From an uncultured Clostridia bacterium (GTDB lineage: Bacteria > Bacillota > Clostridia > Christensenellales > UBA1242), in the NCBI GenBank assembly GCA_934747885.1, contig CAKVHE010000001.1, positions 445,584 through 509,583 of the forward strand: a stretch of 64,000 nt of DNA, in the 5' to 3' direction. Below, piece after piece: positions 1-64,000 of this stretch (its first letter is position 1; each line of letters begins with the position of its first letter). Below the pieces are notes generated by a model. That model worked only from the letters and a program-made list of their open reading frames with translations, searched no databases and was not told where the DNA came from. Both the position numbers and the translations under genes were made by a program.

Positions 1-296
1 GCATCGCGCAAAACTTTTACGACCGCCTTACAAAGGACGGCGCCACAAAAAAATTTCACGAATTTAGTTATTACTATATAGCGGAACCAGCAAATGCCGA
101 CCAAATTAACGAAAATAACTACACCAGGCAAGAAAACGATAAAGGCGTTATAAAAACTTTGCAATTTGTTTGGCTAACCAAAGAGGAATTTAAAAAGGTG
201 CCGTTTAGACCACAATTTGCCGCCAACCTACTCTCTTCCAATCGACCATTGCATATAATAAATAGAGGCGACGAAGCCGAAATTGCCGAAATGTAA
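1..296 (+). CDS. 3' end of a CDS cut by the window edge; product unknown
   Basis: Reading frame open from base 3 to TAA at 294-296 (...FVWLTKEEFKKVPFRPQF...AEIAEM*). It is missing from the ORF track because no start lies in the window. No family recognised. Confidence 0.4.
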   Translation, partial: IAQNFYDRLTKDGATKKFHEFSYYYIAEPANADQINENNYTRQENDKGVIKTLQFVWLTKEEFKKVPFRPQFAANLLSSNRPLHIINRGDEAEIAEM

Positions 297-495
297 AAAA
301 TTTATCCCAAAATTATGAGGCAAAAATGTTGAAAATAACCACCGCTTGTGTTACAATACCTTTTGTGCACCGCGGTGGCAAACTTTTGACATAAACCCAC
401 TACGCTTTTTAGCGCACGGTCTTTTTGCCAAAACTCTGGCAGATAGCTCCCGCCAACCTTTGAACAAAACATTACAAAATTTCATAAAACTTTAC

Positions 496-571
496 GCTCG
501 TGTGGCTCAGTTGGTAGAGCAGCTGATTCGTAATCAGCAGGTCAGCGGTTCGAGTCCGCTCACGAGCTCCA
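496..571 (+). tRNA. tRNA-Thr (anticodon CGU)
   Basis: Cloverleaf folded by hand: acceptor GCTCGTG/CACGAGC, D arm GCTC..GAGC, anticodon stem GCTGA/TCAGC with loop TTCGTAA, T arm AGCGG-TTCGAGT-CCGCT, encoded CCA. Confidence 0.9.
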
Positions 572-583
572 AGTGCGATTTAA

Positions 584-609
584 GAAAAGCCTTATTGGCT
601 TTTCTTTTT
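584..609 (+). terminator. Rho-independent terminator after tRNA-Thr
   Basis: Hairpin GAAAAGCC-ttatt-GGCTTTTC followed by a T-run. Confidence 0.7.
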
Positions 610-854
610 GTTTACAATCAAATTAAAACCGGCGACTTGACGATATTGCTACGCGGTGATATTTTTGCTGGCGCAAAGACCTTTTATTTTTGTCCTACGT
701 CCCTACTTGTGCATCAAAAATACACAAGACAGTATACAAGATGTTATAAATTAAGAAATTGCAATGCGGGTGCGGAATGTGGTATAATCAATATAGCAAG
801 TTTAATAAATAAGCAACTTGGTGCCAAGCATCAAAAATTCACTTTGGAGAGAAT

Positions 855-1034
855 ATGAAAAACTTTTTTATTATTCACGGCAGTTTTGGAAACAGCAAAG
901 AACATTATTTACCTTGGCTAAAAAGCAAGCTAGAAAAATTGGGCGAAGTTGTTTGCGAAGACTTCCCTATTGGCATTGGGACTTGGACTATTTCAAAAGC
1001 AAATTATGATAAAGACATCAAAGGTTTGATGTAA
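855..1034 (+). pseudogene. Truncated N-terminal fragment (59 aa) of a YdeN/RBBP9-type serine hydrolase
   Basis: MKNFFIIHGSFGNSKEHYLPWLKSKLEKLGEVV... resembles the start of roughly 190-aa alpha/beta serine hydrolases, then diverges and stops. It keeps its own extended -10 (TGTGGTATAAT) and a GGAGA RBS. AT-rich DNA follows directly. Confidence 0.5.
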
Positions 1035-1216
1035 CAGATAAAAGAACATTAGCGGTTCTTTTGTTTTTGATGGCAAATATGCCATTAGTTCATCCTACTT
1101 ACAATGAAAACATTTATAACATATATTTAGATAAGATATTTACTAATGCATCATATCGAGATGATTGGAATAAATTCTTAGAAGATATAGAAAATAGTTA
1201 AAGGCGAATAATAAAA

Positions 1217-2245
1217 ATGAGTAAATATTATGACAATATTAGCAAAGAAATAAAAGATTATTTTGAAATTTTAGAACCAAATTTCCCAGAATGGTTAAAT
1301 GAATATATAGATACAAAAGAATTATTATCACAGCAATTTATTAGTGTTACTTGTGGCACTATATATTCAGACTTGTTTGAAAGCGATTTTTTCTTTTCAA
1401 GTCTAGACCATTCTGTTGCAGTCGCTTTAATTGTTTGGCATTTTACACATGATAAAAAACAAACTTTGTCTGGATTATTTCACGATATAGCAACACCTGC
1501 ATTTAAGCATTGTATAGATTTTCTTAATGGAGATTATATCACTCAAGAATCAACAGAAGATTTGACAACAGAAATAATAAAAAATTCAAAAGAAATTACA
1601 ACCTTATTAAAAAGAGATAATATTAAAATATCAGAAATAGATAATTATCATTTATATCCTATTGCTGATAATGATACACCTAAATTATCTGCTGATAGAT
1701 TAGAATATTCACTATCAAATGCTTTATTTACTTATAGATTATTAGATGCAGAAATCATTAAAGAAATATATGATGATATTGAAATACAAACTAACGAAGA
1801 AAAAGAAATTGAATTAGGATTTAAAACTAAAAAAATTGCTAGAACCTTTGTTAAGGTTACGAGCCAATTATCCATTATATATCGTGAAGATAGAACTAGA
1901 TATTCTATGCAACTAATTGCTGATATTCTAAAAAAAATAAGTGATGAAAACAAAATTTCTAAAAAGGATTTATATGAATTAAAAGAAAGTGAAGTAATAG
2001 ATATTATAGAATCTTCTAAATATAATGATATTTTTAATATTTGGAGAAATGCTAAAAAAGTAAAAACATCAAAAGAAGAACCTCAAAATGTTTATTATGT
2101 ACATCATGGAGCAAAGATTAGATATATTGATCCACTATTTAATGGTGAAAGGATTTCAAAGTGTTGTAAAATTGCTAACAAAATGATAGAAAATAATTTA
2201 TCTTACGATATGAATAATTATGTATATTTAGATTTTAATTTCTAA
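1217..2245 (+). CDS. HD-domain phosphohydrolase (family unassigned)
   Basis: H...HD...H...D pattern: LDHSVAVAL..., GLFHDIATPAFKH, LSADRLEYSL (this last resembles the DRLDY motif of SAMHD1/dGTPase-type HD enzymes). The gene is very AT-rich compared with its flanks. Confidence 0.7.
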   Translation: MSKYYDNISKEIKDYFEILEPNFPEWLNEYIDTKELLSQQFISVTCGTIYSDLFESDFFFSSLDHSVAVALIVWHFTHDKKQTLSGLFHDIATPAFKHCIDFLNGDYITQESTEDLTTEIIKNSKEITTLLKRDNIKISEIDNYHLYPIADNDTPKLSADRLEYSLSNALFTYRLLDAEIIKEIYDDIEIQTNEEKEIELGFKTKKIARTFVKVTSQLSIIYREDRTRYSMQLIADILKKISDENKISKKDLYELKESEVIDIIESSKYNDIFNIWRNAKKVKTSKEEPQNVYYVHHGAKIRYIDPLFNGERISKCCKIANKMIENNLSYDMNNYVYLDFNF

Positions 2246-2265
2246 TAATAAAGGGTATAAGAATT

Positions 2266-2307
2266 CCCCTACTAGAATTTATTCGGGAGTATAAATTCTA
2301 GTAGGGG
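2266..2307 (+). terminator. Strong hairpin terminator after the HD gene
   Basis: 15-bp perfect arms CCCCTACTAGAATTT / AAATTCTAGTAGGGG with a 12-nt loop. Confidence 0.6.
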
Positions 2308-2372
2308 CTAGACATAGATTTTATTCCCATATTAAAAAAATACAAAAATTGTATATAATTTATGCCCAAACA

Positions 2373-2451
2373 GCGCCCTCACTATTGGGGGCTTCTGTTT
2401 TGCGGTTTTTAACAAAATGTGTAAGTTTTCCACAGTGGTCTGCGGAAATTG
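2373..2451 (+). repeat. Cassette-junction repeat, copy A
   Basis: CCCTCACTATTGGGGG hairpin, T-run, then GCGGTTTTTAACAAAATGTGTAAGTTTTCCACAGTGGTCTGCGGAAATTG. Near-identical to the copies at 3111 and 5934. Confidence 0.85.
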
Positions 2452-2599
2452 CGACAATTGGAAAATGTTTTGGGCAGCAAGTTGCTTATAAAGTAATATA
2501 GATAAAGGAAATTTGTATACTCTTATCGAATTAAAAGTTATACAAGCTTATTGATGTAAAGACTTTACTCAAAAGTTTGATGTTTGATAGGAGTTACAA

Positions 2600-3103
2600 A
2601 TGATTGATTTAGATGTAAACGACAGTCTGCAAGTTAGGCAACAATTTTTTAAGGAACTAGAAAAATACTTCAACCTAAATTATCCAGAGTTCACAATCAC
2701 CAACAAAAAAGTTGAATGGTTTGCAATTTCACGCAAACACGACTTGCCTATTGGCAAAATTATGGTAAACGCGCGAGTGGAAGACGGGCATTTGCATGAC
2801 ATTAGCGTTTTTATTCCTGGCAAAACAGCAAAAATAATTTTTGACGAACTTTTTATGCAAAAAGAAAGGTTAGAAAGTTTTGTCGGTCACCCGCTTTGTT
2901 TTGACCGCAACAATAACAAAGACGCAGCCAGAATTGGGCAGTTTAGCAAATACTCTACCAAACTGGACGCGTCAGCAGTTGCAATAAATAAAGATGCCCT
3001 ACTCAATTTTGATTTAAAGGTGGAACAAGTTGCAAAAGAACTGGTAAAACTTTACGACGTCTTTATGCCAAAAGTTACCCGCATTGTAAACACTTCTCTT
3101 TAA
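2600..3103 (+). CDS. Hypothetical protein (DUF4268-like by recollection)
   Basis: 167-aa ORF with a GGAG RBS 8 nt upstream of the ATG. Junction repeat B follows its stop directly. The family call is weak. Confidence 0.6.
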   Translation: MIDLDVNDSLQVRQQFFKELEKYFNLNYPEFTITNKKVEWFAISRKHDLPIGKIMVNARVEDGHLHDISVFIPGKTAKIIFDELFMQKERLESFVGHPLCFDRNNNKDAARIGQFSKYSTKLDASAVAINKDALLNFDLKVEQVAKELVKLYDVFMPKVTRIVNTSL

Positions 3104-3110
3104 TTTTTAA

Positions 3111-3232
3111 CGCCCCCACTATTGGGGGCTTTTATTTTGCGGTTTTTAACAAAATGTGTAAGTTTTCCACAGTGGGATGTGGATAAGAACCAAGTTTGTT
3201 AAAAACTGTTTTGTAATAATTTGCTATATTGG
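3111..3232 (+). repeat. Cassette-junction repeat, copy B (long form)
   Basis: CCCCCACTATTGGGGG hairpin plus GCGGTTTTTAACAAAATGTGTAAGTTTTCCACAGTGGGATGTGGATAA, then the extension ...GTTAAAAACTGTTTTGTAATAATTTGCTATATTGG that it shares with copy D. Confidence 0.85.
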
Positions 3233-3321
3233 CAAAATAATTTATCGCAAATAAGAGTTTAGAACGCGTTTGCACGACAGGTTCTTTGCACGCAGATAGT
3301 TTGCGCGCGCGAGGACTACAA

Positions 3322-3379
3322 TTGCCGATATCGGCAATCTTTTAGGTGTTTATAGTTGCATTTTTGCCGATATCGGCAA
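3322..3379. promoter_or_regulatory. Two copies of the perfect 16-bp palindrome TTGCCGATATCGGCAA (putative operator pair)
   Basis: Exact palindromes at 3322-3337 and 3364-3379, centres 42 bp apart. A half-site GATATCGG recurs inside the spacer of the downstream promoter. Confidence 0.6.
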
Positions 3380-3453
3380 AAATTTTACACCTACCTATCC
3401 TTGAAAAATCCTAACACTTAATTGTGTAATAAAAAAAAGTGTGGTAATAAACA

Positions 3454-3481
3454 TTGACATTTAAGATATCGGTGTTACAAT
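3454..3481 (+). promoter_or_regulatory. Sigma-A-type promoter
   Basis: TTGACA (3454-3459), 16-nt spacer, TACAAT (3476-3481). Confidence 0.55.
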
Positions 3482-3489
3482 GCCAGCAT

Positions 3490-3530
3490 AAAGGTTGAAG
3501 AAATTTATTTTCTCCAACCTTTTGCATTTT
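3490..3530 (+). terminator. Terminator-like hairpin in the 5' leader (possible attenuator)
   Basis: AAAGGTTGAAGAA-loop-TTCTCCAACCTTT followed by TGCATTTT. It lies between the promoter and the first start codon. An inverted copy of the same hairpin sits at 24078-24111. Confidence 0.5.
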
Positions 3531-3595
3531 AAAAGGGAGTAAATTATGAAAATTAAAAACAAATCAACTGACAAATTGCGCAAGGAGGTGTTATA

Positions 3596-3871
3596 ATGGG
3601 TGCAGGCGGCGTTCCAAATAGAGGAGTTGAAATTACCGAAGCTAATAGTCTAGAAAAGACTGGCCATCCTAATTCAAAAGTATTACGATATAAGAATGGT
3701 AAATTAAAACAAGCTAGATGGTATGATAACGAAGGAAGAGCAATCCGCAATCGAGATTATGCTCACTCTGGAACTATGGATTTCCCACACGACCATGATT
3801 GGGACTGGAGCAGTGGTGAAGCAATTCGTGGCGAAGAGCATTTACAACCAGATTATAAAAACTATAATTAG
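3596..3871 (+). CDS. Small hypothetical protein with a YD-repeat-like motif and a His/Asp/Trp-rich motif
   Basis: AGGAGG RBS. The 91-aa product contains RWYDNEGRAIRNRDYAHSG and FPHDHDWDW. Its ATG overlaps the stop of a 16-codon upstream ORF (TAATG). Confidence 0.55.
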   Translation: MGAGGVPNRGVEITEANSLEKTGHPNSKVLRYKNGKLKQARWYDNEGRAIRNRDYAHSGTMDFPHDHDWDWSSGEAIRGEEHLQPDYKNYN

Positions 3872-3881
3872 GGGGTCAAAT

Positions 3882-5066
3882 ATGACAAAAAAAATTACAG
3901 AATACGAAAAAAACAAACAAGCTAAAAAACAACTACTTGTAAGAAATGAATTTTTGTATCACAAAAACTCTGACGGAAAGTATGATTTTCCAATTATAAA
4001 GAAACAAGATATAGATATTAAAAAGATCAAATTTTTAAGTTATACCGATTGCAAACTGAACGATGGAGCAAACAAAGATAAAACCATACACTTTTTTACA
4101 TATGATTGGAAATTTGAAAAAGTTTATGAGGAACCTAGCAGTGAATTAGAAAAATTAAGTCAATATTACTGCGTATTAAGTCCCGATTTTAGCATTTTCA
4201 CCAATATGCCATTGGCATTACAAATTGAAAGTATTTTTAAAAATAGATGGTGCGGTGCCTATTTCCAAAGTAAAGGTATAAGAGTTATCCCCACAATTAG
4301 TTGGGGAGATGAAAAATCTTTTGATTTTTGTTTTGATGGTATCGAAGAGGGATCAACTGTTGCTGTTTGCACTTACTATCGCGAAAACTGCGAAGATGAT
4401 TTTATGCCTGGCTATAATGAAATGATAAAAAGAATAAAGCCCCGTCAAATTATTTGTTATGGCGAACCATTTAAAAGCATGAAAGGAAATATCGTCGAAT
4501 TTTTGCCAACGACGTATGAATGGACCCGAGAACTGTCTTGGGACGACCTGGCGCGATTTAAGTGGGAAAAGCAGCATTTAAATATATGCGGGCTAAATAA
4601 ATCTGATTTTAAGTATTTTGATTACGACGACCCCTATGCACTTGATCAACTAAAAAAGTGTGACGTTTGTGGCAAAATTGTTGCCACCGATCAATACGGC
4701 AATGGTAAATGCAAAAACTGTGGGTGGCACAACAACCATTCGGCAAACAAATTTCCAAACTCTGTCGAGTACCCCAATATGGTTTCTTTAACCAAGGCAA
4801 GGGCACAATTTGCCGCCAATCAACCATTTTCGCCTAGTTTTGAAGATTTTGTTGAAGCGTTAACAAAATACAGCGAAATGGAACTGGAATATAATGGTAC
4901 TACTTTTTATGTTTATTTCTTTAGCGGCAAGCAGGTTGCGTTTGGGTGCAAAAATTTTGAAAAGCGCTATTTAAACCTGCAAGATTTTATTGAGCATGCA
5001 AGCATTAACAACGCTTTACTAAAAGACATTTGGAAAGAGATAAAAAACGCCAATTATATGTCATAA
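3882..5066 (+). CDS. DUF4417-like N-terminal domain fused to a CxxC...CxxCGW zinc-ribbon C-terminal module
   Basis: Start moved to the ATG at 3882 (GGGGG RBS) because the track's upstream extension overlaps the previous ORF. IHFFTYDWKFEKV...SPDFSIF...IRVIPTISWGDE matches my recollection of DUF4417. The C-terminal half is paralogous to 5247-5921. Confidence 0.65.
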   Translation: MTKKITEYEKNKQAKKQLLVRNEFLYHKNSDGKYDFPIIKKQDIDIKKIKFLSYTDCKLNDGANKDKTIHFFTYDWKFEKVYEEPSSELEKLSQYYCVLSPDFSIFTNMPLALQIESIFKNRWCGAYFQSKGIRVIPTISWGDEKSFDFCFDGIEEGSTVAVCTYYRENCEDDFMPGYNEMIKRIKPRQIICYGEPFKSMKGNIVEFLPTTYEWTRELSWDDLARFKWEKQHLNICGLNKSDFKYFDYDDPYALDQLKKCDVCGKIVATDQYGNGKCKNCGWHNNHSANKFPNSVEYPNMVSLTKARAQFAANQPFSPSFEDFVEALTKYSEMELEYNGTTFYVYFFSGKQVAFGCKNFEKRYLNLQDFIEHASINNALLKDIWKEIKNANYMS

Positions 5067-5100
5067 TTAACTTCTATATTAAATTGATAACCTTCCCTAT

Positions 5101-5188
5101 TTTTAACCAAACTTACAAGTACTCCACAGTGAGATGTGGAAAAAGGCAAGTTTTTTAAAAACTATTTTGTAATGATTTGCTATATTGG
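5101..5188 (+). repeat. Cassette-junction repeat, copy D (divergent, lacks the hairpin)
   Basis: TTTTAACCAAACTTACAAGTACTCCACAGTGAGATGTGGAAAA...AAAAACTATTTTGTAATGATTTGCTATATTGG aligns with the second half of copy B. Confidence 0.7.
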
Positions 5189-5246
5189 ACGAAATAAGTT
5201 ATAACAAAATAGACATATAATTTGGGTTGGCGTGAGGAATTGCAGA

Positions 5247-5921
5247 ATGCACAACGAAAACAACTACAACAAAATGGAACCATCCAACAATTTTAAAACT
5301 GAATTTGGAAAACTTGACCAGTTTTTGCCAAACGAACTTTCTTATGAGCAAAAACTGAATTTGCTAAAAAATTTGCTTTCGGCTGACGACCTGGCGCGAT
5401 TTAAATGGGAAAAGCAGCATTTGAATGTATGCGGGCTAAACAAATCTGATTTTAAGTATTTTGATTACGACGACCCCTATGCAAAAGATCAAAGCGTTAA
5501 GTGCTCAATATGTGGCAAACTGGCGTTTAAGGATCAATACGGCAATGGCGAATGCAAAAACTGTGGGTGGCAATTTAGCCGCGACGAAGAAGAGCTTGAA
5601 AAAACTGCGGGCATAAGTTATCCAATGTTAGTAACCCCCACCACGGCGCGAGAACAATACAAAAAGGGGTTACCATTTAAGGCAACCTTTAAGGAATTTG
5701 TAAACGGCTTGTATTATTATAGTGAAATGCTATTTGAATATAAAAATGTAATGTATGAGGTGTTTTTTGGAGAAAATGACAACATAATTTTATGCTCAAA
5801 AGATATGCAAAACGAATACACTTCACGAGCAGACTTTGAAGCCAATGCCAATATTGATGGCATCCTATTAAAAGATTTATGGAATGATGTGAGTTTTGCC
5901 GGCTTTATGTACTGCGGTTAA
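5247..5921 (+). CDS. Hypothetical protein, paralogue of the C-terminal module of 3882-5066
   Basis: Start set to the ATG at 5247 (GAGGA RBS 9 nt upstream). It shares WEKQHLN.CGLNKSDFKYFDYDDPYA, C..CGK....DQYGNG.CKNCGW and the downstream region with the neighbouring gene. Confidence 0.65.
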   Translation: MHNENNYNKMEPSNNFKTEFGKLDQFLPNELSYEQKLNLLKNLLSADDLARFKWEKQHLNVCGLNKSDFKYFDYDDPYAKDQSVKCSICGKLAFKDQYGNGECKNCGWQFSRDEEELEKTAGISYPMLVTPTTAREQYKKGLPFKATFKEFVNGLYYYSEMLFEYKNVMYEVFFGENDNIILCSKDMQNEYTSRADFEANANIDGILLKDLWNDVSFAGFMYCG

Positions 5922-5933
5922 TTGCCTTTTGCG

Positions 5934-6012
5934 CAGCCCCCACTATTGGGGGCTTTTGTTTTGCGGTTTTTAACAAAATGTGTAAGTTTTCCATAGTGGG
6001 CTGTGGAAATTG
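5934..6012 (+). repeat. Cassette-junction repeat, copy C
   Basis: CCCCCACTATTGGGGG hairpin plus GCGGTTTTTAACAAAATGTGTAAGTTTTCCATAGTGGGCTGTGGAAATTG. Confidence 0.85.
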
Positions 6013-6224
6013 TTGATGTTTTGCTTGCGTTTAATAGGTGTTTACAAATGGCTTAAACTATTGGCGGACAAAGTCTTTCCTTATATGTGCGCTACTGGAC
6101 AAGCAATGTGTTGACTTTCTTTATTATTTTGCGAACGCGCAGGCAGAATAAAATAATTTTGGCAATTTGTTTGGGCAGGTTGGCAAAAGCGGTAAAGTGT
6201 GGTAAAATATGTATGGAGAATTTT

Positions 6225-7364
6225 ATGACAAAAACAATAGGGCGCAAAATAGATTTTGAGTATTACTCACTTGATGACAAAGAAAAAATTGATTTTTTTG
6301 CCAGTCATGGTTATTTGCCAAATACCACCGACCCAAGCGAAAAGTTTAAGCCAAGCAAAGATTTAGATTTTGAGCGGTTTATGTACCTACCATCCAAACT
6401 AAGAGATGTAACGGGTGCAAGTTCAAAGGCGTTTGTCCGCGTTAAGGCAGACACCATTCCAGACTATGACAAACTGACCACAAAAAGCGCTTATGTTACC
6501 TACCTTGACGGCGTAAAAAAACAAGATCGTCCAAAAAATATTTCCTGCTTGTTAAAACGCACATTTTTTCCTTATAGCGCCTTTGAAGAGGCGGCAAGCC
6601 GTAGTTTGAACGCACTTGACATTCCTACCGTGTTTAATAGCCTAGTAGCCGACCCATTTTCGGGTGAACCTTCTACTTGCCTGTCGGTGGACTGCGTAAA
6701 GCAAAATGAACAAATTTATAGTTTGCTTGACCTGACCAATTATGATTGTTCCATACTTGAACCTTTAAGTTACTGGCACAAAATTTTGGACTACGCCCTT
6801 TTGCGTCAGCAAGCGCAACAAGCGGACGGATACGAAATGGCTAACAAACTTGACGAAAAATCAGTAAAGGCCATAAAATCTGCACTTTGCGAGCAATATT
6901 TTGCTCAACTGTATCTATTAAACAATTTAGATTACAGTGCGTTTAATGCCTGCATTATTTGCAAAACCGAAACGCAAAACGGCATCACCACCACCCATAG
7001 TCCACGCCTTGGACCCGCTATGGACTTTGAGTCTTGCGCCAGTTTGCTTTTTGATGAAGCAGAAACATCCGGCAATATTGAAAGCGTCAACATAATTGAT
7101 GCGCAGGAACGATTTAAGTCAGGTCTAGGCGATAATATTCGTTACTTTTTAAGCGAGTACCCTACCGAAGCAGAAAAATTTTTAAGTTGTTTAAAAACGT
7201 GCATTAACGAAAACAAACTTGCACGGCTTGCACCTACCGGTGACGACGAAGTCAACCTAACCTTGCGCCAATTTTACACTCTCATAAACAACAACTGCAA
7301 AGAATTGTGCGCGTCTATTGAAAAAGAAAAGGCGCTAATGGAACTTGGCATCGAAAACGAATAA
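6225..7364 (+). CDS. Hypothetical protein (379 aa), no family recognised
   Basis: Extended -10 TGTGGTAAAAT at 6198-6208, GGAGA at 6215-6219, ATG at 6225. The track's longer N-terminus would run through the promoter. Confidence 0.6.
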   Translation: MTKTIGRKIDFEYYSLDDKEKIDFFASHGYLPNTTDPSEKFKPSKDLDFERFMYLPSKLRDVTGASSKAFVRVKADTIPDYDKLTTKSAYVTYLDGVKKQDRPKNISCLLKRTFFPYSAFEEAASRSLNALDIPTVFNSLVADPFSGEPSTCLSVDCVKQNEQIYSLLDLTNYDCSILEPLSYWHKILDYALLRQQAQQADGYEMANKLDEKSVKAIKSALCEQYFAQLYLLNNLDYSAFNACIICKTETQNGITTTHSPRLGPAMDFESCASLLFDEAETSGNIESVNIIDAQERFKSGLGDNIRYFLSEYPTEAEKFLSCLKTCINENKLARLAPTGDDEVNLTLRQFYTLINNNCKELCASIEKEKALMELGIENE

Positions 7365-7395
7365 CGCGACCCCTTTACAATTTATTTTTTGCAAC

Positions 7396-7426
7396 AAAAA
7401 AGGCTTTCTAATTGAAAGCCTTTTTA
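7396..7426. terminator. Bidirectional terminator between convergent genes
   Basis: AGGCTTTC-taatt-GAAAGCCT flanked by an A-run and a T-run. Confidence 0.7.
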
Positions 7427-9082
7427 TTATTCATTTTCGTTGTCTTCGTTTGCGCTTGCGGTTTGAAACTTGACTGGTTGCATTGGCTTGATTACAACTT
7501 GGCTTTTTCCACAGTCGTCTGTGGCAACAGTTGCCTCAAAGTCTACATATTTGTCTTGCTCTTCAAAAAAGTCCACCAATTTGGCAAAAAATTGTTGCTC
7601 TATTAGTTTGTACATTCCGCGCACGCCAAACTTGCCTTTTTGCGCTACTTGCGCGCACGCCGCTGCCAAACTTGGATCTAGTTTGTACTTTACTGAAAGG
7701 TGCTCGCGAGCAAAAATTTTTGCAAGCACCCTATTTACATATTTTTCAGCAATTGTGGTATAGTCTTGCAAAGACAAGTCTTCAAACTCAACGAGTTTCA
7801 TTCGACCGAGTAGTTCAGCCGGAAAAGCTTTTTGTAAGCGTTCGGTTAGCGGTGGTTCAGCTATCTTCTTTTCTTCTAGCGAAGAAGTAAAACCTGCCAC
7901 ACGAACTTTAGACATTTTTTTGCCGTCTTGCCCCGCATTGCTGGTTGCAACAAAGGTAAAGTTTGAAACATCGTACATTTTGCCTCTAACGTTTAGAGTA
8001 CCTTCGCCAAACATATTCATAAACGCGGTTTTTACTTGTGCGTTACATTTTTCAAATTCGTCAAGTATAATTACGCCACCATTAGGGTGCGCTTGCACAT
8101 ATTCTAGGAGAACTGGCGGTTTGTCCGAACCAACATACCCCATTGGCGAGCCAACTATGTTGTTTATGTGTGAAGCATCGTGCATTTGGCTAATATCTAT
8201 TAGGCAAGGTTTGGTTTCTTCGCCATAAATGGACTTACAAATTGCTTTTGCCATTTCAGTTTTGCCCACACCGGTTGGCCCCAAAAATAATAGGACATCA
8301 GGACGTTCGTCATCTTTAAACACCCTGCCCTTTAAATAACTAACAATTTCTTGTTTGGCTTTGACTTGCCCCACTACTTCATCCAAATAAGCCGTTTTTA
8401 TTTTTTTAACTTCGGCAGCATGGGGTGTGCTTGTTTTTTGTGGCTCGGCAGTAAACTTGTTTTTTTGTTTGGCCTTTTTTTCTTTTACTTTTTCATAACA
8501 TTCATAGCCAATAAAAAGATTTTCTACATTAGCAAAAAAGACATCGGCCTTTGAGCCTATCTCAGTATATGCCTTTACAAAAAGTTCTATGCTCCTTTCA
8601 AAGGCTTCTGCGTCTGCAATCAGTTTTGCGTCTGGTTCGGCATAAGTTAAATCGCAGGTGTTAAGCTTGTCGCAAATTGCCTGATATCTCACAAACAAAT
8701 AACTATCTATTATGCTAAACGGATCGTGCAAAAAAGCACCAATTAGACCATTTTGCAGATCTAATTTTTGTAATTTTTGCTCTGGCCCCTCAACTTTTAG
8801 TCTATCCCAAAAAGACTTTTTGCGTGGTGGCACAGCGCGTATTTCTTGTCCAATACTATCTTGCAAAAGCCTTAAATCTTTATATACGCCTTGCAAAAAT
8901 GGTACGGTATCGGTGCTTGAAAACTCTGCACAACGCTCCAAATAAACATGCAATAATCGGCTAATTTTTACTACATCGTTTTGTTTGTAGGTATATTCAT
9001 ACCCTTCGCTCTTTAAATATTCGTTTAGCGCCATGGTAAGTTTTTCTTCACTTGGCACCAAACTGGTAACTTTTTCCGCCAT
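7427..9082 (-). CDS. Orphan AAA+ ATPase with a single ClpA/ClpB-D2-like module and an unrecognised ~230-aa N-terminal domain
   Basis: Walker A LLFLGPTGVGKTEMAKA, Walker B VIILDEFEK, sensor-like FVATSNAG, GYVG motif, and a C-terminal small-domain-like PAELLGRMKLVEF. Confidence 0.75.
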   Translation of the reverse strand: MAEKVTSLVPSEEKLTMALNEYLKSEGYEYTYKQNDVVKISRLLHVYLERCAEFSSTDTVPFLQGVYKDLRLLQDSIGQEIRAVPPRKKSFWDRLKVEGPEQKLQKLDLQNGLIGAFLHDPFSIIDSYLFVRYQAICDKLNTCDLTYAEPDAKLIADAEAFERSIELFVKAYTEIGSKADVFFANVENLFIGYECYEKVKEKKAKQKNKFTAEPQKTSTPHAAEVKKIKTAYLDEVVGQVKAKQEIVSYLKGRVFKDDERPDVLLFLGPTGVGKTEMAKAICKSIYGEETKPCLIDISQMHDASHINNIVGSPMGYVGSDKPPVLLEYVQAHPNGGVIILDEFEKCNAQVKTAFMNMFGEGTLNVRGKMYDVSNFTFVATSNAGQDGKKMSKVRVAGFTSSLEEKKIAEPPLTERLQKAFPAELLGRMKLVEFEDLSLQDYTTIAEKYVNRVLAKIFAREHLSVKYKLDPSLAAACAQVAQKGKFGVRGMYKLIEQQFFAKLVDFFEEQDKYVDFEATVATDDCGKSQVVIKPMQPVKFQTASANEDNENE

Positions 9083-9111
9083 AGTCTTCCCCCTTGACCT
9101 GCTTTGATTAA

Positions 9112-9139
9112 ATTATATCACAAAAGCACGGTATGTCAA
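9112..9139 (-). promoter_or_regulatory. Near-consensus promoter of the AAA+ gene
   Basis: On the minus strand: TTGACA, 16 nt, TATAAT. An AAGGGGGAAG RBS lies upstream of the ATG at 9082. Confidence 0.6.
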
Positions 9140-9400
9140 TACACCACTTTTGCCCTTGCGCGCGAAAAACTAAGTAATTTATGATGTAAATTTTATAGCT
9201 TTTGGGTTCCAAAATCGCCTTATTTGCCACCTAAAAGTAAAACGCAGATATTGCGCAAACCACCTGACATAATAACTATTCGCAAAACAAAACCCGTTTT
9301 ACGAATAGTTTGATGCACGCCGACGGGCACCTGAGCCTTTAATTTTGGCAACAATATTGCCAAAATGGCAAGATTTTGATAAAAATCTACCAAAAATGGG

Positions 9401-9535
9401 GGATAATTATACCGAATTATCCTGGGATAATTCACCTAATTATACCCCGAATTATCTACTACCCCCCACGAAATTCCGTGCAATTCTCGAGGATAATTAT
9501 AGGATAATTCGCCTGAATTATACCCCCGAATTATG
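9401..9535. repeat. Iteron-like array of GGATAATT / (C)CGAATTAT words
   Basis: GGATAATT at 9401, 9425, 9491 and 9502. Inverted AATTATCC at 9415. Related TAATTATA/GAATTATN at 9437, 9449, 9515 and 9528. All lie within a 745-bp gene-free stretch. Confidence 0.75.
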
Positions 9536-9785
9536 TCTGCTTAATAATAAAGGTAAAGAGTAAAGATAAAGAAAATATTTATTAAACACTAGCAAGGTTG
9601 TTGCAAGCAACTTAAACCACCCAAGACAAGCATTGTGCCTTACGGCGAGCGTGAGCGATAAATAAAAAACATTTTTTAATTCTTTTTTTAGCCCTTCGCC
9701 TAAGAGTAGGGTAAAAATATCTTTTGCCAAGCAATTGGCTTTAAGCAAATTGCAAATTGGTTTTTGCCAAAGCAAATTTTTTGCA

Positions 9786-9819
9786 TAAAAAAAGCAAACC
9801 ACCTAAGTAATGGTTTGCT
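9786..9819 (-). terminator. Terminator of the 9828-10298 gene
   Basis: Minus strand: AGCAAACCA-loop-TGGTTTGCT followed by a T-run. Confidence 0.65.
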
Positions 9820-9827
9820 ATGGTTAG

Positions 9828-10298
9828 TTATTTGGTTTGCTCTTTTCCACAATGGTTGCAGAACTTTGAGCCTTTTTCAATTTCCTCGCCGCAATGCAAG
9901 CAGGTTGTTTTGTCTTCTAGCCCGTTTTTTACTGCCTTTGCTGTTTTTTCGACAGCTGGGGAAACGATATCCGCCTTTGTATCTGCCATTTGGGTTAGTT
10001 GTTGCTTGTTTTGTTCTTGCATATAGCGTTCACTTGCAAGACGCATTTTTGCAATTTTTGCCGAAAAGCCCATAAAAAGCATTGGCAAACTAAACACAAT
10101 TAAAAATATACCTGGGACAAACAAAGCGGGATTGGCAATCTTTTTGCCATCAAACCCAAATTCCATTTTAAACACAAAAAAGCCTAGCACGGCAAGCGTA
10201 ATGCCTGCCACTAGCGCACCTAGCCCCAAAAGGCGCAATACCAAAAGATGTTTTGGCTCTTTTAATTCTGTTTGATTGATTTGTTTGTTTTCTTCCAT
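9828..10298 (-). CDS. Membrane protein with a C-terminal zinc ribbon
   Basis: Start set to the ATG at 10298 (GGAGA RBS). Two hydrophobic helices, then CLHCGEEIEKGSKFCNHCG. Confidence 0.65.
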   Translation of the reverse strand: MEENKQINQTELKEPKHLLVLRLLGLGALVAGITLAVLGFFVFKMEFGFDGKKIANPALFVPGIFLIVFSLPMLFMGFSAKIAKMRLASERYMQEQNKQQLTQMADTKADIVSPAVEKTAKAVKNGLEDKTTCLHCGEEIEKGSKFCNHCGKEQTK

Positions 10299-10591
10299 TT
10301 TTTTCTCCACTGGTTATATTATACCACATAACAACAATTTGAGCAACAAATTTGCAACTTGTCTGGCATTTTTGCCCGGTAAAAAATTTTTTTTGGGTAC
10401 AAAACCCTTGCAAAATAAAGCCTTTTGGCGCGCTCGTGCAAAAAAGTGTGGTAACAAACTTGCAAAACCAAAATTTGTACTTTATACTGGTTTTAATCTC
10501 GCGCGCGAAAACTTTTGCGCCAATAACAAAAAACAAAAAGAACTTACTAAAATTTAGTAGGTTCTTTTGCGTTAATACTTTTGGAGGTGAG

Positions 10592-11293
10592 TTATTTTAT
10601 GAGCAAGTATTTTTCGATGTTAAACTTTTTCCACATCAATTCTTCTTCCGGTGGGTAGCAGATAAAGCGCATACGGTCTTTTTGTGTTGGATGTTCAAGC
10701 ACAAGTTCCACCGCATAAAGATTTAATAGCCCTTTTGGTGATTGTTCCTTGCCATACTTGGCGTCGCCGTAAATTGGCGTTCCTATTGTTTTAAACTGAA
10801 CTCTAATTTGGTGCGACCTACCGGTAAGCAAATGCACCTTGACAAGTGAATATCCGTCCACTGTTTCTAGCACTTCGTATTCTAGTTCTGCCTTTTTGGC
10901 GCCCTCAGAAAGTGCCGGAACCACAACCACGGTATTGGTTGCAGCGTCTTTTTTGAGATAGTGTGTAAGTTTGCCCTTTTTATCTCTTGGGCAGCCACAA
11001 AGCACTGCAAAATAAGTTTTTTCGGCAGTGTGCGAATTAAATTGTTCGCTAAGTCTGCTTGCCGATTTTGAATTGCGCGCAAACACCATTACCCCGCCGG
11101 TTGGCCTATCTAGTCTATGCACCAAACCAATAAACACATTACCTGGTTTGTTGTATTTTTCTTTTACATAATCTTTTACCATTGTAAGCATATCGCGGTC
11201 GCCCGAACTATCTTCTTGCGATGGTATGTTTTGTGGTTTTTCTACCACAACAATTGCATTGTCTTCGTACAGAACTCTAAATTCGTCTTTCAT
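10592..11293 (-). CDS. RluA-family pseudouridine synthase
   Basis: HRLDRPTGGVMVFARN catalytic motif. Start set to the ATG at 11293 (GGGAGAG RBS), 1 nt after the upstream gene's stop. Confidence 0.85.
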   Translation of the reverse strand: MKDEFRVLYEDNAIVVVEKPQNIPSQEDSSGDRDMLTMVKDYVKEKYNKPGNVFIGLVHRLDRPTGGVMVFARNSKSASRLSEQFNSHTAEKTYFAVLCGCPRDKKGKLTHYLKKDAATNTVVVVPALSEGAKKAELEYEVLETVDGYSLVKVHLLTGRSHQIRVQFKTIGTPIYGDAKYGKEQSPKGLLNLYAVELVLEHPTQKDRMRFICYPPEEELMWKKFNIEKYLLIK

Positions 11294-11294
11294 A

Positions 11295-12146
11295 TTACTC
11301 TCCCACAAACCACGAAGAATTTCCGCAAGGCAGATAAATTCCTTCGTCGGTCTTTATACCTATTTCGTCACTACAAAAAGTGCCGTTTTTGCCCTTTAAA
11401 CATTCACGCAATACATTTTCCATTGCTGTTGCGCCCAGCCCTGTTGTATATGAATTTATTAACACAAACAACGGTTTGTCGCTTAAAACTTTTGTTGCAA
11501 GTTTTACAAAATCTAGTATGTTGTCTTCTAGTTTCCACACTTCGCCATTGGCTCCGCGGCCATAACTTGGTGGGTCCATTATTATGGCGTCGTAATGATT
11601 GCCGCGCTTTATTTCTCGCGTTACAAACTTTTGGCAGTCTTCCACAATATACCTAACCGATGCATTGCCAAGACCGGACAAGCCTATATTTTGTTTGGCG
11701 CGTTCTACCATATTTTTTGCGCTATCTATGTGAGCCACACTCGCCCCCGCACTGGCGCATGCCACTGTGGCACCGCCGGTATAAGCGAACAAATTTAGCA
11801 CCTTTATTGGTCGGTTTGCCGACTTAATTAGGTCTATCATTTTTGCCCAGTTTGCCGCCTGCTCAGGAAACAATCCCGTATGCTTAAAGCCCATTGGCTT
11901 TATTAAAAACTTTAAGTCGCGCCACCCCACCGTCCATTCGTCGGGGATAGATTTGTTGTATTGCCACTTGCCACCGCCCGTGCTGGAACGCAAGTAATGC
12001 GCGTCGGCAAGTTTTGGGTTTATGCTTTCGCCCCAAATTATTTGTGGATCGGGACGCAAAAGTTTTACTTTGCCCCAACGCTCCAATTTTTCACCTTTGC
12101 CGGTTTGCAAAATTTCGTAATCTTTCCATTCTGCGTTAGATTGCAT
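11295..12146 (-). CDS. Class I SAM-dependent methyltransferase (RlmI/YwbD-type catalytic domain)
   Basis: LNLFAYTGGATVA (SAM motif I) and IIMDPPSYGRG (motif IV). Confidence 0.75.
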   Translation of the reverse strand: MQSNAEWKDYEILQTGKGEKLERWGKVKLLRPDPQIIWGESINPKLADAHYLRSSTGGGKWQYNKSIPDEWTVGWRDLKFLIKPMGFKHTGLFPEQAANWAKMIDLIKSANRPIKVLNLFAYTGGATVACASAGASVAHIDSAKNMVERAKQNIGLSGLGNASVRYIVEDCQKFVTREIKRGNHYDAIIMDPPSYGRGANGEVWKLEDNILDFVKLATKVLSDKPLFVLINSYTTGLGATAMENVLRECLKGKNGTFCSDEIGIKTDEGIYLPCGNSSWFVGE

Positions 12147-12155
12147 ATTTTTCTC

Positions 12156-12872
12156 CTAATAATTGTCTAGCACTGTTTGCATATCAATAATGTCCGCCGT
12201 TACCACAATACCAATTGGTTTTTGGTTGTAATTGCCATTTGGCGTGATAATTATGGTAGATAATTTGCGGTTTTGTTGGAACATATATAGCAAATTGTCT
12301 ATGGTTGCGTTTTCGTCCACCACTTCGTAATGGTCGCTATGATCCATAACTTCCAAAGCCTCTACCACCGGTTTGCCAATAAGTTTTTTTATGTCGCCAT
12401 CTTCGGCAATTGTTTTGCCAAGAGCGTCGGTTATCATTTTGCGGGTAATTACGCCAACTAGCGTTTGGTCTAAATAAACCGGCACATTGGAGTAGCCCGT
12501 TTTGTACATTTGAATTAAAATGTCACCAAGTTTTGCCTTGCCTTCTGCCACCAACACATTGCGGGTAAAACCACTTTTGCTAGCAATTGGCGGCGTGGTA
12601 ATTAAACGCGTTATTAGTTCCAATTTTTCCACCACATCGTCGTGAGGTTCGGCAATTATGCTATCGTCACTTCGGTGAACAATGGCATTGCGAAGCCTGC
12701 CAAAATCTATCAACGCGTCCTCGTGCTTTTTTATTACCATATTTACCGACGCGGTTTTGCGAATGCAATCCGAAAAACTGAGCGATGGCTTTAAGTTGTA
12801 AATATCTCTAAGGCCTTTGTCTAAACGATTGTATGCCATAATAAAACGGCTGGCGTTGCTTTTTACGTTCAT
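12156..12872 (-). CDS. HEPN-like N-terminal domain fused to a CBS pair
   Basis: Start set to the ATG at 12872 (AAGGAGA RBS). GRLRNAIVHR fits the HEPN Rx4-6H motif. The C-terminal ~130 aa look like two CBS repeats. Confidence 0.6.
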   Translation of the reverse strand: MNVKSNASRFIMAYNRLDKGLRDIYNLKPSLSFSDCIRKTASVNMVIKKHEDALIDFGRLRNAIVHRSDDSIIAEPHDDVVEKLELITRLITTPPIASKSGFTRNVLVAEGKAKLGDILIQMYKTGYSNVPVYLDQTLVGVITRKMITDALGKTIAEDGDIKKLIGKPVVEALEVMDHSDHYEVVDENATIDNLLYMFQQNRKLSTIIITPNGNYNQKPIGIVVTADIIDMQTVLDNY

Positions 12873-12946
12873 TTTTGTTCTCCTTTTGGTATTATAACAC
12901 ACCCACCGCAATTGGTAAAGAAAATTTTTATAATTTTAAAATCGGC

Positions 12947-12975
12947 TTGATTTTATGGCGGTTTTGCTATATAAT
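12947..12975 (+). promoter_or_regulatory. Promoter of the SRP RNA gene
   Basis: TTGATT, 17 nt, TATAAT. Confidence 0.6.
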
Positions 12976-12981
12976 TGTGGT

Positions 12982-13253
12982 ACTGCGCTAGGCGGGGAGT
13001 TAGTGGCACCCTGTAACCCTAAATCCACTATATTGGGGCTGAACAAACTTTTTAGACAGCGTTTATGGGAGGCTTGAAGTTTGCAAGCGTTGATGATCAC
13101 AAGGTCTTGTGCAATAGCACTTTGTGAACCATGTCAGAGCTTGATCGCAGCAGCATTAAGCAAAACCTGCTATGTGCCACAAGGTTGCTTTGTGGGAGAT
13201 GGCTACAATCTTACCACTCCGGTAGGCGTTGGCAAAAAAGCTTGCGCAGTAAA
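12982..13253 (+). ncRNA. ffs: Signal recognition particle RNA, long (Bacillus scRNA-type) form with Alu domain
   Basis: GCTAGGCGGGGAGTTAGTGGCACCCTGTAACCCTAAATCCAC and GAACCATGTCAG...AGCAGCATTAAGCAAAACCTGCTATGTGCCACAAGGTTGC parallel B. subtilis scRNA as I recall it. The 5' and 3' ends pair (ACTGCGC/GCGCAGT). A promoter and a terminator flank it. Confidence 0.8.
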
Positions 13254-13257
13254 CAAA

Positions 13258-13290
13258 AGCGGCGAAAATTTTCGCCGCTTTTGTTTTTTA
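13258..13290 (+). terminator. Terminator of ffs
   Basis: AGCGGCGAAAATTTTCGCCGCT hairpin plus a T-run. Confidence 0.8.
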
Positions 13291-13346
13291 TTATTTTGTA
13301 AACGTTTTGGCAAGCCCTTTTTGTACCGTGCGCCTCTTATGCTTTG

Positions 13347-14927
13347 TTAAAACGAAAGAGTTAAAGCGGGACGAATACCGCTGAAAGTATTATTCACAAA
13401 GTTAAGAGGCAAGTCACCATTATAACCAATAAAATAAGCAAAATCCGCGCCTGAACCCGCCGTGCGGAGCCAATAATACCCGCAGCTATTTGGGTATACA
13501 ACTGATTTATTAACAACCGCAAAATCAGTAGATGTCGCTGCGCGACCTCTTTTGTTTAAATACATATTCTCACCAAAATAAGTATTACCTGCTTCATAAT
13601 AGCTTATTAGCCATACATTGTCCTCAGTTGTGCTACCACCCGTTGTTACGGTGTAGTCGTCTTTGGTTGTGTATTCACTCGCACCAAAGTATCTGGTTGT
13701 ATTTTTAACAATATGGCCTTTATCTTCTGCGCTAAACGTGCTGGTGTAAAAGGCATTATTTAGCCAGGTGCGAACATTGCTTGTGTTCCATGTGTTACTG
13801 CTTGCATCAAACATTACATTTGCTGTTAATATTTGTTCACTAATTACTCTTAGGTTTGTAGTTGAACCAGTATATGCAGTTTTGGTAGTTGAATATGCTT
13901 CTAGCAAAAACCATTTTATTGGCTCTACTTTAAACCAGTAAGTATTTTTACTTGTTGCTCTTGTGCCGGTTGAGAATTTGTATTGTGTACTATTAGCGTT
14001 AACTACCGCACTCGCTACTTTTACATATTTAGCACCGTTGTAAGTATATTCCACATGCGCGGTTTGAGCACTATCGTCACTTGCACCAACCACAAAGGTT
14101 CTACCGGTTTTGGCGCTATCGCCCAAAGCATTTAATGCAGATACGGTTGTTGTGTCTTCTACCACCGTTTGTGGGTATTCGCCTAATTCTACATAATAAT
14201 AGTAGTTGCCACCAATTGCTTCATCCGTTACCCCTATTCCTGATGATGTAGATTGGGTGGTTGCTATGCCAAAGTTTAAGGTGTAGTTCCAATCTGCTGT
14301 TTCTATCTTTACAGATTTGCTCAAATCTACTTTTGCTTCTGCCTTAATAAATAGATGCTCCCCGCCATTTACGGTTACACTTCCGCCGTCAGTTAGTGAG
14401 GTAACGCTATCAAATGTTGGGAGAGTGGCATTTGATGCTTTGGTGTATGAATAACTAACAACCACATTTTTATCAGTTACTGCTGGTGCCGTTAGGGTTA
14501 TGCTATTTGCTACCGCATTTTCCGGTAATACATAGTAAAAGTAATAAGTTATGGCAACATAGGTTCTGCCACCATTTACTATTTCTTTAATTTTGTCATT
14601 GCTTACAAAGTCTACTTTTTCTTGTATGCTTGTGAGCGCATCGTTCTGCACCCCTTCGATGGTTGTGCCGTCGTACACTTTTAGCCAGTCGGTTGCGGTG
14701 GTACTTTCACTAAGCACTTTGCTAGTTGTTCTATCAGTGCCTGCTACATCACCTACACGCGTTGCATACAAAGTACCTTCTACCGCATCAAACTTTAAAT
14801 TAAGTTGGTTGGCAATTGCCACTTGAAAATTTGTTAAACTTGCCATAACACCAACTGCAATTAAGGATAATGCACACACCATAGAAATTATGGTAGCAAT
14901 TAACTTTGTTTTTGTACTTTTGTTCAT
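13347..14927 (-). CDS. Membrane-anchored surface protein with a DUF6273-like C-terminal domain
   Basis: N-terminal signal-anchor helix. The C-terminus (YWLRTAG...GIRPALTLSF) resembles DUF6273 by recollection. The N-terminal region is paralogous to 15064-15810. Confidence 0.6.
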   Translation of the reverse strand: MNKSTKTKLIATIISMVCALSLIAVGVMASLTNFQVAIANQLNLKFDAVEGTLYATRVGDVAGTDRTTSKVLSESTTATDWLKVYDGTTIEGVQNDALTSIQEKVDFVSNDKIKEIVNGGRTYVAITYYFYYVLPENAVANSITLTAPAVTDKNVVVSYSYTKASNATLPTFDSVTSLTDGGSVTVNGGEHLFIKAEAKVDLSKSVKIETADWNYTLNFGIATTQSTSSGIGVTDEAIGGNYYYYVELGEYPQTVVEDTTTVSALNALGDSAKTGRTFVVGASDDSAQTAHVEYTYNGAKYVKVASAVVNANSTQYKFSTGTRATSKNTYWFKVEPIKWFLLEAYSTTKTAYTGSTTNLRVISEQILTANVMFDASSNTWNTSNVRTWLNNAFYTSTFSAEDKGHIVKNTTRYFGASEYTTKDDYTVTTGGSTTEDNVWLISYYEAGNTYFGENMYLNKRGRAATSTDFAVVNKSVVYPNSCGYYWLRTAGSGADFAYFIGYNGDLPLNFVNNTFSGIRPALTLSF

Positions 14928-15063
14928 AAATTATTACCTTTTCGTTAGTATTAACGTATACACTGATTATATAACAAAAAAATAAAACCTCAAAATACTT
15001 TTTAAGCATTTTGAGATTTTTTATTTATTTTGTCGTTGAGATACAGCAACGCACAAAGCGCTT

Positions 15064-15810
15064 CTAAACCGTTGCTTCGGCGGCGGTATCGGTTAGGCTA
15101 AACGAGAAATTCCAGTTTAGAGGGTTGGCGGTGGTGCCAATATGCACGCTATGTTTGCTAACCGTTTCAAGCGCGCAATAAACATAGATGGTTTTGTTTT
15201 GACCAATAATTAGGCTGGTGCCGGCGGCATCGCCAATGGTTGGCGTTAACACATTTGCCGTGCTCCAATCGGCTGGTTCGGTTTCGCCGACGTAATAATA
15301 ATACGATATAATTACCTTGCCGGCATCTGCGTGCTTGATATCACTGGTCACCACATTTATTTGTGTGTTTTTGGTGATACTTGAGCCCGTAACAAACTTA
15401 AACGTGTATTCTATCTTGCGTGAGTCGTCCGTGACATTTACCGCCTTTTGCAAAGCGTTTAAAGCCTCTTTGTCTGCGCTGGCGCCGTAAGAGTAAATTG
15501 GTTTCATTAAAAAGTCACCGCCCGCGTTGTAGTCCGGTTCACTACCGCCTATGCGTTTGGCATACAAAGTGCCTTGCACGCCCGAAACTTCTAGCGTTAT
15601 TTGGTTGCCGATGGTAATTTCGGTACCTTGTGCGATTGCCGAATAAGCGCCAACTGCGAGCAAAGAAACCGAACATATTACTGCAAATAGTGCCAAAAAC
15701 AATCTCGCCTTTGGGTTTTTAAAAAAGGTGGTTTTTGCGCGTGCCTTTTTGGCGCGGTTTTTGTTAACTTTGTTTTTTTGAGCCTTTGAGGCCGACAAAT
15801 TATTATTCAA
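15064..15810 (-). CDS. Membrane-anchored secreted protein, paralogue of the N-terminal part of 13347-14927
   Basis: TTG start 7 nt after AGGAGG. Shares a signal anchor, GTLYAKRIGG (versus GTLYATRVGD) and a YYYYV motif. Confidence 0.6.
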   Translation of the reverse strand: MNNNLSASKAQKNKVNKNRAKKARAKTTFFKNPKARLFLALFAVICSVSLLAVGAYSAIAQGTEITIGNQITLEVSGVQGTLYAKRIGGSEPDYNAGGDFLMKPIYSYGASADKEALNALQKAVNVTDDSRKIEYTFKFVTGSSITKNTQINVVTSDIKHADAGKVIISYYYYVGETEPADWSTANVLTPTIGDAAGTSLIIGQNKTIYVYCALETVSKHSVHIGTTANPLNWNFSFSLTDTAAEATV

Positions 15811-15958
15811 TTTTTAGCCTCCTTGCCATTTTTCATTATTTATTATAATGCCCCAAAAAAAATAAGTCAAACAAAAAAAACGACCTGCCGCATTTGGCAA
15901 GACGTTTTTTTGATAGATTAAACAAATTAAGATTTAAAATAAATAATTGAACTAAATA

Positions 15959-16186
15959 TTACTTGTTATTTTCGATAAACTTAACCAAGTCACCGACTGT
16001 TTTGATGTTTGGCAAGTCTTCATCTGGAACCGAAGTGTTGAATGCTTCTTCTAGATCCATATAAATTTCTACAAGGTCGATAGAATCAGCGCCAAGGTCG
16101 GTTACGAAATTTGCTTCCATAGTAACCTTGTCAGCGTTTACGCCTAAGTTTTTTACAACGATTTCTTTAACTTTATCAAAAACCAT
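15959..16186 (-). CDS. acpP: Acyl carrier protein
   Basis: 75 aa with the DLGADSIDLVE phosphopantetheine-attachment motif. AGGAGG RBS. Confidence 0.9.
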   Translation of the reverse strand: MVFDKVKEIVVKNLGVNADKVTMEANFVTDLGADSIDLVEIYMDLEEAFNTSVPDEDLPNIKTVGDLVKFIENNK

Positions 16187-16245
16187 AGTTACCTCCTATT
16201 TTCTGCTTTTTTATTTTACTATTCTTGACCCGCTAAGTCAAGCGC

Positions 16246-17556
16246 TTAGTTTACAATTTTTGCCGCGTTTGCCGTAAAGGTTACAGTGCAAGTCAGTCCG
16301 GCGCGCAAGACGGTAAATTCTACCTCGTCGCCCGCTTGCAAATCTAGCATAATTTGTTCTAGCGCAAAAATGCGGTCTATAAGCACTTCTGTCTGATTTC
16401 CGTTTTTGTAATACTTTGCCGAAACAAATTCATCACCGCTTTTTAGCCCGTTTGTATCGCGCGACATAACCATGGTATAGTTGGTGCAAATTTTACCATT
16501 TTCTGCCAAACTTGCACGTTTGTCTGTGGTGCCGTAATCGGTGCCATAAACCAGCGCGTTGGAAGCTAGGCGCACCTTGCCGTTTGCTCTTATTATGTTT
16601 CTTGCAACGCTTTCGGCAATGTTTATTGGTATGGTGTAATTCATACCATGAATAACCTCTTTGTAAATAAGGCTACCCGTGGTTCGGTTTACGTCTAGAT
16701 ATTTGGCGTTTACTATGCCAAGTAGTTCGCCCTGAGCGTTGTAAAGTCCGCCACCGCTATTACCACTGTTTACGTCCGCGCTAACCGACAAATAAAACCC
16801 GCATGAGCCCGATGAGGTCATAACATCTTCTTCTACCGCAACCACGCCGGTGGTTAGTCTTAGGTTTCGCGCCATAGAGTTTCCAATAACCACCACGCCT
16901 TCGCCGGCTTTGGCCGTTAGCGAATTTGCGATGCTTGCCGAAACGGCGGACGAAGTTTTTATTTCTTCGCTGTTTTCTATTTTTAAAACCGCTATGTCGT
17001 ATGTGGTGCTAAATCCCACTACTTCTTTTACTTCTATTGGCGTTAGGCTATCCCACAAGAGTATCCAAATGTATGGATATATTTGGGTGTTGCCGCTACT
17101 ATCGGTGTGGGTTATTACGTGCGCGTTGGTTATTATATACGCGGAGCCGTCTAGCACGCTTAGTTCATAAATAACGCCCGACCCGCGCGAAGCCATACTG
17201 CCGCTAAAAAAGTTGGTGGCAGTTCCGCCGTTATTTAGCGTGTTTGCGCTTACGCACACCGTGCTAAGCATACCCTTGGCGCTAGCGTAAGACAAGTCCA
17301 TTTGCTCGCCCGAAATGTTGTAAGTGTAACTATTTTTATTGTGACGTATTTCTACAATCTGTTTAAACATCACGCAGCCAAAAATTGCCAGCACCAAATT
17401 TATTAGCAAACACAAATAAACAATCTTGCTGGTTTTTGCCTTTGGCCGTTTGGCGGGCTTTTCTTCCGGCTCCGGCCTATACGCGCGCCCGCGCAAAATG
17501 GGCTCAGCGTCAAACGGGATTTTTTCTACATCGTCGTCTTCGGTAAAGTGTGACAT
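16246..17556 (-). CDS. HtrA/DegP-like S1C serine protease, membrane anchored
   Basis: Start set to the ATG at 17556 (AGGAGA RBS, just after the upstream stop). TM helix, ITNAHV (His), DIAVLK (Asp), GNSGGGL (Ser), and a PDZ-like C-terminus. Confidence 0.8.
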   Translation of the reverse strand: MSHFTEDDDVEKIPFDAEPILRGRAYRPEPEEKPAKRPKAKTSKIVYLCLLINLVLAIFGCVMFKQIVEIRHNKNSYTYNISGEQMDLSYASAKGMLSTVCVSANTLNNGGTATNFFSGSMASRGSGVIYELSVLDGSAYIITNAHVITHTDSSGNTQIYPYIWILLWDSLTPIEVKEVVGFSTTYDIAVLKIENSEEIKTSSAVSASIANSLTAKAGEGVVVIGNSMARNLRLTTGVVAVEEDVMTSSGSCGFYLSVSADVNSGNSGGGLYNAQGELLGIVNAKYLDVNRTTGSLIYKEVIHGMNYTIPINIAESVARNIIRANGKVRLASNALVYGTDYGTTDKRASLAENGKICTNYTMVMSRDTNGLKSGDEFVSAKYYKNGNQTEVLIDRIFALEQIMLDLQAGDEVEFTVLRAGLTCTVTFTANAAKIVN

Positions 17557-17564
17557 ATCTTCTC

Positions 17565-19121
17565 CTATTTTATTGGGGCTTTTTTTGCTTTTATTATGCC
17601 ATAAATGCCAAAGCCTAAGGCTGTGGCGGCAATCACGCCGAGTGTTACCCACAAAAATACTTGGGTGGAACCTTTAGTTTCGGTGGGACTTGCGGCCACC
17701 ATAACCTTAAAGGTGTTGTCGGTTAGCCCGTCTTCGTTTTCGCCACCGGTTAGTCTTGATGACAATATTTTTATGGACAAGTTTGCCTCGCCAGATTTTT
17801 TGGCTTTTATTACTATATAATTTTCGGCGCGGTTCCACTCCACAATTTCCACAATTTCGGGCGCGGTACTGGTTATTTCTAGTTCGTACCCTGCTGTTAC
17901 AAATGCCGAATGCACTCTATATGAAATTTTTTGAGTGCCGTCCACTGACAAACTTGCGCTACTAGTTGTAAACCATGCGCCATTGCCATAACTAGAAACA
18001 TCAAAATCGCTACTGCTTAGGGCAATAATTGAGCCGTAACTATCTTGCAATTTTATGGCGTAAATTAAGGTGTAGGTGTTGGCAGTAAGCACCACACCCG
18101 AGGCACCAAACGCCAAATTTTGAGTGTTGCTTGCACTGCCGTTTTGGCTAAGTTGAACCAAAAAGTAATCGGTAATGCGTGCCGATGGTTTGGCAATTTC
18201 AGCAAAATAGTTTAAGTCACCAATGTACGCGTAGTCAAAAACTTCGTAAACTTCTGGAAGTTTTGGCAGTGCCTCGCCTTTATAAAAATCGCCTTTTAAA
18301 AAGTCGTGAACGCTCTTGTACGAAATTTGCGCCACATCCTGTCGCTCCGTTACGCCAACAATAGTTTTTGGCGACAAAGCAAGGCAAATGTCATAAAAAT
18401 ATAGTTTTGGTGCCGGCAAACCCACATCCAAATTTTGTTGTGAAATTTTTAAGGTGGATATTGCGTTAAAGCCAGTTATGTTATTTTCGCTGTCGCGAGT
18501 GAACAAATCACCCGTTATGGTGCCCGCCGTGCTAGATAGTGGCAATACCAGTTTTGTCCAGCCGTATGGCACTTTGCTCTCTTGTTTGTACACTTTGAGG
18601 TCTAGTGCGCTATAAGTGCGATTTTCGCCCAGCAGTTCATCCAATTTGGTCTTGCTAATATCCCAAACAATTTTGTTAGCGCCCGAAGCGTCGGTTAGTT
18701 CCACTTTTAGCCCCTTTGAAAAGGCTTCGCCAGTGTACATCCAAAAGCATAGTGCTAGTTTGGTTGGATCATCAACTTTTGCAAACTCGCTGGCACTAAA
18801 TGAACTTGAAACAGTTATGCTATCGCTATAATAGTTTTTGTTTTCGTCTGCACCGGTCTGCAATTTGGGAACCAAACTCACCCCGCTCATTCGCGCGCCG
18901 GTAACAGCGCTCTGCTGTGGTGTAAAGGTGCTAACCTGCCCTGCCGTAACCCCATATGCCGAAAGGGCGTCATTAAAATTGGTTGGCAAAAGTTCTATTT
19001 TTAGTTCGGTTGTTTCGGCACTTGCAACAAATTTAGCGCTGCAAACGCCCGCGCCCACCACGCCAAGGGTAAGCGCCAAACAACAAACACACAGTAAAAA
19101 TTTTTTAAAAACTTTTGTCAT
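17565..19121 (-). CDS. Surface protein with signal peptide, Big_2-like domain and C-terminal TM anchor
   Basis: Signal peptide MTKVFKKFLLCVCCLALTLG, an Ig-like segment (IVIKAKKSGEANLSIKI), and a C-terminal hydrophobic helix followed by KAKKAPIK. Confidence 0.6.
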   Translation of the reverse strand: MTKVFKKFLLCVCCLALTLGVVGAGVCSAKFVASAETTELKIELLPTNFNDALSAYGVTAGQVSTFTPQQSAVTGARMSGVSLVPKLQTGADENKNYYSDSITVSSSFSASEFAKVDDPTKLALCFWMYTGEAFSKGLKVELTDASGANKIVWDISKTKLDELLGENRTYSALDLKVYKQESKVPYGWTKLVLPLSSTAGTITGDLFTRDSENNITGFNAISTLKISQQNLDVGLPAPKLYFYDICLALSPKTIVGVTERQDVAQISYKSVHDFLKGDFYKGEALPKLPEVYEVFDYAYIGDLNYFAEIAKPSARITDYFLVQLSQNGSASNTQNLAFGASGVVLTANTYTLIYAIKLQDSYGSIIALSSSDFDVSSYGNGAWFTTSSASLSVDGTQKISYRVHSAFVTAGYELEITSTAPEIVEIVEWNRAENYIVIKAKKSGEANLSIKILSSRLTGGENEDGLTDNTFKVMVAASPTETKGSTQVFLWVTLGVIAATALGFGIYGIIKAKKAPIK

Positions 19122-19133
19122 ACCTTTGTTTCC

Positions 19134-19823
19134 TTAAAACAATTTTGGGGCAATGTTTTGAATTTGCCAATCTATTGGCGTCAAATTATGTTCAACCAAA
19201 AACTTGTTGGCTTGTGAAAAATGCTTGCAACCAAAAAATCCGTTATGTGCCGAAAGTGGACTTGGATGCGACGCATACAATATTTTGTGCTTTTTTGTAT
19301 CAATTAAACCTGCTTTTTGTTTTGCATTTGCTCCCCAAAGCAAAAACACAACCGGTGTGGACTTTTTGTTAAGTGAGGAAATTACTGCATCGGTAAATTT
19401 TTCCCAGCCCAAATCGTGATGCGAGTTTGGTTCGCCCTCTCTAACCGTTAGCACAGTGTTTAACAAAAGCACACCTTGCTTTGCCCAAGGAACCAAGTAG
19501 CCGTTGTCTGGAACAAACCCGCCAATGTCACTAACAATTTCTTTGTAAATATTAACAAGTGAAGGTGGCGTTTTTATGCCCGGCAAAACCGAAAATGCCA
19601 CGCCGTGCGCCTGCCCGGCGCCATGGTACGGGTCTTGCCCCAAAATTACCACTTTTACGTCGTCGTAATCGGTATATTTTAGGCTGGCAAAAATTTTGTT
19701 TGGTGCGGGATATACTTTGCTAACTTTGTATTCGTGGTCAACCTTGTTAATTAGGTCGTCAAAATACGGCTTTTGATACTCCTCTTCCAAAACTTCGTCC
19801 CATTTGTTTCCAATAAGTTTCAT
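19134..19823 (-). CDS. ung: Uracil-DNA glycosylase
   Basis: GQDPYHGAGQAHG and HPSPLSA motifs. Confidence 0.92.
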   Translation of the reverse strand: MKLIGNKWDEVLEEEYQKPYFDDLINKVDHEYKVSKVYPAPNKIFASLKYTDYDDVKVVILGQDPYHGAGQAHGVAFSVLPGIKTPPSLVNIYKEIVSDIGGFVPDNGYLVPWAKQGVLLLNTVLTVREGEPNSHHDLGWEKFTDAVISSLNKKSTPVVFLLWGANAKQKAGLIDTKKHKILYASHPSPLSAHNGFFGCKHFSQANKFLVEHNLTPIDWQIQNIAPKLF

Positions 19824-19843
19824 ACTCTTTTGTCCTTTGCTTT

Positions 19844-20761
19844 TTATTTTTCAAATTTTAGTATATATCTCCCCGCCATGGTGCCAGCAATTGCGCCATC
19901 ACCACACGCAGTTATTATCTGCCTAACCTTCTTTTGTCTTATGTCACCGCACGCAAACACGCCTTCGAGGTTTGTTTCCATATCTTCATTGGTAAGCAAA
20001 TATCCATACACATCTTTTTCTACATCTACAAATGTTTCGCTGTTTGGTCTTCTGCCCGCACAAACAAACACGCCGTCTGTTTCCAAGGCGTGCTCAACGC
20101 CGTCCTTTTTATACTTTATGCCTTGCAGATTTTCTTCGCCGTAAATTTCGGTTACTTGTGCGTCGGCAAGCAAGTGCAAGTTAGGGATAGTCGCGGCCTT
20201 TTGTTGATAGTTTTGGTTGGCTTGAAAGGTTGGCAAAATGTTAATTAGTGTAACATCTTTTGCGATGTTGGATAGCAACATAGCGTCTTCAAAGGCTGTG
20301 TTCCCGCCGCCAACTACAACCACCTTTTTGTCTTTATAAAAAGCGCCGTCGCAAACTGCGCAGTAATGCACCCCTCTGCCCAAAAACTGGTCTTCACCTT
20401 TAACGCAAAGTTCACGCGGTCTGCAACCTGCCGAAATAATAACCACCGGCGCTTCCATGGTGCCTGAATATTCGGTGGTTACTTGCTTTGTATGGTCTAG
20501 CAAATTTAGGTCAGTAATGGAATCATACAAAATTTCCACGCCCAAATTTTCTGCATGGGCTTGCATTTTTTTAATCAGTTCAAAGCTGCTAATGTTTTCT
20601 AGCCCTGTGTAGTTGTCCACTTTGGCGGTGTAGTTTATTTGACCGCCCACCCCAAGACATTCAATAATTAAAGTTTTTAGGTTGTTGCGCGTGGTATAAA
20701 TGCCCGCCGTTAACCCCGCCGGCCCCGCGCCAATAATTATTACATCGTACTTAGTCGTCAT
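19844..20761 (-). CDS. trxB: Thioredoxin-disulfide reductase
   Basis: GAGPAG FAD motif, redox CAVCDG, GGGNTA NADPH motif. Confidence 0.9.
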   Translation of the reverse strand: MTTKYDVIIIGAGPAGLTAGIYTTRNNLKTLIIECLGVGGQINYTAKVDNYTGLENISSFELIKKMQAHAENLGVEILYDSITDLNLLDHTKQVTTEYSGTMEAPVVIISAGCRPRELCVKGEDQFLGRGVHYCAVCDGAFYKDKKVVVVGGGNTAFEDAMLLSNIAKDVTLINILPTFQANQNYQQKAATIPNLHLLADAQVTEIYGEENLQGIKYKKDGVEHALETDGVFVCAGRRPNSETFVDVEKDVYGYLLTNEDMETNLEGVFACGDIRQKKVRQIITACGDGAIAGTMAGRYILKFEK

Positions 20762-21068
20762 CTTTCACCCACTTTGCATAAATTGTTAAATCTTTTTTAG
20801 TTGCCGTTTTATAATCAAACTCGGTAGTAAAATGCTCGTCCAAATAGTAGCCGTCAAACCTATAACCTTCGCGAGTTGGCTCTTTTTCTAGCACCACGCT
20901 GGAACCTACCGAATATTCTTGCACCAAAGTTTCACCATAACCCATATTTATTGAAATGGTGATTGTTTTATTTTTAGAATTGTCAATAATTTTATATAGC
21001 ACTACGCCAAGCACTGCAAACACAATAACCGACGCAATTGCAAAAATCAACACGGAGCGTTTTTTCAT
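20751..21068 (-). CDS. Small membrane-anchored protein with one Listeria/Bacteroides-type repeat
   Basis: TM helix followed by REGYRFDGYYLDEHFTTEF...IYAKW. Confidence 0.6.
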   Translation of the reverse strand: MKKRSVLIFAIASVIVFAVLGVVLYKIIDNSKNKTITISINMGYGETLVQEYSVGSSVVLEKEPTREGYRFDGYYLDEHFTTEFDYKTATKKDLTIYAKWVKDDD

Positions 21069-21261
21069 ATGATAACCCCTTATTATACTTATATTTGTAT
21101 TATTATACTACATTTGTGAGTTTTTACAAAGCAATTTGCCTCGATTTTTAATCTTTTTTGCAAAATGCCAAACGGGAGCGGCCTTGCGGAGAGGCGCGCG
21201 CAAAACATTGCAGCAAAATGTTGCGCCAAAAATAATTGTATGATATAATTTGGAAAGTATT

Positions 21262-22074
21262 ATGAATAAAAGATTTTTGTTAGTGCGAATTGCTTTTTTT
21301 GCTTTTTCGCTATTTTTGTTTTTAACCTTTTTTATGCCGTCCTTTGAACTAAACGAGTATACCGAATATCAATTTAATTACGGCTACGAAAACAAACAAT
21401 ACCAAAGTTCCACCAAACCGCTGGCCACCAAAATTTCGGCTTACGATATGGTGAAAATGCTTTTTGTGCCTGCAAAATCTTATACCAAAGTTAAGGCCGA
21501 CTATGCCGAACTCGAAGCCGAACTGGCCGAAAAACTTACCACCGGCGAACTTTCTGCCGAAGAATACAACGCAACGCTTGCAAGCGACCATCGTACCAGC
21601 CAGTTTTATCTTTATAGCATCTATTTTAGAAGTGAACGCTTTGAAATTTTACAACAAAAAATTACCACCTATTGCATAATTTTCTTTGCACTGTGGATAC
21701 TGTTTTTTGTTTATGCCGTGCTTAACTTTATTAACATTTTTGCAAATAGCAGTTTGCTTATTACCGCCAACTACCAAATATCCTTGTTTTGTTCGGCGTT
21801 GTGGCTAATTTACATAATTTTCTGCTTTGCGTTTTCGTCCACTGCCGAAAACATGATGCTTTCGGGCAGAGTGGTGCAAACCACCATAACCGCTGGCGCA
21901 CCAAAGTTTATTGCATTTTTTAGTCTGGTGGCCTGCATTGCCTTTTTTGTGATAGCAAAAGTGTTTAACAACTACTATCAAATTGAAGCAAACCGTCTAA
22001 AAGAAGTACCTGATATCATCGCTTACAAATACAGCAAGCCAAAGTACAAACACTCGCTTAACAAAAGGAAATAA
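21262..22074 (+). CDS. Polytopic membrane protein, unknown function
   Basis: ATG at 21262 downstream of TGATATAAT (21241-21249). Several hydrophobic helices. Confidence 0.6.
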   Translation: MNKRFLLVRIAFFAFSLFLFLTFFMPSFELNEYTEYQFNYGYENKQYQSSTKPLATKISAYDMVKMLFVPAKSYTKVKADYAELEAELAEKLTTGELSAEEYNATLASDHRTSQFYLYSIYFRSERFEILQQKITTYCIIFFALWILFFVYAVLNFINIFANSSLLITANYQISLFCSALWLIYIIFCFAFSSTAENMMLSGRVVQTTITAGAPKFIAFFSLVACIAFFVIAKVFNNYYQIEANRLKEVPDIIAYKYSKPKYKHSLNKRK

Positions 22075-22076
22075 TT

Positions 22077-23387
22077 ATGCTTAACAAAAATGATACATTA
22101 CGTGTTACCATCGTTGACCTAAACGACGATGGTCAGGGCATTGCCAAGGTTGACGGCGAAGTTATTTTTGTGCCAAACGCTTTGGTGGGTGAAGAAGTTG
22201 ATATTGTAATAATAAATGCCAAAAGCAAATTTAAAATTGGCAAAGTGCAAAACCGCCTAGTTTCTAGCAGTGAACGCGTGAAGCCGGAGTGTCCGTACTT
22301 CCCCGCTTGTGGAGGCTGCACTATTATGCACCTAAATTACGACGCCCAATTGAGCTTAAAACGCAAGCGCGTGGTATCGGCTTTGGCGCGCATTGGGGAT
22401 ATTTTGTTTGATGTTGACCCAGTTGTACCAAGCGAGCGTTTGCATTATCGCAACAAACTAGCGCTGCCCGTAAACGAAAAAGGTGAAATTGGGCTATATC
22501 GCACCAACACGCACACCATTGTGCCAATTGATGATTGTCTTACCACTTTGCCTTACGCGCGCAAACTTATTGGCGTGTTAAAAACCTATTTGGCGCAAGT
22601 TTTAGTAGCGGACGGCACCAACAAACACATCAAGCACTTTGTTGCAAGACAAGTTGGAGATAGTTTGCTGGTTTGCGTGGTAACAAACGGAAAGACTTTG
22701 CCAAAAAAGGAAATTTTTGTTAGCCTAATAACTTCCGCCTTTAAAAAGGTGTGCATCAGCCAAAACATAAACGAACTAAACAACAACGTTATTTTTTCAA
22801 ACAACTTTAAACTAATTTATGGCGAGCCGGCAAAAGCAAGCGCCTTTGGCGTTAACTATACTTTATCTAGTGCTAGCTTTGCACAAATAAACGACCAAAT
22901 CTGCGCGCGGATTTATGGCGACATTGTTGACCAAATAAATACCGCCGATGTGGTGGTGGACGCATACAGCGGTGCGGGGCTACTTTCAAGCATAATGGCA
23001 AAAAAAGCCAGAGTCGTCTATGGAATTGAAATAATAAAGCCCGCCACCGAAGACGCCGACAAACTTAAAAAAGCCAACGGCATAACCAACCTTTTTAACA
23101 TAAACGGTGATTGCGCACAAAAATTGCCCGAACTGGTTAAAAAAATAACCGACCCATTTACCGTGGTGCTTGACCCACCTCGCAAGGGCGCCGACCCAAA
23201 GGTGCTAAACGCCATTTGCAAAAGTGCCCCACGCAAGATAATTTATTTGTCTTGCAACCCTTCTACCCTAGCGCGGGACCTAAAAATTCTGCTTGCCGCA
23301 AACTACCGCCTAACCAGCGTTACGCCCTACGATATGTTCCCTTGCACCAGCCATGTAGAAACGCTAGCAATTTTGGAAAAAATTTAG
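22077..23387 (+). CDS. rlmD: 23S rRNA (uracil-C5)-methyltransferase, RlmD/RumA family
   Basis: N-terminal TRAM domain, Fe-S cysteines CPYFPACGGC, DPPRKG, and a C-terminal catalytic Cys region. Confidence 0.85.
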   Translation: MLNKNDTLRVTIVDLNDDGQGIAKVDGEVIFVPNALVGEEVDIVIINAKSKFKIGKVQNRLVSSSERVKPECPYFPACGGCTIMHLNYDAQLSLKRKRVVSALARIGDILFDVDPVVPSERLHYRNKLALPVNEKGEIGLYRTNTHTIVPIDDCLTTLPYARKLIGVLKTYLAQVLVADGTNKHIKHFVARQVGDSLLVCVVTNGKTLPKKEIFVSLITSAFKKVCISQNINELNNNVIFSNNFKLIYGEPAKASAFGVNYTLSSASFAQINDQICARIYGDIVDQINTADVVVDAYSGAGLLSSIMAKKARVVYGIEIIKPATEDADKLKKANGITNLFNINGDCAQKLPELVKKITDPFTVVLDPPRKGADPKVLNAICKSAPRKIIYLSCNPSTLARDLKILLAANYRLTSVTPYDMFPCTSHVETLAILEKI

Positions 23388-23555
23388 TTTAATAGTCTGC
23401 ATTTTTAAAAGGGTTTTTAACAAAAACTAAAATATTGTTAAAAACTCTTTACCTTTTACGCCTTTGCTTGCTAAAACAAACTTGTGCCACCATCTTGCAA
23501 ATTTTGAGTTTTGTGATATAATATATACAATAAAAACTATTTGGGGGATCCAAAA

Positions 23556-24056
23556 ATGTCAAAATCACCTTATGATGAATTAGCAAAATTGCAACAAGAA
23601 TTTGTATTTAATACTTACGCCGTTGTAGAACAAGCCAAAAACGGAAAACAACATGTTATAGAAAGTTTTTTATCTAGCAGAGAAGCAAGCGCTGCAAAAC
23701 ATTATCTAACTGGCAGACGCGCTGGCCATAAGGACATAAGTTACAGCGTTGTAAAAACCGAACACCGTATGGAAGACAACGAAAGACCAGTTGTAATTTG
23801 GGACGACGAAGCATTAAAAAATTCCGGCTCAATGATTTTTTACAAAGTGTCTTTGCCTTCAAGCGACGTAGTTAGCACTTGGAGCAACAAAACCGCTGCC
23901 GAAGATTTTGCAAAAGCGGCTGCTGACGTTTTTAAAAAGCCATCTTATAACGTAACAGTGGAAGGCTTGCACTTTTCGGGGCTAGAAAGATTTCTTAAGG
24001 TTTATTCATCCATCGACCTAGACAAAATTTTCAATGGCGACGAAAACGAACAATAA
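23556..24056 (+). CDS. Hypothetical protein
   Basis: ATG at 23556 with a GGGGGA RBS. No family recognised. Confidence 0.55.
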   Translation: MSKSPYDELAKLQQEFVFNTYAVVEQAKNGKQHVIESFLSSREASAAKHYLTGRRAGHKDISYSVVKTEHRMEDNERPVVIWDDEALKNSGSMIFYKVSLPSSDVVSTWSNKTAAEDFAKAAADVFKKPSYNVTVEGLHFSGLERFLKVYSSIDLDKIFNGDENEQ

Positions 24057-24077
24057 AAATTAAAAACCTACTTAACC

Positions 24078-24111
24078 AAAAGGTTGGAGAACAAAAGTTC
24101 TTCAACCTTTT
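24078..24111. terminator. Hairpin terminator; inverted copy of the 3490-3522 hairpin
   Basis: AAAAGGTTGGAGAAC-aaaa-GTTCTTCAACCTTTT. The arms equal the reverse complement of the 3490 element (AAAAGGTTGGAGAA / TTCTTCAACCTT). Confidence 0.65.
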
Positions 24112-24148
24112 GCGTTACAAATTGAAAATTTAAAGGAGATATGATATA

Positions 24149-24762
24149 ATGAATTCATTAAAAAACATTTTAGAAAATTGGGTACAAATAAACGACGACA
24201 GTTGCCCACTTACTATTGCTGATTTTTCTTACTCGACTTGGGTCACCCTACCAGCCAATTACAGACATTGCGAAATGTGTGTAACAATTAACAAGTGCTG
24301 GTTTAAAGATGAACCAAATAAAATTCCGCAAGCACAAAACTATGATGCACAGGCAAAATTAAACTATATATTAAGCGGTAAAACCGTAGGGCTATATCAC
24401 TATGGGTGTCATTGTAAAAAACGGAAATCTTCCCACGCGACATAAACGATATAAAATTGATTATTCCTCAAGGTAAAATTGATTGGTTACTAAACGACAA
24501 AGGCAATTGGATCAAAACCCTTGGCTACGATTTAAACCAAGAGTTTGTTAATACTTTATCCGAGTGCATTTTAAAACATTATTTTTATGGCGACTACGTA
24601 ATCGAAAATCATACAAAGTATGGCGTAAGAATAAAGATAAACTTTACACTACCTGGCTCTAAAGAAAAAATTTTGAAATTGTATAAACTAAAAGCAAGCT
24701 TTATGGTTTTCCCACACGGGACAATAAAGTGCAACACTTTAATAGGAGGTTGGCAAAATTAA
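24149..24762 (+). pseudogene. MuF-tail-like Cys/His motif protein with a DUF6883-like C-terminal domain, split by a frameshift at an A6 run
   Basis: ORF 24149-24445 (HCEMC...LYHYGCHCKK) stops 8 codons after the A-run at 24416-24421. The +1 frame is open from 24418 and reads ...KTEIFPRDINDIKLIIPQGKIDWLLNDKGNW... into ORF 24457-24762. That second ORF otherwise needs a TTG start with no RBS. Confidence 0.5.
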
Positions 24763-25143
24763 ATGAAATACCTAGACAAAGTTGAAGTCACTACCGACAC
24801 CCCACAATATCTAGCCCAAAAGGTGCACAAAGGCATGATTGGCACCATTATTGATCCCGAAATTAGATATTGCACCTTTAATGTAATTTTTATAGATGAA
24901 CGATTTGGCGACCCTGAGTTTTTTAAAAATGAAGACAATATGTACCTATTAAAAGACGACATAATTTGCCCAATTGACATTCGTCATCTAAAACTCGTTT
25001 TGGACAATCATAGCACTGACGAAATGATAATAGACAGTTTGCCGAGTCCTGACCTTCGCTGGTGGTGCAAGGTGGAAAATGGCTACATTCTAAACGCCAA
25101 AGGCGAGCGCAAAAACAAAATCGCTTACGACTATGATAGTTAA
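24763..25143 (+). CDS. Hypothetical protein, DUF4926-like N-terminus; tandem paralogue 1 (immunity-like)
   Basis: Its ATG abuts the previous stop (TAAATG). The last 27 aa are identical to the next gene. Confidence 0.65.
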   Translation: MKYLDKVEVTTDTPQYLAQKVHKGMIGTIIDPEIRYCTFNVIFIDERFGDPEFFKNEDNMYLLKDDIICPIDIRHLKLVLDNHSTDEMIIDSLPSPDLRWWCKVENGYILNAKGERKNKIAYDYDS

Positions 25144-25155
25144 AAGGACAAACCA

Positions 25156-25530
25156 GTGAAACTTTTAGATGATGTTATTGTAACAAACGACAACTACGCA
25201 AATGAAGGCGTACACAAAGGTATGCGTGGAACTATTTTGGACGCGCCCATTTTTTGGAACTCATTTTTTGTAAACTTTCAAGACCATCGCGCTTACGACA
25301 AAGAATTTATGCGCGTTCAGGAAAACATTTTTAAGTTACATGATGACATTTATATTCCGGTAAACATAAAAGATTTAGAGGTAATAGAGCCTTCAAATCT
25401 AACCGATGCGGAACTTGCTGAGGCGTTGTCACCTGAACATAAAGACTGGTGGTGCAAGGTGGAAAACGGCTACATTCTAAACGCCAAAGGCGAACGCAAA
25501 AACAAAATTGCTTACGACTACGATAGTTAA
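25156..25530 (+). CDS. Hypothetical protein, DUF4926-like N-terminus; tandem paralogue 2
   Basis: GTG start with an AAGGA RBS. Shares KLLDDV..., VHKGM.GTI and the WWCKVENGYILNAKGERKNKIAYDYDS tail. Confidence 0.65.
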   Translation: MKLLDDVIVTNDNYANEGVHKGMRGTILDAPIFWNSFFVNFQDHRAYDKEFMRVQENIFKLHDDIYIPVNIKDLEVIEPSNLTDAELAEALSPEHKDWWCKVENGYILNAKGERKNKIAYDYDS

Positions 25531-25534
25531 AAAT

Positions 25535-25571
25535 AAAAAAATATGTCACGACTTTTCGTGACATATTTTTT
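25535..25571. terminator. Bidirectional terminator
   Basis: ATATGTCACG-actttt-CGTGACATAT flanked by an A-run and a T-run, between convergent genes. Confidence 0.75.
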
Positions 25572-25576
25572 ACTTA

Positions 25577-26026
25577 TTATTCATTTTCGGCAATTTCAAG
25601 CATTTTGCCAAATGCACGGCGCGACGCAAGTTCTTTTGCATGTTGGTCTTCCATGTATGGTGCCATACGCGACGCTGCAACCGAAAAATCTCGGTTTGCC
25701 GAGTCAAAGCTTACAAACATATAAGAGTCTTTTCGCCACAAAGGAAATTCCAGCGAAACTCCGTCGGTTTTGTCATTTAGTTCAACAATATTTGAACCGG
25801 CTATATTATAATGCAAAATTGCATCTTTTGCCAACGAGGTTGGCACATAATAAACCGAAAAACCTTTTTCTCCGGTTACTTTGCTATTTAATAAAACAAA
25901 AGCAACTTTGGAGTATAATTCTTTGGTGCTTTTATCACGGCAGACAATGACACGAGTGTCCGCAGGCATTTCTTCTGGGAGTAAACCACTGCTAATAAGT
26001 TTTTGAAATCTAGTTTGCGTTAACAT
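25577..26026 (-). CDS. Hypothetical protein (149 aa)
   Basis: GGAGGA RBS upstream of the ATG at 26026. No family recognised. Confidence 0.55.
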   Translation of the reverse strand: MLTQTRFQKLISSGLLPEEMPADTRVIVCRDKSTKELYSKVAFVLLNSKVTGEKGFSVYYVPTSLAKDAILHYNIAGSNIVELNDKTDGVSLEFPLWRKDSYMFVSFDSANRDFSVAASRMAPYMEDQHAKELASRRAFGKMLEIAENE

Positions 26027-26294
26027 TTTTCCTCCTTAAAGTTTTATAAAAGGGTTTGTATTATACCCTATTTATACAAATTGTCAAGAGGCAAAACTCA
26101 ATAAAATTATTAAAATTTTTAGTTTTTTTGCCTTTCGACATTTTTCTTCTTTTTTTACTATTTTTCGCCCCCTTTGTGGCGTAGCCTACGCGTTGGGCAT
26201 TGCATCATTTTATGCGCTTACATAATATATTATGCGGAAAAATTTTTTTGCATCAAAAAAGAGCAAGGTCGCTCCTTGCCCTTTTTGCGTTCTA

Positions 26295-28025
26295 CTAAAC
26301 TTTATCTTTTATATCCGCAAGCAAAAGTTTTGCAAAGTCTTCTAGTTTCATAGTCTTGGTTTCCATTGTTCCGCGTTTTCTTACGGCAACCATTCCACTA
26401 TTCTGTTCTTGTTCACCCACAACCAAAAGGTATGGAATTTTTTCCATAACGGCGCTACGAATTTTGTAACCAATTTTTTCGTTGCGTTCGTCCATTTCAA
26501 CTCTTATGCCCGCTTTTTCTAGCGCGTCTACAATTTGTTTTGCGTAGCCGGCAAACTTGTCACTAATTGGCAACACTTTTGCCTGCACCGGTGATAGCCA
26601 TGCTGGAAAAGCACCTGCGTAGTTTTCGGTAATAATGCCCAAAAAGCGGTCAATTGAACCATAAATAACACGGTGTATCATTATTGGTTCTTGCTTGGTT
26701 CCGTCTTCTTCTACATATTCCAAATTAAAGCGCTTTGGCAATTGCATATCTAGTTGAATGGTGCCACATTGCCAAGTTCTACCAATTGCATCTTTGATAT
26801 GAATGTCAATTTTTGGGCCATAAAATGCGCCATCGCCTTCGTTTATTACAAACTCTTTGCCAATATGTCGCAAAGCATTTTTTAGGCCGTTTTCGGCAAT
26901 TTGCCAATCTTTTATATCACCAATATGATTTTCTGGCATGGTAGATAGTTCTAGGTGATAGGTCAAACCAAAAGTCTTGTACATACTATCTACTAGCGAT
27001 AAAACATTTTTTATTTCGTCTTCAATTTGGCATTGACGCATAAAGATGTGTGCATCGTCTTGCGTAAAGCATCTAACTCTAAACAAACCATGCAAAGTAC
27101 CGCTTGCTTCGTGGCGGTGTACCTTGCCAAGTTCGCCCACTCTTAGTGGCAAGTCACGATAACTATGGATGTTTTCTTTGTAATAAAGCATACCACCTGG
27201 GCAGTTCATTGGCTTTATGGCAAAGTCTTCGTCTTCTACCTTAAAGGTGTACATATTCTTTTTGTAATGATCCCAGTGACCCGAAATTTCCCAAAGTGTG
27301 CGGTTCATTGCCATTGGAGTTTCTATTTCAAGATACCCCGCCTTGCGGTGCATTTCTCGCCAGTAGTTAATTAGTTCGTTTTTAACAATCAAACCTTTTG
27401 GTTCATAAAATGGCATACCTGGTGCGTAGTCTGAAAAGAAGAACAAACCAAGTTCTTTGCCTATTTTGCGGTGGTCGCGCTTTTGCGCTTCGGTGTACAT
27501 GGTAATGTACTCGTCTAGTTCCGCCTTGCTAGCAAAACCAAAAACATAAATGCGTTGCATCATTTTGTTTTTTTCATTGCCACGCCAATAAGCGCCTGCA
27601 AGTTTGTTTATTTTAAAGGCAAAATTCTTTAGTTCGCTAGTGTTTTCAACGTGAGGTCCTTTGCATAAATCGCAAAATACATCTCCCAAACGATAAACCG
27701 AAATTTCCGCGCTATCATCTAGTTCACGAATAAGCTCTTGCTTGTATGGTTGCCCTTCAAACATCTTTAATGCCTTTTCGCGCGATACAACTTCTTTGGT
27801 CATAGGAAGTTTTTTGTTTACGATTTCGTGCATTTTGTTTTCAATTTTTGCAAAGTCGTCCGGCGTTAAACTTTTTTGCATATCAAAGTCATAATAAAAA
27901 CCGGTATCAATAGCCGGCCCGATGCCAAACTTTACGTCTTCACCAAAAAGCGCTTTTATGGCGCCCGCCAAAACATGGCTCATGGTATGACGCATTTTTT
28001 GTAATTGTTCATTTTGTTTTTCCAT
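26295..28025 (-). CDS. thrS: Threonine--tRNA ligase (short form without the N-terminal TGS domain)
   Basis: Starts at the editing/SAD-like region (MRHTMSHVLAGAIK). Class II motifs HRHEASG and FTQDDAHIF, plus a C-terminal anticodon-binding domain. Confidence 0.92.
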   Translation of the reverse strand: MEKQNEQLQKMRHTMSHVLAGAIKALFGEDVKFGIGPAIDTGFYYDFDMQKSLTPDDFAKIENKMHEIVNKKLPMTKEVVSREKALKMFEGQPYKQELIRELDDSAEISVYRLGDVFCDLCKGPHVENTSELKNFAFKINKLAGAYWRGNEKNKMMQRIYVFGFASKAELDEYITMYTEAQKRDHRKIGKELGLFFFSDYAPGMPFYEPKGLIVKNELINYWREMHRKAGYLEIETPMAMNRTLWEISGHWDHYKKNMYTFKVEDEDFAIKPMNCPGGMLYYKENIHSYRDLPLRVGELGKVHRHEASGTLHGLFRVRCFTQDDAHIFMRQCQIEDEIKNVLSLVDSMYKTFGLTYHLELSTMPENHIGDIKDWQIAENGLKNALRHIGKEFVINEGDGAFYGPKIDIHIKDAIGRTWQCGTIQLDMQLPKRFNLEYVEEDGTKQEPIMIHRVIYGSIDRFLGIITENYAGAFPAWLSPVQAKVLPISDKFAGYAKQIVDALEKAGIRVEMDERNEKIGYKIRSAVMEKIPYLLVVGEQEQNSGMVAVRKRGTMETKTMKLEDFAKLLLADIKDKV

Positions 28026-28029
28026 TTTC

Positions 28030-28290
28030 TCTCCTTTTGAGGGCTAAAAAGCAAAAACGCCCTTAAAGCCCAATTGACTTTAAGGACGATAAATTTACCG
28101 TGGTTCCACCTTAATTGCAAGAAAAATCTTGCCACTTAATTTTGCGTGAGATGAGCCCACGCGCCCTGCCAAAAAAGTGGTTTTGCAATTGCCAGAGTAC
28201 TTGCAACAACTTTCAGCCCACGATTGTTGCTCTCTTTTAGCCTTTATGGCTTGCTACTTGTCTTTTTTATAGCAATTTATTTATACAATA
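28030..28290 (-). promoter_or_regulatory. T-box leader (Thr) of thrS with terminator/antiterminator
   Basis: Minus strand: promoter TTGACA-16-TAAAAT around 28295-28325, AGAGAG box, T-box sequence AAGGTGGAACCACGG, then terminator CGTCCTTAAAG...CTTTAAGGGCGTTTTT. The ACC in GCAAAACCAC is a candidate specifier codon. Confidence 0.8.
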
Positions 28291-28468
28291 ATATTTTACT
28301 ATATTTTTTTGGTTTGTCAATAGTTTTTAAGCCTAAAACGGGCGTTTTTTGCCTTACTCGGGCGCATTTTGTCGATTTTAACCCTTTTCTTTTGTCAAAA
28401 TTTTTGCAAAATGATTGAAATTTTTTTTGCCATTTATTATACTATATAAAAAAATTAGGAGCAGACAA

Positions 28469-29068
28469 ATGAAAAAGTTTTTTGCAGAATTTAAAGAATT
28501 TATTTCACGCGGTAACGTTTTTGATATGGCCGTTGGCTTAATTATTGCAACCGCGTTTAACAAAATTGTTTCAAGTATGGTAAATGATTTGCTTATGCCT
28601 CTTATTACTTGGGCAACGGGTGCTGCTAGCCTTGCCGACCTTTCTATTGTACTAAGAGTGGCAGAAGACGGCACCAAACTTACTTGGAACTACGGCAACT
28701 TTTTGCAAACCGTTATTGATTTCTTTATCATTGCAATGTCGGTATTCTTGATGGTAAAACTTGTAAACACTTCTCGCAAACGTCTAGAAGGTTTAAGCAA
28801 AGAATTTCAGGATATGTATTTTGGTTTAACACCGATTGAACGCCGAAACTTGCGCAAAAAAGCAAAACAAGAAAAGATACCATTCAAACAAGTTTTGGTA
28901 GAATATCACAGCGAAAAACTTGCCAAACTTTCGGCCGACAAAGCCAAAGCGGAACAAGAAGAAAGAGAACGCGCCGAAGCCGAGCGTTTGCTTAACCCAA
29001 CCGAAACCGATTTGCTAAAAGAAATTAGAGATTTGTTAAAAACTCAAAACGCTGAAAAGAAAAATTAA
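28469..29068 (+). CDS. mscL: Large-conductance mechanosensitive channel with a long charged C-terminal extension
   Basis: MKKFFAEFKEFISRGNVFDMAVGLIIATAFNKIVSSMVNDLLMP is the canonical MscL N-terminus/TM1. Start set to the ATG at 28469 (AGGAG RBS). At 199 aa it is longer than the usual roughly 130-150 aa. Confidence 0.88.
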   Translation: MKKFFAEFKEFISRGNVFDMAVGLIIATAFNKIVSSMVNDLLMPLITWATGAASLADLSIVLRVAEDGTKLTWNYGNFLQTVIDFFIIAMSVFLMVKLVNTSRKRLEGLSKEFQDMYFGLTPIERRNLRKKAKQEKIPFKQVLVEYHSEKLAKLSADKAKAEQEERERAEAERLLNPTETDLLKEIRDLLKTQNAEKKN

Positions 29069-29097
29069 ATAAAATAACCACCCTTGGGGTGGTTATT

Positions 29098-29652
29098 TTA
29101 TGCCGAAAACAAAGGCGCTGATGGTGGATAAAAGGCAAAGACGCCAAACAGTATGGCAAATGTGAGCAGCAAACACGCACACACTATTGTTTTTATTACG
29201 CAAGGCGCCAAACGCTTTTCAAGATGAAAAGCCCAGCACACGCCCAAAAATATACTAATTATTTCAATAATCAAATCTAGCGCCAAACTATTTCCTATTG
29301 CAAAGGCAAAATGGAAAAAGTAAAAGTTGCTTGCAACCAGCCACAAGCACAAAAGCGTACCCATTGTCGCACCCACAAAGTAAGCCTTGGCGTCCAAATC
29401 CAGCCAACGCTTTATTACAAAATATCCGGCAAAAAAAGTAATTAAAAACGGATAAAAAACAATTTTTAGGTGCTCCCACACGCTTTCACTAACAGGTGCA
29501 AATAGGGCAAAAAAAGTTTTTCCGCTAACCGAATGCAAATAATGCCATGGCGACGACATCGCAAAAATTATGGCGGTAAACGCGAGCACTATCCAAATGT
29601 AATTTTTTATTGGTTTGGTGTAATATTCTCTCATACCCGCTAGTTTTGCCAT
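29098..29652 (-). CDS. Polytopic membrane protein, family uncertain
   Basis: 184 aa with about 5 hydrophobic helices and a SVWEHLK motif. Confidence 0.55.
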   Translation of the reverse strand: MAKLAGMREYYTKPIKNYIWIVLAFTAIIFAMSSPWHYLHSVSGKTFFALFAPVSESVWEHLKIVFYPFLITFFAGYFVIKRWLDLDAKAYFVGATMGTLLCLWLVASNFYFFHFAFAIGNSLALDLIIEIISIFLGVCWAFHLEKRLAPCVIKTIVCACLLLTFAILFGVFAFYPPSAPLFSA

Positions 29653-29772
29653 CTGACCACAAAATTATTACCAAAACAAAAAATTTGACTTAAAAAATTA
29701 AACTACTATTGACTTTTGCTTGCTTATGCTTTATTATTAAAGATAACATAATTAAGTAAAGGAGAAAACAGT

Positions 29773-29991
29773 ATGGGATATGTAGTACCGGTAATGGGAC
29801 ACTCAAAAGCGTACAAAACTGCAAACGCAACCAGTCGCGACTATGACTACAAAAAGGCAACTGCTTTGGACGCACGCGAACGCGCAATTAGAGATCGTCG
29901 TTTGGCTAAAACCGCCAAAGAAAACGCTCAAGCCGAAGCGTTAATTAAAGCGCAAGAAGAAGCGCTTACCGAAGAAGCAGAAAACTGCTAA
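29773..29991 (+). CDS. Small charged hypothetical protein (72 aa)
   Basis: AAAGGAGAA RBS. Two hairpin terminators follow downstream (29990-30072). Confidence 0.5.
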   Translation: MGYVVPVMGHSKAYKTANATSRDYDYKKATALDARERAIRDRRLAKTAKENAQAEALIKAQEEALTEEAENC

Positions 29992-30171
29992 AAAGCCTCT
30001 CGCCACGCCCCTAGCGTGGTAGCTTTTTGCCCATAAACAAACCCCCAAACCGTTTTGGTTTGGGGGTTTTTGTTTGTTCTCTTTGCCTTGCCAGTCTTGC
30101 CTATTATGCACTTGTTATGAATGTGTTTACCAAAATAGCACTTACAACCTAAAAGTTGTAAGTGCCATGTT

Positions 30172-30840
30172 TTAATTTTCAGAAATAAAATCACCTTTGG
30201 CAGTACTCATAATTGAGACCATAGTTTTGCGAGAATCCAATTTTTTAAATTCTTCCTGCAGTTGTTGCCTTTGGCTAACCAGCAAATTCATATAGTTCTC
30301 ATTGTTTCTGCCCGCCGAACGTTTGAGGACGTTATCCATAGAGCGAACGTTTGCAAGATATGCGCTATTATACGCTCTCCACGACGCTGCAAGCAGTACG
30401 TTTGCGCGCTCGGTAACATTTGCGCCATTCCCCGACACCAGAGTTACTGCATCCAAAACTTTTTCTAGCGCCTCTTTGGCAAGAAGCCTTGTGGTTTCAA
30501 TATCAGTTCTGCCTTTTGGCGCCGACACCGAACCGTTTGGCACATAACTTGCAAGTTGCAAAATTTGAGATTTTAAACGTCGGCTTTCGTTTTCCATGCG
30601 CGCTAATGTAATATTTTGAAACTCAACCGCACTGGTGCTTTCCATCTTTTGGGCAGCCTTTTTATAAATTCTTATTGCCGCCTTTTCTTCATTGGCAAAA
30701 GCAACTTCACATGCCGTTACTGCTTGCGCCACCCTAACCAGCAGATTGCCGTCTGCCTTGCCGGTGCGCTTAACTGCACCAAAATAATCTAGCGATGCCC
30801 ACAATGTATCCTTTGAATTGTTGTATGCTGAAATAATCAT
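30172..30840 (-). CDS. Hypothetical all-alpha protein (222 aa)
   Basis: GGTGGAAGG RBS. No family recognised. Confidence 0.55.
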   Translation of the reverse strand: MIISAYNNSKDTLWASLDYFGAVKRTGKADGNLLVRVAQAVTACEVAFANEEKAAIRIYKKAAQKMESTSAVEFQNITLARMENESRRLKSQILQLASYVPNGSVSAPKGRTDIETTRLLAKEALEKVLDAVTLVSGNGANVTERANVLLAASWRAYNSAYLANVRSMDNVLKRSAGRNNENYMNLLVSQRQQLQEEFKKLDSRKTMVSIMSTAKGDFISEN

Positions 30841-30970
30841 ATACCTTCCACCATTCTTGATTTTTGTTTATTATATACCAAAAAATGTCAGTTTTCAATA
30901 GGTTTTGCCTTGCAAGTAGCCACAAAAACGAGTATAATCTTAGCGTATAAAAATTAAGCAAGGGAAAAAT

Positions 30971-31474
30971 ATGTTTAACGAACTAACCGAAGTTGATATA
31001 AAAAAGATGCAGGACGAAATTGACCACCGTCAAACGGTGGTGCGCGCCGAACTTTTACAAAATCTAAAAGACGCGCGCGAATTTGGTGACCTTAGCGAAA
31101 ACGCCGAGTACCACATTGCCAAACGCGAAAAAAACCGTAACGAAAGCCGAATTAGATACCTTAAAAATATGATTAACACTGCCAAAATCATCAAACTTGA
31201 CCCAAACAAAGACGAAATTGGCATCTTTGATAAAATAGGCGTATACTTTGAGGACGACGACGAAACCACCGAGTACACCATTGCCACCACCGTGCGCCGT
31301 AACCCCAGCGAAAACATAATAAGCCTAGAATCACCACTTGGCAAAGCCATTATGGGCAAAAAGGTAGGTGACCGCATAAAAGTTAATGTCAGCGACGATA
31401 ACTTTTATTATGTGCAAATAAAGTACATAAAAAAAGGTGAAGACGACGCCACCCTACCTCTGCGCGAATACTAA
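30971..31474 (+). CDS. greA: Transcription elongation factor GreA
   Basis: Coiled-coil N-terminus with GDLSENAEYHIAKRE, then a C-terminal FKBP-like domain (SPLGKAIMGKKVGD). Confidence 0.9.
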   Translation: MFNELTEVDIKKMQDEIDHRQTVVRAELLQNLKDAREFGDLSENAEYHIAKREKNRNESRIRYLKNMINTAKIIKLDPNKDEIGIFDKIGVYFEDDDETTEYTIATTVRRNPSENIISLESPLGKAIMGKKVGDRIKVNVSDDNFYYVQIKYIKKGEDDATLPLREY

Positions 31475-31590
31475 AACTTAGAACATTTGCGCATTTGCAA
31501 TTTAAAAGTTTGCCTCGCGCCCGCGCACGCACCAGCGCAAAAAAAAATCCTTGACAAAATTAAGGGGCGGTAGTACAATACTAGTTGTTT

Positions 31591-31667
<77 letters not shown>

Positions 31668-31892
31668 TTTTGGCACACGCAAAAGGAGCGTATAAAACTC
31701 CGCCGCGTGTGTCTTTTTCTATGCAAAATAGGGGTGAATTGCCGTATTTACAGCAGTTTTTCTTTTTCGGCAAGTATTCAAGAAGTTATTAAGTCGGGAG
31801 TGTAATCGAAGTGGGCAAGTTGAAAAAATCACAAAAATATGGTATAATACATTTAAATTAAGACAGCAAATCGGTATTTGAGGAAAAGAAGA

Positions 31893-32140
31893 ATGGAAGA
31901 TAAAAAAATATTACTCGATAATATTAACAAAATTCATACAACTGAACCGGGAGTTGATAGACTTAAAAAAATCTAAAAATAGATATAGTAGATGTTGTTG
32001 AGTATTGCAAAAATAAGGTGTTGGATGAAAATTGCCATATATACAAACAAGGTAAAAATTGGTATTGCGAAATTGAAAATGTCAAAATCACTATCAATTC
32101 ATATAGTTATACAATTATTACAGCACATATTATTAAGTAA
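31893..32140 (+). pseudogene. DUF3781-like gene disrupted by a 1-nt frameshift in an A7 run
   Basis: MEDKKILLDNINKIHTTEPGVDRLKKI* stops at 31974-31976. Adding one A to the run at 31965-31971 restores ...LKKNLKIDIVDVVEYCKNKV...GKNWYCEIENVKITINSYSYTIITAHIIK*, ending at 32140. Confidence 0.6.
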
Positions 32141-32161
32141 ATTATAAGTTGAGGTGAAATT

Positions 32162-32500
32162 ATGGCGTCAAGCAAAGAATATTTAGAGTTTATTTTAGGG
32201 CAGCTATCTGAGTTAGAAGAAATTACTTATCGAGTTATGATGGGAGAATTTATTATTTATTATCGAGGAAAGATTGTAGGTGGTATCTATGATGATAGAT
32301 TACTTGTTAAACCGGTAAAATCAGCAATTAGTTATATGCCGACAGCTTCATACGAATTACCCTATGAGGGAGCAAAAGAGATGTTGTTGGTAGATGATGT
32401 TGATAATAAGGGATTTTTGGCAGGTTTATTTGATGTTATGTATGACGAACTGCCGGCTCCAAAACCGAAAAAGAAAAAACAAACAACCCCCGGTTTTTAA
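32162..32500 (+). CDS. TfoX N-terminal domain protein
   Basis: 112 aa. MMGEFIIYYRGKIVGGIYDDRLLVKP matches the TfoX_N pattern (MFGG..Y..G..F....D..L.LK). GAGGTG RBS. Confidence 0.7.
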   Translation: MASSKEYLEFILGQLSELEEITYRVMMGEFIIYYRGKIVGGIYDDRLLVKPVKSAISYMPTASYELPYEGAKEMLLVDDVDNKGFLAGLFDVMYDELPAPKPKKKKQTTPGF

Positions 32501-33149
32501 AACTAAGAAAACCGAAAGTTATCGAAGCAAAAATAGGAGAGAAAACACTTTCAATGCTGCAATATCTATATATCTTGGGTTATTGTAAGAATTTGTTTCT
32601 TGGGGTGCATATTTGTCCTATGTATGAAAATCAATCATAACAACTCCTAATATTTAACTTTTTATTTATTACAACAAAAAACTCGTCAAAAATCAACAAT
32701 TAGGGGTTCAAATCCCCGTGGACTCCTGCCCCCTTTTCGGCTTAAAAAGACGCTCCTTTTTGTTCGTCATTGACACAACACAAATTTCCAAACATTTTTT
32801 ATTTTGCTTATGTTTGCAAAAATATATCTGTTTGAGGGTTATAAAAGGCTAGGAACTGTTCCTAGCCTTTTTTATGCAAAAATTTTTAACAGCTTTTGCA
32901 CCATTACGCGGTTGCGCTTTTTGCACCATTATATTTTTACAAAATTACAGTTCGTCGTAAAATTCTTCAAGAAATTGCGTCATAAACTGATGTCGTTTTT
33001 CTGCCAGCGATTTTGCCTTTTCGTTCAAAAATTTTTCAAAATCTATATTGTTTTTCTCCTTTTGCAAAACATTTTTTATTTTTATCTTTTATTAACTTTT
33101 TAGTGTTATTACTTTTTTGCCTAAATTTTGCAACCAAATTTCACTCTTT

Positions 33150-33926
33150 TTAGGTGCCAGTACTAGTATATTTTGTAAGCGCAAAATTAAAGAACAAAAT
33201 TGCCGGAATTATAATTAGCGAGCCCCATACCGGCGCTAGCATATTGGCAAAAACATTTGCATTCGGCGCATCAATCAAAAATAAAATTGGCAAATAATTA
33301 ACGCACGCCAGTGGCAAAATTACGGTAAAAAAGGTTCTAAACCATTTTGGATAAATGGTAAGCGGATACTGCGAAACTTCTCTACTACCGCTGGTAATTA
33401 TTTGCATTATTTCTATATCGTCGTGAGTAAAAATGGTGATGCCGGCGTTTATAATAAGCACGCTTAAACCAATAACAAAACTACCTGCAACACACAAAAC
33501 AACGCACAACACCTTGGCAAATGTCCACGCTATGTTTGACGCAATTAAGCCATACACCAGCGCAATGGTTCCTATTAAAATTTTACCCATTTTTGATAGT
33601 TCAAAATCGGCACAAAAGGTTTGGGCAAAAATGGTTCGTGGGCGCAGAAACAATCGGTCAAGTTCGCCGGTGCGCACTTGTTTTGAAAACATATCAAAGC
33701 CTCTACCAAAGCACTCACTTGCCGGAAAGCCAATCATGATTATGCCAAACATAATGCATACATTTGCAAGCGGATATCCACCAATTACTTTAAACTGTGT
33801 CATCATCATTAGCACCGACAAAAATTCCGCCAGCGTTACCATAAGTTGCGACGCCATAACCAAAAAGGTTGACACCCTATACTGAAACGCAGATTTTAGG
33901 TGCATCGAAAGTGATTTTTTGTACAT
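33150..33926 (-). CDS. ABC-2 family transporter permease
   Basis: Start set to the ATG at 33926 (AAGGAGG RBS). Six hydrophobic helices. Third gene of the ABC operon. Confidence 0.75.
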   Translation of the reverse strand: MYKKSLSMHLKSAFQYRVSTFLVMASQLMVTLAEFLSVLMMMTQFKVIGGYPLANVCIMFGIIMIGFPASECFGRGFDMFSKQVRTGELDRLFLRPRTIFAQTFCADFELSKMGKILIGTIALVYGLIASNIAWTFAKVLCVVLCVAGSFVIGLSVLIINAGITIFTHDDIEIMQIITSGSREVSQYPLTIYPKWFRTFFTVILPLACVNYLPILFLIDAPNANVFANMLAPVWGSLIIIPAILFFNFALTKYTSTGT

Positions 33927-33927
33927 A

Positions 33928-34752
33928 TTAGCCTCCTTGAACCTCAACATTCTTTAAGCAACTTTTTAGCAAAAGTCTGCCCGTAAACAAAATTACTGCC
34001 AGCCAAAATATTTGAATAAGTATAAATATTATGGCGTTTGGCGCATCAATTGCGCCAACATAAATGCGATAAGGCAAATCACTTATGTATCTAAACGGCA
34101 AATAGTCTAGCACCGCCCTAATGCCCGCGGGCATAAGTGGAAGCGGAATATAATATCCGCCCAAAAGTCCGGTAACAACCGAAACCATTCCGGCAATTCC
34201 GCGCGGGGACATGGTCTTAAAGGTTAAAATGTTTATAAACATATTTATGCCCACCGCAAGCATAAGCCCAATAATTAGCGACAGACAAAACAGCAAAAAG
34301 GCGCTTAAACTAGTTGGAAGCATTAACCCCAGACCAACCGGCAGCAAAAAGCCAAGAAGCAAAATTGGTGCGCCACGCAGCGCAGTGCCCACCAACTTTT
34401 CGGCCAAGTTTTTGGCATACCAACAGTTGTACAAGTCCAGTGGACGAATAAACTCATACGCCACATCGCCTTTAATTATGCTATCTGTTATGCGGGAATC
34501 TCTGCCAATGTATCTAAACACAAAAAACGCTTGTCCCAGCCAGATATACGAAGTAAGTTCGGTCAACGAAAAGCCAGATGGTGAGTTTCCGGTGGCGTAA
34601 AAGGCGGTGTACATAAGCACATACATAAGTCCCCAAAACACCTGCGTGCTCATTCCCAAAAGCACTTTTCCGCGGTAGGTCATTTCGTTTATGGCGTACA
34701 TTTTAAAAATGGCAAGATAAGGATTTTTGGCACAAGAGGTGTTTGATGTCAT
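33928..34752 (-). CDS. ABC-2 family transporter permease
   Basis: Polytopic membrane protein. Its ATG overlaps the ATPase stop (ATGA). Confidence 0.75.
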   Translation of the reverse strand: MTSNTSCAKNPYLAIFKMYAINEMTYRGKVLLGMSTQVFWGLMYVLMYTAFYATGNSPSGFSLTELTSYIWLGQAFFVFRYIGRDSRITDSIIKGDVAYEFIRPLDLYNCWYAKNLAEKLVGTALRGAPILLLGFLLPVGLGLMLPTSLSAFLLFCLSLIIGLMLAVGINMFINILTFKTMSPRGIAGMVSVVTGLLGGYYIPLPLMPAGIRAVLDYLPFRYISDLPYRIYVGAIDAPNAIIFILIQIFWLAVILFTGRLLLKSCLKNVEVQGG

Positions 34753-35738
34753 AGGTCAAACTCCTTATACAGTTTTGCCAAAATTTGCTCAACATTTAGC
34801 GAAGTTATTGACAAATCTTTTACCAAAAACTTTTGTGACGCGGTTTTTATAAAATCGTTTATATGAAAATTTGGATCGGCAGTTTTGTAAGTAGCGATGT
34901 TTTTATCGTGGTTTATTAGTTCGTAGCCGTCAAGTTTGGCGTCTTTGTACTCTTTTTCAAATTCCACATTTATTGTTTTTTCGGCGCCATATTTTCGCTT
35001 TATTTCGCTAAAACTGCCATTAAACAAAATTTTGCCTTTGCCAATTAAAATAATTTTGTTGGTAAGTGCCTCAATGTCGCTCATGTCGTGAGTGGTTAAT
35101 ATTACCGTAACGCCAAAGTCGCGATTTATCTCTTTTACAAACTGTCTTACCGCCAATTTGGTAACGGCATCCAAACCAATTGTCGGCTCATCCAAAAACA
35201 ATATTTTGGGGCTGTGCAAAAGTGACCCCGCTATCTCGCACTTCATTTTTTGTCCAAGCGATAATTGCCTCAGCGGGACGTTTAATACCTCCTTTAAGTT
35301 TAATTTGTTAGTTAAAAGTTCTAGATTTTTGTTATACGTTTGATCATCAATTTTATAGATGGTTTTTAAAAGTTCAAAGCTATCAATTACCGGCACGTCC
35401 CACCAAAGTTGCGAGCGTTGTCCAAACACAACCCCGATATTTTTTACGTACTCTTTGCGATTTTTCCACGGCACAAAGCCGGCAATTTCGGCGTGTCCGC
35501 TTGTGGGCGTTAAAATACCACTCATAATTTTTATTGTGGTGCTCTTCCCTGCACCGTTTGGCCCGATGTACCCAACAATGTCACCTTCGGCAATTTCAAA
35601 AGACACATCACTCAATGCGTGCTTTATGGTTATTTCACGCTTAAACAAACTTTTAAACGCGCCCGCCAAACCTTTTTGGCGTTTGACAACCTTAAAGTCC
35701 TTTGAAATGCCATCAAACTTGATTAACGTTGATGTCAT
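34749..35738 (-). CDS. ABC transporter ATP-binding protein
   Basis: Walker A GPNGAGKST, signature LSLGQKMK, Walker B LFLDEPTIGLD. AGGAGGAG RBS. Confidence 0.9.
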   Translation of the reverse strand: MTSTLIKFDGISKDFKVVKRQKGLAGAFKSLFKREITIKHALSDVSFEIAEGDIVGYIGPNGAGKSTTIKIMSGILTPTSGHAEIAGFVPWKNRKEYVKNIGVVFGQRSQLWWDVPVIDSFELLKTIYKIDDQTYNKNLELLTNKLNLKEVLNVPLRQLSLGQKMKCEIAGSLLHSPKILFLDEPTIGLDAVTKLAVRQFVKEINRDFGVTVILTTHDMSDIEALTNKIILIGKGKILFNGSFSEIKRKYGAEKTINVEFEKEYKDAKLDGYELINHDKNIATYKTADPNFHINDFIKTASQKFLVKDLSITSLNVEQILAKLYKEFDL

Positions 35739-35988
35739 TTTTCTCCTCCTATAAAATTTTTTTATCAGTAACGCGCAAAAATCGGCAGAAAAAAAATTCT
35801 TCTGCTTGCTAAAATTTTTTAACCAACGAAAAACGCCCGAAGATAACTTCGGGTGAGGGGTTAAAACTATTTAATTGTTATCAAAATGTTACACATACTG
35901 ACAATTTTATACTATCACAAAAAATTTGTTTTGTAAAGTGTTTTTGCAAAAAAATTGGCAAGACTTTTTGCCTTGCCAAAAATTTAAA

Positions 35989-37239
35989 TTAACTCAAAAG
36001 CAGGTTGTTAAACGCTTCTTCTTTTTGCGCGCAAAACGGATTTACGCCAAACAGTTTTGCTAGAACATACAAAGATATTTGCAACAAATATACAAATTTG
36101 CCATAAAATTCTTCGTTTAGATCTTCAATTTCCACAGTTATCTGTGGCAAAATGTCCGTTTTGAACATTCCGCTTGCAACTTCACCTACTTTGCTTTCAA
36201 ACTCACCAAGTGTCATTTCGGCAAACTTGCTAGATATTCTTGTTTCGTCAAGCCCTTCCGGTTTGGCGTCAAAGTTTTCGCCTTTTAGTTCAAAATTTAC
36301 TACAAATGCTGAATTTTTGCACTTACTTCCCTTTTGAATAAACGCCTCTTTTAAGCAAAATTTGGAAAGTTTTTTGCTCTCCGGTGCTTTTTTTGCTTCA
36401 GCAAGCACTCCGTCAAACATATTTATATAAACATTTTGCAAAGCGCTTAACCTTTTGGTATTAACAGCAACCAACTGTTCTTTGGCGCGCCCACCACAAT
36501 AAACATATAACATCTTTGCCAAATTGTATGCCAAATTTTCGGCTATCGGCATTGAGGCTAGTTCGGTTTCCATCTTTTTGGCGCCCGCAATAATTTTTTC
36601 AATATTTAAACCTGCCACCATTGCCGGGAACAAAATTGCCGGCGAAAGTCCACCAAAGCGTTCCGTTAAGGTGCGTGGAAACACAAAGTTTTCGTACCCC
36701 TCACTGCTTGCAATTTCTCTAAGTTCACCGGTTGAATAATCGGTGGCAATAAAGATGTGCTTTTTGTAATCGTTATTTTTTTTGTACTTCTTTTTTAGCA
36801 AATTTTCAAACAACGCAAACAAATAACTTATGCCCACGTTTTCGGTATATTTTGATGCCACAAACACCGAATAATCTTTTCCAGACAAATATTTTATGGT
36901 GGCGTCAATTTTTTCGGCGCTATCAAAATCAGCAAGGGTCATTATGGTAATTTTTAAATCTCTTTTTGCCACACTTAGCGCACCCTTTATGCTGCACAAA
37001 ATGTCCTCAGTACCAATAACAAGCAGCACCTTAGAATGTTCCAAAATGTCCTTTGACGCCTTTTTTATGCGTGCAAATTCCGCTTTTTCTACCACATCTG
37101 GATATTTTACAAACCCCATTCCTTCCGCGCATTCTAGCGCAAAAAGTTCTTCATGCAGTTTTGGAAGTTTTTTGCCAACGCTTCCGCTCGCCAGCCCGCC
37201 AAGAGGCTTTAAATTTCTAGTTTTTATCGTTATGTCCAT
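35989..37239 (-). CDS. Glucose-6-phosphate isomerase homologue lacking the canonical catalytic/phosphate-binding motifs
   Basis: Collinear with Firmicute Pgi (EFARIKKASKDI..., LLVIG..., GVNPF...). However GIGGS is TED, SKSGTT is SKYTEN, GGRYS is ERFGGLS, ESEGK is FDGVLAE, and FDQPGVE..K is FCAQKEE. Confidence 0.6.
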   Translation of the reverse strand: MDITIKTRNLKPLGGLASGSVGKKLPKLHEELFALECAEGMGFVKYPDVVEKAEFARIKKASKDILEHSKVLLVIGTEDILCSIKGALSVAKRDLKITIMTLADFDSAEKIDATIKYLSGKDYSVFVASKYTENVGISYLFALFENLLKKKYKKNNDYKKHIFIATDYSTGELREIASSEGYENFVFPRTLTERFGGLSPAILFPAMVAGLNIEKIIAGAKKMETELASMPIAENLAYNLAKMLYVYCGGRAKEQLVAVNTKRLSALQNVYINMFDGVLAEAKKAPESKKLSKFCLKEAFIQKGSKCKNSAFVVNFELKGENFDAKPEGLDETRISSKFAEMTLGEFESKVGEVASGMFKTDILPQITVEIEDLNEEFYGKFVYLLQISLYVLAKLFGVNPFCAQKEEAFNNLLLS

Positions 37240-37372
37240 AATTTTCTCCGTAAAAAATATTATATCATATCAGCCTTGCTTTTTTCAATTTTTTACACCA
37301 AAAATTTTATGGTTTTTTTGCACAAAAAGCCCACCAACTTGTGGTGGGCTTAAAACTTTTTATCAAAAATTT

Positions 37373-38065
37373 TTACAAAAATGCAATTTGGCTAACAATT
37401 GCCATTTGCGCGGCGTAATAAAAGACATGCACCAAAACGCTTAGCACCATATTATCTTTTTTGCCACCAAATAGTTGCATACTCAAAATCATATCACTAA
37501 CCAAAAAGGCGCCAAAACCAGCCGTCATTATCCAATGACTATTTGTTTTTATGGATAGCATCAAACTAAACACGGTAGCAAAAGTTAGCACAAAAGCATA
37601 ACTTGCCGATTGCCATTTTGCCCTGCCAAAGTCTAGTTTTAAAGGTTTTGCCAACACAAATACAAGCACGCCAGCAAAAGCAAGTGAAACGCCTAGCGAA
37701 ATAAAGAATTGCACCAAGTATTCACTAAAACTACCATAAAGCAAAACCAGCGCAACCAAATATAGCAAATGTCCCATTCCAAAAGATGCCATACCGGCAT
37801 TTAAGTGTCCAAACGCATTTTGCTCATCGGTTAAATTAAGTTCCATAAAAATGTCGCCAATCAAACCAAACACTGCGCCCAAAAGCAAGTATCCAAAAGC
37901 ATCGGTATATCCCATTTTGTTTATGGCAACAATGCCCGCCATAACAAACGCAACCGAAGCCAGCGCCTTGTTAAACACCGACCCCACTGCTTGTTTGCTT
38001 GCCCTAGAAAAAATAAACAGCGTAACTAGTATGGCCTCCAAGCCATACAACCAATAAATTGACAT
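37373..38065 (-). CDS. YhhN-family (lysoplasmalogenase-like) membrane protein
   Basis: Eight hydrophobic helices, with GLIGDIFM and FLVSDMILS motifs typical of YhhN/TMEM86. Confidence 0.7.
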   Translation of the reverse strand: MSIYWLYGLEAILVTLFIFSRASKQAVGSVFNKALASVAFVMAGIVAINKMGYTDAFGYLLLGAVFGLIGDIFMELNLTDEQNAFGHLNAGMASFGMGHLLYLVALVLLYGSFSEYLVQFFISLGVSLAFAGVLVFVLAKPLKLDFGRAKWQSASYAFVLTFATVFSLMLSIKTNSHWIMTAGFGAFLVSDMILSMQLFGGKKDNMVLSVLVHVFYYAAQMAIVSQIAFL

Positions 38066-38141
38066 AATGTTCTCCTACAAACCTATGCGCAAATACAAGA
38101 GCGAACAAAACCCCGTTTTGTTCGCCCCCATAAATTTGCTA

Positions 38142-38417
38142 TTATTTAGAAATAGTTTCTTTAAAAGCTTTGCCAAACTTTAAAGTTGGAACAGTTGTTG
38201 CTTCAACTTTAACTTGAGCTTTTGTTCTTGGGTTGATAGCAGTACGTGCTTCTCTCTTTTTAGCTGAGAATGTACCAAAACCAACTAGAGCAATTTTTTC
38301 ACCTTTTTGAAGTTCTTCTGCAACTACTTCAACAAATGCATCATAAAAAGCACCTGTATCTTTAATTGTCATGTCAGCTTTTTCAGCCACTGCTCTAAAG
38401 AATTCTTGTTTGTTCAT
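38142..38417 (-). CDS. hup: DNA-binding protein HU
   Basis: 91 aa. VGFGTFSAKKREARTAINPRTK arm motif. AGGAGGA RBS. Confidence 0.92.
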   Translation of the reverse strand: MNKQEFFRAVAEKADMTIKDTGAFYDAFVEVVAEELQKGEKIALVGFGTFSAKKREARTAINPRTKAQVKVEATTVPTLKFGKAFKETISK

Positions 38418-39000
38418 AAGTTATCCTCCTAACTTTTAGTTTAAGCTCCTTAAACTACATATAGTTTAGCATAAAAAAAACATCAAAAGCAACTATTTTT
38501 ATGTCAGTTTTGCAAAAAAAGTGGCTTAATGCCTTTATTTTAGCCACTTTTTAGAGATTTTAGTCTGTTTTGCGCATAGTTTTACAATTTTTACAAGTTT
38601 TGTCAAAATTTTTCTTTTCCTAAGTCAGCCGCTTACTGCCGCGATATTTTTGCCACACAAAGTCCACCCACCTTGCCTCAATTTTAATAAAAAACCCGCC
38701 AATAATTGGCGGGCTTACCTTTTTGCGACTAGCAAATCATCTGCTACTTTTGCCCCCACTTTTAGGCTAATTTTTGACCTATAAAATTTTGCCGGCAAAA
38801 AAATGGTACATTATAATTTTTTCATTTGCAAAAAGTCTTTAAGTTTTATGTGCCTTACCACGCTAGTTGAATAATCAATCTCATCATTGGTAATAAGAAT
38901 TTTTTGTTTTAAGTCTTCCACTCCCTTAAACGCACCAATTTCGCGCGTGTAGGCAATGTTTCAGTAAATTTAGTTTTGTAAAATTATAACAAATATAAAA

Positions 39001-39026
39001 CCCTCACCGGTTTGGTGAGGGCTAAA
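39001..39026 (-). terminator. Terminator after gyrA
   Basis: Minus strand: CCCTCACCAAACCGGTGAGGG followed by TTTTAT. Confidence 0.7.
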
Positions 39027-39035
39027 TTATAACTA

Positions 39036-41549
39036 TTAAATTTCTTCTTCTGGAATTACCATGCTGTCGTTAACATCGTCACCGGCTTGGTCTTCTGCAA
39101 AATTGTCGGCAATTGCCACACAAACAATCTTGGCGCCGTCTTTAACGTGCATTATGCGCACGCCCGAAGTGGTTCGGCCAAGTTTGTTAACTTGTTTTGA
39201 AGGAACCCTAATAATAACGCCGTCGTCTGCAATAAGCATAACGTCTTCGTATTCGGTAACTTGTTTTAAGTTTACTAGTTTACCGGTTTTTTCATTAAAG
39301 ATACCAACTTTAACACCTTTTCCGGCACGGTTTTGTAAGCGGTATTCTTCTGGGTCAACGCGTTTGCCATAACCTTGTTCCGACACAGTTAAGATATCGG
39401 TGCCTGACTTAACTGCAAGCATATCTACCAAATAGTCATCTGAACGAAGATGCATTGCTTTTACACCTTTTGAGTCACGCGCAACGGTACGAACTTCTTC
39501 TTCGCTAAACTTGATGCAAATACCTTCGTGAGTGGCAACCATAATTTCGTTTCTGCCATTTGTTACAGCCACCGAAACAAGTTCGTCACCTGGGTTTAGA
39601 TCAATTGCAATTTTACCAATTTTTCTAATTACTGCGTATTCGGATAGTTTGGTCTTTTTTATCATACCTTTGCGGGTTGCTTGAATTAAAAATCCGTCGT
39701 CTTCACCGGTAAGTGGAATAATTGCCGTTACTTTTTCATTTTCTGCCAAGTTTAATAGGTTAACAATGGCTCTACCACGTGCCGATTTTTGACCTTCTGG
39801 AACTTCATAGCCTTTTAACACATAAACTTTGCCAAGGTTGGTAAAGAACAAGATGTTGTTATGAGTGTTAGTAATAAACATATTTTCAACAAAGTCTTCT
39901 TCTTTTGGTTTGTGTGCAATTAAACCCTTTCCACCGCGATTTTGTGAGCGATACTCTGCCACTGGCACGCGTTTTATGTAGCCAAAGTGCGTCATTGATA
40001 CAACCACGTCTTCTTTTTCTATCAAGTCTTCTACATCAATTTCGGTGTAGTCGGTTTGAACTTCGGTCTTACGTTCGTCGTTGTATTTTTCTTTAATTTC
40101 GGTCATTTCGGCTTTAATGATATCCAAAACTTTTTGGTCACTAGCCAAAATTGATTTTAGTTCGCTAATGGTTTGTTTTAGTTGTTCTAGTTCGGCTTTT
40201 AGTTTTTCAACTTCTAGGCTGGTCAAACGTTGCAAACGCATATCCAAAATTGCAGTTGCTTGTTTTTCGCTTAGCAAGAAGTTTGCTTGCAATTTGTCGC
40301 TTGCCTCAAACTTATCTGCCGATTGTTTGATAATTTTAATAACTTCATCAATATTTGCAAGCGCAATAACCAAACCTTCAACAATATGTTCGCGTTCTTC
40401 GGCTCTTGCCAAATCATATTTGGTACGACGTACAATTACGTCTTTTTGATGTTCCAAATAATAATGCAAAATTTCTTTTAAATTTAATATTTGTGGTTCG
40501 TTGTTTACCAGCGCCAACAAAATAACACCAAATGAAGTTTGTAAGGAAGTGTGCTTAAATAGCATATTTAGCACAACGTTTGGTTGATAATCGCGTTTTA
40601 CATCAACAACAATACGCATACCTTTTCGGTCAGATTCTTCTTTGATGTCCGCAATACCTTCGATACGTTTGTTCTTTACCAAATTTGCCATAGCAACAAT
40701 AAGTTCGGCTTTATTAACTTGGTAAGGAATTTCGGTAATAATTATGCGGTTGTGATGTTCGTCTTGTTCAATTTCGGTTTTTGAGCGGATAATAATGGTT
40801 CCGCGACCGGTACGATAGGCTTGACGCACGCCTGATTTGCCCAAAATTATACCACCGGTTGGAAAGTCTGGGGCAGGAACATAATTCATAAGTTCGTCCA
40901 CAGTTATCTCTGGGTTATCAATCAGTGCAATTGTTGCATCAATAACTTCGCCAAGGTTGTGTGGCGGAATGTTTGTTGCCATACCAACGGCAATACCGTC
41001 ACTACCATTTACCAAAATGTTTGGAAATCTACTTGGCAAAACAACCGGTTGTTGCAAAGTTCCATCAAAGTTTGGATAAAAATCAACCGTTTCTTTGTCG
41101 ATATCTCTAAGCATTTCGCTAGCGATTTTTGATAGTCTGGCTTCGGTATAACGTTGAGCTGCAGGGCTATCACCGTCCACCGAACCAAAGTTACCATGAC
41201 CATCAACTAGTGGGCAACGGATAGAAAAGTCTTGCGCCAAACGAACTAGCGCGCCATAAACAGCGCTATCGCCGTGTGGATGATATTTACCAAGAACATC
41301 ACCGACAATACGTGCACTTTTACGGTGTGGCTTGTCCGAAAACAAACCAAGTTCACCCATGGAGTACAAAATTCGGCGATGTACTGGCTTTAAACCGTCC
41401 CTAACATCAGGAATAGCACGGCTAACGTTTACCGCCATTGCATAGGCAATAAACGATTTTTTCATTTCGTCGTTTATTTCTACCGGAATAATTTTGGTGT
41501 TATCTACGATTTTTTCGTATTCTGCACTATAATCTCTTTTTTTAGGCAT
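39036..41549 (-). CDS. gyrA: DNA gyrase subunit A
   Basis: [26 protein letters not shown] (active-site Tyr), and C-terminal beta-pinwheel repeats. Start set to the ATG at 41549 (AAGGAGA RBS). Confidence 0.95.
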
Positions 41550-41559
41550 AGTTTTCTCC

Positions 41560-43476
<1,917 letters not shown>

Positions 43477-43620
43477 CTATATTTATTTATATATATAATA
43501 TAATAACTAAATTATATCATATATAGTGCAAAAAAGGAAACAAAAAAACAAAGAATTTTGGGTTTTTTACCAAAATTTCCTTGTTTTTTTTAACAGTTTA
43601 TTAACTTTTGTTAAATTTCA

Positions 43621-44715
43621 CTATTTTTCCGGCGTGATAGCGCCATTTTTTACTCTAAATTTTTGCATAGTTTCGGCCTTTGGGTTTTTAAAAGTGGTGC
43701 TAGTTACAAACACCTGACTATCCTTTAAATACTCAATCAAAAGTTTTTGCCTTGCACTATCTAGTTCACTAAACACATCATCTAGTAGCAAAATTGGGGT
43801 TTCTTTTTCTTGCTTTATGGTGTCTAGTTCGGCAATTTTTAAACTTAGTACCACACTGCGTTGTTGACCCTGACTAGCAAAAGGCTTAACTTCTTTGCCG
43901 TTTATAAACATTTTAATATCGTCGCGGTGAGGCCCCACAGTAGTAAAGCCAACCATTTTATCTTTTTCACGATTAGCATACAAAATGCGCCTTAGGTTTT
44001 CGGTCTTTTCTTGACGAGTTTCGCCCAAAACTCCACAGTAAACTATGGACAAAGTTTCGGTTTGGCGAGATAAATACTGCATAACCTTTTCGGCATTTTT
44101 AGATAGTTTGCTTACAAAATTTTGGCGCGCCAAGGTAATTTGGCTCCCCACTATTGACATTTGTTCTTCGTACACATCAAGTTGCAAATTGGTGCTTTCG
44201 GTATTTGTTCCAAACTTTAATAGTTTATTTCTACTAGCAAGTAACTCATCGTAGCGCATAACCAGTTCGGCATAAACTTTGGACACTTGTGAGATGTCGG
44301 TATCCAAAAACTCACGTCTTACCTCTGGCCCACCCTTAACTAGTTTTAGTTCGTCCGGCGAAAAAATAACCGAATACAAATATCCATACATATCCTTCTT
44401 TTGCGATATTTTGTTTTCGTTTACATATAGTTCGTTGGCGCCGTCACGATTTATTATTAGTTTTAGGTTCTTTTTAAAATTTCCGTCATAATTTACGCGC
44501 GCAAAAATTTCCGCACTTGCTTCGCCTTCTTTAATACAATCAACTAATTTTGAGTTTCTAAAAGATTTAAACACCGAGAGCAAATACAATGGTTCCACAA
44601 GATTGGTTTTGCCCTGTGCATTTTTGCCCACAACAAAATTAACGCCCGAGCAAAAATCAACTTCGACGCTTTGGTAATTGCGATAATTGGTTAGTTTTAG
44701 GTATTCTACTTTCAT
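43621..44715 (-). CDS. recF: DNA replication/repair protein RecF
   Basis: LTNYRNY, Walker A GKNAQGKTNLVEP, signature-like SQGQQRS, Walker B LLLDDVFSELD. Confidence 0.9.
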   Translation of the reverse strand: MKVEYLKLTNYRNYQSVEVDFCSGVNFVVGKNAQGKTNLVEPLYLLSVFKSFRNSKLVDCIKEGEASAEIFARVNYDGNFKKNLKLIINRDGANELYVNENKISQKKDMYGYLYSVIFSPDELKLVKGGPEVRREFLDTDISQVSKVYAELVMRYDELLASRNKLLKFGTNTESTNLQLDVYEEQMSIVGSQITLARQNFVSKLSKNAEKVMQYLSRQTETLSIVYCGVLGETRQEKTENLRRILYANREKDKMVGFTTVGPHRDDIKMFINGKEVKPFASQGQQRSVVLSLKIAELDTIKQEKETPILLLDDVFSELDSARQKLLIEYLKDSQVFVTSTTFKNPKAETMQKFRVKNGAITPEK

Positions 44716-44819
44716 ACTTTTATTTTAGACTTTTTAACAAAAAAAGTAAACAAAAATTGGTAAGTACTTGCAAAACGTAGGTTTTTTTTATATAATATAG
44801 GAAACAAATAAGGGGCGCC

Positions 44820-46235
44820 ATGGATAAAAATTTTGAACAAAGCAATCTAGATTACAAAAAAATCTGGAACGATGCAAAAAAAATTATCAGTAGTGACTTA
44901 AAGGCACTATCTTTTGATGTATGGATTGCCAACCTCGAAGCAATTGGCGTTAGGGGCGACGCGCTAATTTTAAAATCTGCTAGCGAAGGGGCAAAGTCGG
45001 TTGTTATGAAAAACTACACCGACAAAATTAAACGAGCAGTAAATCAGGCTTCTAGTTACCTAAACTCTTTTGAGATTGTAACCGAAGATCAACTCGAAAG
45101 TGAACTGGTTTTTGCCGAAGCAAAAAAGCCGGAAGTGCCTATTGCCAGTTCTAAACAAAAAGCCGAAGCCAAAAAAGCAGACGGCTCGCGTTTGTATTAT
45201 TTTAACCCAAAATACACTTTTGAAAATTTTGTAACCGGCCCTAGCAATAGTTTTACTGTTTCGGCGGCGCGCGCAGTAGCCGAAAATCCGGGTACCAACT
45301 ATAACCCTCTCTTTATATATGGCGGCGTTGGTCTGGGCAAAACTCACATTTTGCACGCTATTGGCAATTACTTAAACGATACCAGACCAGAACTTAATGT
45401 TTTGTATATAACAACTGAACAATTTGTTAATGAATTTATAGAAACCGTTTCTAAAAACGAACTTAACCTAAACAGCGGTTTTAGAAACAAGTATCGCAAT
45501 ATTGATGTTTTGATTGTTGACGATATTCAATCAATAATTGGCAAGCCTATGGTTCAGGAAGAATTTTTCCATACCTTTAATGCGCTTATTGGAGCCAGCA
45601 AGCAAATTGTTATTTCGTCCGATAAACCACCAAAAGATATCAACCCGCTAGAAGAGCGCTTGCGTTCAAGATTTGAATGGGGGCTTATTACCGACATTGG
45701 TATACCGGCCATAGAAGAGCGTATTGCCATACTAAAAAAGAAAGCATATATGGATAGGCAACAAATTGACGACGAAGTTTTTGAATATATTGCCGAAGCC
45801 ATGACAACCAACATTCGTGAACTAGAAGGCTTTTTATCTAGATGTGTGTTTTATGCCGGTTTACTTAAAAAACCAAAAGTAACACTAGAGGTTGCCAAAG
45901 AGGCACTAAAAAATTACATCACTGCTACCAAAGCTAGTTACGACAGCGACAAAATTTTGGAAGAAGTTTGCAAGTATTTTAGTGTAAGCAAAAACCAACT
46001 ACTTGGCAAAGACCGCAAAAAAGAACTATCGTATGCTAGACAAATTTGTATGTACTTGTTTGACGAACTATTGGATATGCCGTACACCTCAATTGGCAAG
46101 TTTTTTAATAAAGACCATGCGACGGTAATTTACTGCAAAAACAAAGTTGCCAAACAAATGAAGACGGACAAACTACTAGAAACTCAAATAAAAGACATAA
46201 AAGATTTGCTTAACATTAAAAAGTTTTCAACATAG
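44820..46235 (+). CDS. dnaA: Chromosomal replication initiator DnaA
   Basis: Walker A GGVGLGKTHIL, Walker B VDDIQ, sensor and arginine finger region, and a C-terminal DNA-binding domain (KDHATVIYCKNKV). Confidence 0.95.
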   Translation: MDKNFEQSNLDYKKIWNDAKKIISSDLKALSFDVWIANLEAIGVRGDALILKSASEGAKSVVMKNYTDKIKRAVNQASSYLNSFEIVTEDQLESELVFAEAKKPEVPIASSKQKAEAKKADGSRLYYFNPKYTFENFVTGPSNSFTVSAARAVAENPGTNYNPLFIYGGVGLGKTHILHAIGNYLNDTRPELNVLYITTEQFVNEFIETVSKNELNLNSGFRNKYRNIDVLIVDDIQSIIGKPMVQEEFFHTFNALIGASKQIVISSDKPPKDINPLEERLRSRFEWGLITDIGIPAIEERIAILKKKAYMDRQQIDDEVFEYIAEAMTTNIRELEGFLSRCVFYAGLLKKPKVTLEVAKEALKNYITATKASYDSDKILEEVCKYFSVSKNQLLGKDRKKELSYARQICMYLFDELLDMPYTSIGKFFNKDHATVIYCKNKVAKQMKTDKLLETQIKDIKDLLNIKKFST

Positions 46236-46471
46236 TGTTGAAAAGTTGAAAACCCAAAGTTTTCAACAGATTTTTAACAATAGTTTATAAACTGTTTAAA
46301 CAGCAATTGTTAAAAAAACTAAAAACTTTAAACCTTTTTTCACACGGTTTTAAACCCGCGGAAAGCACGGAAAATAAAGGCTTTTAGCACTTTTTAACAT
46401 TTCAACACTGCATACTAATACTACTACTAATAAAAATAAAAAATACAAATAACCGAAGGGGAGAAACAAAA
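46224..46471. other. Candidate oriC (dnaA-dnaN spacer): box-like word cluster, DnaA-trio-like run, AT-rich tract
   Basis: TTTTCAACA/TGTTGAAAA inverted pair around the dnaA stop (46224-46244). More TTTTYAACA words at 46260, 46271, 46308 (inverted), 46391 and 46399. TACTAATACTACTACTAAT at 46413-46431 reads TAG TAG TAG TAT TAG on the other strand. An A/T tract follows at 46431-46452. Confidence 0.6.
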
Positions 46472-47578
46472 ATGAAATTTATTTGCGACGGGCTGGAACT
46501 TTCAGAGTCAATAAACAAAGTTTTAAAGGCTACTGCTATTCGTTCTACCAATCCTATTTTAGAGGGCATCAAGTTAAAAGCAGAAAACGATTCGGTAACC
46601 TTGCTTGCAACTGATCTAGAACTATCAATAGAAAACAAAATTCCTGCCGATGTAAAAATTGAAGGTGAAGTTGTGGTACAAGGCAAATTTTTTGCCGAAC
46701 TTATTCGCAAACTTGCTAACGAAAAAATTGAGATTTCTAAAAACGATAACGACAACACTATCCGCTTAAAATATACTGATAGTGAAGGAACCTTGCAAGG
46801 TATGTCGGTTAACGAATTTCCTGAAATTAAAAAGATTGATAGCACCGACCACATTACCATTAAACAAAAAGACTTTAGAGAACTTATTAACAAAACAATA
46901 TTCTCGGCAGCCTATGACGACACGCGTCCTATTTTAAAAGGTATTTTGCTTGAAGTTACCGACGGAAAACTTAACGCCATTGCGCTAGATGGCTACCGTA
47001 TGGCAATTTGTTCAAAATATTTGGTGGATAGCACTGCAAACTTTAACATTATTGTTCCAGCGCGCAGTTTGAGCGAAATAAGTAAAATTATTACCGACAA
47101 CGAAGATGATTTGGTAATTAACATTCAAAAGAATTATATATTGGTTGACCTTGGCGAAACAAAAGTTATTACCCGCCTACTAGATGGTGACTTTATTAAC
47201 TACAAACAAGTTTTGCCGGTGCAAACAAACACCACAGTAACCGTTGCCAAAAAGTATTTGGAAGAAGCCATCGAAAGAGCAAGTTTGCTTGCTAGGCTGA
47301 ACAAAAACAACCTTATTACTTTTGACATAAAAGATAAGATTTTAACTATCTCGTCCACAAGTGACTATGGTAATATCAACGAAAAGGTACCAATTAGCAA
47401 AGAAGGTAAAGATATTTTGGTGGCATTTAATGCGCGTTACTTTACTGAATGTATGAAACAAATTGAAGATGAGTATATTAAAATTAACTTTACCTCTTAC
47501 AACGCACCTTGCACCTTAACCAGCACTGAAAATAGTGAATACTTGTACCTCATTTTGCCAGTAAGAATTGGAGCATAG
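46472..47578 (+). CDS. dnaN: DNA polymerase III beta sliding clamp
   Basis: 368 aa with the three-domain clamp pattern (NPILEGIKL..., RPILKGILLE..., LDGDFINYKQVLP). AAGGGGAGA RBS. Confidence 0.93.
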   Translation: MKFICDGLELSESINKVLKATAIRSTNPILEGIKLKAENDSVTLLATDLELSIENKIPADVKIEGEVVVQGKFFAELIRKLANEKIEISKNDNDNTIRLKYTDSEGTLQGMSVNEFPEIKKIDSTDHITIKQKDFRELINKTIFSAAYDDTRPILKGILLEVTDGKLNAIALDGYRMAICSKYLVDSTANFNIIVPARSLSEISKIITDNEDDLVINIQKNYILVDLGETKVITRLLDGDFINYKQVLPVQTNTTVTVAKKYLEEAIERASLLARLNKNNLITFDIKDKILTISSTSDYGNINEKVPISKEGKDILVAFNARYFTECMKQIEDEYIKINFTSYNAPCTLTSTENSEYLYLILPVRIGA

Positions 47579-47579
47579 T

Positions 47580-48236
47580 ATGGAAACCAAAACAAAAACA
47601 AAATGGACAGACATTTATGTGTTTTGTTTGCTAGCAATAATAACGGCGTATCTAGTTTTTTTAATTGAAGAACTAGTGCGCTCGCTTATTACAAAGACAC
47701 TCTCACCATTTAGTCAAAACCTAGTGGTATCATTTGTAACAATACTAGCATGTATGCTTGCCTACTATTTGCTTATGATGCTGGAAAACAGAGGAAAAAT
47801 TGTTTTGGGCAATTGGTTAAAAGTTTTTATTTATACTTACTTTTTGCTAAGCCTAATTGTTTACAACAGTTTTAATTTGTTTACCATAAAATGGATAATA
47901 ATTGCCGTTTGCAACCTCACTGGAATTTTGCTATCTATTATTGGTGTTTCGGTTTATTACAATTATCTAAAAAACCAAAACAGTCAAGTTAGAGCAAAAG
48001 CAATTATGGTAGTGCTATTTGCCATTTGCTTTACCATTGCAGCCGGTTTAATTTTGGAACTTGGGCATTATTTGGTTACCTTAATTACCAAACAAACCCC
48101 ACTAACTTTTGTAGGTGCAATAATTAACCTTGCCTATATGTTGGTTGGTGCCGTTGCAATAAACATTTGCTTTTTGATTTCGCTTCACAAAGGCAAAAAG
48201 TTTATTAACAATTGCTTAATTTATGTTGAAAACTAA
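47580..48236 (+). CDS. Polytopic membrane protein, unknown function
   Basis: ATG 1 nt after the dnaN stop, GGAG RBS, 6 hydrophobic helices. Confidence 0.6.
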   Translation: METKTKTKWTDIYVFCLLAIITAYLVFLIEELVRSLITKTLSPFSQNLVVSFVTILACMLAYYLLMMLENRGKIVLGNWLKVFIYTYFLLSLIVYNSFNLFTIKWIIIAVCNLTGILLSIIGVSVYYNYLKNQNSQVRAKAIMVVLFAICFTIAAGLILELGHYLVTLITKQTPLTFVGAIINLAYMLVGAVAINICFLISLHKGKKFINNCLIYVEN

Positions 48237-48250
48237 ATAGTTTTATTTGT

Positions 48251-48285
48251 CCCCGCCAAGGCAATTCTTGGCGGGGATTTTTATT
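48251..48285 (+). terminator. Terminator of the dnaA-dnaN-membrane protein unit
   Basis: CCCCGCCAAG-gcaatt-CTTGGCGGGG followed by ATTTTTATTTT. Confidence 0.8.
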
Positions 48286-49093
48286 TTATTTTTTAACAAA
48301 AGTTTAAACAGTGTTAAAAACCTTGTTTTGTCTAGAGTCAACTGTGGAAAACTGCCAACTTTTTAACAATTGTTTAACTATTGTTGAAACTTTTTTATTA
48401 CTATTTAACTAGTTATATTAAAAATTTTACCGCCGCACGTACCCTTCTCTTTGTCTAAACTAAGCGCTAGCAAGAGCGCGCAAAAATTTGCAATAAAAAA
48501 TTTGCGCCTATATATTTTATTATTGGTTTTGCTTAGCAAAATGACATCAAAAGTTGGCGATGCCTTGCTAGTGCGACTACTTACCATCACAAAGACAAAC
48601 TGGCACAAATGACACCGTTTTGCCTTTGCTGCGCTTGCGGGCTGGCCATTACGCTAGGGGCAAGCCAAGATACTGAGCGCCTTTATTGTTGGGTTAAGTT
48701 AAACGCTAGATGAGTGAATTATCTAAATAAAAAAACGCCCCCCGTTTGGTCAATGATGTTTGAAACTAGCAAAATATAAGCACTTTAATCTATAAAAGAT
48801 TAAGGTGTTTTTTTCACTCTCTTAACTGTAAAAAGAAATAAATATTACTGACGTTGTCAAGGATTGTCGCAAATAGCGACATACACTTTAACCTTGACAA
48901 CAAAGAATATTTGTTTACCATAATAAGAAAGAAAAAAAATAACAGCAAAAAGCGAAAGTGTGTTATGTTTACCAACACTTTCGCTTTTTGTCTGCTTTAA
49001 TTTAGTTTATAAGTGTGTGCTTGTCTTCGGTGGAGCGAAGTGACACCGACTTGTATCAAGACAAGCACGCGTTTAAATGCCATTTTATATGTT

Positions 49094-50926
49094 TTAATTA
49101 TTAAAAATATTTTCTACACTATCAAATAAAGGTTTAAAATCTTTGAAAATTTCTTTATCCGCAGTTAATAAATCTTTCCAAAAATCTTTTTTGTGTGTAT
49201 CTTTCATTTTGTAAAAATCAAATAATTCTGAAACCTTTTCTGCTTTACTATTTTCTCTTAAAAAATCTTCTGAGACTAATGTTTCTATTTCAATAAAGCA
49301 ATAATTGCTAGATTTTTTATTTACATATTTTTCTAATCTGGTAGGGACGGGTATTGTCATAGCATATCTATTACAATGCATATTCTTTAAATACAATCCA
49401 GAATTAATAGAGCCTTTTTCTTCAGGATATAATTTTTCACCTAAATTATTTTTAAGTGTCTTTAATTTTTTATATTTTGAATAGCCTTCGTTATCAAAAT
49501 CAAAAAGACAAATTCGTTTACAATCACTATCTAATGTTGTATTTGGACAAGTTAAAAAATTATATAATCCACCAGTTGAATAACCGCCTTCAATTACAAA
49601 TTGTGCTATTGCTTTAAATTTGTCATTTATATTATTCTCTGTGATATCAGTTATATCTTTTAATTTTAAGTAAGCTATCTTATAAATTTGGCAATATTCA
49701 TCTTCCACCAAAAGAGCATTTCCGTTTTGTCCCAGAGTTTTTTCTAATTCAATAATTCTGTCGTTTTGATTTTTTAGTTTAGTATAAAAACTTTTATTTG
49801 CTTCTTTTAATTCCGCATAATCAAATTGATTGACATTAATTATTTTAGGAGATTTATTTTGTTGACTAAAAATCTCATAAAATTCAGCATAATCTGGTGC
49901 CAATGAAATAGTAGCAGGAGAATGTGTTGTTATTACTACTTGAATGCCTTTGTTAATATAAAAATCTTCAATAACTTTGTAAAACGCTTCAGTAAGTGAA
50001 GGATTTAATGGAGCATCATATTCATCAAATAAAACTAGTTTTACATCTTTACTTATTTCTTCATCAAGTGATATTAATGCCAATTTTAAAATTGCTTTCT
50101 CACCATCACTTAAATCAGTTAATGCTCTTATCTCATCATTATTTCTTAGTTTTGGGTTTTCTTCCATATTTGGAGTATGAAACGAATAATCATCTTTAAA
50201 TCTATATTTAAAGCCAAGATCTGTAAATAGTTTATTTAAAACTGTCCAAGGGGCAGTCCTTAACCATGCACTATTGTCAAAAATATCAGTGGTTTTAGAG
50301 CATTCTATTTGTCTATCCGCTCGTTCACAACAAGCCATATAAAACAAGTTCCCAATTTGCTGAATAATATCATTCTCATTTCTCCATATAAAATCTTGTG
50401 GAATAATATGTTCAAATTCATCTCTTGATATATGAAAAATATTGTCATCCCTATACTTTTCTTTTAATAAAGATAGAAGTTTTTCTATAGATCTCCAAGA
50501 CGGATTTTTTGTCCCATTATCATAAAATATAAGAGTTCCATCATTATATTTTTGTCTTTTTTTTGTGTCTAACCACTGCTGATCCTTATTAAATCTTATG
50601 TTTTGCGAATAAAAATTCCAAGCTTGATTTATATTGTTTTGTCTCAAGTTAATAGAATACTGACCAAAATCATTCCCTAAATTAATATTGTCACGGAATG
50701 ATAAAAATAAAATATTTTCAATGATTTCTATATTTTCGTTTTCATCTGTTATTTTCACGGTTCTAGATATTTTTTCATTAGTATTATTGGCTATTATTTT
50801 AAGTAGCTGACTCTTACCAGTTCCATTTACACCAGATATTACTATTAAATCACCATTAAAAATATAATCCGTATTTTGTTGATAAGATTTATATCTTTCT
50901 AATATTTTAATTTCTAGTTTTTTCAT
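49094..50926 (-). CDS. OLD-family-like protein: ABC-type ATPase fused to a Toprim/DUF4435-like C-terminal domain
   Basis: Walker A GVNGTGKSQLLK, signature-like LSDGEKA, Walker B LVLFDEYDAPLNP, H-loop ITTHSP. The C-terminal ~220 aa carry LLVEDEY (Toprim Glu) and CLFDFDNEG (DxD). Confidence 0.65.
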   Translation of the reverse strand: MKKLEIKILERYKSYQQNTDYIFNGDLIVISGVNGTGKSQLLKIIANNTNEKISRTVKITDENENIEIIENILFLSFRDNINLGNDFGQYSINLRQNNINQAWNFYSQNIRFNKDQQWLDTKKRQKYNDGTLIFYDNGTKNPSWRSIEKLLSLLKEKYRDDNIFHISRDEFEHIIPQDFIWRNENDIIQQIGNLFYMACCERADRQIECSKTTDIFDNSAWLRTAPWTVLNKLFTDLGFKYRFKDDYSFHTPNMEENPKLRNNDEIRALTDLSDGEKAILKLALISLDEEISKDVKLVLFDEYDAPLNPSLTEAFYKVIEDFYINKGIQVVITTHSPATISLAPDYAEFYEIFSQQNKSPKIINVNQFDYAELKEANKSFYTKLKNQNDRIIELEKTLGQNGNALLVEDEYCQIYKIAYLKLKDITDITENNINDKFKAIAQFVIEGGYSTGGLYNFLTCPNTTLDSDCKRICLFDFDNEGYSKYKKLKTLKNNLGEKLYPEEKGSINSGLYLKNMHCNRYAMTIPVPTRLEKYVNKKSSNYCFIEIETLVSEDFLRENSKAEKVSELFDFYKMKDTHKKDFWKDLLTADKEIFKDFKPLFDSVENIFNN

Positions 50927-50971
50927 TTGATTCTCCTATTTAAAATAGACAAACAATTTTCGTGGCATTGT

Positions 50972-51718
50972 TTAAAAATTGTCAAAACCTTCATATGTCT
51001 TAAATGCTAGCAAATACAAAGATTTCAAAAGATTTTTATCTTTTTGCTTAAGTTCTTTGAATACAGTATCTTTTTCTCTTTTATTTGCTATTGTTTTGTT
51101 TACAATTTTTGTTATAATTTCAGGCAAAACTTTACATAGTTTAGCAAATGCATCTTTTTCTCCAGTAACTATCTCATAAAATTTATCAATAGAGATTCTT
51201 CTAATTCTTTCATTTTCGACCTTTTGCCCGTTCATAGTTCTTTGCCATTTTATATTTTGACTATTTTTAGCAATTACTTCAACTAAAGCACAAATGCAAT
51301 CTGATTCTTTTAATGCTTGATTTTGCAAGTTGATGTAAACACTGTCAGCACCACCTTTATTCATTGTATTATGTTTATTCTTTAATTCTACATAATATTT
51401 TTGTGTACCATCATTAAAAATAATATCAAAACCCTTTTGTGGAACTTCACAGTTCCTTATATATTTGAAAATTTTTTGATGAAAATAGCCGATAGCATTT
51501 GTATTGCTTTTATCTCTTTGTCTTGCAATTTCTTCATTAAGAATTGTTTTTATTTTCTTATTATAAACAATAGAGTCGAATGTTAATTTTATTGGGTCAA
51601 TAATATTTTCGTTAAATCTTTCTAGATTGATACCTTTAAGAGTTTCTCTATATTCATCCAAAGTTTCCTTAATGTGATTTTCCAAATCGCTATCACTAAT
51701 AAAATTTAAATATGCCAT
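50972..51718 (-). CDS. Type II restriction endonuclease, Eco47II/Sau96I-like (PD-(D/E)xK)
   Basis: NFISDSDL..., NIIDPIKLTFD, RQRDKSNTNAIGYFHQKIF, FDIIF...YYVELKNKHNTMN and IRRISIDKFYEIVTG match my recollection of the Eco47II family. The start overlaps the methyltransferase stop (TAATG). Confidence 0.65.
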   Translation of the reverse strand: MAYLNFISDSDLENHIKETLDEYRETLKGINLERFNENIIDPIKLTFDSIVYNKKIKTILNEEIARQRDKSNTNAIGYFHQKIFKYIRNCEVPQKGFDIIFNDGTQKYYVELKNKHNTMNKGGADSVYINLQNQALKESDCICALVEVIAKNSQNIKWQRTMNGQKVENERIRRISIDKFYEIVTGEKDAFAKLCKVLPEIITKIVNKTIANKREKDTVFKELKQKDKNLLKSLYLLAFKTYEGFDNF

Positions 51719-52926
51719 TATTTTATCTCCTTTAGTACTTTTATAATTGATAAACCAATTTCTTTTGCTAAATTAACAGGTACAGCATTTCCAATTTGTT
51801 TATATTTACTATTTAAACTGCCAGTAAATTGCCATGTATCAGGAAACGATTGTATTCTAGCACTTTCTCTTATAGTAAAAGGTCTTGTTTCATCTGGATG
51901 ACATCTATCTGTTTGTTTCATACAAGGCGAACACAAAATTGTTAAACTTGGTTCATCCCATGAAATTCTTCTAGCCATTCCTGTTTTGCCACCACCAAGA
52001 TTATAAGACCCTTTCATATATGCTTTTGCAACTTCTTCAGGTAAATCTCGCCAGCATCCACCTGGTGGGACTAAATCAAATACTTCTTTTTTGCTTTGTG
52101 GATATGATGCACCTTCTGATTTAGGAACATCTTTTAAAGCATCTCTCAAAACAGGTTTATATTCATAAGGGGTAGGATATTTGAATTCAACTGGAATATC
52201 ATTTCTAATACCAATTATAACTATTCTTTCTCGTTTTTCTGCAACTCCATAATCCCAAGCATTTAATACTTTGTATTGAACTCGATATCCGATTTCTTCG
52301 AAAACATTTATCATAGTTTGTAATGTTTTTCCACCATCATGGCTAACAAGCCCTTTAACATTTTCAGCTAAAAACATTTTTGGTTTTAATTGTTTTAGTA
52401 TTTTTGCATAATAATAAAACATTGTACCCCTTACATCATTTAACCCCAATCTTTTTCCTGCATAACTAAATGATTGACAAGGGTAGCCTCCAGACAGTAA
52501 ATCTAATTCACCTTGTTTAATATTTAGCATTTTTAACAAATCTTGTTCTGCTAAATTTTCAACTGAATCGCAAATCACATTCCAATTTGGTCTATTTGCT
52601 TTTAATGTGTTACAAGAATCTTTGTCAAAATCATTTGATAATAAATTTTCAAAACCTGCTTGTTCTAAACCAAGAGCTAAACCACCAGCCCCTGCAAATA
52701 ACTCAACGTTGGTAAAAGTGTCTTTATTTGAGTCAACATTGAGCAATTTATTTGCATCAATACTAAAATTTATTACAATAGAACGAAGATTTTCATAGTT
52801 TGGTTTTGATTTTCCAGACAACCAATCACTAACTTGAGCTTGCGTAGCATTTATACTTTTGGCAAAACTTGTTTGGTTTAATCCGTTGTCATGGATAGTT
52901 TTTTGTAGTAGCTGTGCTAATTCCAT
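51718..52926 (-). CDS. DNA (cytosine-5)-methyltransferase with an N-terminal XRE-type HTH
   Basis: Motif I FAGAGGLALG, motif IV GGYPCQSFS, motif VI ENVKGL, motif VIII-like region, motif X QIGNAVPV. N-terminal HTH LNQTSFAKSINATQAQVSDWLSG. Start set to the ATG at 52926 (GAGGTG RBS). Confidence 0.9.
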   Translation of the reverse strand: MELAQLLQKTIHDNGLNQTSFAKSINATQAQVSDWLSGKSKPNYENLRSIVINFSIDANKLLNVDSNKDTFTNVELFAGAGGLALGLEQAGFENLLSNDFDKDSCNTLKANRPNWNVICDSVENLAEQDLLKMLNIKQGELDLLSGGYPCQSFSYAGKRLGLNDVRGTMFYYYAKILKQLKPKMFLAENVKGLVSHDGGKTLQTMINVFEEIGYRVQYKVLNAWDYGVAEKRERIVIIGIRNDIPVEFKYPTPYEYKPVLRDALKDVPKSEGASYPQSKKEVFDLVPPGGCWRDLPEEVAKAYMKGSYNLGGGKTGMARRISWDEPSLTILCSPCMKQTDRCHPDETRPFTIRESARIQSFPDTWQFTGSLNSKYKQIGNAVPVNLAKEIGLSIIKVLKEIK

Positions 52927-52946
52927 TTTACACCTCATATATGTTG

Positions 52947-53912
52947 TTAATTTATTATAGCATAAAAATTTTGAAAGTGTATCAATTTTATAGGAATTCC
53001 TATAATTTTTTTTGATAATATTTTTTGAAATTCCTTTAATTTATTCTCATCTTGTAATATTTCTAAATGTGGGATCTCAAAAACATCTAAAAATCCAATT
53101 TTTTTCAATTCTTCAATTTGTTTAAAAATATTTATATTTGCTTCACACCACATGTTTAAATCAAACAAAGCATTTATTTTTATACATGAATCTTGTCTAT
53201 TCTGCAAACCTTCATATGAGTTTATTCCATTTTCCATAATAACGGCATATCTCTGTTTTTCTTTGTTTGACATTATTTTAACATCATCAATACTTTGTAA
53301 GGGGTATCGTTCTACAACTTTATCATAATCGTAACCAAACATTTTTGCATTTCTTCGGTCTTGTTCTTCAGTATCAAATTCCTTAAAAACATGTTTTCCT
53401 TCTTCTGAAAGTTGGTAAGAATGAAATGTTGAATTTGGGTACTTAATCTTATTTGCATCTGTTTCTAATGTTGCATTTATTCTATTTGCCAATCTAAACA
53501 ATTCTTTATCGTGTGGCACAAAATCAATAGTTATAATATCTGGCAACACTTCAGAACATACATCTTTTACATGAATCAATTCATTCTTTTTATCTTGAAT
53601 TTCTTCTTCTAAAGTATTATATACTCTTGGTTTATAGTCATCATCCTTATGTGCTGACTTTTTATTTCTTTCATAATAAATTCTATCTATAATTTCATCG
53701 TTCTGTCTTATATTTTTTCTTTTAGTACTATTATTGAATAATTCATCTAAAAGATTTACCAAGTTGATGTAAAATATTTGTCTTAATTTGTCAGTTCTTT
53801 CTCTTAAATCTAAATTAGACAATTCCAAAATATTGTTAGAAATATATAAAAAGCTATCAATACACTTTTTGGCTGTTATTAAAAAATTTGCATTTTCCCA
53901 TTTGTTCTTCAT
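52947..53912 (-). CDS. Hypothetical protein with an AbiU2/HEPN-like RNKxxAH motif; first gene of the island operon
   Basis: 321 aa. Helical N-terminal ~130 aa with YYERNKKSAHKDDD (Rx4-6H). The C-terminal ~190 aa are unrecognised. AAAGGAA RBS. Confidence 0.5.
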   Translation of the reverse strand: MKNKWENANFLITAKKCIDSFLYISNNILELSNLDLRERTDKLRQIFYINLVNLLDELFNNSTKRKNIRQNDEIIDRIYYERNKKSAHKDDDYKPRVYNTLEEEIQDKKNELIHVKDVCSEVLPDIITIDFVPHDKELFRLANRINATLETDANKIKYPNSTFHSYQLSEEGKHVFKEFDTEEQDRRNAKMFGYDYDKVVERYPLQSIDDVKIMSNKEKQRYAVIMENGINSYEGLQNRQDSCIKINALFDLNMWCEANINIFKQIEELKKIGFLDVFEIPHLEILQDENKLKEFQKILSKKIIGIPIKLIHFQNFYAIIN

Positions 53913-53943
53913 AGTTTGATTCCTTTATTGTTTATACAATAAC

Positions 53944-53972
53944 ATTATAGCATAAAATGAACAATCTTTGTA
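53944..53972 (-). promoter_or_regulatory. Extended -10 promoter of the four-gene island operon
   Basis: Minus strand: TGCTATAAT (extended -10) with a weak -35 TACAAA 17 nt upstream, about 30 nt before the ATG at 53912. Confidence 0.5.
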
Positions 53973-54005
53973 TAAAAAAATATGCAAAGAATAATCTCTG
54001 CATAT
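53973..54005 (-). terminator. Terminator after jag
   Basis: Minus strand: ATATGCAGAG-attatt-CTTTGCATAT followed by TTTTTTT. Confidence 0.7.
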
Positions 54006-54055
54006 TATTTTGCAAGTTTCAAAAGTCTTTAACCTTGGGAGCGTTTATGTTTTAA

Positions 54056-54736
54056 TTAGTCATTAAAATCACGAGCGTTGTTGGTTTCTACCGAGGTCTT
54101 TTCTTCGGCGGTAACCTTCATTGATTTATTGTTTGGAATAATGGTGATATAGCGATGTGGTTCTTCATTTTTGCTGACGGTGGTAACATCTTCCCTACCT
54201 TCAAGCGCTAGGTGAATAATCTTGCGCTCGTAGGCGTTCATTGGTTCTAGTTTTTGTACCTTGCCTTCTTTTACGGCCTTGCTTGCAAGTTTTCGGGCAA
54301 GTGCACGCAAACTTTCTTCGCGTTTGCCGCGGTAACCTTCGCTATCAATAATAACGCGTTTGTACTCTTTGTTTGGTTTGTTTTTGTTGATTATTTGTGA
54401 CAACAAAAATTGAGTTGCGTCCAAACAATCACCACGTTTACCAATAATTGAGCCAACATCTTCGCCGGTAAAATTTATTTTTATTTCTTTGTCGCTTTCT
54501 TCAATCGTGCCAAAAATTTTTAGTCCAGTTGCAGCGCAAAAGTTGGTAACAACCTTTTCTACTTCGGTTTGGTTTTCAAATTCGCTGGTTAAAATTAGGC
54601 GAACTTTTGCCTTGTCAAACAAGCCACCTTCTTCTAGCACAATAACGGTTACGTCTTCACGCTTAGCGTTTAGTTTAAATAAGCCGATTTCGATGGCTTG
54701 GTCTACGGTTTTGCCGGATACTTCAATTGAATTCAT
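54056..54736 (-). CDS. jag: Jag/KhpB RNA-binding protein (Jag_N, KH, R3H)
   Basis: The C-terminal MNAYERKIIHLALEG...TVSKNEEPHRYITI is the R3H domain. Its ATG overlaps the yidC stop (TAATG). Confidence 0.88.
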   Translation of the reverse strand: MNSIEVSGKTVDQAIEIGLFKLNAKREDVTVIVLEEGGLFDKAKVRLILTSEFENQTEVEKVVTNFCAATGLKIFGTIEESDKEIKINFTGEDVGSIIGKRGDCLDATQFLLSQIINKNKPNKEYKRVIIDSEGYRGKREESLRALARKLASKAVKEGKVQKLEPMNAYERKIIHLALEGREDVTTVSKNEEPHRYITIIPNNKSMKVTAEEKTSVETNNARDFND

Positions 54737-55857
54737 TATATTTTATCTCCTATTTGCTTAAATTGTTTCATTTCTGGTTTTTGTTTTTTAGCAGTTTTGT
54801 TGGCATTTTTACGCAAAAAGTCGATATATTTTTGTTCTTCTTTTTGGGTTAATTTATCCACAATTTTGGTGCATACCAAACTTACTAAAATGCTCATTAC
54901 CGAACTAGTTACTAGGTACAAAGCAAAGGACGATGTACTGGTTAAGGCAAACACAACCATAATTATTGGTAAAATGAATTTCATCATTTTCATTGATGCT
55001 TGGGTTGGATCTGGTGCTTCGTGGGTTACGCCAAGAGCCTCTTCCATTTTGCGTTTGCTAATGTTGTTAGATTTTTCACTTACAAATTGGCTAAGCCAGG
55101 TTAGTGCGCCGGTTAAAATTGCCAAAATGTAGTAGCCATTCCAGCCGTCATATTTTTCTCGCGCAGCAGAAGTGACTATATTGTAGCGTTCTTCATTTAC
55201 GCCCTTTATAAACTCAATATATTCTTTGTTTTTGGAAGTTTTTACTGCCGATTCTATTTGTTTGTAAGTTGGAACAATTGCCGTTGAGGTGTCAGCCTTC
55301 CACAAACTTTTTATCCAAATAAACTCGGCGTTTTTGCGAGCTTCTTCATAGGCTTCAAGCGAAGCATTTTTTCCAGCCAAAAGTTTGGCGCTTTCGTCAC
55401 CTTCGGTTTGCTCATAGGCTTGCGTGTAAGCAGCGTCCATTTTTGAATATTCATCAATCATTTTGTAGGCCGAAACAATTCGCAATGCATTAAAGATGGT
55501 AAAGAAAACTACCAAAGTTAAAATAAGGTTGGCAAGCATAAACAAGCAAGAGCCAATCATGTTGTACCCTTCGCGCTTGTAAAGTGCGTTTATTTGTTGG
55601 TTTGCCATATCCTTGTTGGCGCCATACTTGGAGTTGATTTTTTGAACTTCTGGGTTTAGGCGTTTTTGAATAAGCGAATTTTTACGAGTGGAGTAACGAT
55701 TGTAAAAGTCTAGTGGGAACCATATTAACTTTATAAAAATGGTAAAGATAATAATTGTCCAACCAAAGTTGAGCCCCCACGACTCAATCCAGTACATAAA
55801 TTTTTCCCAAAGCCCGTTTGGTTTTGTCACAAGTAAAAAGTTAATTAAATTAGCCAT
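54736..55857 (-). CDS. yidC: Membrane protein insertase YidC
   Basis: Start set to the ATG at 55857 (AAGGAGA RBS). Has the YidC/Oxa1 core helices and a basic C-terminal tail. Confidence 0.85.
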   Translation of the reverse strand: MANLINFLLVTKPNGLWEKFMYWIESWGLNFGWTIIIFTIFIKLIWFPLDFYNRYSTRKNSLIQKRLNPEVQKINSKYGANKDMANQQINALYKREGYNMIGSCLFMLANLILTLVVFFTIFNALRIVSAYKMIDEYSKMDAAYTQAYEQTEGDESAKLLAGKNASLEAYEEARKNAEFIWIKSLWKADTSTAIVPTYKQIESAVKTSKNKEYIEFIKGVNEERYNIVTSAAREKYDGWNGYYILAILTGALTWLSQFVSEKSNNISKRKMEEALGVTHEAPDPTQASMKMMKFILPIIMVVFALTSTSSFALYLVTSSVMSILVSLVCTKIVDKLTQKEEQKYIDFLRKNANKTAKKQKPEMKQFKQIGDKI

Positions 55858-56087
55858 CGGTAATCTCCTTTTATGTTTTCGGGAACCAAATCTACCTTGC
55901 CCATATTTTTTGAGTTGCATCTAAAAATGCGTTTTATGCCAAGATATGTGCCTTTTATGGCGCCAAATCGGTTTATGGCAATTTTGGCAAAGTTTGAGCA
56001 ACTAGGCAAGTAGGCGCAATGATGCGGAATAAGTCTTGCCAGCGTTTTGTTGTATAGATTTATAAAAAAAATAAAAACTTTTTTCAT
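55845..56087 (-). CDS. yidD: Membrane protein insertion efficiency factor YidD
   Basis: 80 aa with CAYLPSCSNFAKIAI..G..KG..LGIKRIFRCN. Confidence 0.88.
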   Translation of the reverse strand: MKKVFIFFINLYNKTLARLIPHHCAYLPSCSNFAKIAINRFGAIKGTYLGIKRIFRCNSKNMGKVDLVPENIKGDYRWLI

Positions 56088-56088
56088 A

Positions 56089-56424
56089 TTACACTAACTT
56101 GCTGGAAATTAAAAAATCTTTTACCGTTGCTTCAATTTCGGCAAGGGTAAGTTTTTCTATTCCGCTGCGAGCAATAAAAATAAGGTTGTAACCCGTTTTA
56201 ATTTGTTCTAAATTGGCTTTTACCGCTTCGCGTAGTAAACGCTTTACACGGTTGCGGGTTACGCTGTTGCCAATTTTTTTTGATACAACAATACCCACTT
56301 TTACATCGCTAGAATTATTTTTTGCATAATAAAAGACAACAAACCTGCTTTTGCAGGGTTGCCCTTTACGAAAGATATAATTAAAATCCGAACGTTTTTT
56401 TAAGCGGTTTTGTTTTTTTAGCAT
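56089..56424 (-). CDS. rnpA: Ribonuclease P protein component
   Basis: Start set to the ATG at 56424. KKIGNSVTRNRVKRLLRE is the RNR motif. Confidence 0.9.
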   Translation of the reverse strand: MLKKQNRLKKRSDFNYIFRKGQPCKSRFVVFYYAKNNSSDVKVGIVVSKKIGNSVTRNRVKRLLREAVKANLEQIKTGYNLIFIARSGIEKLTLAEIEATVKDFLISSKLV

Positions 56425-56434
56425 AAGCGCCTTA

Positions 56435-56569
56435 CTAAACGGCCAGTCTTTTGCGACCTTTTGCACGACGTCTAGCCAAAACATTGCGACCACCTTTGGT
56501 AGCCATACGTTTTCTAAAACCGTGAACTTTTGTGCGATGTGCTTTTTTTGGTTGATAAGTTCTTTTCAT
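56435..56569 (-). CDS. rpmH: 50S ribosomal protein L34
   Basis: Hand-translated (too short for the ORF track): [44 protein letters not shown]. Confidence 0.95.
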
Positions 56570-56629
56570 AATCTTGCTCCTTTATAGATTGTGGCAAAAA
56601 CTGCCACTTTGCTTGTAATTTGCTTTGGT

Positions 56630-56658
56630 ATTATAAAATACCTTGGCAAAAATGTCAA
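56630..56658 (-). promoter_or_regulatory. Consensus promoter of rpmH-rnpA
   Basis: Minus strand: TTGACA, 17 nt, TATAAT. Confidence 0.7.
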
Positions 56659-56700
56659 CACTTTTGAAAAAAACCACCTATAATAATATTTTAGTAATAA

Positions 56701-56728
56701 TTGACAATAGTAAAAATTGTGATAAAAT
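56701..56728 (+). promoter_or_regulatory. Promoter of mnmE, placing the ATG at about +1 (leaderless candidate)
   Basis: TTGACA, 16 nt, TGATAAAAT (extended -10). Only 6 nt (TGACTT) separate it from the mnmE ATG, and there is no Shine-Dalgarno sequence. Confidence 0.55.
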
Positions 56729-56734
56729 TGACTT

Positions 56735-58087
56735 ATGAGTAATAATTTTGATACACAAAGCACGATTGTGGCAATAACCACGCCAATTGGCACCGGTGGC
56801 GTTGCAATTGTTAGACTAAGTGGCGCAAGCGCCATAAAAATTGCTGACAAACTTTTTATTTCCCGCGGGAAAAAACCAAGTGAGTTTTTGGCGCGAGAAC
56901 TTGTTTTGGGCAAATTTGAATACCATGGTTTTTTTGAGCAATGTATGTGCGTTGTTTTTGTTGCACCAAATAGTTTTACGGGCGAGAATGTGGTGGAATT
57001 TCAGTGCCATGGTGGCATAAAAATTGCTGAAAAAATATTGTCCGCTTGCCTTGAAAGTGGCGCGCGTATGGCACAAAATGGCGAATTTTCTTTGCGTGCA
57101 TTTTTAAACGGTAAACTAAGTTTGAGCGAGGCTGAGGGCATGATAGATATGATCAATGCCGAAACCGACGCCGAACTTTCGGCGGGCTACAAACTTATGT
57201 CGGGAAAACTTACTAAAAAGGTGCGCGAGTTTGAAGCAAGTTTGGTAGACTGCATAAGCGAACTAGAAGTTTCGTTTGATTATCCCGAAGAAGATATTGA
57301 ATACTCGTCTAGAGAAGACATTAAAAAGCGCTTAAACAAACTAAAAATCGAAATTGGCGCCTTGATTGATAGTTATCAAACCGGCAATATAATTAAAAAT
57401 GGCATAAATGTGGTAATTTGCGGCAAGCCAAATGTTGGCAAATCCTCACTTTTAAATGCTTTGCTAAAAAAAGATAAAGCTATTGTAACTTCGGTGGCGG
57501 GCACCACGCGCGATAGCATAGAAGACACTTTTGAAATAAACGGCGTAAAGGTTAATATTGTGGACACTGCCGGCATACGTGAAACCACTGACAAGGTGGA
57601 AAAAATAGGGGTGCAAAACGCCAAGAAAAAACTGGCAGGGGCTGACCTAGTTTTGTTTGTGGTAGATGGCTCAACGCCGCTTGACGCCGAAGACGAAGAA
57701 ATTTACCGAAAGGTAAAAAAGCAAAAACATTTGATAGTGGTAAACAAGGCGGACAAAAAGCAAGTCGTAAGCATAGACAGCGCTATAGTAATAAGCAGTA
57801 AAAAAGGTGAAAACTTGAAGGCGTTGACTGATGCAATTTATGAAAAAACGATAAAAGGCGAAATTTACGCTTCAAACTTGGTAGTAACAAATGCGCGCCA
57901 TGTGGAATGTTTAAAGCGTGCCCAAAAATCAATTTGTCATGCGCTTGCCGAAATAGATAGTCAAACACTTGACCTTATTTCGATTGACCTAAACGAAGCC
58001 TATACGGCTATTGGAGAAATTACGGGGGATACCAGCAACGAAAAAATTCTTGATAGCATTTTTTCTAAATTTTGTCTGGGTAAATAA
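56735..58087 (+). CDS. mnmE: tRNA modification GTPase MnmE
   Basis: N-terminal TIVAITTPIGTGGVAIVRLSG, G1 GKPNVGKSSLLNAL, G3 DTAG, G4 NKAD, C-terminal FCLGK. Confidence 0.93.
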   Translation: MSNNFDTQSTIVAITTPIGTGGVAIVRLSGASAIKIADKLFISRGKKPSEFLARELVLGKFEYHGFFEQCMCVVFVAPNSFTGENVVEFQCHGGIKIAEKILSACLESGARMAQNGEFSLRAFLNGKLSLSEAEGMIDMINAETDAELSAGYKLMSGKLTKKVREFEASLVDCISELEVSFDYPEEDIEYSSREDIKKRLNKLKIEIGALIDSYQTGNIIKNGINVVICGKPNVGKSSLLNALLKKDKAIVTSVAGTTRDSIEDTFEINGVKVNIVDTAGIRETTDKVEKIGVQNAKKKLAGADLVLFVVDGSTPLDAEDEEIYRKVKKQKHLIVVNKADKKQVVSIDSAIVISSKKGENLKALTDAIYEKTIKGEIYASNLVVTNARHVECLKRAQKSICHALAEIDSQTLDLISIDLNEAYTAIGEITGDTSNEKILDSIFSKFCLGK

Positions 58088-58090
58088 AAG

Positions 58091-58648
58091 ATGGAAGAAC
58101 TTATTTTTGAACCATATTCGCACAAACAGCATTATGAAGAATTGAATGATTTTTCAAACGATGCACGTGGTGATAGTTTTAATCGTTACCTAACTTATGG
58201 CTTATTAAATTTGAGAGATGAAGCGGGAGATTTTATTGAACTATACGATCCGCTTTTAAACACGCGTTCCGAAACCGTACACCCTTATGTACTGCGCGCC
58301 AAAAGTGAAACCGAAGCGCGCATAGTTGGTTTTTGTGTACTAAACTGGAGCATAGACGAAGAAGATCGCAAAACGTTGGCGGTTTTTCATATAGTAATTA
58401 GGCCAAGTGAGCAAGGAAAAAGATACGGAACCAAAGCCATTGAAGAGATTATTAAAAATGGCAAAACGCTTGTGAGTAACAATTATGATGAAATTTTTTG
58501 CAGTGTGGATAAAAAGAACGATGCCTCGCGCAAGATGTTTGAAAAGTTGGGATTTGTAAAAGAAGCAAGCGGCTTTAAGTATGATATGTACTCTCGAAAA
58601 GAAAGAGAATTTAGCAAGGAAGCAAAAGAAAATGCAGAAGCAGAATAA
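58091..58648 (+). CDS. GNAT-family N-acetyltransferase
   Basis: IVIRPSEQGKRYGTKAIEEII (acetyl-CoA-binding Q/RxxGxG/A) and N..SRKMFEKLGF. Confidence 0.75.
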   Translation: MEELIFEPYSHKQHYEELNDFSNDARGDSFNRYLTYGLLNLRDEAGDFIELYDPLLNTRSETVHPYVLRAKSETEARIVGFCVLNWSIDEEDRKTLAVFHIVIRPSEQGKRYGTKAIEEIIKNGKTLVSNNYDEIFCSVDKKNDASRKMFEKLGFVKEASGFKYDMYSRKEREFSKEAKENAEAE

Positions 58649-60488
58649 CAAATTTGATGCAGTGGTAATAGGTGCGGGACACGCCGGCACCGAGGCAAGT
58701 TTGGCGCTGGCACGCACGGGGCAAAAAACCGCGCTGGTAACGCTAGACAGGCGTGCAATATCTTTTTTGGCGTGTAACCCATCTATTGGTGGAACAGCAA
58801 AGGGACATTTGGTTTGTGAGATTGATGCGCTTGGTGGTGAAATGGGTAAAAACACCGATGCCACCTTGCTTCAACTACGAATGCTAAATAGTAGCAAAGG
58901 GCCAGCTGTTCAAAGTTTGCGAGCGCAAGTGGACAAAGTGGCTTATCACAAAAAGATGGAAGAAACATTAGATAAACAAAAGAACTTGCAAATTGTTGAA
59001 GACGAAGTTGTGGAAATTTTGCGTAGCAGTGGCAAGGTTGTAGGCGTAAAAACAAAAAGTGGCGCAACAATTGAGTGTCGCGCCGTGGTTGTTGCCACCG
59101 GCGTATACTTAAATTCTCGCACTATTATTGGTGAAGAAGTAAAGGATAGCGGGCCTGCGGGCTTTGCAAATGCTACCGGACTTACCAAAAGTTTAATTGA
59201 CCTTGGGTTTAAGATAAAGCGCTTTAAAACCGGTACGCCACCAAGACTAGAAAGCGAGAGCATTGATTATAGCCAATTTGACGAACAAAAAGGCGACGAG
59301 AATATTCAAACGTTTTCTTTTTTAACCAAAAAACAACCAAAAAATATTGCAAGTTGTTATCTTGGTTATACAACGGCAAAAACAAAAGAGATAATTTTGC
59401 AAAATTTATCTCGCGCGCCAATGTATAGCGGGCTTATTGTTGGGGTTGGGCCTAGATATTGTCCATCTATTGAAACCAAAATAGTGCGCTTTGCTGACAA
59501 AGAGCGTCATCAAGTGTTTTTGGAACCAGAAACGCTTACAAACAACGAAATTTATTTGCAAGGTATGAGCACCAGTATGCCAAAAGACATTCAGCGTCAA
59601 ATGGTGGAATCAATTAAGGGGCTTGAAAAAGCAAAAATTTTGCGTTATGGCTATGCAATTGAATACGATGCCATAGACGCCCTTGACCTATACCCTACCC
59701 TTGGTTACAAGCGTTGTTTGGGGCTTTATACCGCGGGGCAAATAAACGGAACTAGTGGCTATGAAGAAGCCGGTGCCCAAGGCATTTTGGCTGGCATAAA
59801 CGCAAGTTTGTATTTGCGCGGAAAGCCCGAACTGGTTTTGTCAAGAGATAGTTCTTATCTTGGTGTTTTGGTGGACGATTTGGTTACCAAAGGCACAAAC
59901 GAACCTTATAGAATGATGACAAGTCGCGCCGAGTATCGTTTAAAACTTCGACAAGACAACGCAGACGAAAGACTTACTGAAATTGGTAGAGAAGTTGGGT
60001 TGGTGGACGACAAGCGCTACAAAGTCTTTAAACAAAAGCAAGAAGAAGAAGCCAAAGCTAAGGAAAAACTAAAAATAGTTTTGCCACCCAATAAGCAACT
60101 TTTAGACTTTTTGGCGAAAAATAACGAAACGGCAGTAAAAACGGGCATCACTATTGAAAACTTAATAAAGCGCCCAAATCTTACGGCGGAAAAAATAAAT
60201 GAAGAGTTTGGTGTGTTTAAAGGAATAAGTGCATCGTCGCTAAAAAGTTTGAACATAAACTTGAAATATGAAGGTTATTTAACCAAGCAACAAGCAATAA
60301 TAAACAAAAACCACAAACTTGAAAAAATGGCAATACCGGCAGACTTTGACTACAAAAAAATAAAGGGCTTACGTATAGAAGCCGTGCAAAAATTAGACGA
60401 AATAAAACCACTTACAATTGGTCAGGCCGGCCGTATATCGGGCGTGTCGCCAGCCGATATAAATATTTTAATTTTTTATCTAAAATAA
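58632..60488 (+). CDS. mnmG: tRNA uridine 5-carboxymethylaminomethyl modification enzyme MnmG
   Basis: Start set to the ATG at 58632 (FDAVVIGAGHAGTEA follows). NPSIGG, GPRYCPSIE, GQINGTSGYEEA. Overlaps the GNAT gene by 17 nt. Confidence 0.93.
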   Translation: MQKQNNKFDAVVIGAGHAGTEASLALARTGQKTALVTLDRRAISFLACNPSIGGTAKGHLVCEIDALGGEMGKNTDATLLQLRMLNSSKGPAVQSLRAQVDKVAYHKKMEETLDKQKNLQIVEDEVVEILRSSGKVVGVKTKSGATIECRAVVVATGVYLNSRTIIGEEVKDSGPAGFANATGLTKSLIDLGFKIKRFKTGTPPRLESESIDYSQFDEQKGDENIQTFSFLTKKQPKNIASCYLGYTTAKTKEIILQNLSRAPMYSGLIVGVGPRYCPSIETKIVRFADKERHQVFLEPETLTNNEIYLQGMSTSMPKDIQRQMVESIKGLEKAKILRYGYAIEYDAIDALDLYPTLGYKRCLGLYTAGQINGTSGYEEAGAQGILAGINASLYLRGKPELVLSRDSSYLGVLVDDLVTKGTNEPYRMMTSRAEYRLKLRQDNADERLTEIGREVGLVDDKRYKVFKQKQEEEAKAKEKLKIVLPPNKQLLDFLAKNNETAVKTGITIENLIKRPNLTAEKINEEFGVFKGISASSLKSLNINLKYEGYLTKQQAIINKNHKLEKMAIPADFDYKKIKGLRIEAVQKLDEIKPLTIGQAGRISGVSPADINILIFYLK

Positions 60489-60523
60489 AAAAGAGCAGTT
60501 AACTTTTGGTTAACTGCTTTTTG
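60487..60523. terminator. Bidirectional terminator
   Basis: GCAGTTAAC-ttttg-GTTAACTGC flanked by an A-run and a T-run, between convergent genes. Confidence 0.75.
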
Positions 60524-60529
60524 TATATG

Positions 60530-61156
60530 CTAGGCCAAAACGTCACAGCTATCTAGGCTGATGGAAGAAATAGAAATTTCGTAAGCGGTGCGGTCTTCGC
60601 TGTGAGTTTCGTCAAATTTTTTGATGTATTTTCGACTTTGTATTCGGCCAATTAAATTTACCTTTTCACCCACCTTTAAGTTTTTTACAAACCTTGCGTT
60701 TCTGCCCCACGCTATACAAGGCAAATAATCGCTTTTGTTGTAGGCTCGGTTTACGGCAATTAGGCAATCGCAAATTTCTCTGCCAAATGGCGTGGTTCTA
60801 AATATGGGTTCTTTGCAAATGTAGCCGCTTAATTCAATATAATTGGTGTTTTTGTCTTCGGTGTAGTCGGTTAGCTCTTTGGCAAACATAGTAAGCACTA
60901 GTTTGCTTTTGCCGTCTTCTAGTTTGTTGTAACTTCTAAATTGACCGTCAATTGAAATTTTGTCGCCGACTTCTAGGTCGTTTATTAGTCTTTCGCTGAT
61001 GGTTACCGGCAAAATGTCACTTTCGGCACTTAGTCGCGGTACGTCCAATTTGATGTCGTAAAAGCCTTCGCCAAGCAAGGTGTGGCTAAACACCGGTGCG
61101 CTCGATACCGTGCCGGCAAGATGCGCCAAATTGTTGTTTTCGTAAGTTGTATTCAT
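60530..61156 (-). CDS. Protein with two tandem SSB/PriB-like OB folds
   Basis: Two repeats with similar patterns: LAGTVSS.PVFSH...ISIDGQFRSY, and LSGYICKEPIFRTTPFGREI...NLIGRIQSRKY. Confidence 0.5.
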   Translation of the reverse strand: MNTTYENNNLAHLAGTVSSAPVFSHTLLGEGFYDIKLDVPRLSAESDILPVTISERLINDLEVGDKISIDGQFRSYNKLEDGKSKLVLTMFAKELTDYTEDKNTNYIELSGYICKEPIFRTTPFGREICDCLIAVNRAYNKSDYLPCIAWGRNARFVKNLKVGEKVNLIGRIQSRKYIKKFDETHSEDRTAYEISISSISLDSCDVLA

Positions 61157-61179
61157 TTTTTGTTCTCCTTTTTGTGCTT

Positions 61180-61947
61180 TTAAGAATTTTTAATTTGTAT
61201 ACCATTGTTGTCTATGGTAAAGTCGCTGTCATAAATAAGTTCGGACATGGTAACCAGTTCAAACCCGCGTTCCACCAAGGTGTCTATGATTACTGGCAAC
61301 GCTTCCACAATATGGTCTGAGTTGTTATGAAACAAAATTATGCCCCCGCCTGCGATGTCTGGATTGATGCGTGCTAGCATTTGCGAAGTGGTTAGCCCCT
61401 TCCAGTCTAGCGAGTCTACGCTCCACTGAATGGCCTTTAAGCCGATTTCGTCGCACACACTTATTAGAGTGTCGTTGTAGTCGCCATAAGGCGGACGGAA
61501 AAATTTTACATCTTTGCCGGTTATTGCTTTTATTTTGTCCACCGATGTGGTAAGTTCTTGCCTTACTTGCTCGCTAGATAGTTTGCTCATGTACGGGTGA
61601 GTGTTGGAATGCGAACCAATTTCTATGCCGGCGTCGTCTAGCATTTTTACCATTTCGGGATATTTATCCACCCAAAAGCCTACCAAAAAGAAGGTTGCTT
61701 TTACATTCTTTTCCTTTATAGTGTTAATAATCTTAACCGTTTCGTCACTGCCGTAGGCGGCGTCAAAGGTTATGCAGATTTTTTTGCTGTCGGTTTTTAC
61801 GGCATAAATTGGAACTTTGCGTTTGGCGTAGCCAAAAAATACCGTACTGGCTGTACCCATAGAAATAAGGCTAATTACCAAGGTGGCGCAAATAACTAAA
61901 GATGCTAAAAATTTGTAAGGGCGTGTGTTAAACAATAAAATTTTCAT
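61180..61947 (-). CDS. Polysaccharide deacetylase (NodB homology domain), membrane anchored
   Basis: Start set to the ATG at 61947 (GGAG RBS). TFDAAYG, ATFFLVG, GSHSNTHP, LFHN motifs. Confidence 0.85.
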   Translation of the reverse strand: MKILLFNTRPYKFLASLVICATLVISLISMGTASTVFFGYAKRKVPIYAVKTDSKKICITFDAAYGSDETVKIINTIKEKNVKATFFLVGFWVDKYPEMVKMLDDAGIEIGSHSNTHPYMSKLSSEQVRQELTTSVDKIKAITGKDVKFFRPPYGDYNDTLISVCDEIGLKAIQWSVDSLDWKGLTTSQMLARINPDIAGGGIILFHNNSDHIVEALPVIIDTLVERGFELVTMSELIYDSDFTIDNNGIQIKNS

Positions 61948-62102
61948 TTCATTAACTCCATTATACTTTAACCAAAAAGCCAAAGTAAATTGCTAAAAAT
62001 AGCGATAAATGTCGAGTTTCGTTGTTTTTTGCGTTTGGCTTTTTTTTAATTTTATGCAGGGCAAAAATCAAATATTACTGGACTTTAGCAGTCTAGCAGA
62101 AC

Positions 62103-62131
62103 TTGACAATTTGACCCACAAAAGGTATAAT
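62103..62131 (+). promoter_or_regulatory. Consensus promoter placing the ATG at about +1 (leaderless candidate)
   Basis: TTGACA, 17 nt, TATAAT, then 6 nt (AATAGT) before the ATG at 62138. No Shine-Dalgarno sequence. Confidence 0.55.
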
Positions 62132-62137
62132 AATAGT

Positions 62138-62542
62138 ATGAAACTAAAAACCAAAGTATGCTTAACTTGTTTTTGTTTGCACACCGCTTTTATGTTTGCT
62201 TTTATGTTTTTGCAGATAGCGGAAGTAATTGCGGTTAGCGGGTTTGCCTACTATTATTTGGGCGTGTTTTTGCTTTGGATAATGTATCCAATTTTCTTTT
62301 ATATCCGCTACGAAAAAAACAAAGACAAAGTGACAAAATTCCAACAAGATTATCTGGACGGTTTAAAGCCAAGCGCGCCACTTAGGTTTGCGCCAAGCGA
62401 CGAAGAACTCTTAAAGACTTACAAAGAAAAAGGCAACCAAGTTTTTGAGCCATTGCCTTTGCGCGCTAGTGAGCAGCAGGAAGACGAACAAGCCGAGCCG
62501 CCTCTTTCTCGCGCCGCCGATGGCGACGAAATGACGATGTAA
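62138..62542 (+). CDS. Small membrane protein with an acidic C-terminal tail
   Basis: Start set to the ATG at 62138 because the promoter lies inside the track's longer ORF. Two to three hydrophobic helices. Confidence 0.55.
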   Translation: MKLKTKVCLTCFCLHTAFMFAFMFLQIAEVIAVSGFAYYYLGVFLLWIMYPIFFYIRYEKNKDKVTKFQQDYLDGLKPSAPLRFAPSDEELLKTYKEKGNQVFEPLPLRASEQQEDEQAEPPLSRAADGDEMTM

Positions 62543-62607
62543 TTATTGTTGACTATTTGGCGCAATATTTGCTAAAATAAAAAAGCAATATATAAAGGAG
62601 TAAAAAA

Positions 62608-62946
62608 ATGACCGAACAAGAAAACGCTACTATGGACGAAACCTTTGCAAAACTGGTACAAAAGGCAAAGAAAAAACTTACCCGTAAAACCGAAGAAGAG
62701 GAAGCAAAGGTTGCTCCTAGCCTACTTAGACCTGACTACCAATTTGTAAAAAGCAAACGCGATGAAGAAGACAAGGCCTTTGCAAAACGCGTTAAGGAGA
62801 TGTTAACCAAAGACCCTGGCACCTATACCCCAATTGGCAATCTTATGGACAAAGAATATTTTGCTTCACTTAATGATGAACAAAAGGCAAGATATGTGCT
62901 TACGCTTTCAAAAAGGTACAATAAAGTGCTTGAAACCTTAAAATAA
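62608..62946 (+). CDS. Hypothetical charged protein (112 aa)
   Basis: AAAGGAG RBS. Hairpin terminator at 62961-62996. Confidence 0.55.
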   Translation: MTEQENATMDETFAKLVQKAKKKLTRKTEEEEAKVAPSLLRPDYQFVKSKRDEEDKAFAKRVKEMLTKDPGTYTPIGNLMDKEYFASLNDEQKARYVLTLSKRYNKVLETLK

Positions 62947-63037
62947 ACCCGAACATAAGCAAAAGCCACCAAACAAACCCGTTTGGTGGCTTTTTTGCGG
63001 TAAAAAAAACTAGCCACCGCTTAGGTGGCTAGAAATT

Positions 63038-63223
63038 TTAATAGTTGTTTTTACGATTACGCTTTTGAGCGTTTAAAGATTTCATTTTTCTTTTTACGCT
63101 AGGGCTAACGTATGCTTCTTTTTTGCGAATATCACCGATGATGCCGTCTTTTTGGCATTTACGTTTGAAGCGTTTTAATGCGCTGTCTAGTGTTTCGTTT
63201 TCGCCTACTCGTACTGTTGACAT
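63038..63223 (-). CDS. rpsU: 30S ribosomal protein S21
   Basis: [25 protein letters not shown]...KKEAY.SPS.KRK pattern. Confidence 0.92.
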
Positions 63224-63297
63224 TGTTTTTCACCCCGCTTTTTTGCATATAAGCAAGACAGATTTTAACAAACATTTTAACATTTGTCAATAATTTG

Positions 63298-63693
63298 TTA
63301 AAACTTTAATTTTTTTTGTAATTCCGCCAAGTCAAGTTTGTTCTTTTTTAGGTTTGGGAACAACTTGTCGGTATTGTTTTTGGAGCGAGGCAAAATATGA
63401 AAGTGCAAGTGCATAACCGTTTGTTCAGCGCTTTCGCCCGATGCGTTTAGGATATTTACACCGTCAAAACCAAGTTCTTTGTAGTGGTTTGCGACTTTTT
63501 GTACCGCTTGCATAACGCCGCACAAAACCGGTTTTGGCACATCAAAAATGTTTTCAACATGAACCTTTGGAATAATCAAAGTGTGCCCTTCGCCATCACA
63601 CGAAATATCTAAAAAAGCCAATGCGTTTTCATCCTCATAAATTTTGTAGCAAGGAATTTCACCCTTAACTATTTTACAAAAAATGCAGTCCAT
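63298..63693 (-). CDS. HIT-family protein
   Basis: CIFCKI..GEIP and histidine triad HLHFHILPR. Confidence 0.9.
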   Translation of the reverse strand: MDCIFCKIVKGEIPCYKIYEDENALAFLDISCDGEGHTLIIPKVHVENIFDVPKPVLCGVMQAVQKVANHYKELGFDGVNILNASGESAEQTVMHLHFHILPRSKNNTDKLFPNLKKNKLDLAELQKKLKF

Positions 63694-64000
63694 TATACAA
63701 TTTCTCCTATAACGCCACCCTTTGGATTTAAGGCAACAATTTTTACTTTGTATACGGTATTAAGCAAAAGGTTGGTGCCTTTTATGGTGGTTTTTAAATA
63801 ATTTTTTGTGTATCCCACATAGTTGCCGTCTTTGCAGGTTTCTAGCAAAACTTCGTCAGTTTTGCCTATATTTTGTTTGGCAAATTCGGCTTCGGCAACT
63901 TTTGCCACAGCGCTAAGTTTTTTTACTCGGGCTTTAATAACTTCACCATTTAAGGTACCCCACTTGCTGGCCACGGTGCCATCGCGTTTGGAATATGGGA
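63693..64000 (-). CDS. C-terminal (TRAM) part of a MiaB/MtaB-type radical-SAM methylthiotransferase, cut by the window edge
   Basis: The frame stays open upstream of the track's GVG start to the window end (...PYSKRDGTVASKWG...). The TRAM-like segment is DEVLLE...GYTKNYLK... Confidence 0.7.
   Translation of the reverse strand, partial: PYSKRDGTVASKWGTLNGEVIKARVKKLSAVAKVAEAEFAKQNIGKTDEVLLETCKDGNYVGYTKNYLKTTIKGTNLLLNTVYKVKIVALNPKGGVIGEIV

Follow-up and report, generated by a model that had tools for sequence, protein, structure and literature searches.

A repeated composite of terminator hairpin and predicted DnaA boxes lies between foreign genes in a strain-variable island of an uncultured Clostridia bacterium

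In a variable island of this genome, copies of a short intergenic junction act as portable homology, and unequal recombination at the junctions accounts for cassette differences between strains. Here we argue, as the somewhat more probable explanation overall, that the junction is a composite terminator/DnaA-box module placed between foreign genes, with gene blocks gained or lost by homologous recombination between its copies—the composite is unusual, and the mechanism looks like ordinary homologous recombination. The proposed module would consist of an intrinsic-terminator hairpin with a T-run, a 31-nt core, invariant in copies A, B and D, that begins with TTTTTAACA, two convergent canonical DnaA boxes 6 bp apart and, in the full form only (B; decayed in C), a fourth, inverted native box. 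It would recur between foreign single genes and gene fragments of mixed provenance, in what appears to be a plasticity island next to tRNA-Thr and ~40 kb from the origin; the host is a Christensenellales-like gut bacterium with a small genome. When two copies undergo unequal homologous recombination, the intervening block is removed or added and one hybrid copy stays behind.

The window—the whole 64-kb stretch of DNA that was analysed—contains three near-identical junctions of ~77 nt (A, B and D; pairwise identity 87-94% over 77 nt) and one decayed copy (C; 73% identity over the core), which confirms the three near-identical elements and one divergent copy of the original prediction. All lie on the plus strand. 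Junction A (2375-2451) begins with a hairpin (2375-2392) and carries a native-type box, TTTTTAACA (2406-2414), a canonical box, TTTTCCACA (2426-2434), and a degenerate inverted box, TGCGGAAAT (2441-2449). Junction B, the full form (3112-3205, with the 77-nt repeat part at 3112-3188 and the hairpin at 3112-3129), has TTTTTAACA (3143-3151) and TTTTCCACA (3163-3171) on the plus strand, followed by TTATCCACA (3178-3186) and TTTTTAACA (3197-3205) on the minus strand; the first pair of boxes thus points right and the second left. Junction D (5935-6012, with the 77-nt repeat part at 5936-6012 and the hairpin at 5935-5954) has TTTTTAACA (5967-5975), TTTTCCATA (5987-5995) and an inverted ATTTCCACA (6002-6010). 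The outer boxes of junction C (5100-5162) are degenerate, TTTTTAACC and, on the minus strand, TTTTTAAAA, whereas the inner pair consists of TACTCCACA and a perfect minus-strand TTTTCCACA (5135-5143).

A hairpin with a T-run had been expected in each copy; GCCCCCACTATTGGGGGC and its T-run give a terminator-like score in A, B and D, but C is without the GC hairpin. Each module probably stops transcription of the gene upstream. The position directly after a stop codon likewise holds for B, C and D (9, 34 and 14 nt) and not for A, which starts 130 nt downstream of a 342-aa gene and past that gene's own hairpin (2266-2307); in strain L004, an additional gene, of the ornithine-cyclodeaminase (OCD) family, has its stop 41 nt ahead of A. 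The extension shared by two copies, put at 45 nt, is present in B and C, where the similarity runs for 104 nt at 82.7% identity (3143-3245 versus 5100-5202).

The junctions are confined to the island. A core 33-mer, with up to three mismatches, matches three times against 0.00 expected (100 shuffles, 64 kb) and nowhere in the 64-kb window outside the three junctions; a profile of the 52-nt core plus palindrome found no further copies in the window or the ~10 kb of upstream flank. One weaker hit of uncertain status (profile E = 0.3), a fifth palindrome, TTTTCCACAGTCGTCTGTGGCAA, at 7505-7527 on the plus strand, lies inside the 3' end of a minus-strand AAA ATPase gene (7427-9082) and may be a chance match. 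The earlier worry that the element is a generic genome-wide REP/MITE repeat is thus not borne out, no copy being found outside the island in ~74 kb. It is very improbable, too, that the junction is a small non-autonomous element of the MITE/REP/BIME type, inserting downstream of genes with a transposase encoded elsewhere. B and C are indeed imperfect palindromes of ~64-69 nt with inverted-repeat arms of 13-14 nt at their ends, and the elements are intergenic and downstream of stop codons; however, all copies fall in one 3.7-kb stretch with none in the other ~70 kb searched, large-scale scans found the 24-nt palindrome pattern in this species only within the island, A and D do not form palindromic units, the sequence shows no target-site duplication, and no transposase lies nearby.

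By its sequence, we read the junction palindrome as a pair of convergent canonical DnaA boxes, TTTTCCACA-N6-TGTGGAWAA, because the same 24-nt pattern matches the origin of an unrelated MAG (L002), where many TTTTCCACA motifs surround it immediately upstream of dnaN. The start of the invariant core, TTTTTAACA, is in turn the DnaA-box variant of this lineage's own origin. Both dnaA and dnaN are within the window (Pfam DnaA, DnaN), and the spacer between them, the chromosomal origin (46224-46440, ~40 kb from the junctions), has seven boxes of the form TTTT[T/C]AACA, among them TTTTCAACA three times and TTTTTAACA three times; it ends with TTTTTAACATTTCAACA, then a trinucleotide-periodic TACTAATACTACTACTAAT, then AT-rich DNA. 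Two related species (L038 and L039; DnaA identity 70% and 67%) have origins of the same build, in which TTTTTAACA and TTTTCAACA dominate and TTTTCCACA is rare. The common regulatory site that had been proposed at the junctions turns out to be these predicted boxes, which the original prediction had not recognised as such.

Boxes are enriched in the window, with 10 canonical TTWTCCACA matches against 2.1 expected and 21 occurrences of TTTTTAACA against 5.7 +/- 2.5; within the island, the enrichment comes from copying one element and not from independent occurrences. Junction B packs four boxes into 63 nt (the other copies have 2-3 each) and, at four boxes per 400 nt, ranks third after two origin clusters (7 and 6); the maximum in 100 shuffles is 3. 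DnaA may bind these boxes, with some regulatory role; the inner ones, however, are of the canonical type that is rare in this lineage, and the native DnaA may not prefer them. Mutations in the CACA core of inner boxes occur in D (left, TTTTCCATA), in A (right, ATTTCCGCA) and in an A/D hybrid (right, ATTTCCATA), and in the hybrid junction of strain L036 the native box is gone (CTTTTAATA), which shows that the boxes are not under strict selection.

DnaA-box clusters outside oriC, such as the DBCs of Bacillus subtilis and datA of E. coli, pack several consensus boxes in short intergenic DNA near the origin. The junctions do the same ~40 kb from dnaA; unlike those clusters, they form one module in four copies, fused to a terminator and set between foreign genes, they mix native TTTTTAACA with canonical TTTTCCACA, their copy number ranges from 1 to 4 by strain, and their boxes are predicted.

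These box mutations are tolerated, copy C has decayed and strains with a single junction exist—all of which would suit a junction without function, the 3' untranslated end of one ancestral gene passively copied by tandem duplication and unequal crossing-over, its DnaA-box matches inherited by chance from a captured foreign fragment. A single scan of 185,579 species genomes, and another of 241 million metagenome records, located the 24-nt pattern only in the island, at the unrelated replication origin and, in another Clostridia lineage, at one ptsI 3' end. Core plus palindrome (44-56 nt) are homologous to this ptsI 3' end and the DNA downstream of it (L001, L013-15; 93% over 43 nt), in a lineage that uses canonical boxes, and this points to a captured fragment. 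We nevertheless regard this account as unlikely. No A, B or D copy in any strain deviates in the 31-nt core, whereas the adjacent 16 nt vary; the ptsI-lineage element has 0 differences in 75 nt when genomes with an overall identity of 88% are compared, and the coding sequence beside it has 2-6 differences per 60 nt; the 4 nt that distinguish the junction from the ptsI version create the perfect native box TTTTTAACA; and beside an origin-proximal R-M island at 48.25 kb lies a flanking module built alike, with hairpin, T-run and boxes.

The genes of the array, all on the plus strand, have mixed origins. The left landmark of the variable island is, as predicted, a tRNA-Thr (CGU) gene (496-571; ARAGORN; Rfam tRNA, 72 bits). 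The supposed truncated hydrolase gene, a 59-aa ORF (855-1034) without a Pfam match, is instead the chimeric remnant of an indel: strain L004, compared with the window by BLAST and at the breakpoint sequences, has 1.4 kb more at this site, with genes for an SDR (short-chain dehydrogenase) and for a 198-aa protein. An HD-like single-gene cassette follows (1214-2323; ORF 1217-2245, 342 aa, plus hairpin), with a GC content of 21-28% against a background of ~40%. Exactly this span matches, at 85% nucleotide identity, a gene in contigs of 23-25% GC (L028-L035), and its protein falls in a 90%-identity cluster of 1,230 members (DnaA, 6; GyrB, 1); it was acquired horizontally from a donor of 23-25% GC. 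Its earlier name, HD gene, rests on an H...HD motif visible by eye only, and no HMM in Pfam, NCBIfam, PHROGs or PDB matches the protein. The 167-aa ORF (2600-3103) is DUF4268-like, as had been proposed, only weakly (Pfam E = 9e-5, below the cut-off), and matches PADLOC PDC-S11 (3.7e-8) in its C-terminal half only, at profile positions 170-302 of 313. It is the size of a C-terminal fragment.

Downstream of junction B, the leader of the next operon (3321-3481) has the palindrome TTGCCGATATCGGCAA twice (3321-3336, 3363-3378) and, at 3454-3481, a promoter-like TTGACA-16-TACAAT (promoter scan 11/12 with TG). A 91-aa ORF (3596-3871) then pairs with the gene for a 394-aa DUF4417::CPCC protein (3882-5066), whose DUF4417 assignment is solid (Pfam E = 3e-55) and which matches the PHROGs family phrog_940 'nuclease' (7e-58); the pair makes up a phage-type DUF4417 'nuclease' module. 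The paralogue announced for it, a 224-aa protein (5247-5921), matches only the C-terminal CPCC (Cys-rich zinc-ribbon) half (BLASTP 45% identity over 206 aa, E = 4e-61; genes 84% identical over 188 nt). To the right, a 379-aa ORF (6225-7364) with no family match always borders the last junction, whichever of the four strain types is considered. The cassettes are a mixed set—a horizontally acquired HD-like gene, the phage-type module and, in one strain, metabolic genes—and the suggested toxin/immunity or defence array does not fit a content of HD-like, DUF4268-like, DUF4417 and CPCC genes with, in L004, a cyclodeaminase and an SDR. No toxin/immunity domains or secretion genes were detected. The tandem paralogues sharing a CPCC stretch, and a module swap at the CPCC boundary in one strain, resemble orphan C-terminal modules of polymorphic toxin loci (Rhs/CDI); here, however, the variable part is N-terminal (the DUF4417 domain).

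Four architectures were seen among the strains, with one to four junctions. L036 has one hybrid junction with the left flank of A and the right flank of B, and the 737-nt block with the DUF4268-like gene is absent; L020 and L021 have a single hybrid of A (left) and D (right), and the 3.56-kb block with all four A-D genes is absent. Both blocks are bounded by junction copies, and the absences are precise. The strain-to-strain cassette variation that had been foreseen thus exists, and the cassettes are exchangeable in these two cases; three of the five indels between strains, however, have no junction boundaries. In L036, a short N-terminus similar to that of the paralogue stands in place of segment 3386-4541, so that the product is a CPCC-only protein of 220 aa; this strain shows two units in tandem, both with a CPCC gene behind a junction. 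Given these units, the 82.7% identity of B and C and the 84% identity of the adjacent genes, copy B and its CPCC gene appear to have been duplicated in tandem long ago, giving copy C and the 224-aa gene, and unequal crossing-over between junctions would yield exactly this arrangement. Overall, the original interpretation is partly supported.

The crossovers bear on the kind of recombination. The palindrome centre of the A/B hybrid is A-like and the crossover therefore lies right of it, within the last ~7 nt of homology; that of the A/D hybrid is D/C-like, which places the crossover left of centre. Spacers also vary among copies (GTGGTC, GTGGGA, GTGAGA, GTGGGC), and no recombinase, integrase or transposase domain was found in the window or 10 kb upstream (~74 kb). 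Differing crossover positions, variable spacers and the absence of a recombinase gene within ~74 kb favour general, probably RecA-type, homologous recombination over an integron-like or Xer-like process. Plain homologous recombination does not account for the hypervariable palindrome centre, which has 3-4 changes per 12 nt at orthologous sites against ~1.5% background divergence.

That hypervariability, as crossover regions can show, is one reason to weigh a site-specific recombinase encoded elsewhere, with junctions serving as integron attC or Xer/dif-like sites. Cassettes would then enter and leave as units, the core site being the 7-6-7 palindrome, and the nested outer inverted repeat would form an accessory or attC-like structure. 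The same element follows each cassette, similarity between copies ends at the right arm of the palindrome, and the L036 crossover is close to that end. Junction B folds as a 69-nt imperfect hairpin (z = -3.6; -5.5 with the terminator), and its ends, TTTTAAC...GTTAAAA, resemble the attC R''/R' motifs (consensus RYYYAAC/GTTRRRY). We consider this scenario quite doubtful. A and D lack the right arm (fold z = -0.4 and -1.5) and cannot form an attC-like hairpin, the differing spacers are incompatible with classical tyrosine-recombinase strand exchange, the two crossovers lie on opposite sides of the centre, and the arms are exact DnaA-box matches, present also at an unrelated origin. At least two cassettes have their own strong promoter-like sites, and the indels that ignore junctions and the lack of integrase or recombinase domains in ~74 kb count against it as well.

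Several known systems come close to the array. As in integron arrays and CALINs (attC clusters without integrase), genes of unrelated origin run in one direction, a similar imperfect palindrome comes after each of them, no integrase is near and content depends on the strain; unlike in these, the two-armed structure occurs only in B and C, spacers vary, crossovers fall at differing points, promoters and terminators of their own are present in some cassettes, the arms are predicted DnaA boxes and IntI was not found. Acinetobacter pdif modules (XerC/XerD sites) share small gene modules and short palindromic sites with a 6-bp centre, but here the centres vary, the copies are direct repeats and not inverted pairs, the locus is chromosomal and near the origin, and the arms do not appear to resemble dif consensus sequences. 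Homologous exchange is also known from Neisseria, where cassettes without mobility genes ('minimal mobile elements') are exchanged via conserved flanks by homologous recombination and short intergenic repeats border variable genes (NIME/dRS3 arrays). The junction cassettes likewise lack mobility genes and have short repeats beside variable genes; in this Clostridia host, however, a 77-nt terminator/DnaA-box module supplies the homology in place of conserved flanking genes or dRS3 repeats. If the boxes bind DnaA, the island would be an origin-proximal DnaA-box cluster, or the modules would act as a DnaA roadblock or insulator between cassettes.

Three copies of a 77-nt family, starting at 2375, 3112 and 5936 (junctions A, B and D), share 87–94% pairwise identity in a repeat search of the window, and a divergent copy at 5100 (junction C) makes this a family of four. 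The core 33-mer TTTTTAACAAAATGTGTAAGTTTTCCACAGTGG matches three times with up to three mismatches and nowhere else in the 64 kb, where 100 shuffles predict no match at all—the repeated junction elements of the original prediction are thus present as described. The palindrome pattern within them is matched 14 times against 0.13 expected, which rules out chance. The left ends of A, B and D consist of GCCCCCACTATTGGGGGC followed by a T-run, and all three are listed by a terminator scan; a hairpin of this type is absent from junction C. Across every A, B and D copy in our table of all junction copies, a 31-nt left core shows no variation. On folding, junction B reaches z = -3.6 and C is weak (z = -1.7), while A (z = -0.4) and D (z = -1.5) both lack a right arm. 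A further extension had been predicted for two of the copies; it is real, but its partners are the copies at 3112 and 5100, and it runs for 104 nt at 82.7% identity.

The alternative named at the outset was a generic, genome-wide repeat, of which REP, BIME and MITE sequences are examples. Such repeats are dispersed; in the ~74 kb and the public collections that we checked, the element instead has four copies inside 3.7 kb, none across the other ~70 kb and, for this species, no location besides this island. Junctions B and C have inverted arms, and no clear target-site duplication was seen beside either. No Rfam family is matched at its gathering score, the best permissive matches having E-values of 0.25–0.33 at 22–27 bits against cut-offs of 43–75 bits, and a literature search by sequence strings did not find the element, matching only off-topic papillomavirus work.

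What the palindrome may be became apparent from distant genomes. A degenerate 24-nt pattern of the palindrome, run against 185,579 species genomes, gave two matches, in contigs L001 and L002, and a profile search with the 52-nt element showed that both are real, L001 carrying the full element and L002 an origin. The L002 match, in a metagenome-assembled genome (MAG), sits among dense TTTTCCACA motifs directly upstream of a gene for a DnaN N-terminal domain. This site is a replication origin; therefore, the palindrome TTTTCCACA-N6-TGTGGAWAA corresponds to a convergent pair of canonical DnaA boxes.

The window itself encodes gyrA, gyrB, recF, dnaA (44820-46235) and dnaN (46472-47578), its DnaA being 72% identical to that of a Christensenellales MAG and ~52% identical to those of "Clostridia bacterium" MAGs. 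A 203-kb contig of a human gut metagenome (ENA ERZ27286970:k141_31343) matches the window identically, and the longest contig found with its proteins, of 879,602 nt, suggests that the genome is small. The dnaA-dnaN spacer, the chromosomal origin (46224-46470), contains repeated non-canonical 9-mers, TTTTCAACA and TTTTTAACA, three times each, and ends with the box pair TTTTTAACATTTCAACA, followed by the trinucleotide-periodic, DnaA-trio-like TACTAATACTACTACTAAT and AT-rich DNA; the corresponding place in L002 reads TTTTCCACATTTCCACA and then TACTAATACTACT. The same build is found in two related species (L038:11384-11567 and L039:1493-1742), whose DnaA proteins are 70% and 67% identical to the window's. 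Their counts of TTTTTAACA and TTTTCAACA are 13 + 9 in 21 kb and 10 + 5 in 11.5 kb, and TTTTCCACA is rare in them (2 and 0 copies). From this origin architecture in three species we infer that TTTT[T/C]AACA is the DnaA box of the lineage. A cause for the variant was sought in DnaA domain IV, where the expected signature is GGRDHTTV and the window's protein has NKDHATVIY; this was dropped, as KDHATV is common to distant Clostridia.

With the native consensus taken from the window's origin and those of the two relatives, the junctions can be read anew. TTTTTAACA occurs 21 times in the window (5.7 +/- 2.5 expected), and the first 9 nt of the junction core are TTTTTAACA. Junction B consists, in order, of TTTTTAACA, 11 nt, TTTTCCACA, 6 nt, TGTGGATAA, 10 nt and TGTTAAAAA—a nested quartet in which the first two boxes point right and the last two left. 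We therefore reinterpret the palindrome as part of a set of predicted DnaA boxes. Within the window, only the origin (7) and a cluster at 48.2 kb (6) are denser in boxes than these four in 63 nt, and shuffling gives at most 3 per 400 nt (100 shuffles); junction B thus has what characterizes a DnaA-box cluster, several native-consensus boxes packed in short non-coding DNA. We know of no earlier description of a junction module that unites a terminator with a nested DnaA-box quartet.

No junction copies were found near the origins of the two related species. In L038, a pair of native boxes that lies downstream of gyrA has AAGAACCAA.TTT in common with junction B; the window has no equivalent, and this lead was dropped. 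A different arrangement is a 31-33-nt unit, TTWTTAACA-N13-15-TGTTRAAAA, whose two boxes converge. Three tandem copies of it lie at 48202-48390, after a GC hairpin and T-run at 48257-48290, and single ones at 23414-23444 of the window and in both relatives (L038:4115-4147; L039:3251-3282 and 4125-4157). This unit is a recurrent site specific to the lineage.

The full element in L001 belongs to a set of homologues in a different Clostridia lineage, in which the junction core and palindrome (44-56 nt; 93% identity over 43 nt) recur once: L001:1150-1201, L013:872-923, L014:2943-2994 and L015:169-220. The homologue overlaps the stop codon of a PtsI-like gene, called by eye from the ORF translation and an adjoining HPr-like ORF, and precedes a terminator. 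When two genomes of this lineage with 88% identity are compared, the element is unchanged over 75 nt and the adjacent coding DNA has 2-6 changes per 60 nt. L001 comes from a Senegalimassilia (Actinomycetota) bin; its 88% nucleotide identity to the PtsI-bearing L014 suggests that it is possibly mis-binned. Because the inner boxes are of the canonical type, one may speculate that the junction core was captured from foreign DNA and that four base changes in it gave rise to a native box. The palindrome pattern has no match in the viral collection that we scanned. The left core AACAAAATGTGTAAGTTTTCCAA does have a 23-nt exact match in a phage contig of 29% GC (L027:1246-1268), within the gene for an NAD-dependent DNA ligase, where it encodes GKLTHFV; there is no palindrome there, and we judged the match coincidental.

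Exact-protein look-ups recovered four architectures of the island, and the comparison of strains proposed in the original prediction does show differing cassette content. The first, T1, is that of the window and at least eight other contigs: 342-aa gene, junction A, 167-aa gene, junction B, 91-aa and 394-aa genes, junction C, 224-aa gene, junction D and 379-aa gene. T2, in strain contig L004, adds two segments of ~1.4 kb, one with a short-chain dehydrogenase (SDR) gene and a 198-aa gene within the hydrolase remnant, the other with an ornithine-cyclodeaminase-family (OCD) gene that ends 41 nt before junction A. In T3 (strains L020 and L021), the 342-aa and 379-aa genes are separated by a single junction with the left flank of A and the right flank of D, and 3.56 kb carrying four genes are missing. 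T4, on a 589-kb contig (L036), lacks the 167-aa gene; its single junction after the 342-aa gene joins the left flank of A to the right flank and extension of B. Additionally, 3386-4541 of the window (leader remainder, 91-aa ORF and DUF4417 domain) is exchanged in T4 for a short paralogue-like N-terminus, and the product is a CPCC protein of 220 aa. Searching for exact copies of the 342-aa and 379-aa proteins gave no further architectures, and short contigs often break at A or D, as repeats would lead one to expect.

Of the five indels, two begin and end in junction copies, in register; since the junctions cover less than 5% of the island, this is not chance. The OCD indel of T2 lies between the copies of a 17-nt imperfect A-rich direct repeat and has no junction copies at its ends. 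Beside the tRNA-Thr gene, a 59-aa ORF (855-1034) is a chimera in which an alpha/beta-hydrolase-like N-terminus is followed by the tail of a 30-aa ORF; the start of that 30-aa ORF, PIGIGTW, resembles an aldo-keto-reductase N-terminus. In L004 (4131-5698) the SDR and 198-aa genes lie between the two parts of the chimera, a difference that points to repeated insertion and deletion here. Another strain-variable stretch lies at 24434-25157, where the window has 126-aa and 98-aa ORFs and other strains have a 206-aa ORF in different sequence (L017:12869-13202, L018:6480-6813); near it is a 39-nt hairpin-containing segment similar to 3486-3524.

The position of the crossovers differs between the hybrid junctions: T4 has an A-like palindrome centre, placing the exchange to the right of the centre, and T3 has a D/C-like one, placing it to the left. 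The copies also do not share their spacers, the central 6 nt being GTGGTC, GTGGGA, GTGAGA and GTGGGC. Among the genes called from 10 kb upstream through the window's end, none has a recombinase, integrase or transposase domain, and none beside the array is an IntI-type tyrosine recombinase. As crossovers differ, spacers are unshared, a recombinase gene is lacking and A and D have no attC-like hairpin, we favour general homologous recombination between the 77-nt repeats. The predicted exchange of cassettes is real, but appears homologous rather than dedicated, and the genes exchanged are neither toxin nor defence genes.

Several dedicated systems resemble the junctions in part. An integron array has an attC site after every cassette, and a CALIN, by definition, needs no integrase; junction B contains TTTTAAC and GTTAAAA, each agreeing at 6/7 positions with the attC motifs (R'' RYYYAAC, R' GTTRRRY), and A and D have no R'. 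The integron reading was rejected because these two copies lack the second arm. A Xer/dif-type module (11-6-11), with conserved XerC/XerD arms and central regions that agree between partner sites, fails on the central 6 nt, which differ between copies. Lastly, the arrangement of TnsB sites prompted the idea of Tn7-like or IS ends lying back to back (…CACA-N6-TGTG…); here there is no transposase, there are no target duplications, and the arms are the predicted DnaA boxes.

Even the orthologous D site shows variation in the 16-nt palindrome centre, which reads CCATAGTGGGCTGTGG in the window, CCACAGTGAGATGTGG in strain L012, where it is identical to the centre of copy C, and CCACAGTGAGATATGG in T3. 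Comparing the window's centres (2429-2446, 3166-3183, 5123-5140 and 5990-6007) with the orthologous sites in L004, L012, L020 and L036, we found 3-4 changes in 12 nt between strains against a background of ~1.5%, next to the invariant 31-nt core. Candidate explanations for this hypervariable centre are quasi-palindrome template switching, conversion between copies and crossover scars.

The genes between the junctions only partly carry the labels first given to them. DUF4417 is borne out for the 394-aa protein (3e-55); a DUF4268-like match exists for the 167-aa protein at 9e-5, but falls short of Pfam's cut-off; the "HD" gene of 342 aa has no match in four profile libraries or PDB; and the 224-aa "paralogue" is related, but only to the CPCC part (a Cys-rich zinc ribbon) that makes up the C-terminal half of the DUF4417 protein. 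The toxin/immunity or defence array that had been proposed does not hold up, as the cassette genes lie outside known toxin, immunity and defence families: the one PADLOC match among them, to PDC-S11 in the 167-aa ORF, is weak and partial, and the extra L004 cassettes are metabolic. For the DUF4417 domain the match is to a phage "nuclease" family, and for the C-terminal pieces to small proteins of phages; a viral collection search returned no viral relatives of the DUF4417 protein.

The 342-aa ORF and its own hairpin (1214-2323) are 85% identical at the DNA level to a gene in contigs of 23-25% GC (L028-L035). There, the gene lies within a conserved block that includes DnaB-like genes (695, 577, 99, weak-HD 222, 113, DnaB_C 179, 422, 245 and 344 aa) and has variable right flanks; the block has the look of a mobile element that is widespread and belongs to a low-GC Gram-positive host. 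In 90%-identity protein clusters the 342-aa ORF has 1,230 members, DnaA 6 and GyrB 1. The ORF was acquired recently, as a single gene. No junction occurs in the donor contigs; therefore, the junction belongs to the recipient.

Copy C, besides lacking the hairpin, has two degenerate outer boxes, and its divergence from B (82.7% identity) is close to that of the adjacent paralogous gene segment (84%). Together with T4, in which two tandem units each consist of a junction and then a CPCC gene, this is consistent with an old tandem duplication, of the kind that unequal crossing-over between junctions would generate. The exchange between L036:5978-6138 and window 3386-4541 amounts to an in-frame N-terminal module swap between the 394-aa DUF4417::CPCC and a 220-aa CPCC-only protein, the latter sharing 91% identity with the downstream paralogue over its first ~46 aa and 5' UTR. 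Twin perfect palindromes, TTGCCGATATCGGCAA, precede the 91-aa/DUF4417 operon at 3321-3336 and 3363-3378; in L036 (5913-5968) the second lies within the spacer of a TTGCAT-17-TATAAT promoter, and the pair looks like an operator for a repressor.

Beside the origin, a block of 27-30% GC (48400-54050) encodes an OLD/AriA-like AAA_21 ATPase (49094-50926), an Eco47II-type restriction enzyme (50972-51718), a C5 methylase with an HTH domain (51718-52938) and a 321-aa protein without assigned family. It is inserted between dnaN plus a 222-aa gene on one side and jag/yidC on the other, neighbours in the related species L038, and forms a second foreign island; it, too, starts with a hairpin, T-run and DnaA-box module. 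Outside the array, a Clp-type AAA_2 ATPase (7427-9082, minus strand) has an N-terminal half found only in this species and a core that resembles PADLOC DolB/PDC-M37B (1e-30). Its next relative is 34% identical in the AAA core only, and with no closer relatives outside the species it was uninformative as a synteny anchor. Upstream of it, at 9398-9526, are nested inverted repeats built on GGATAATT.

In its behaviour, the locus is like the repeat-mediated cassette exchange of plasticity zones; in sequence content, it is like origin-proximal DnaA-box clusters (DBC or datA-like). A reading that unites the two, and that we consider unlikely, is that the module marks off foreign DNA close to the origin as a functional boundary: DnaA on the box quartet would act as an insulator or roadblock for each acquired gene, the copies would titrate DnaA, and the same homology would drive the capture, amplification and loss of cassettes. 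If true, this would tie the replication initiator to how horizontally acquired genes are organized, in a lineage with the non-canonical box TTTT[T/C]AACA. If the boxes bind DnaA, the junctions of this origin-adjacent variable array would be natural copies of a DnaA-box cluster—with 1 to 4 per strain, they would offer a handle on box dosage near oriC and its effect on initiation, or on DnaA as an insulator of foreign genes. Apart from DnaA, the island presents sequence-resolved gain and loss of cassettes via 77 nt of portable homology, apparently without a dedicated recombinase, which bears on island remodelling in small-genome gut Clostridia, and the predicted lineage box, drawn from the origins of three species, may help origin prediction in Christensenellales-like genomes.

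Follow-up and report, generated by a model that had tools for sequence, protein, structure and literature searches.

Several described systems are known in which a HEPN or ATPase-nuclease back-up is housed within restriction-modification (R-M) loci, and the sensing of anti-restriction has also been published (PMC3710099; PMC11464382; bioRxiv 10.1101/2024.01.29.577857). In PrrC-EcoprrI, a type Ic R-M operon harbours an anticodon nuclease (Anantharaman et al., 2013, PMC3710099), and AbiU2 has been listed among the families found in R-M operons (PMC3710099). Under the name 'guilt-by-embedding', genes that lie inside type I R-M and BREX operons have been treated as defence candidates (Payne et al., bioRxiv 10.1101/2024.01.29.577857), and HEC-04, a single-gene ABC ATPase-TOPRIM defence, has been experimentally demonstrated (bioRxiv 10.1101/2024.01.29.577857). 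Ocr has two targets, type I R-M and BREX (PMC11464382), and the Toprim of retron Eco2 has been shown to cut tRNA (PMC12916289).

The window analysed here, a 64,000-nucleotide stretch of DNA from an uncultured Clostridia bacterium, contains an ordinary R-M pair with a predicted suicide-type nuclease on either side, each nuclease exchangeable on its own, and not one new four-gene machine. An earlier note, made from the sequence alone, had described the block as no named system, which holds for this combination of genes but not for the principle, which is the published one above. The four minus-strand ORFs that it described were confirmed in the ORF listing, and every motif that it had quoted for them was found:

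52947-53912, minus strand: ORF1, divergent AbiU2-like HEPN candidate with R82-N-x4-H88, from the motif and sub-threshold profile matches
51718-52926, minus strand: ORF2, HTH-fused C5 cytosine DNA methyltransferase, 402 aa from the ATG at 52926
50972-51718, minus strand: ORF3, Eco47II-family type II restriction endonuclease (Pfam RE_Eco47II)
49094-50926, minus strand: ORF4, predicted single-chain OLD-type nuclease, ABC ATPase plus C-terminal Toprim

The block is a strain-variable mobile anti-phage cassette, carried by some strains only. Among the contigs read that encode an identical Jag protein, the site is occupied in 4 of 22 and empty in 18 of 22, and in the alignment with one empty-site contig (L134) homology ends at 54035 and restarts at 48749, with a 4-nt overlap, CCAA. 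While no integrase or transposase gene was detected within the block by ORF listing and profile search, as had been noted, marks of mobility nevertheless exist in the empty site of sister strains and in 29-nt terminal inverted repeats. These repeats are imperfect, with 24 of 29 positions complementary, a value not reached in 1,500 random pairings of 60-nt windows (maximum 23); both arms are kept in L011 and L135 and are missing from empty sites.

48750-54034, minus strand: whole inserted cassette, 5,285 bp, inside the loop of the jag terminator hairpin
54006-54034: left terminal inverted-repeat arm, 29 nt, GGTTAAAGACTTTTGAAACTTGCAAAATA (reading inward)
48748-48776: right terminal inverted-repeat arm, 29 nt, GGTCAATGATGTTTGAAACTAGCAAAATA

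The block was rightly seen to be more AT-rich than its flanks, with a GC content of 0.24-0.33, compared with 0.31-0.36 towards dnaN and 0.35-0.41 towards jag. Copies of the cassette at 91-96 % identity occur in two further genomic contexts (L011 and L142-149), the second of which adjoins PDDEXK_4, DUF4238 and IS21 genes, and all four genes are found in the same arrangement at three genomic sites with 91-99 % identity. L011, a copy of the same cassette in another genomic place, has 54036-48726 in common with the window at 91 % identity.

At the DNA level, the cassette is a mosaic of three modules, and its relatives come as ORF1 alone, as ORF1 and the R-M pair without ORF4, or as the complete set of four genes. 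Two loci (L055 and L058) carry exactly the ORF1 module at about 90 % identity, in other gene company and without the R-M pair or ORF4. In L054, ORF1, the methyltransferase and the endonuclease are present without ORF4; the difference is precise and amounts to 1,888 bp, the ORF3 stop being followed by 2 nt and then by the sequence that lies 3' of ORF4 in the window.

52934-54037, minus strand: ORF1 module, separately exchangeable, with the left repeat arm, P1, ORF1, the palindrome and P2
49084-50971, minus strand: ORF4 module, a discrete insertion/deletion unit of a 45-nt leader, ORF4 and 10 nt

The spacing of the genes proved largely as described, with a 1-nt TAATG overlap between ORF2 and ORF3 and a 45-nt gap between ORF3 and ORF4, while the 20-nt gap given for ORF1 and ORF2 applies if ORF2 starts at the ATG at 52926, but falls to 8 nt for the first ATG, which gives ORF2 as 51718-52938. 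The start at 52926 is the probable one; a GAGGTG ribosome-binding site lies 4 nt before it, and ORF2 relatives are 402 aa long. The extended -10 promoter that had been reported as the only one is present at 53952-53944 (P1), where it is preceded by an inward-facing terminator-like hairpin (54006-53979), but a single promoter is not established, because a second, identical site (P2) lies before ORF2 and a promoter-like TTGACA-18-GAAAAT (50985-50956) precedes ORF4. P2, which has TTGATA 20 nt upstream (52985-52980), is kept in L011, L054 and L055. These internal promoter-like sites weaken the single-operon reading; no terminator was found between any of the four genes, and read-through co-transcription from P1 is therefore possible. 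Hairpins do follow ORF4, four of them rather than the two that had been seen, and the predicted fold of the 344-nt tail is far more stable than those of shuffled sequences (z = -8.4). Hairpin 1 is kept in the window, L011, L054 and L142, and lies directly 3' of ORF3 in L054.

53944-53952, minus strand: promoter-like site P1, extended -10 TGCTATAAT, upstream of ORF1
52989-53004: perfect 16-bp palindrome TATAGGAATTCCTATA, immediately upstream of P2
52954-52962, minus strand: promoter-like site P2, second extended -10 TGCTATAAT, identical to P1, upstream of ORF2
49016-49068, minus strand: hairpin 1, GTGCTTGTCTT...AAGACAAGCAC, conserved 3' structure of the R-M module
48946-48990, minus strand: hairpin 2, inverted-repeat pair with a perfect 16-bp stem followed by a T-run, terminator-like

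The assignment of ORF2 and ORF3 as a C5 methyltransferase and an Eco47II-like endonuclease is borne out, each with a Pfam E value of about 1e-85. ORF2 matches DNA_methylase (8e-88), HTH_37/HTH_3 at residues 1-55 and PADLOC MTase_II (4e-138), and ORF3 matches RE_Eco47II (7.5e-85, model positions 1-201 of 202) and PADLOC REase_II (3e-35). In SsoII-like autoregulation, a type II R-M system carries a regulatory HTH on its methyltransferase, and the 16-bp palindrome may be an operator for the HTH of ORF2: L011 keeps it intact and L054 with a single mismatch, and it is degenerate in L055, which lacks the methyltransferase downstream.

In ORF1 an all-alpha N-terminal domain is followed by a conserved C-terminal one (ENGINSYEGLQNRQDSCI), and the protein is 321 aa long rather than the 303 aa of its relatives because of a +1 A frameshift in an A7 run. 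While searches of Pfam, PADLOC, NCBIfam and PHROGs gave ORF1 itself no match, and a structure search returned nothing significant (AF2 model pLDDT 82), R82 and H88 are conserved in at least 90 % of 72 diverse family members. Ten of these 72 give sub-threshold matches to HEPN_AbiU2 (PF18734; best E = 2e-4, the best match scoring 21.2 bits against a Pfam gathering score of 26.8) over the region containing the R...H motif, and any other Pfam family was matched by at most one member. The HEPN-like assignment of the earlier note thus agrees with both the Rx5H motif and the recurrent AbiU2 matches, and by sequence ORF1 looks like a divergent AbiU2-type HEPN protein from a small family that no library describes.

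The reading of ORF4 as an OLD-like ATPase/Toprim protein is likewise upheld by Foldseek and Toprim profile matches. Its ABC ATPase (Pfam SMC_N/AAA_21) spans residues 1 to about 395, the Toprim residues E408, D476xD478 and E548 lie downstream, and in the family alignment the ATPase and Toprim residues are invariant. In Foldseek, the AF2 model (pLDDT 87) was matched over its full length by the retron Eco8 effector, Thermus OLD (6P74) and GajA, while sequence profiles of the OLD, GajA and ATPase-Toprim families match ORF4 in the ATPase part only; this part also matches PADLOC AriA (8e-14), and no AriB/DUF4435 match was found for ORF4. Relatives give OLD-like_TOPRIM, Toprim and RloB matches, and the C-terminal profile of the family aligns with the Toprim domain of retron Ec67/Eco2 (E = 1.4e-8) over the whole domain length, including the catalytic E, DxD and E. 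The Eco2 Toprim is the closest to that of ORF4, for which tRNA cutting is only a lead.

Relatives from both families recur inside methylation-based defence operons, and the earlier suggestion that ORF1 and ORF4 do not stand beside R-M genes by chance is borne out to that extent. Around the ORF1 family, 102 of 265 proximal genes but 7 of 229 distal ones belong to R-M, HsdM lies directly upstream of the ORF1 relative in 39 of 69 loci, and type I operons hold 18-19 of the 39 dereplicated lineages. In these operons, hsdM and hsdS flank the ORF1 relative at median gaps of 3 and -4 nt, and in L070 there is an ORF1-HsdS fusion ORF; 13 ORF1-family loci lie between PglX and PglZ of BREX, some adjoin Shedu, Gabija, GmrSD, McrC-like or Fic genes, and one (L004) lies amid housekeeping genes. 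Relatives of ORF4 occur in type I (L015, L017), type II (L005, L011, L012, L014, L020) and type III Mod-X-Res operons (L010, L034); in the type III operons, gaps of 5-16 nt separate the relative from mod on one side and from res on the other. In L005 the HTH comes first, then the Dam-type methyltransferase and the ORF4 relative, with no recognisable endonuclease, and no R-M genes were detected near the ORF4 relatives of L008, L013, L016, L018 and L019. A non-random linkage of each add-on to R-M, after the PrrC/PARIS model, is supported, and the tight packing in type I operons together with the fusion suggests a physical or regulatory coupling of ORF1 relatives to the R-M complex.

The locus is probably best explained as a horizontally moving, strain-variable defence cassette of three modules with separate histories, in which ORF1 and ORF4 are self-contained effectors. 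The Eco47II-type R-M pair, with its own promoter and probably self-regulated via the N-terminal HTH of the methyltransferase, would cut incoming unmethylated DNA. As to nuclease activities, substrates, triggers and abortive outcome, we infer that ORF1, an AbiU2-like HEPN protein and predicted metal-independent RNase, and ORF4, a putative single-chain ABC ATPase-Toprim nuclease of the OLD type, would act as second-line abortive-infection-type effectors needing neither each other nor this R-M pair. Within methylation-based defence operons, both families would be moved and expressed together with the other genes and would act on phages that get past restriction, and they would be located here because they are preferentially carried in such operons. 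The packing of ORF1 relatives in type I operons and the fusion do, however, suggest more than an independent module, and it is possible, if rather unlikely, that ORF1 and/or ORF4 are latent and fire only once a phage has put methylation-based immunity out of action, for instance with a DNA-mimic anti-restriction protein or by disrupting the methyltransferase complex, as in PrrC-EcoprrI (PMC3710099) and PARIS. On this view there would be a functional coupling of a generic kind between the R-M pair and the genes on either side of it, without a fixed four-gene system. Such a trigger would fit the fixed position of ORF1 relatives between hsdM and hsdS, where the genes overlap or nearly abut, the ORF1-HsdS fusion, the presence of their family in both Ocr targets, type I R-M and BREX (PMC11464382), the wedging of ORF4 relatives between mod and res, and the AriA match of the ORF4 ATPase. 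Yet members of both families are also found where no R-M was detected, the BREX and type I neighbours include stand-alone defence genes (Shedu, RloC-like ATPase), as in a general insertion hotspot, and the partners are unrelated enzymes (C5, Dam-type, N6_N4, HsdM, PglX), so that a common protein contact is hard to picture.

An obligate co-transcribed system of interdependent R-M, HEPN and OLD parts, the strong reading of the earlier note, is very improbable. It would account for the single strand, the tight packing, the lack of an internal terminator and the recurrence of the arrangement at three genomic sites, but these recurrences belong to one recent lineage, the sub-modules occur apart at about 90 % identity, and promoter-like sites lie inside the block. 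Among 80 ORF1-family and 36 ORF4-family loci, the two families meet only in L011; they thus co-occur only in copies of this cassette, and do not form a conserved four-gene system. The arrangements in L054, without ORF4, and in L055 and L058, with the ORF1 module alone, tell against it as well, and those of L054 and L055 largely refute the obligate system. It is equally doubtful that ORF4-type proteins are methylation-dependent restriction nucleases partnering the adjacent methyltransferase, in which case the window would hold two endonucleases for one methylase; while the ORF4 relative of L005 fills the usual REase slot after the Dam-type methyltransferase, the associated methyltransferases are unrelated in specificity and chemistry, in most loci the R-M set is complete, with a REase or Res of its own, and the closest Toprim, that of retron Eco2, cuts tRNA (PMC12916289). 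Just as little credence is given to a selfish addiction element, in which the R-M pair and two toxic nucleases would stabilise mobile DNA by post-segregational killing rather than serve defence: such an element would fit the mobility and strain variability of the cassette, its inverted-repeat ends and its several potentially toxic nucleases, but no antitoxin-like partners were seen, and relatives of the accessory families lie in bona fide defence loci (BREX, type I/III R-M, Gabija, Shedu).

Compared with known systems, the R-M pair of this modular cassette is like Eco47II/Sau96I-type R-M, with C5 methyltransferase and RE_Eco47II genes overlapping by 1 nt, an N-terminal HTH on the methyltransferase and a palindrome adjoining its promoter. 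ORF1 resembles PrrC-EcoprrI and the HEPN families of R-M operons as a predicted HEPN nuclease with a conserved Rx4-6H, in or beside R-M genes, and its relatives share with PrrC a place within hsdMSR operons and the logic of a second line behind restriction. ORF1 differs from PrrC in having no ABC ATPase domain (no AAA_13 match) and in flanking a type II pair here, and any latency or trigger would be by analogy; PrrC lies between hsdS and hsdR, whereas ORF1 relatives lie between hsdM and hsdS. AbiU2 is the sole Pfam family recurring among these relatives, but ORF1, itself unmatched, has an additional conserved C-terminal domain whose fold is not recognised. ORF4 is like the OLD family (Class 1 P2 Old, Thermus OLD; HEC-04) in its full-length structural matches to OLD, GajA and the retron Eco8 effector, but its family fits none of the published contexts (single gene, GajB helicase, retron, split AriA/AriB), because R-M operons of types I, II and III house its relatives. 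Retron Eco2 (Ec67) is a reverse transcriptase-Toprim fusion, whereas in ORF4, which has neither reverse transcriptase nor msDNA, the Toprim is partnered by an ABC ATPase. PARIS likewise pairs an ABC ATPase (AriA) with a Toprim effector (AriB) and, being triggered by the anti-restriction protein Ocr, supplies the logic of sensing anti-restriction that had been proposed earlier, but its two parts are separate proteins, assembled in a 6:3-type complex, whereas ORF4 is a single fused chain and its trigger is presumed. PADLOC-DB v2.0.0 holds no model of its own for either family, with ATPase-level matches only for ORF4, and both families behave like the 'guilt-by-embedding' candidates.

The findings agree with a mobile defence cassette of composite make-up, in which a standard type II restriction-modification (R-M) pair (ORF2 and ORF3) is joined by two predicted self-contained Abi-type nucleases (ORF1 and ORF4) added as modules. 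Among 22 contigs encoding an identical Jag, 18 run uninterrupted from jag through a membrane-protein gene to dnaN, and 4 carry the island. By comparison with the empty site, the insertion comprises 5,285 bp and interrupts the loop of the hairpin that forms the jag terminator (AACGCTCCC-AAAC-GGGGGCGTT); the duplicated target there is AA (2 bp) or, with shorter repeats, CCAA (4 bp), the two options being indistinguishable. The insertion ends exactly at 29-nt imperfect inverted repeats that are complementary at 24 of 29 positions (0 of 1,500 random window pairs scored as high), and an inward-facing terminator-like hairpin follows each repeat. Both repeats are kept around the same cassette in L011, a copy at another genomic place. 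The elements of the cassette are as follows.

48750-54034, the whole insertion
Cassette ends, inverted repeats, GACTTTTGAAACTNGCRAAATA
53952-53944, promoter-like site P1, TGCTATAAT
52947-53912, minus strand, ORF1, HEPN-like candidate
52989-53004, perfect 16-bp palindrome, TATAGGAATTCCTATA
52962-52954, promoter-like site P2, TGCTATAAT
51718-52938, minus strand, ORF2, HTH-fused C5 methyltransferase
50972-51718, minus strand, ORF3, Eco47II-family endonuclease
49094-50926, minus strand, ORF4, OLD-type ATPase-Toprim
48750-49093, structured tail of 344 nt

Among the family matches of the four cassette proteins there is no transposase or recombinase, in line with an earlier note, made from the sequence alone, that had seen no integrase or transposase gene; we infer that the cassette may be mobilised in trans or otherwise. 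At up to 2 mismatches, the repeat core TTTTGAAACTNGC.AAATA also borders other cassettes (L005 at 9199, minus strand; L020 at 3742, plus strand; the left ends of L054-L057 and L142-L148). Two of the cassettes bordered by this core hold different R-M systems together with an ORF4 relative, which hints that defence cargo elements bounded by such repeats form a family.

The four minus-strand ORFs are arranged as first described, with one base common to ORF2 and ORF3 (TAATG) and 45 nt between ORF3 and ORF4; the motifs quoted for them were all found, and the block is indeed AT-rich (GC 0.24-0.33 within, compared with 0.31-0.36 towards dnaN and 0.35-0.41 towards jag). The 20-nt gap given between ORF1 and ORF2 holds when counted to the ATG at 52926, which is preceded by a GAGGTG ribosome-binding site and yields a protein of 402 aa, the length of all relatives, but the first ATG is only 8 nt away. 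Similarly, the single extended -10 that had been reported is present ahead of ORF1 as P1, but an identical second site, P2, just ahead of ORF2, had been missed, and a TTGACA-18-GAAAAT site ahead of ORF4 had also been overlooked. The palindrome lies directly upstream of P2; it is intact in the window and in L011, where the HTH-methyltransferase is downstream, has 1 mismatch in the relative L054 and is degenerate in the methylase-less L055, and it is likely to be an operator. Hairpins do follow ORF4, but the strong ones number four rather than the two initially seen, all within the structured tail, which folds at -101.5 kcal/mol against -61 ± 4.8 kcal/mol for shuffled sequence (z = -8.4). An Rfam scan of 43-58 kb gave no match inside the cassette, structured tail included. 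Hairpin 1 of the tail is kept in all four relatives, the remainder being exchanged for other hairpins, and the tail could represent either stacked terminators or an RNA.

Comparison of relatives resolves the cassette into modules. In L011 all of 54036-48726 is shared at 91 % identity. In L054, ORF1-ORF2-ORF3 is shared to the ORF3 stop, and 2 nt further on the window's post-ORF4 sequence resumes, such that the ORF4 unit (50971-49084, 1,888 bp) is a precise insertion/deletion difference between the two. L055 and L058 share only 54037-52934, comprising the left repeat, P1, ORF1, the palindrome and P2, after which come other genes; the island there also holds PDDEXK_4, DUF4238 and a PLD-helicase. 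In other genomes, a cassette copy with 96 % DNA identity (99 % for the ORF4 protein) is found in this same PDDEXK_4-DUF4238 island, beside IS21. The modules thus occur apart in L054, L055 and L058, and a conserved four-gene machine does not fit the evidence.

The surroundings of the insertion, which had been called the origin region, show an unusual gene order in 44820-58087 and in L134-L141, of which L134 is an empty site: rpmH-rnpA-yidC-jag is convergent with dnaN-dnaA, and mnmE/mnmG lies on the opposite strand. This replication-gene order is common to all strains checked, and the cumulative GC skew has its minimum near 54-56 kb. In the 48.2-48.8 kb non-coding spacer beside the cassette, a DnaA-box cluster was sought, but just a single box is present. 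Inside dnaA (45318-45397, minus strand), Rfam gave a weak match to AsdA, the dnaA mRNA antisense RNA (31 bits, under the gathering score of 52, E = 0.005).

The assignments made for the R-M pair were borne out. ORF2 matches PF00145 (DNA_methylase) over positions 2-324 of 324 (E = 8e-88), with the C5-methyltransferase motifs FAGAGG, PCQ, ENV and QIGNAVP, and ORF3 matches PF09553 (RE_Eco47II) over positions 1-201 of 202 (E = 7.5e-85); the two genes adjoin on the same strand with a 1-nt overlap. Depletion of GGNCC was considered as a test of specificity: the window holds 20 sites (O/E 0.25 from composition, 0.47 from a maximal-order Markov model) and the cassette 0, and this depletion is real but non-specific, GANTC, TCNGA and CCNGG being equally depleted. 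Over the whole 64 kb, strong under-representation is seen for several interrupted 5-bp palindromes, namely GANTC and TCNGA (O/E 0.17 each), GGNCC (0.25) and CCNGG (0.33), which suggests a lineage long exposed to several R-M specificities.

ORF1 belongs to a small family of 230 clusters among 1.84 billion representative proteins, and it has no match in Pfam, NCBIfam, PADLOC or PHROGs; tblastn against 72,556 plasmids likewise returned nothing, and no phage homologue was found. The family carries the motif R82-[N/D]-K-x-x-A-H88, with R82, K84, A87, H88 and D90 conserved in at least 90 % of 72 members sharing no more than 50 % identity, and this motif agrees with the HEPN signature as published, Rx4-6H in which R is directly followed by N, D or H (PMC3710099). 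HEPN_AbiU2 is matched by 10 of the 72 relatives, all under the gathering score (best 21.2 bits vs 26.8), and none of the other Pfam families is matched by more than one. Solved HEPN structures have an all-alpha core of about 100-120 residues. The AF2 model of ORF1 is all-helical (pLDDT 82); with Foldseek it gave no PDB match at E < 1, the HEPN entries 3jrt and 7bxo being among the weak matches only, and nothing significant in BFVD. Family sequence profiles (A1, A4) matched no PDB chain, and a homologue search from the remote member P0377, as a bridge to AbiU2, returned the query alone. The label "HEPN-like" is therefore upheld by the Rx4-6H motif and the recurrent sub-threshold HEPN_AbiU2 matches, but not by a curated profile above threshold or a significant structural match, and ORF1 is rather probably a divergent AbiU2-like HEPN protein, predicted to act as a metal-independent RNase. 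Its final 18 codons arise from one extra A in the A-run at 53001-53012 (8 A in the window, 7 in L011 and L054), which removes the TAG stop and extends the gene across the palindrome and P2, whereas relatives stop at KKL-stop with 303 aa. Either a genuine variant or an assembly error in the homopolymer could explain the extra A; L135, which matches the window at 100 % DNA identity in a 10-kb comparison, likewise encodes a 321-aa ORF1.

For ORF4, the guess of an OLD-like ATPase/Toprim is corroborated from several sides. The N-terminal 395 residues form an ABC ATPase with SMC_N and AAA_21 matches and structural matches to SMC, Rad50 and OLD heads, and its Walker A (GxNGxGKS), Walker B (DE(Y)D), signature (LSDGEK) and H-loop (THS) are invariant in 36 family sequences. 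The C-terminal domain on its own has no Pfam match. In the AlphaFold model (pLDDT 87) it forms a beta-alpha-beta sheet with E408 after strand 1 and D476xD478 after strand 3, and a profile of 36 family C-terminal domains aligns over its whole length with the retron Ec67/Eco2 Toprim (E = 1.4e-8), including the E/DxD/E residues. OLD-like_TOPRIM is matched by 3 relatives, Toprim and RloB by a few, and full-length Foldseek alignments were obtained with the retron Eco8 OLD effector, Thermus OLD (6P74) and GajA. Together, the ATPase motifs and the Toprim model, profile and Foldseek matches identify ORF4 as an OLD-type ATPase-Toprim, a predicted nuclease. The nearest Toprim to that of ORF4 belongs to retron Eco2, an enzyme that cuts tRNA (PMC12916289), which makes RNA a plausible substrate for ORF4. 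Searches of 72,556 plasmids and of PHROGs gave ATPase-level matches only.

Gene neighbourhoods were compared at 80 metagenome loci for the ORF1 family and 36 for the ORF4 family. An HsdM-like gene lies directly upstream of the ORF1-family gene at 39 of 69 loci and HsdS directly downstream at 35 of 72, with median gaps of 3 and -4 nt; type I operons hold 18-19 of 39 lineages dereplicated at 90 % identity, and 13 loci of one lineage lie in the PglX-PglZ interval of BREX (Pfam-confirmed). R-M genes account for 102 of 265 genes within two positions vs 7 of 229 at five or more. The other contexts checked are mostly defence (Shedu, Gabija, GmrSD, McrC-like, Fic, RloC-like ATPase), and in L004 a relative lies among housekeeping genes. 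ORF4 relatives occur with type II genes (a Dam-type methylase alone in L005, DpnII-like systems in L012 and L020, a C5 plus an Eco57I-type methylase in L014), in type I operons (L015, L017) and in type III systems, lodged between mod and res (L010, L034); at L008, L013, L016, L018 and L019 no R-M gene was detected nearby, and recombinases often adjoin. That ORF4 is the missing endonuclease of orphan methylases such as that of L005 is unlikely, because its partner methylases are too diverse.

In these neighbourhoods, the association of either add-on family with methylation-based immunity far exceeds chance. The initial interpretation of a coupled defence module survives in this respect, but not as a conserved four-gene system, and among the 80 and 36 loci the two families meet elsewhere only in L011, a copy of the same cassette. 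In L112 (2511-7434), a 375-aa ORF1-family gene immediately precedes the two genes of a Gabija pair, GajA (OLD-like_TOPRIM) and the UvrD-type helicase GajB, another case of a HEPN-like gene beside an OLD-family nuclease, of a different OLD class. The type I operon in L076 (127-8867) holds consecutively an 868-aa RloC-like ABC ATPase, a 618-aa AAA_15/AAA_21 ATPase and an ORF1-family gene. A HEPN-OLD partnership, for which the 618-aa ATPase of L076 and GajA of L112 were considered, is rejected as a rule because it concerns 2-3 of about 39 lineages and the other neighbours are diverse (Shedu, GmrSD, Fic).

One explanation of the linkage is that ORF1 or ORF4 may monitor the R-M complex. For ORF1 this is favoured by the stereotyped hsdM-X-hsdS position and by fusion to HsdS; ORFs fusing the ORF1 domain to HsdS are seen in both orders (L070 2065-4101; protein P0301) and, if not sequencing artefacts, would point, as Rosetta-stone evidence, to a physical association with the type I complex. 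Solitary copies and the varied partner methylases, however, speak against specific contact. A joint reading would go further: ORF1-family proteins would be undescribed PrrC-like latent HEPN RNases docked on the methyltransferase/specificity core in type I R-M and in BREX systems, here beside a type II methylase, and released once that core is disabled by anti-restriction proteins of a phage; those of the ORF4 family would be single-chain PARIS-like sensors with an equivalent role; and the cassette would combine R-M with two "anti-anti-restriction" alarms on a transposase-less inverted-repeat element targeting terminator loops. We regard this reading as speculative and rather unlikely. If ORF1 or ORF4 does monitor methylation-based immunity, the PrrC/PARIS principle would take in new protein families as well as systems of types II and III; otherwise the locus is an ordinary defence-island pile-up. 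The composite cassette is in itself a clean natural example of defence-island assembly, with near-identical modules, varied combinations and base-pair-precise junctions, seen on a small repeat-bounded element that is strain-variable within one gut Clostridia species. It also presents two defence candidates missed by current libraries, namely a compact HEPN-like family very commonly placed between hsdM and hsdS and an OLD-type lineage in type I, II and III R-M systems.

That add-on nucleases are linked with methylation-based immunity is a principle known from the literature. Both PrrC and the HEPN families found in R-M operons have been described (PMC3710099), the ABC ATPase-Toprim pair of PARIS senses the anti-restriction protein Ocr (PMC11464382), and "guilt by embedding" includes a validated single-gene ABC ATPase-TOPRIM defence (bioRxiv 10.1101/2024.01.29.577857). 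What is new here is a family not described before, of probable AbiU2-like HEPN type, together with an OLD-type lineage whose context lies outside the published classes. While PrrC and RloC combine an ABC ATPase with a C-terminal HEPN domain (AAA_13-type), ORF1 is without an ATPase, and ORF4 ends in a Toprim domain and has no AAA_13 match. The best PADLOC match of ORF4 is the ATPase mad3 of MADS (3e-17), but the cassette has none of the other genes of the mad1-mad8 locus. The PADLOC AriA model PDLC02980 matches ORF4 residues 28-340 (8e-14), two other AriA models giving weaker, partial matches, and no AriB model is among the 25 of 62 PADLOC matches listed; unlike PARIS, with its separate AriA and AriB/DUF4435, ORF4 is one fused protein. 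The published OLD classes comprise single genes away from defence genes (class 1), those with a GajB helicase (class 2), retron effectors (class 3) and split AriA/AriB (class 4) (PMC10568477), whereas ORF4 and many of its relatives are fused proteins inside R-M operons, without an adjacent UvrD-like helicase or reverse transcriptase, which places the context of this lineage outside classes 1-4.
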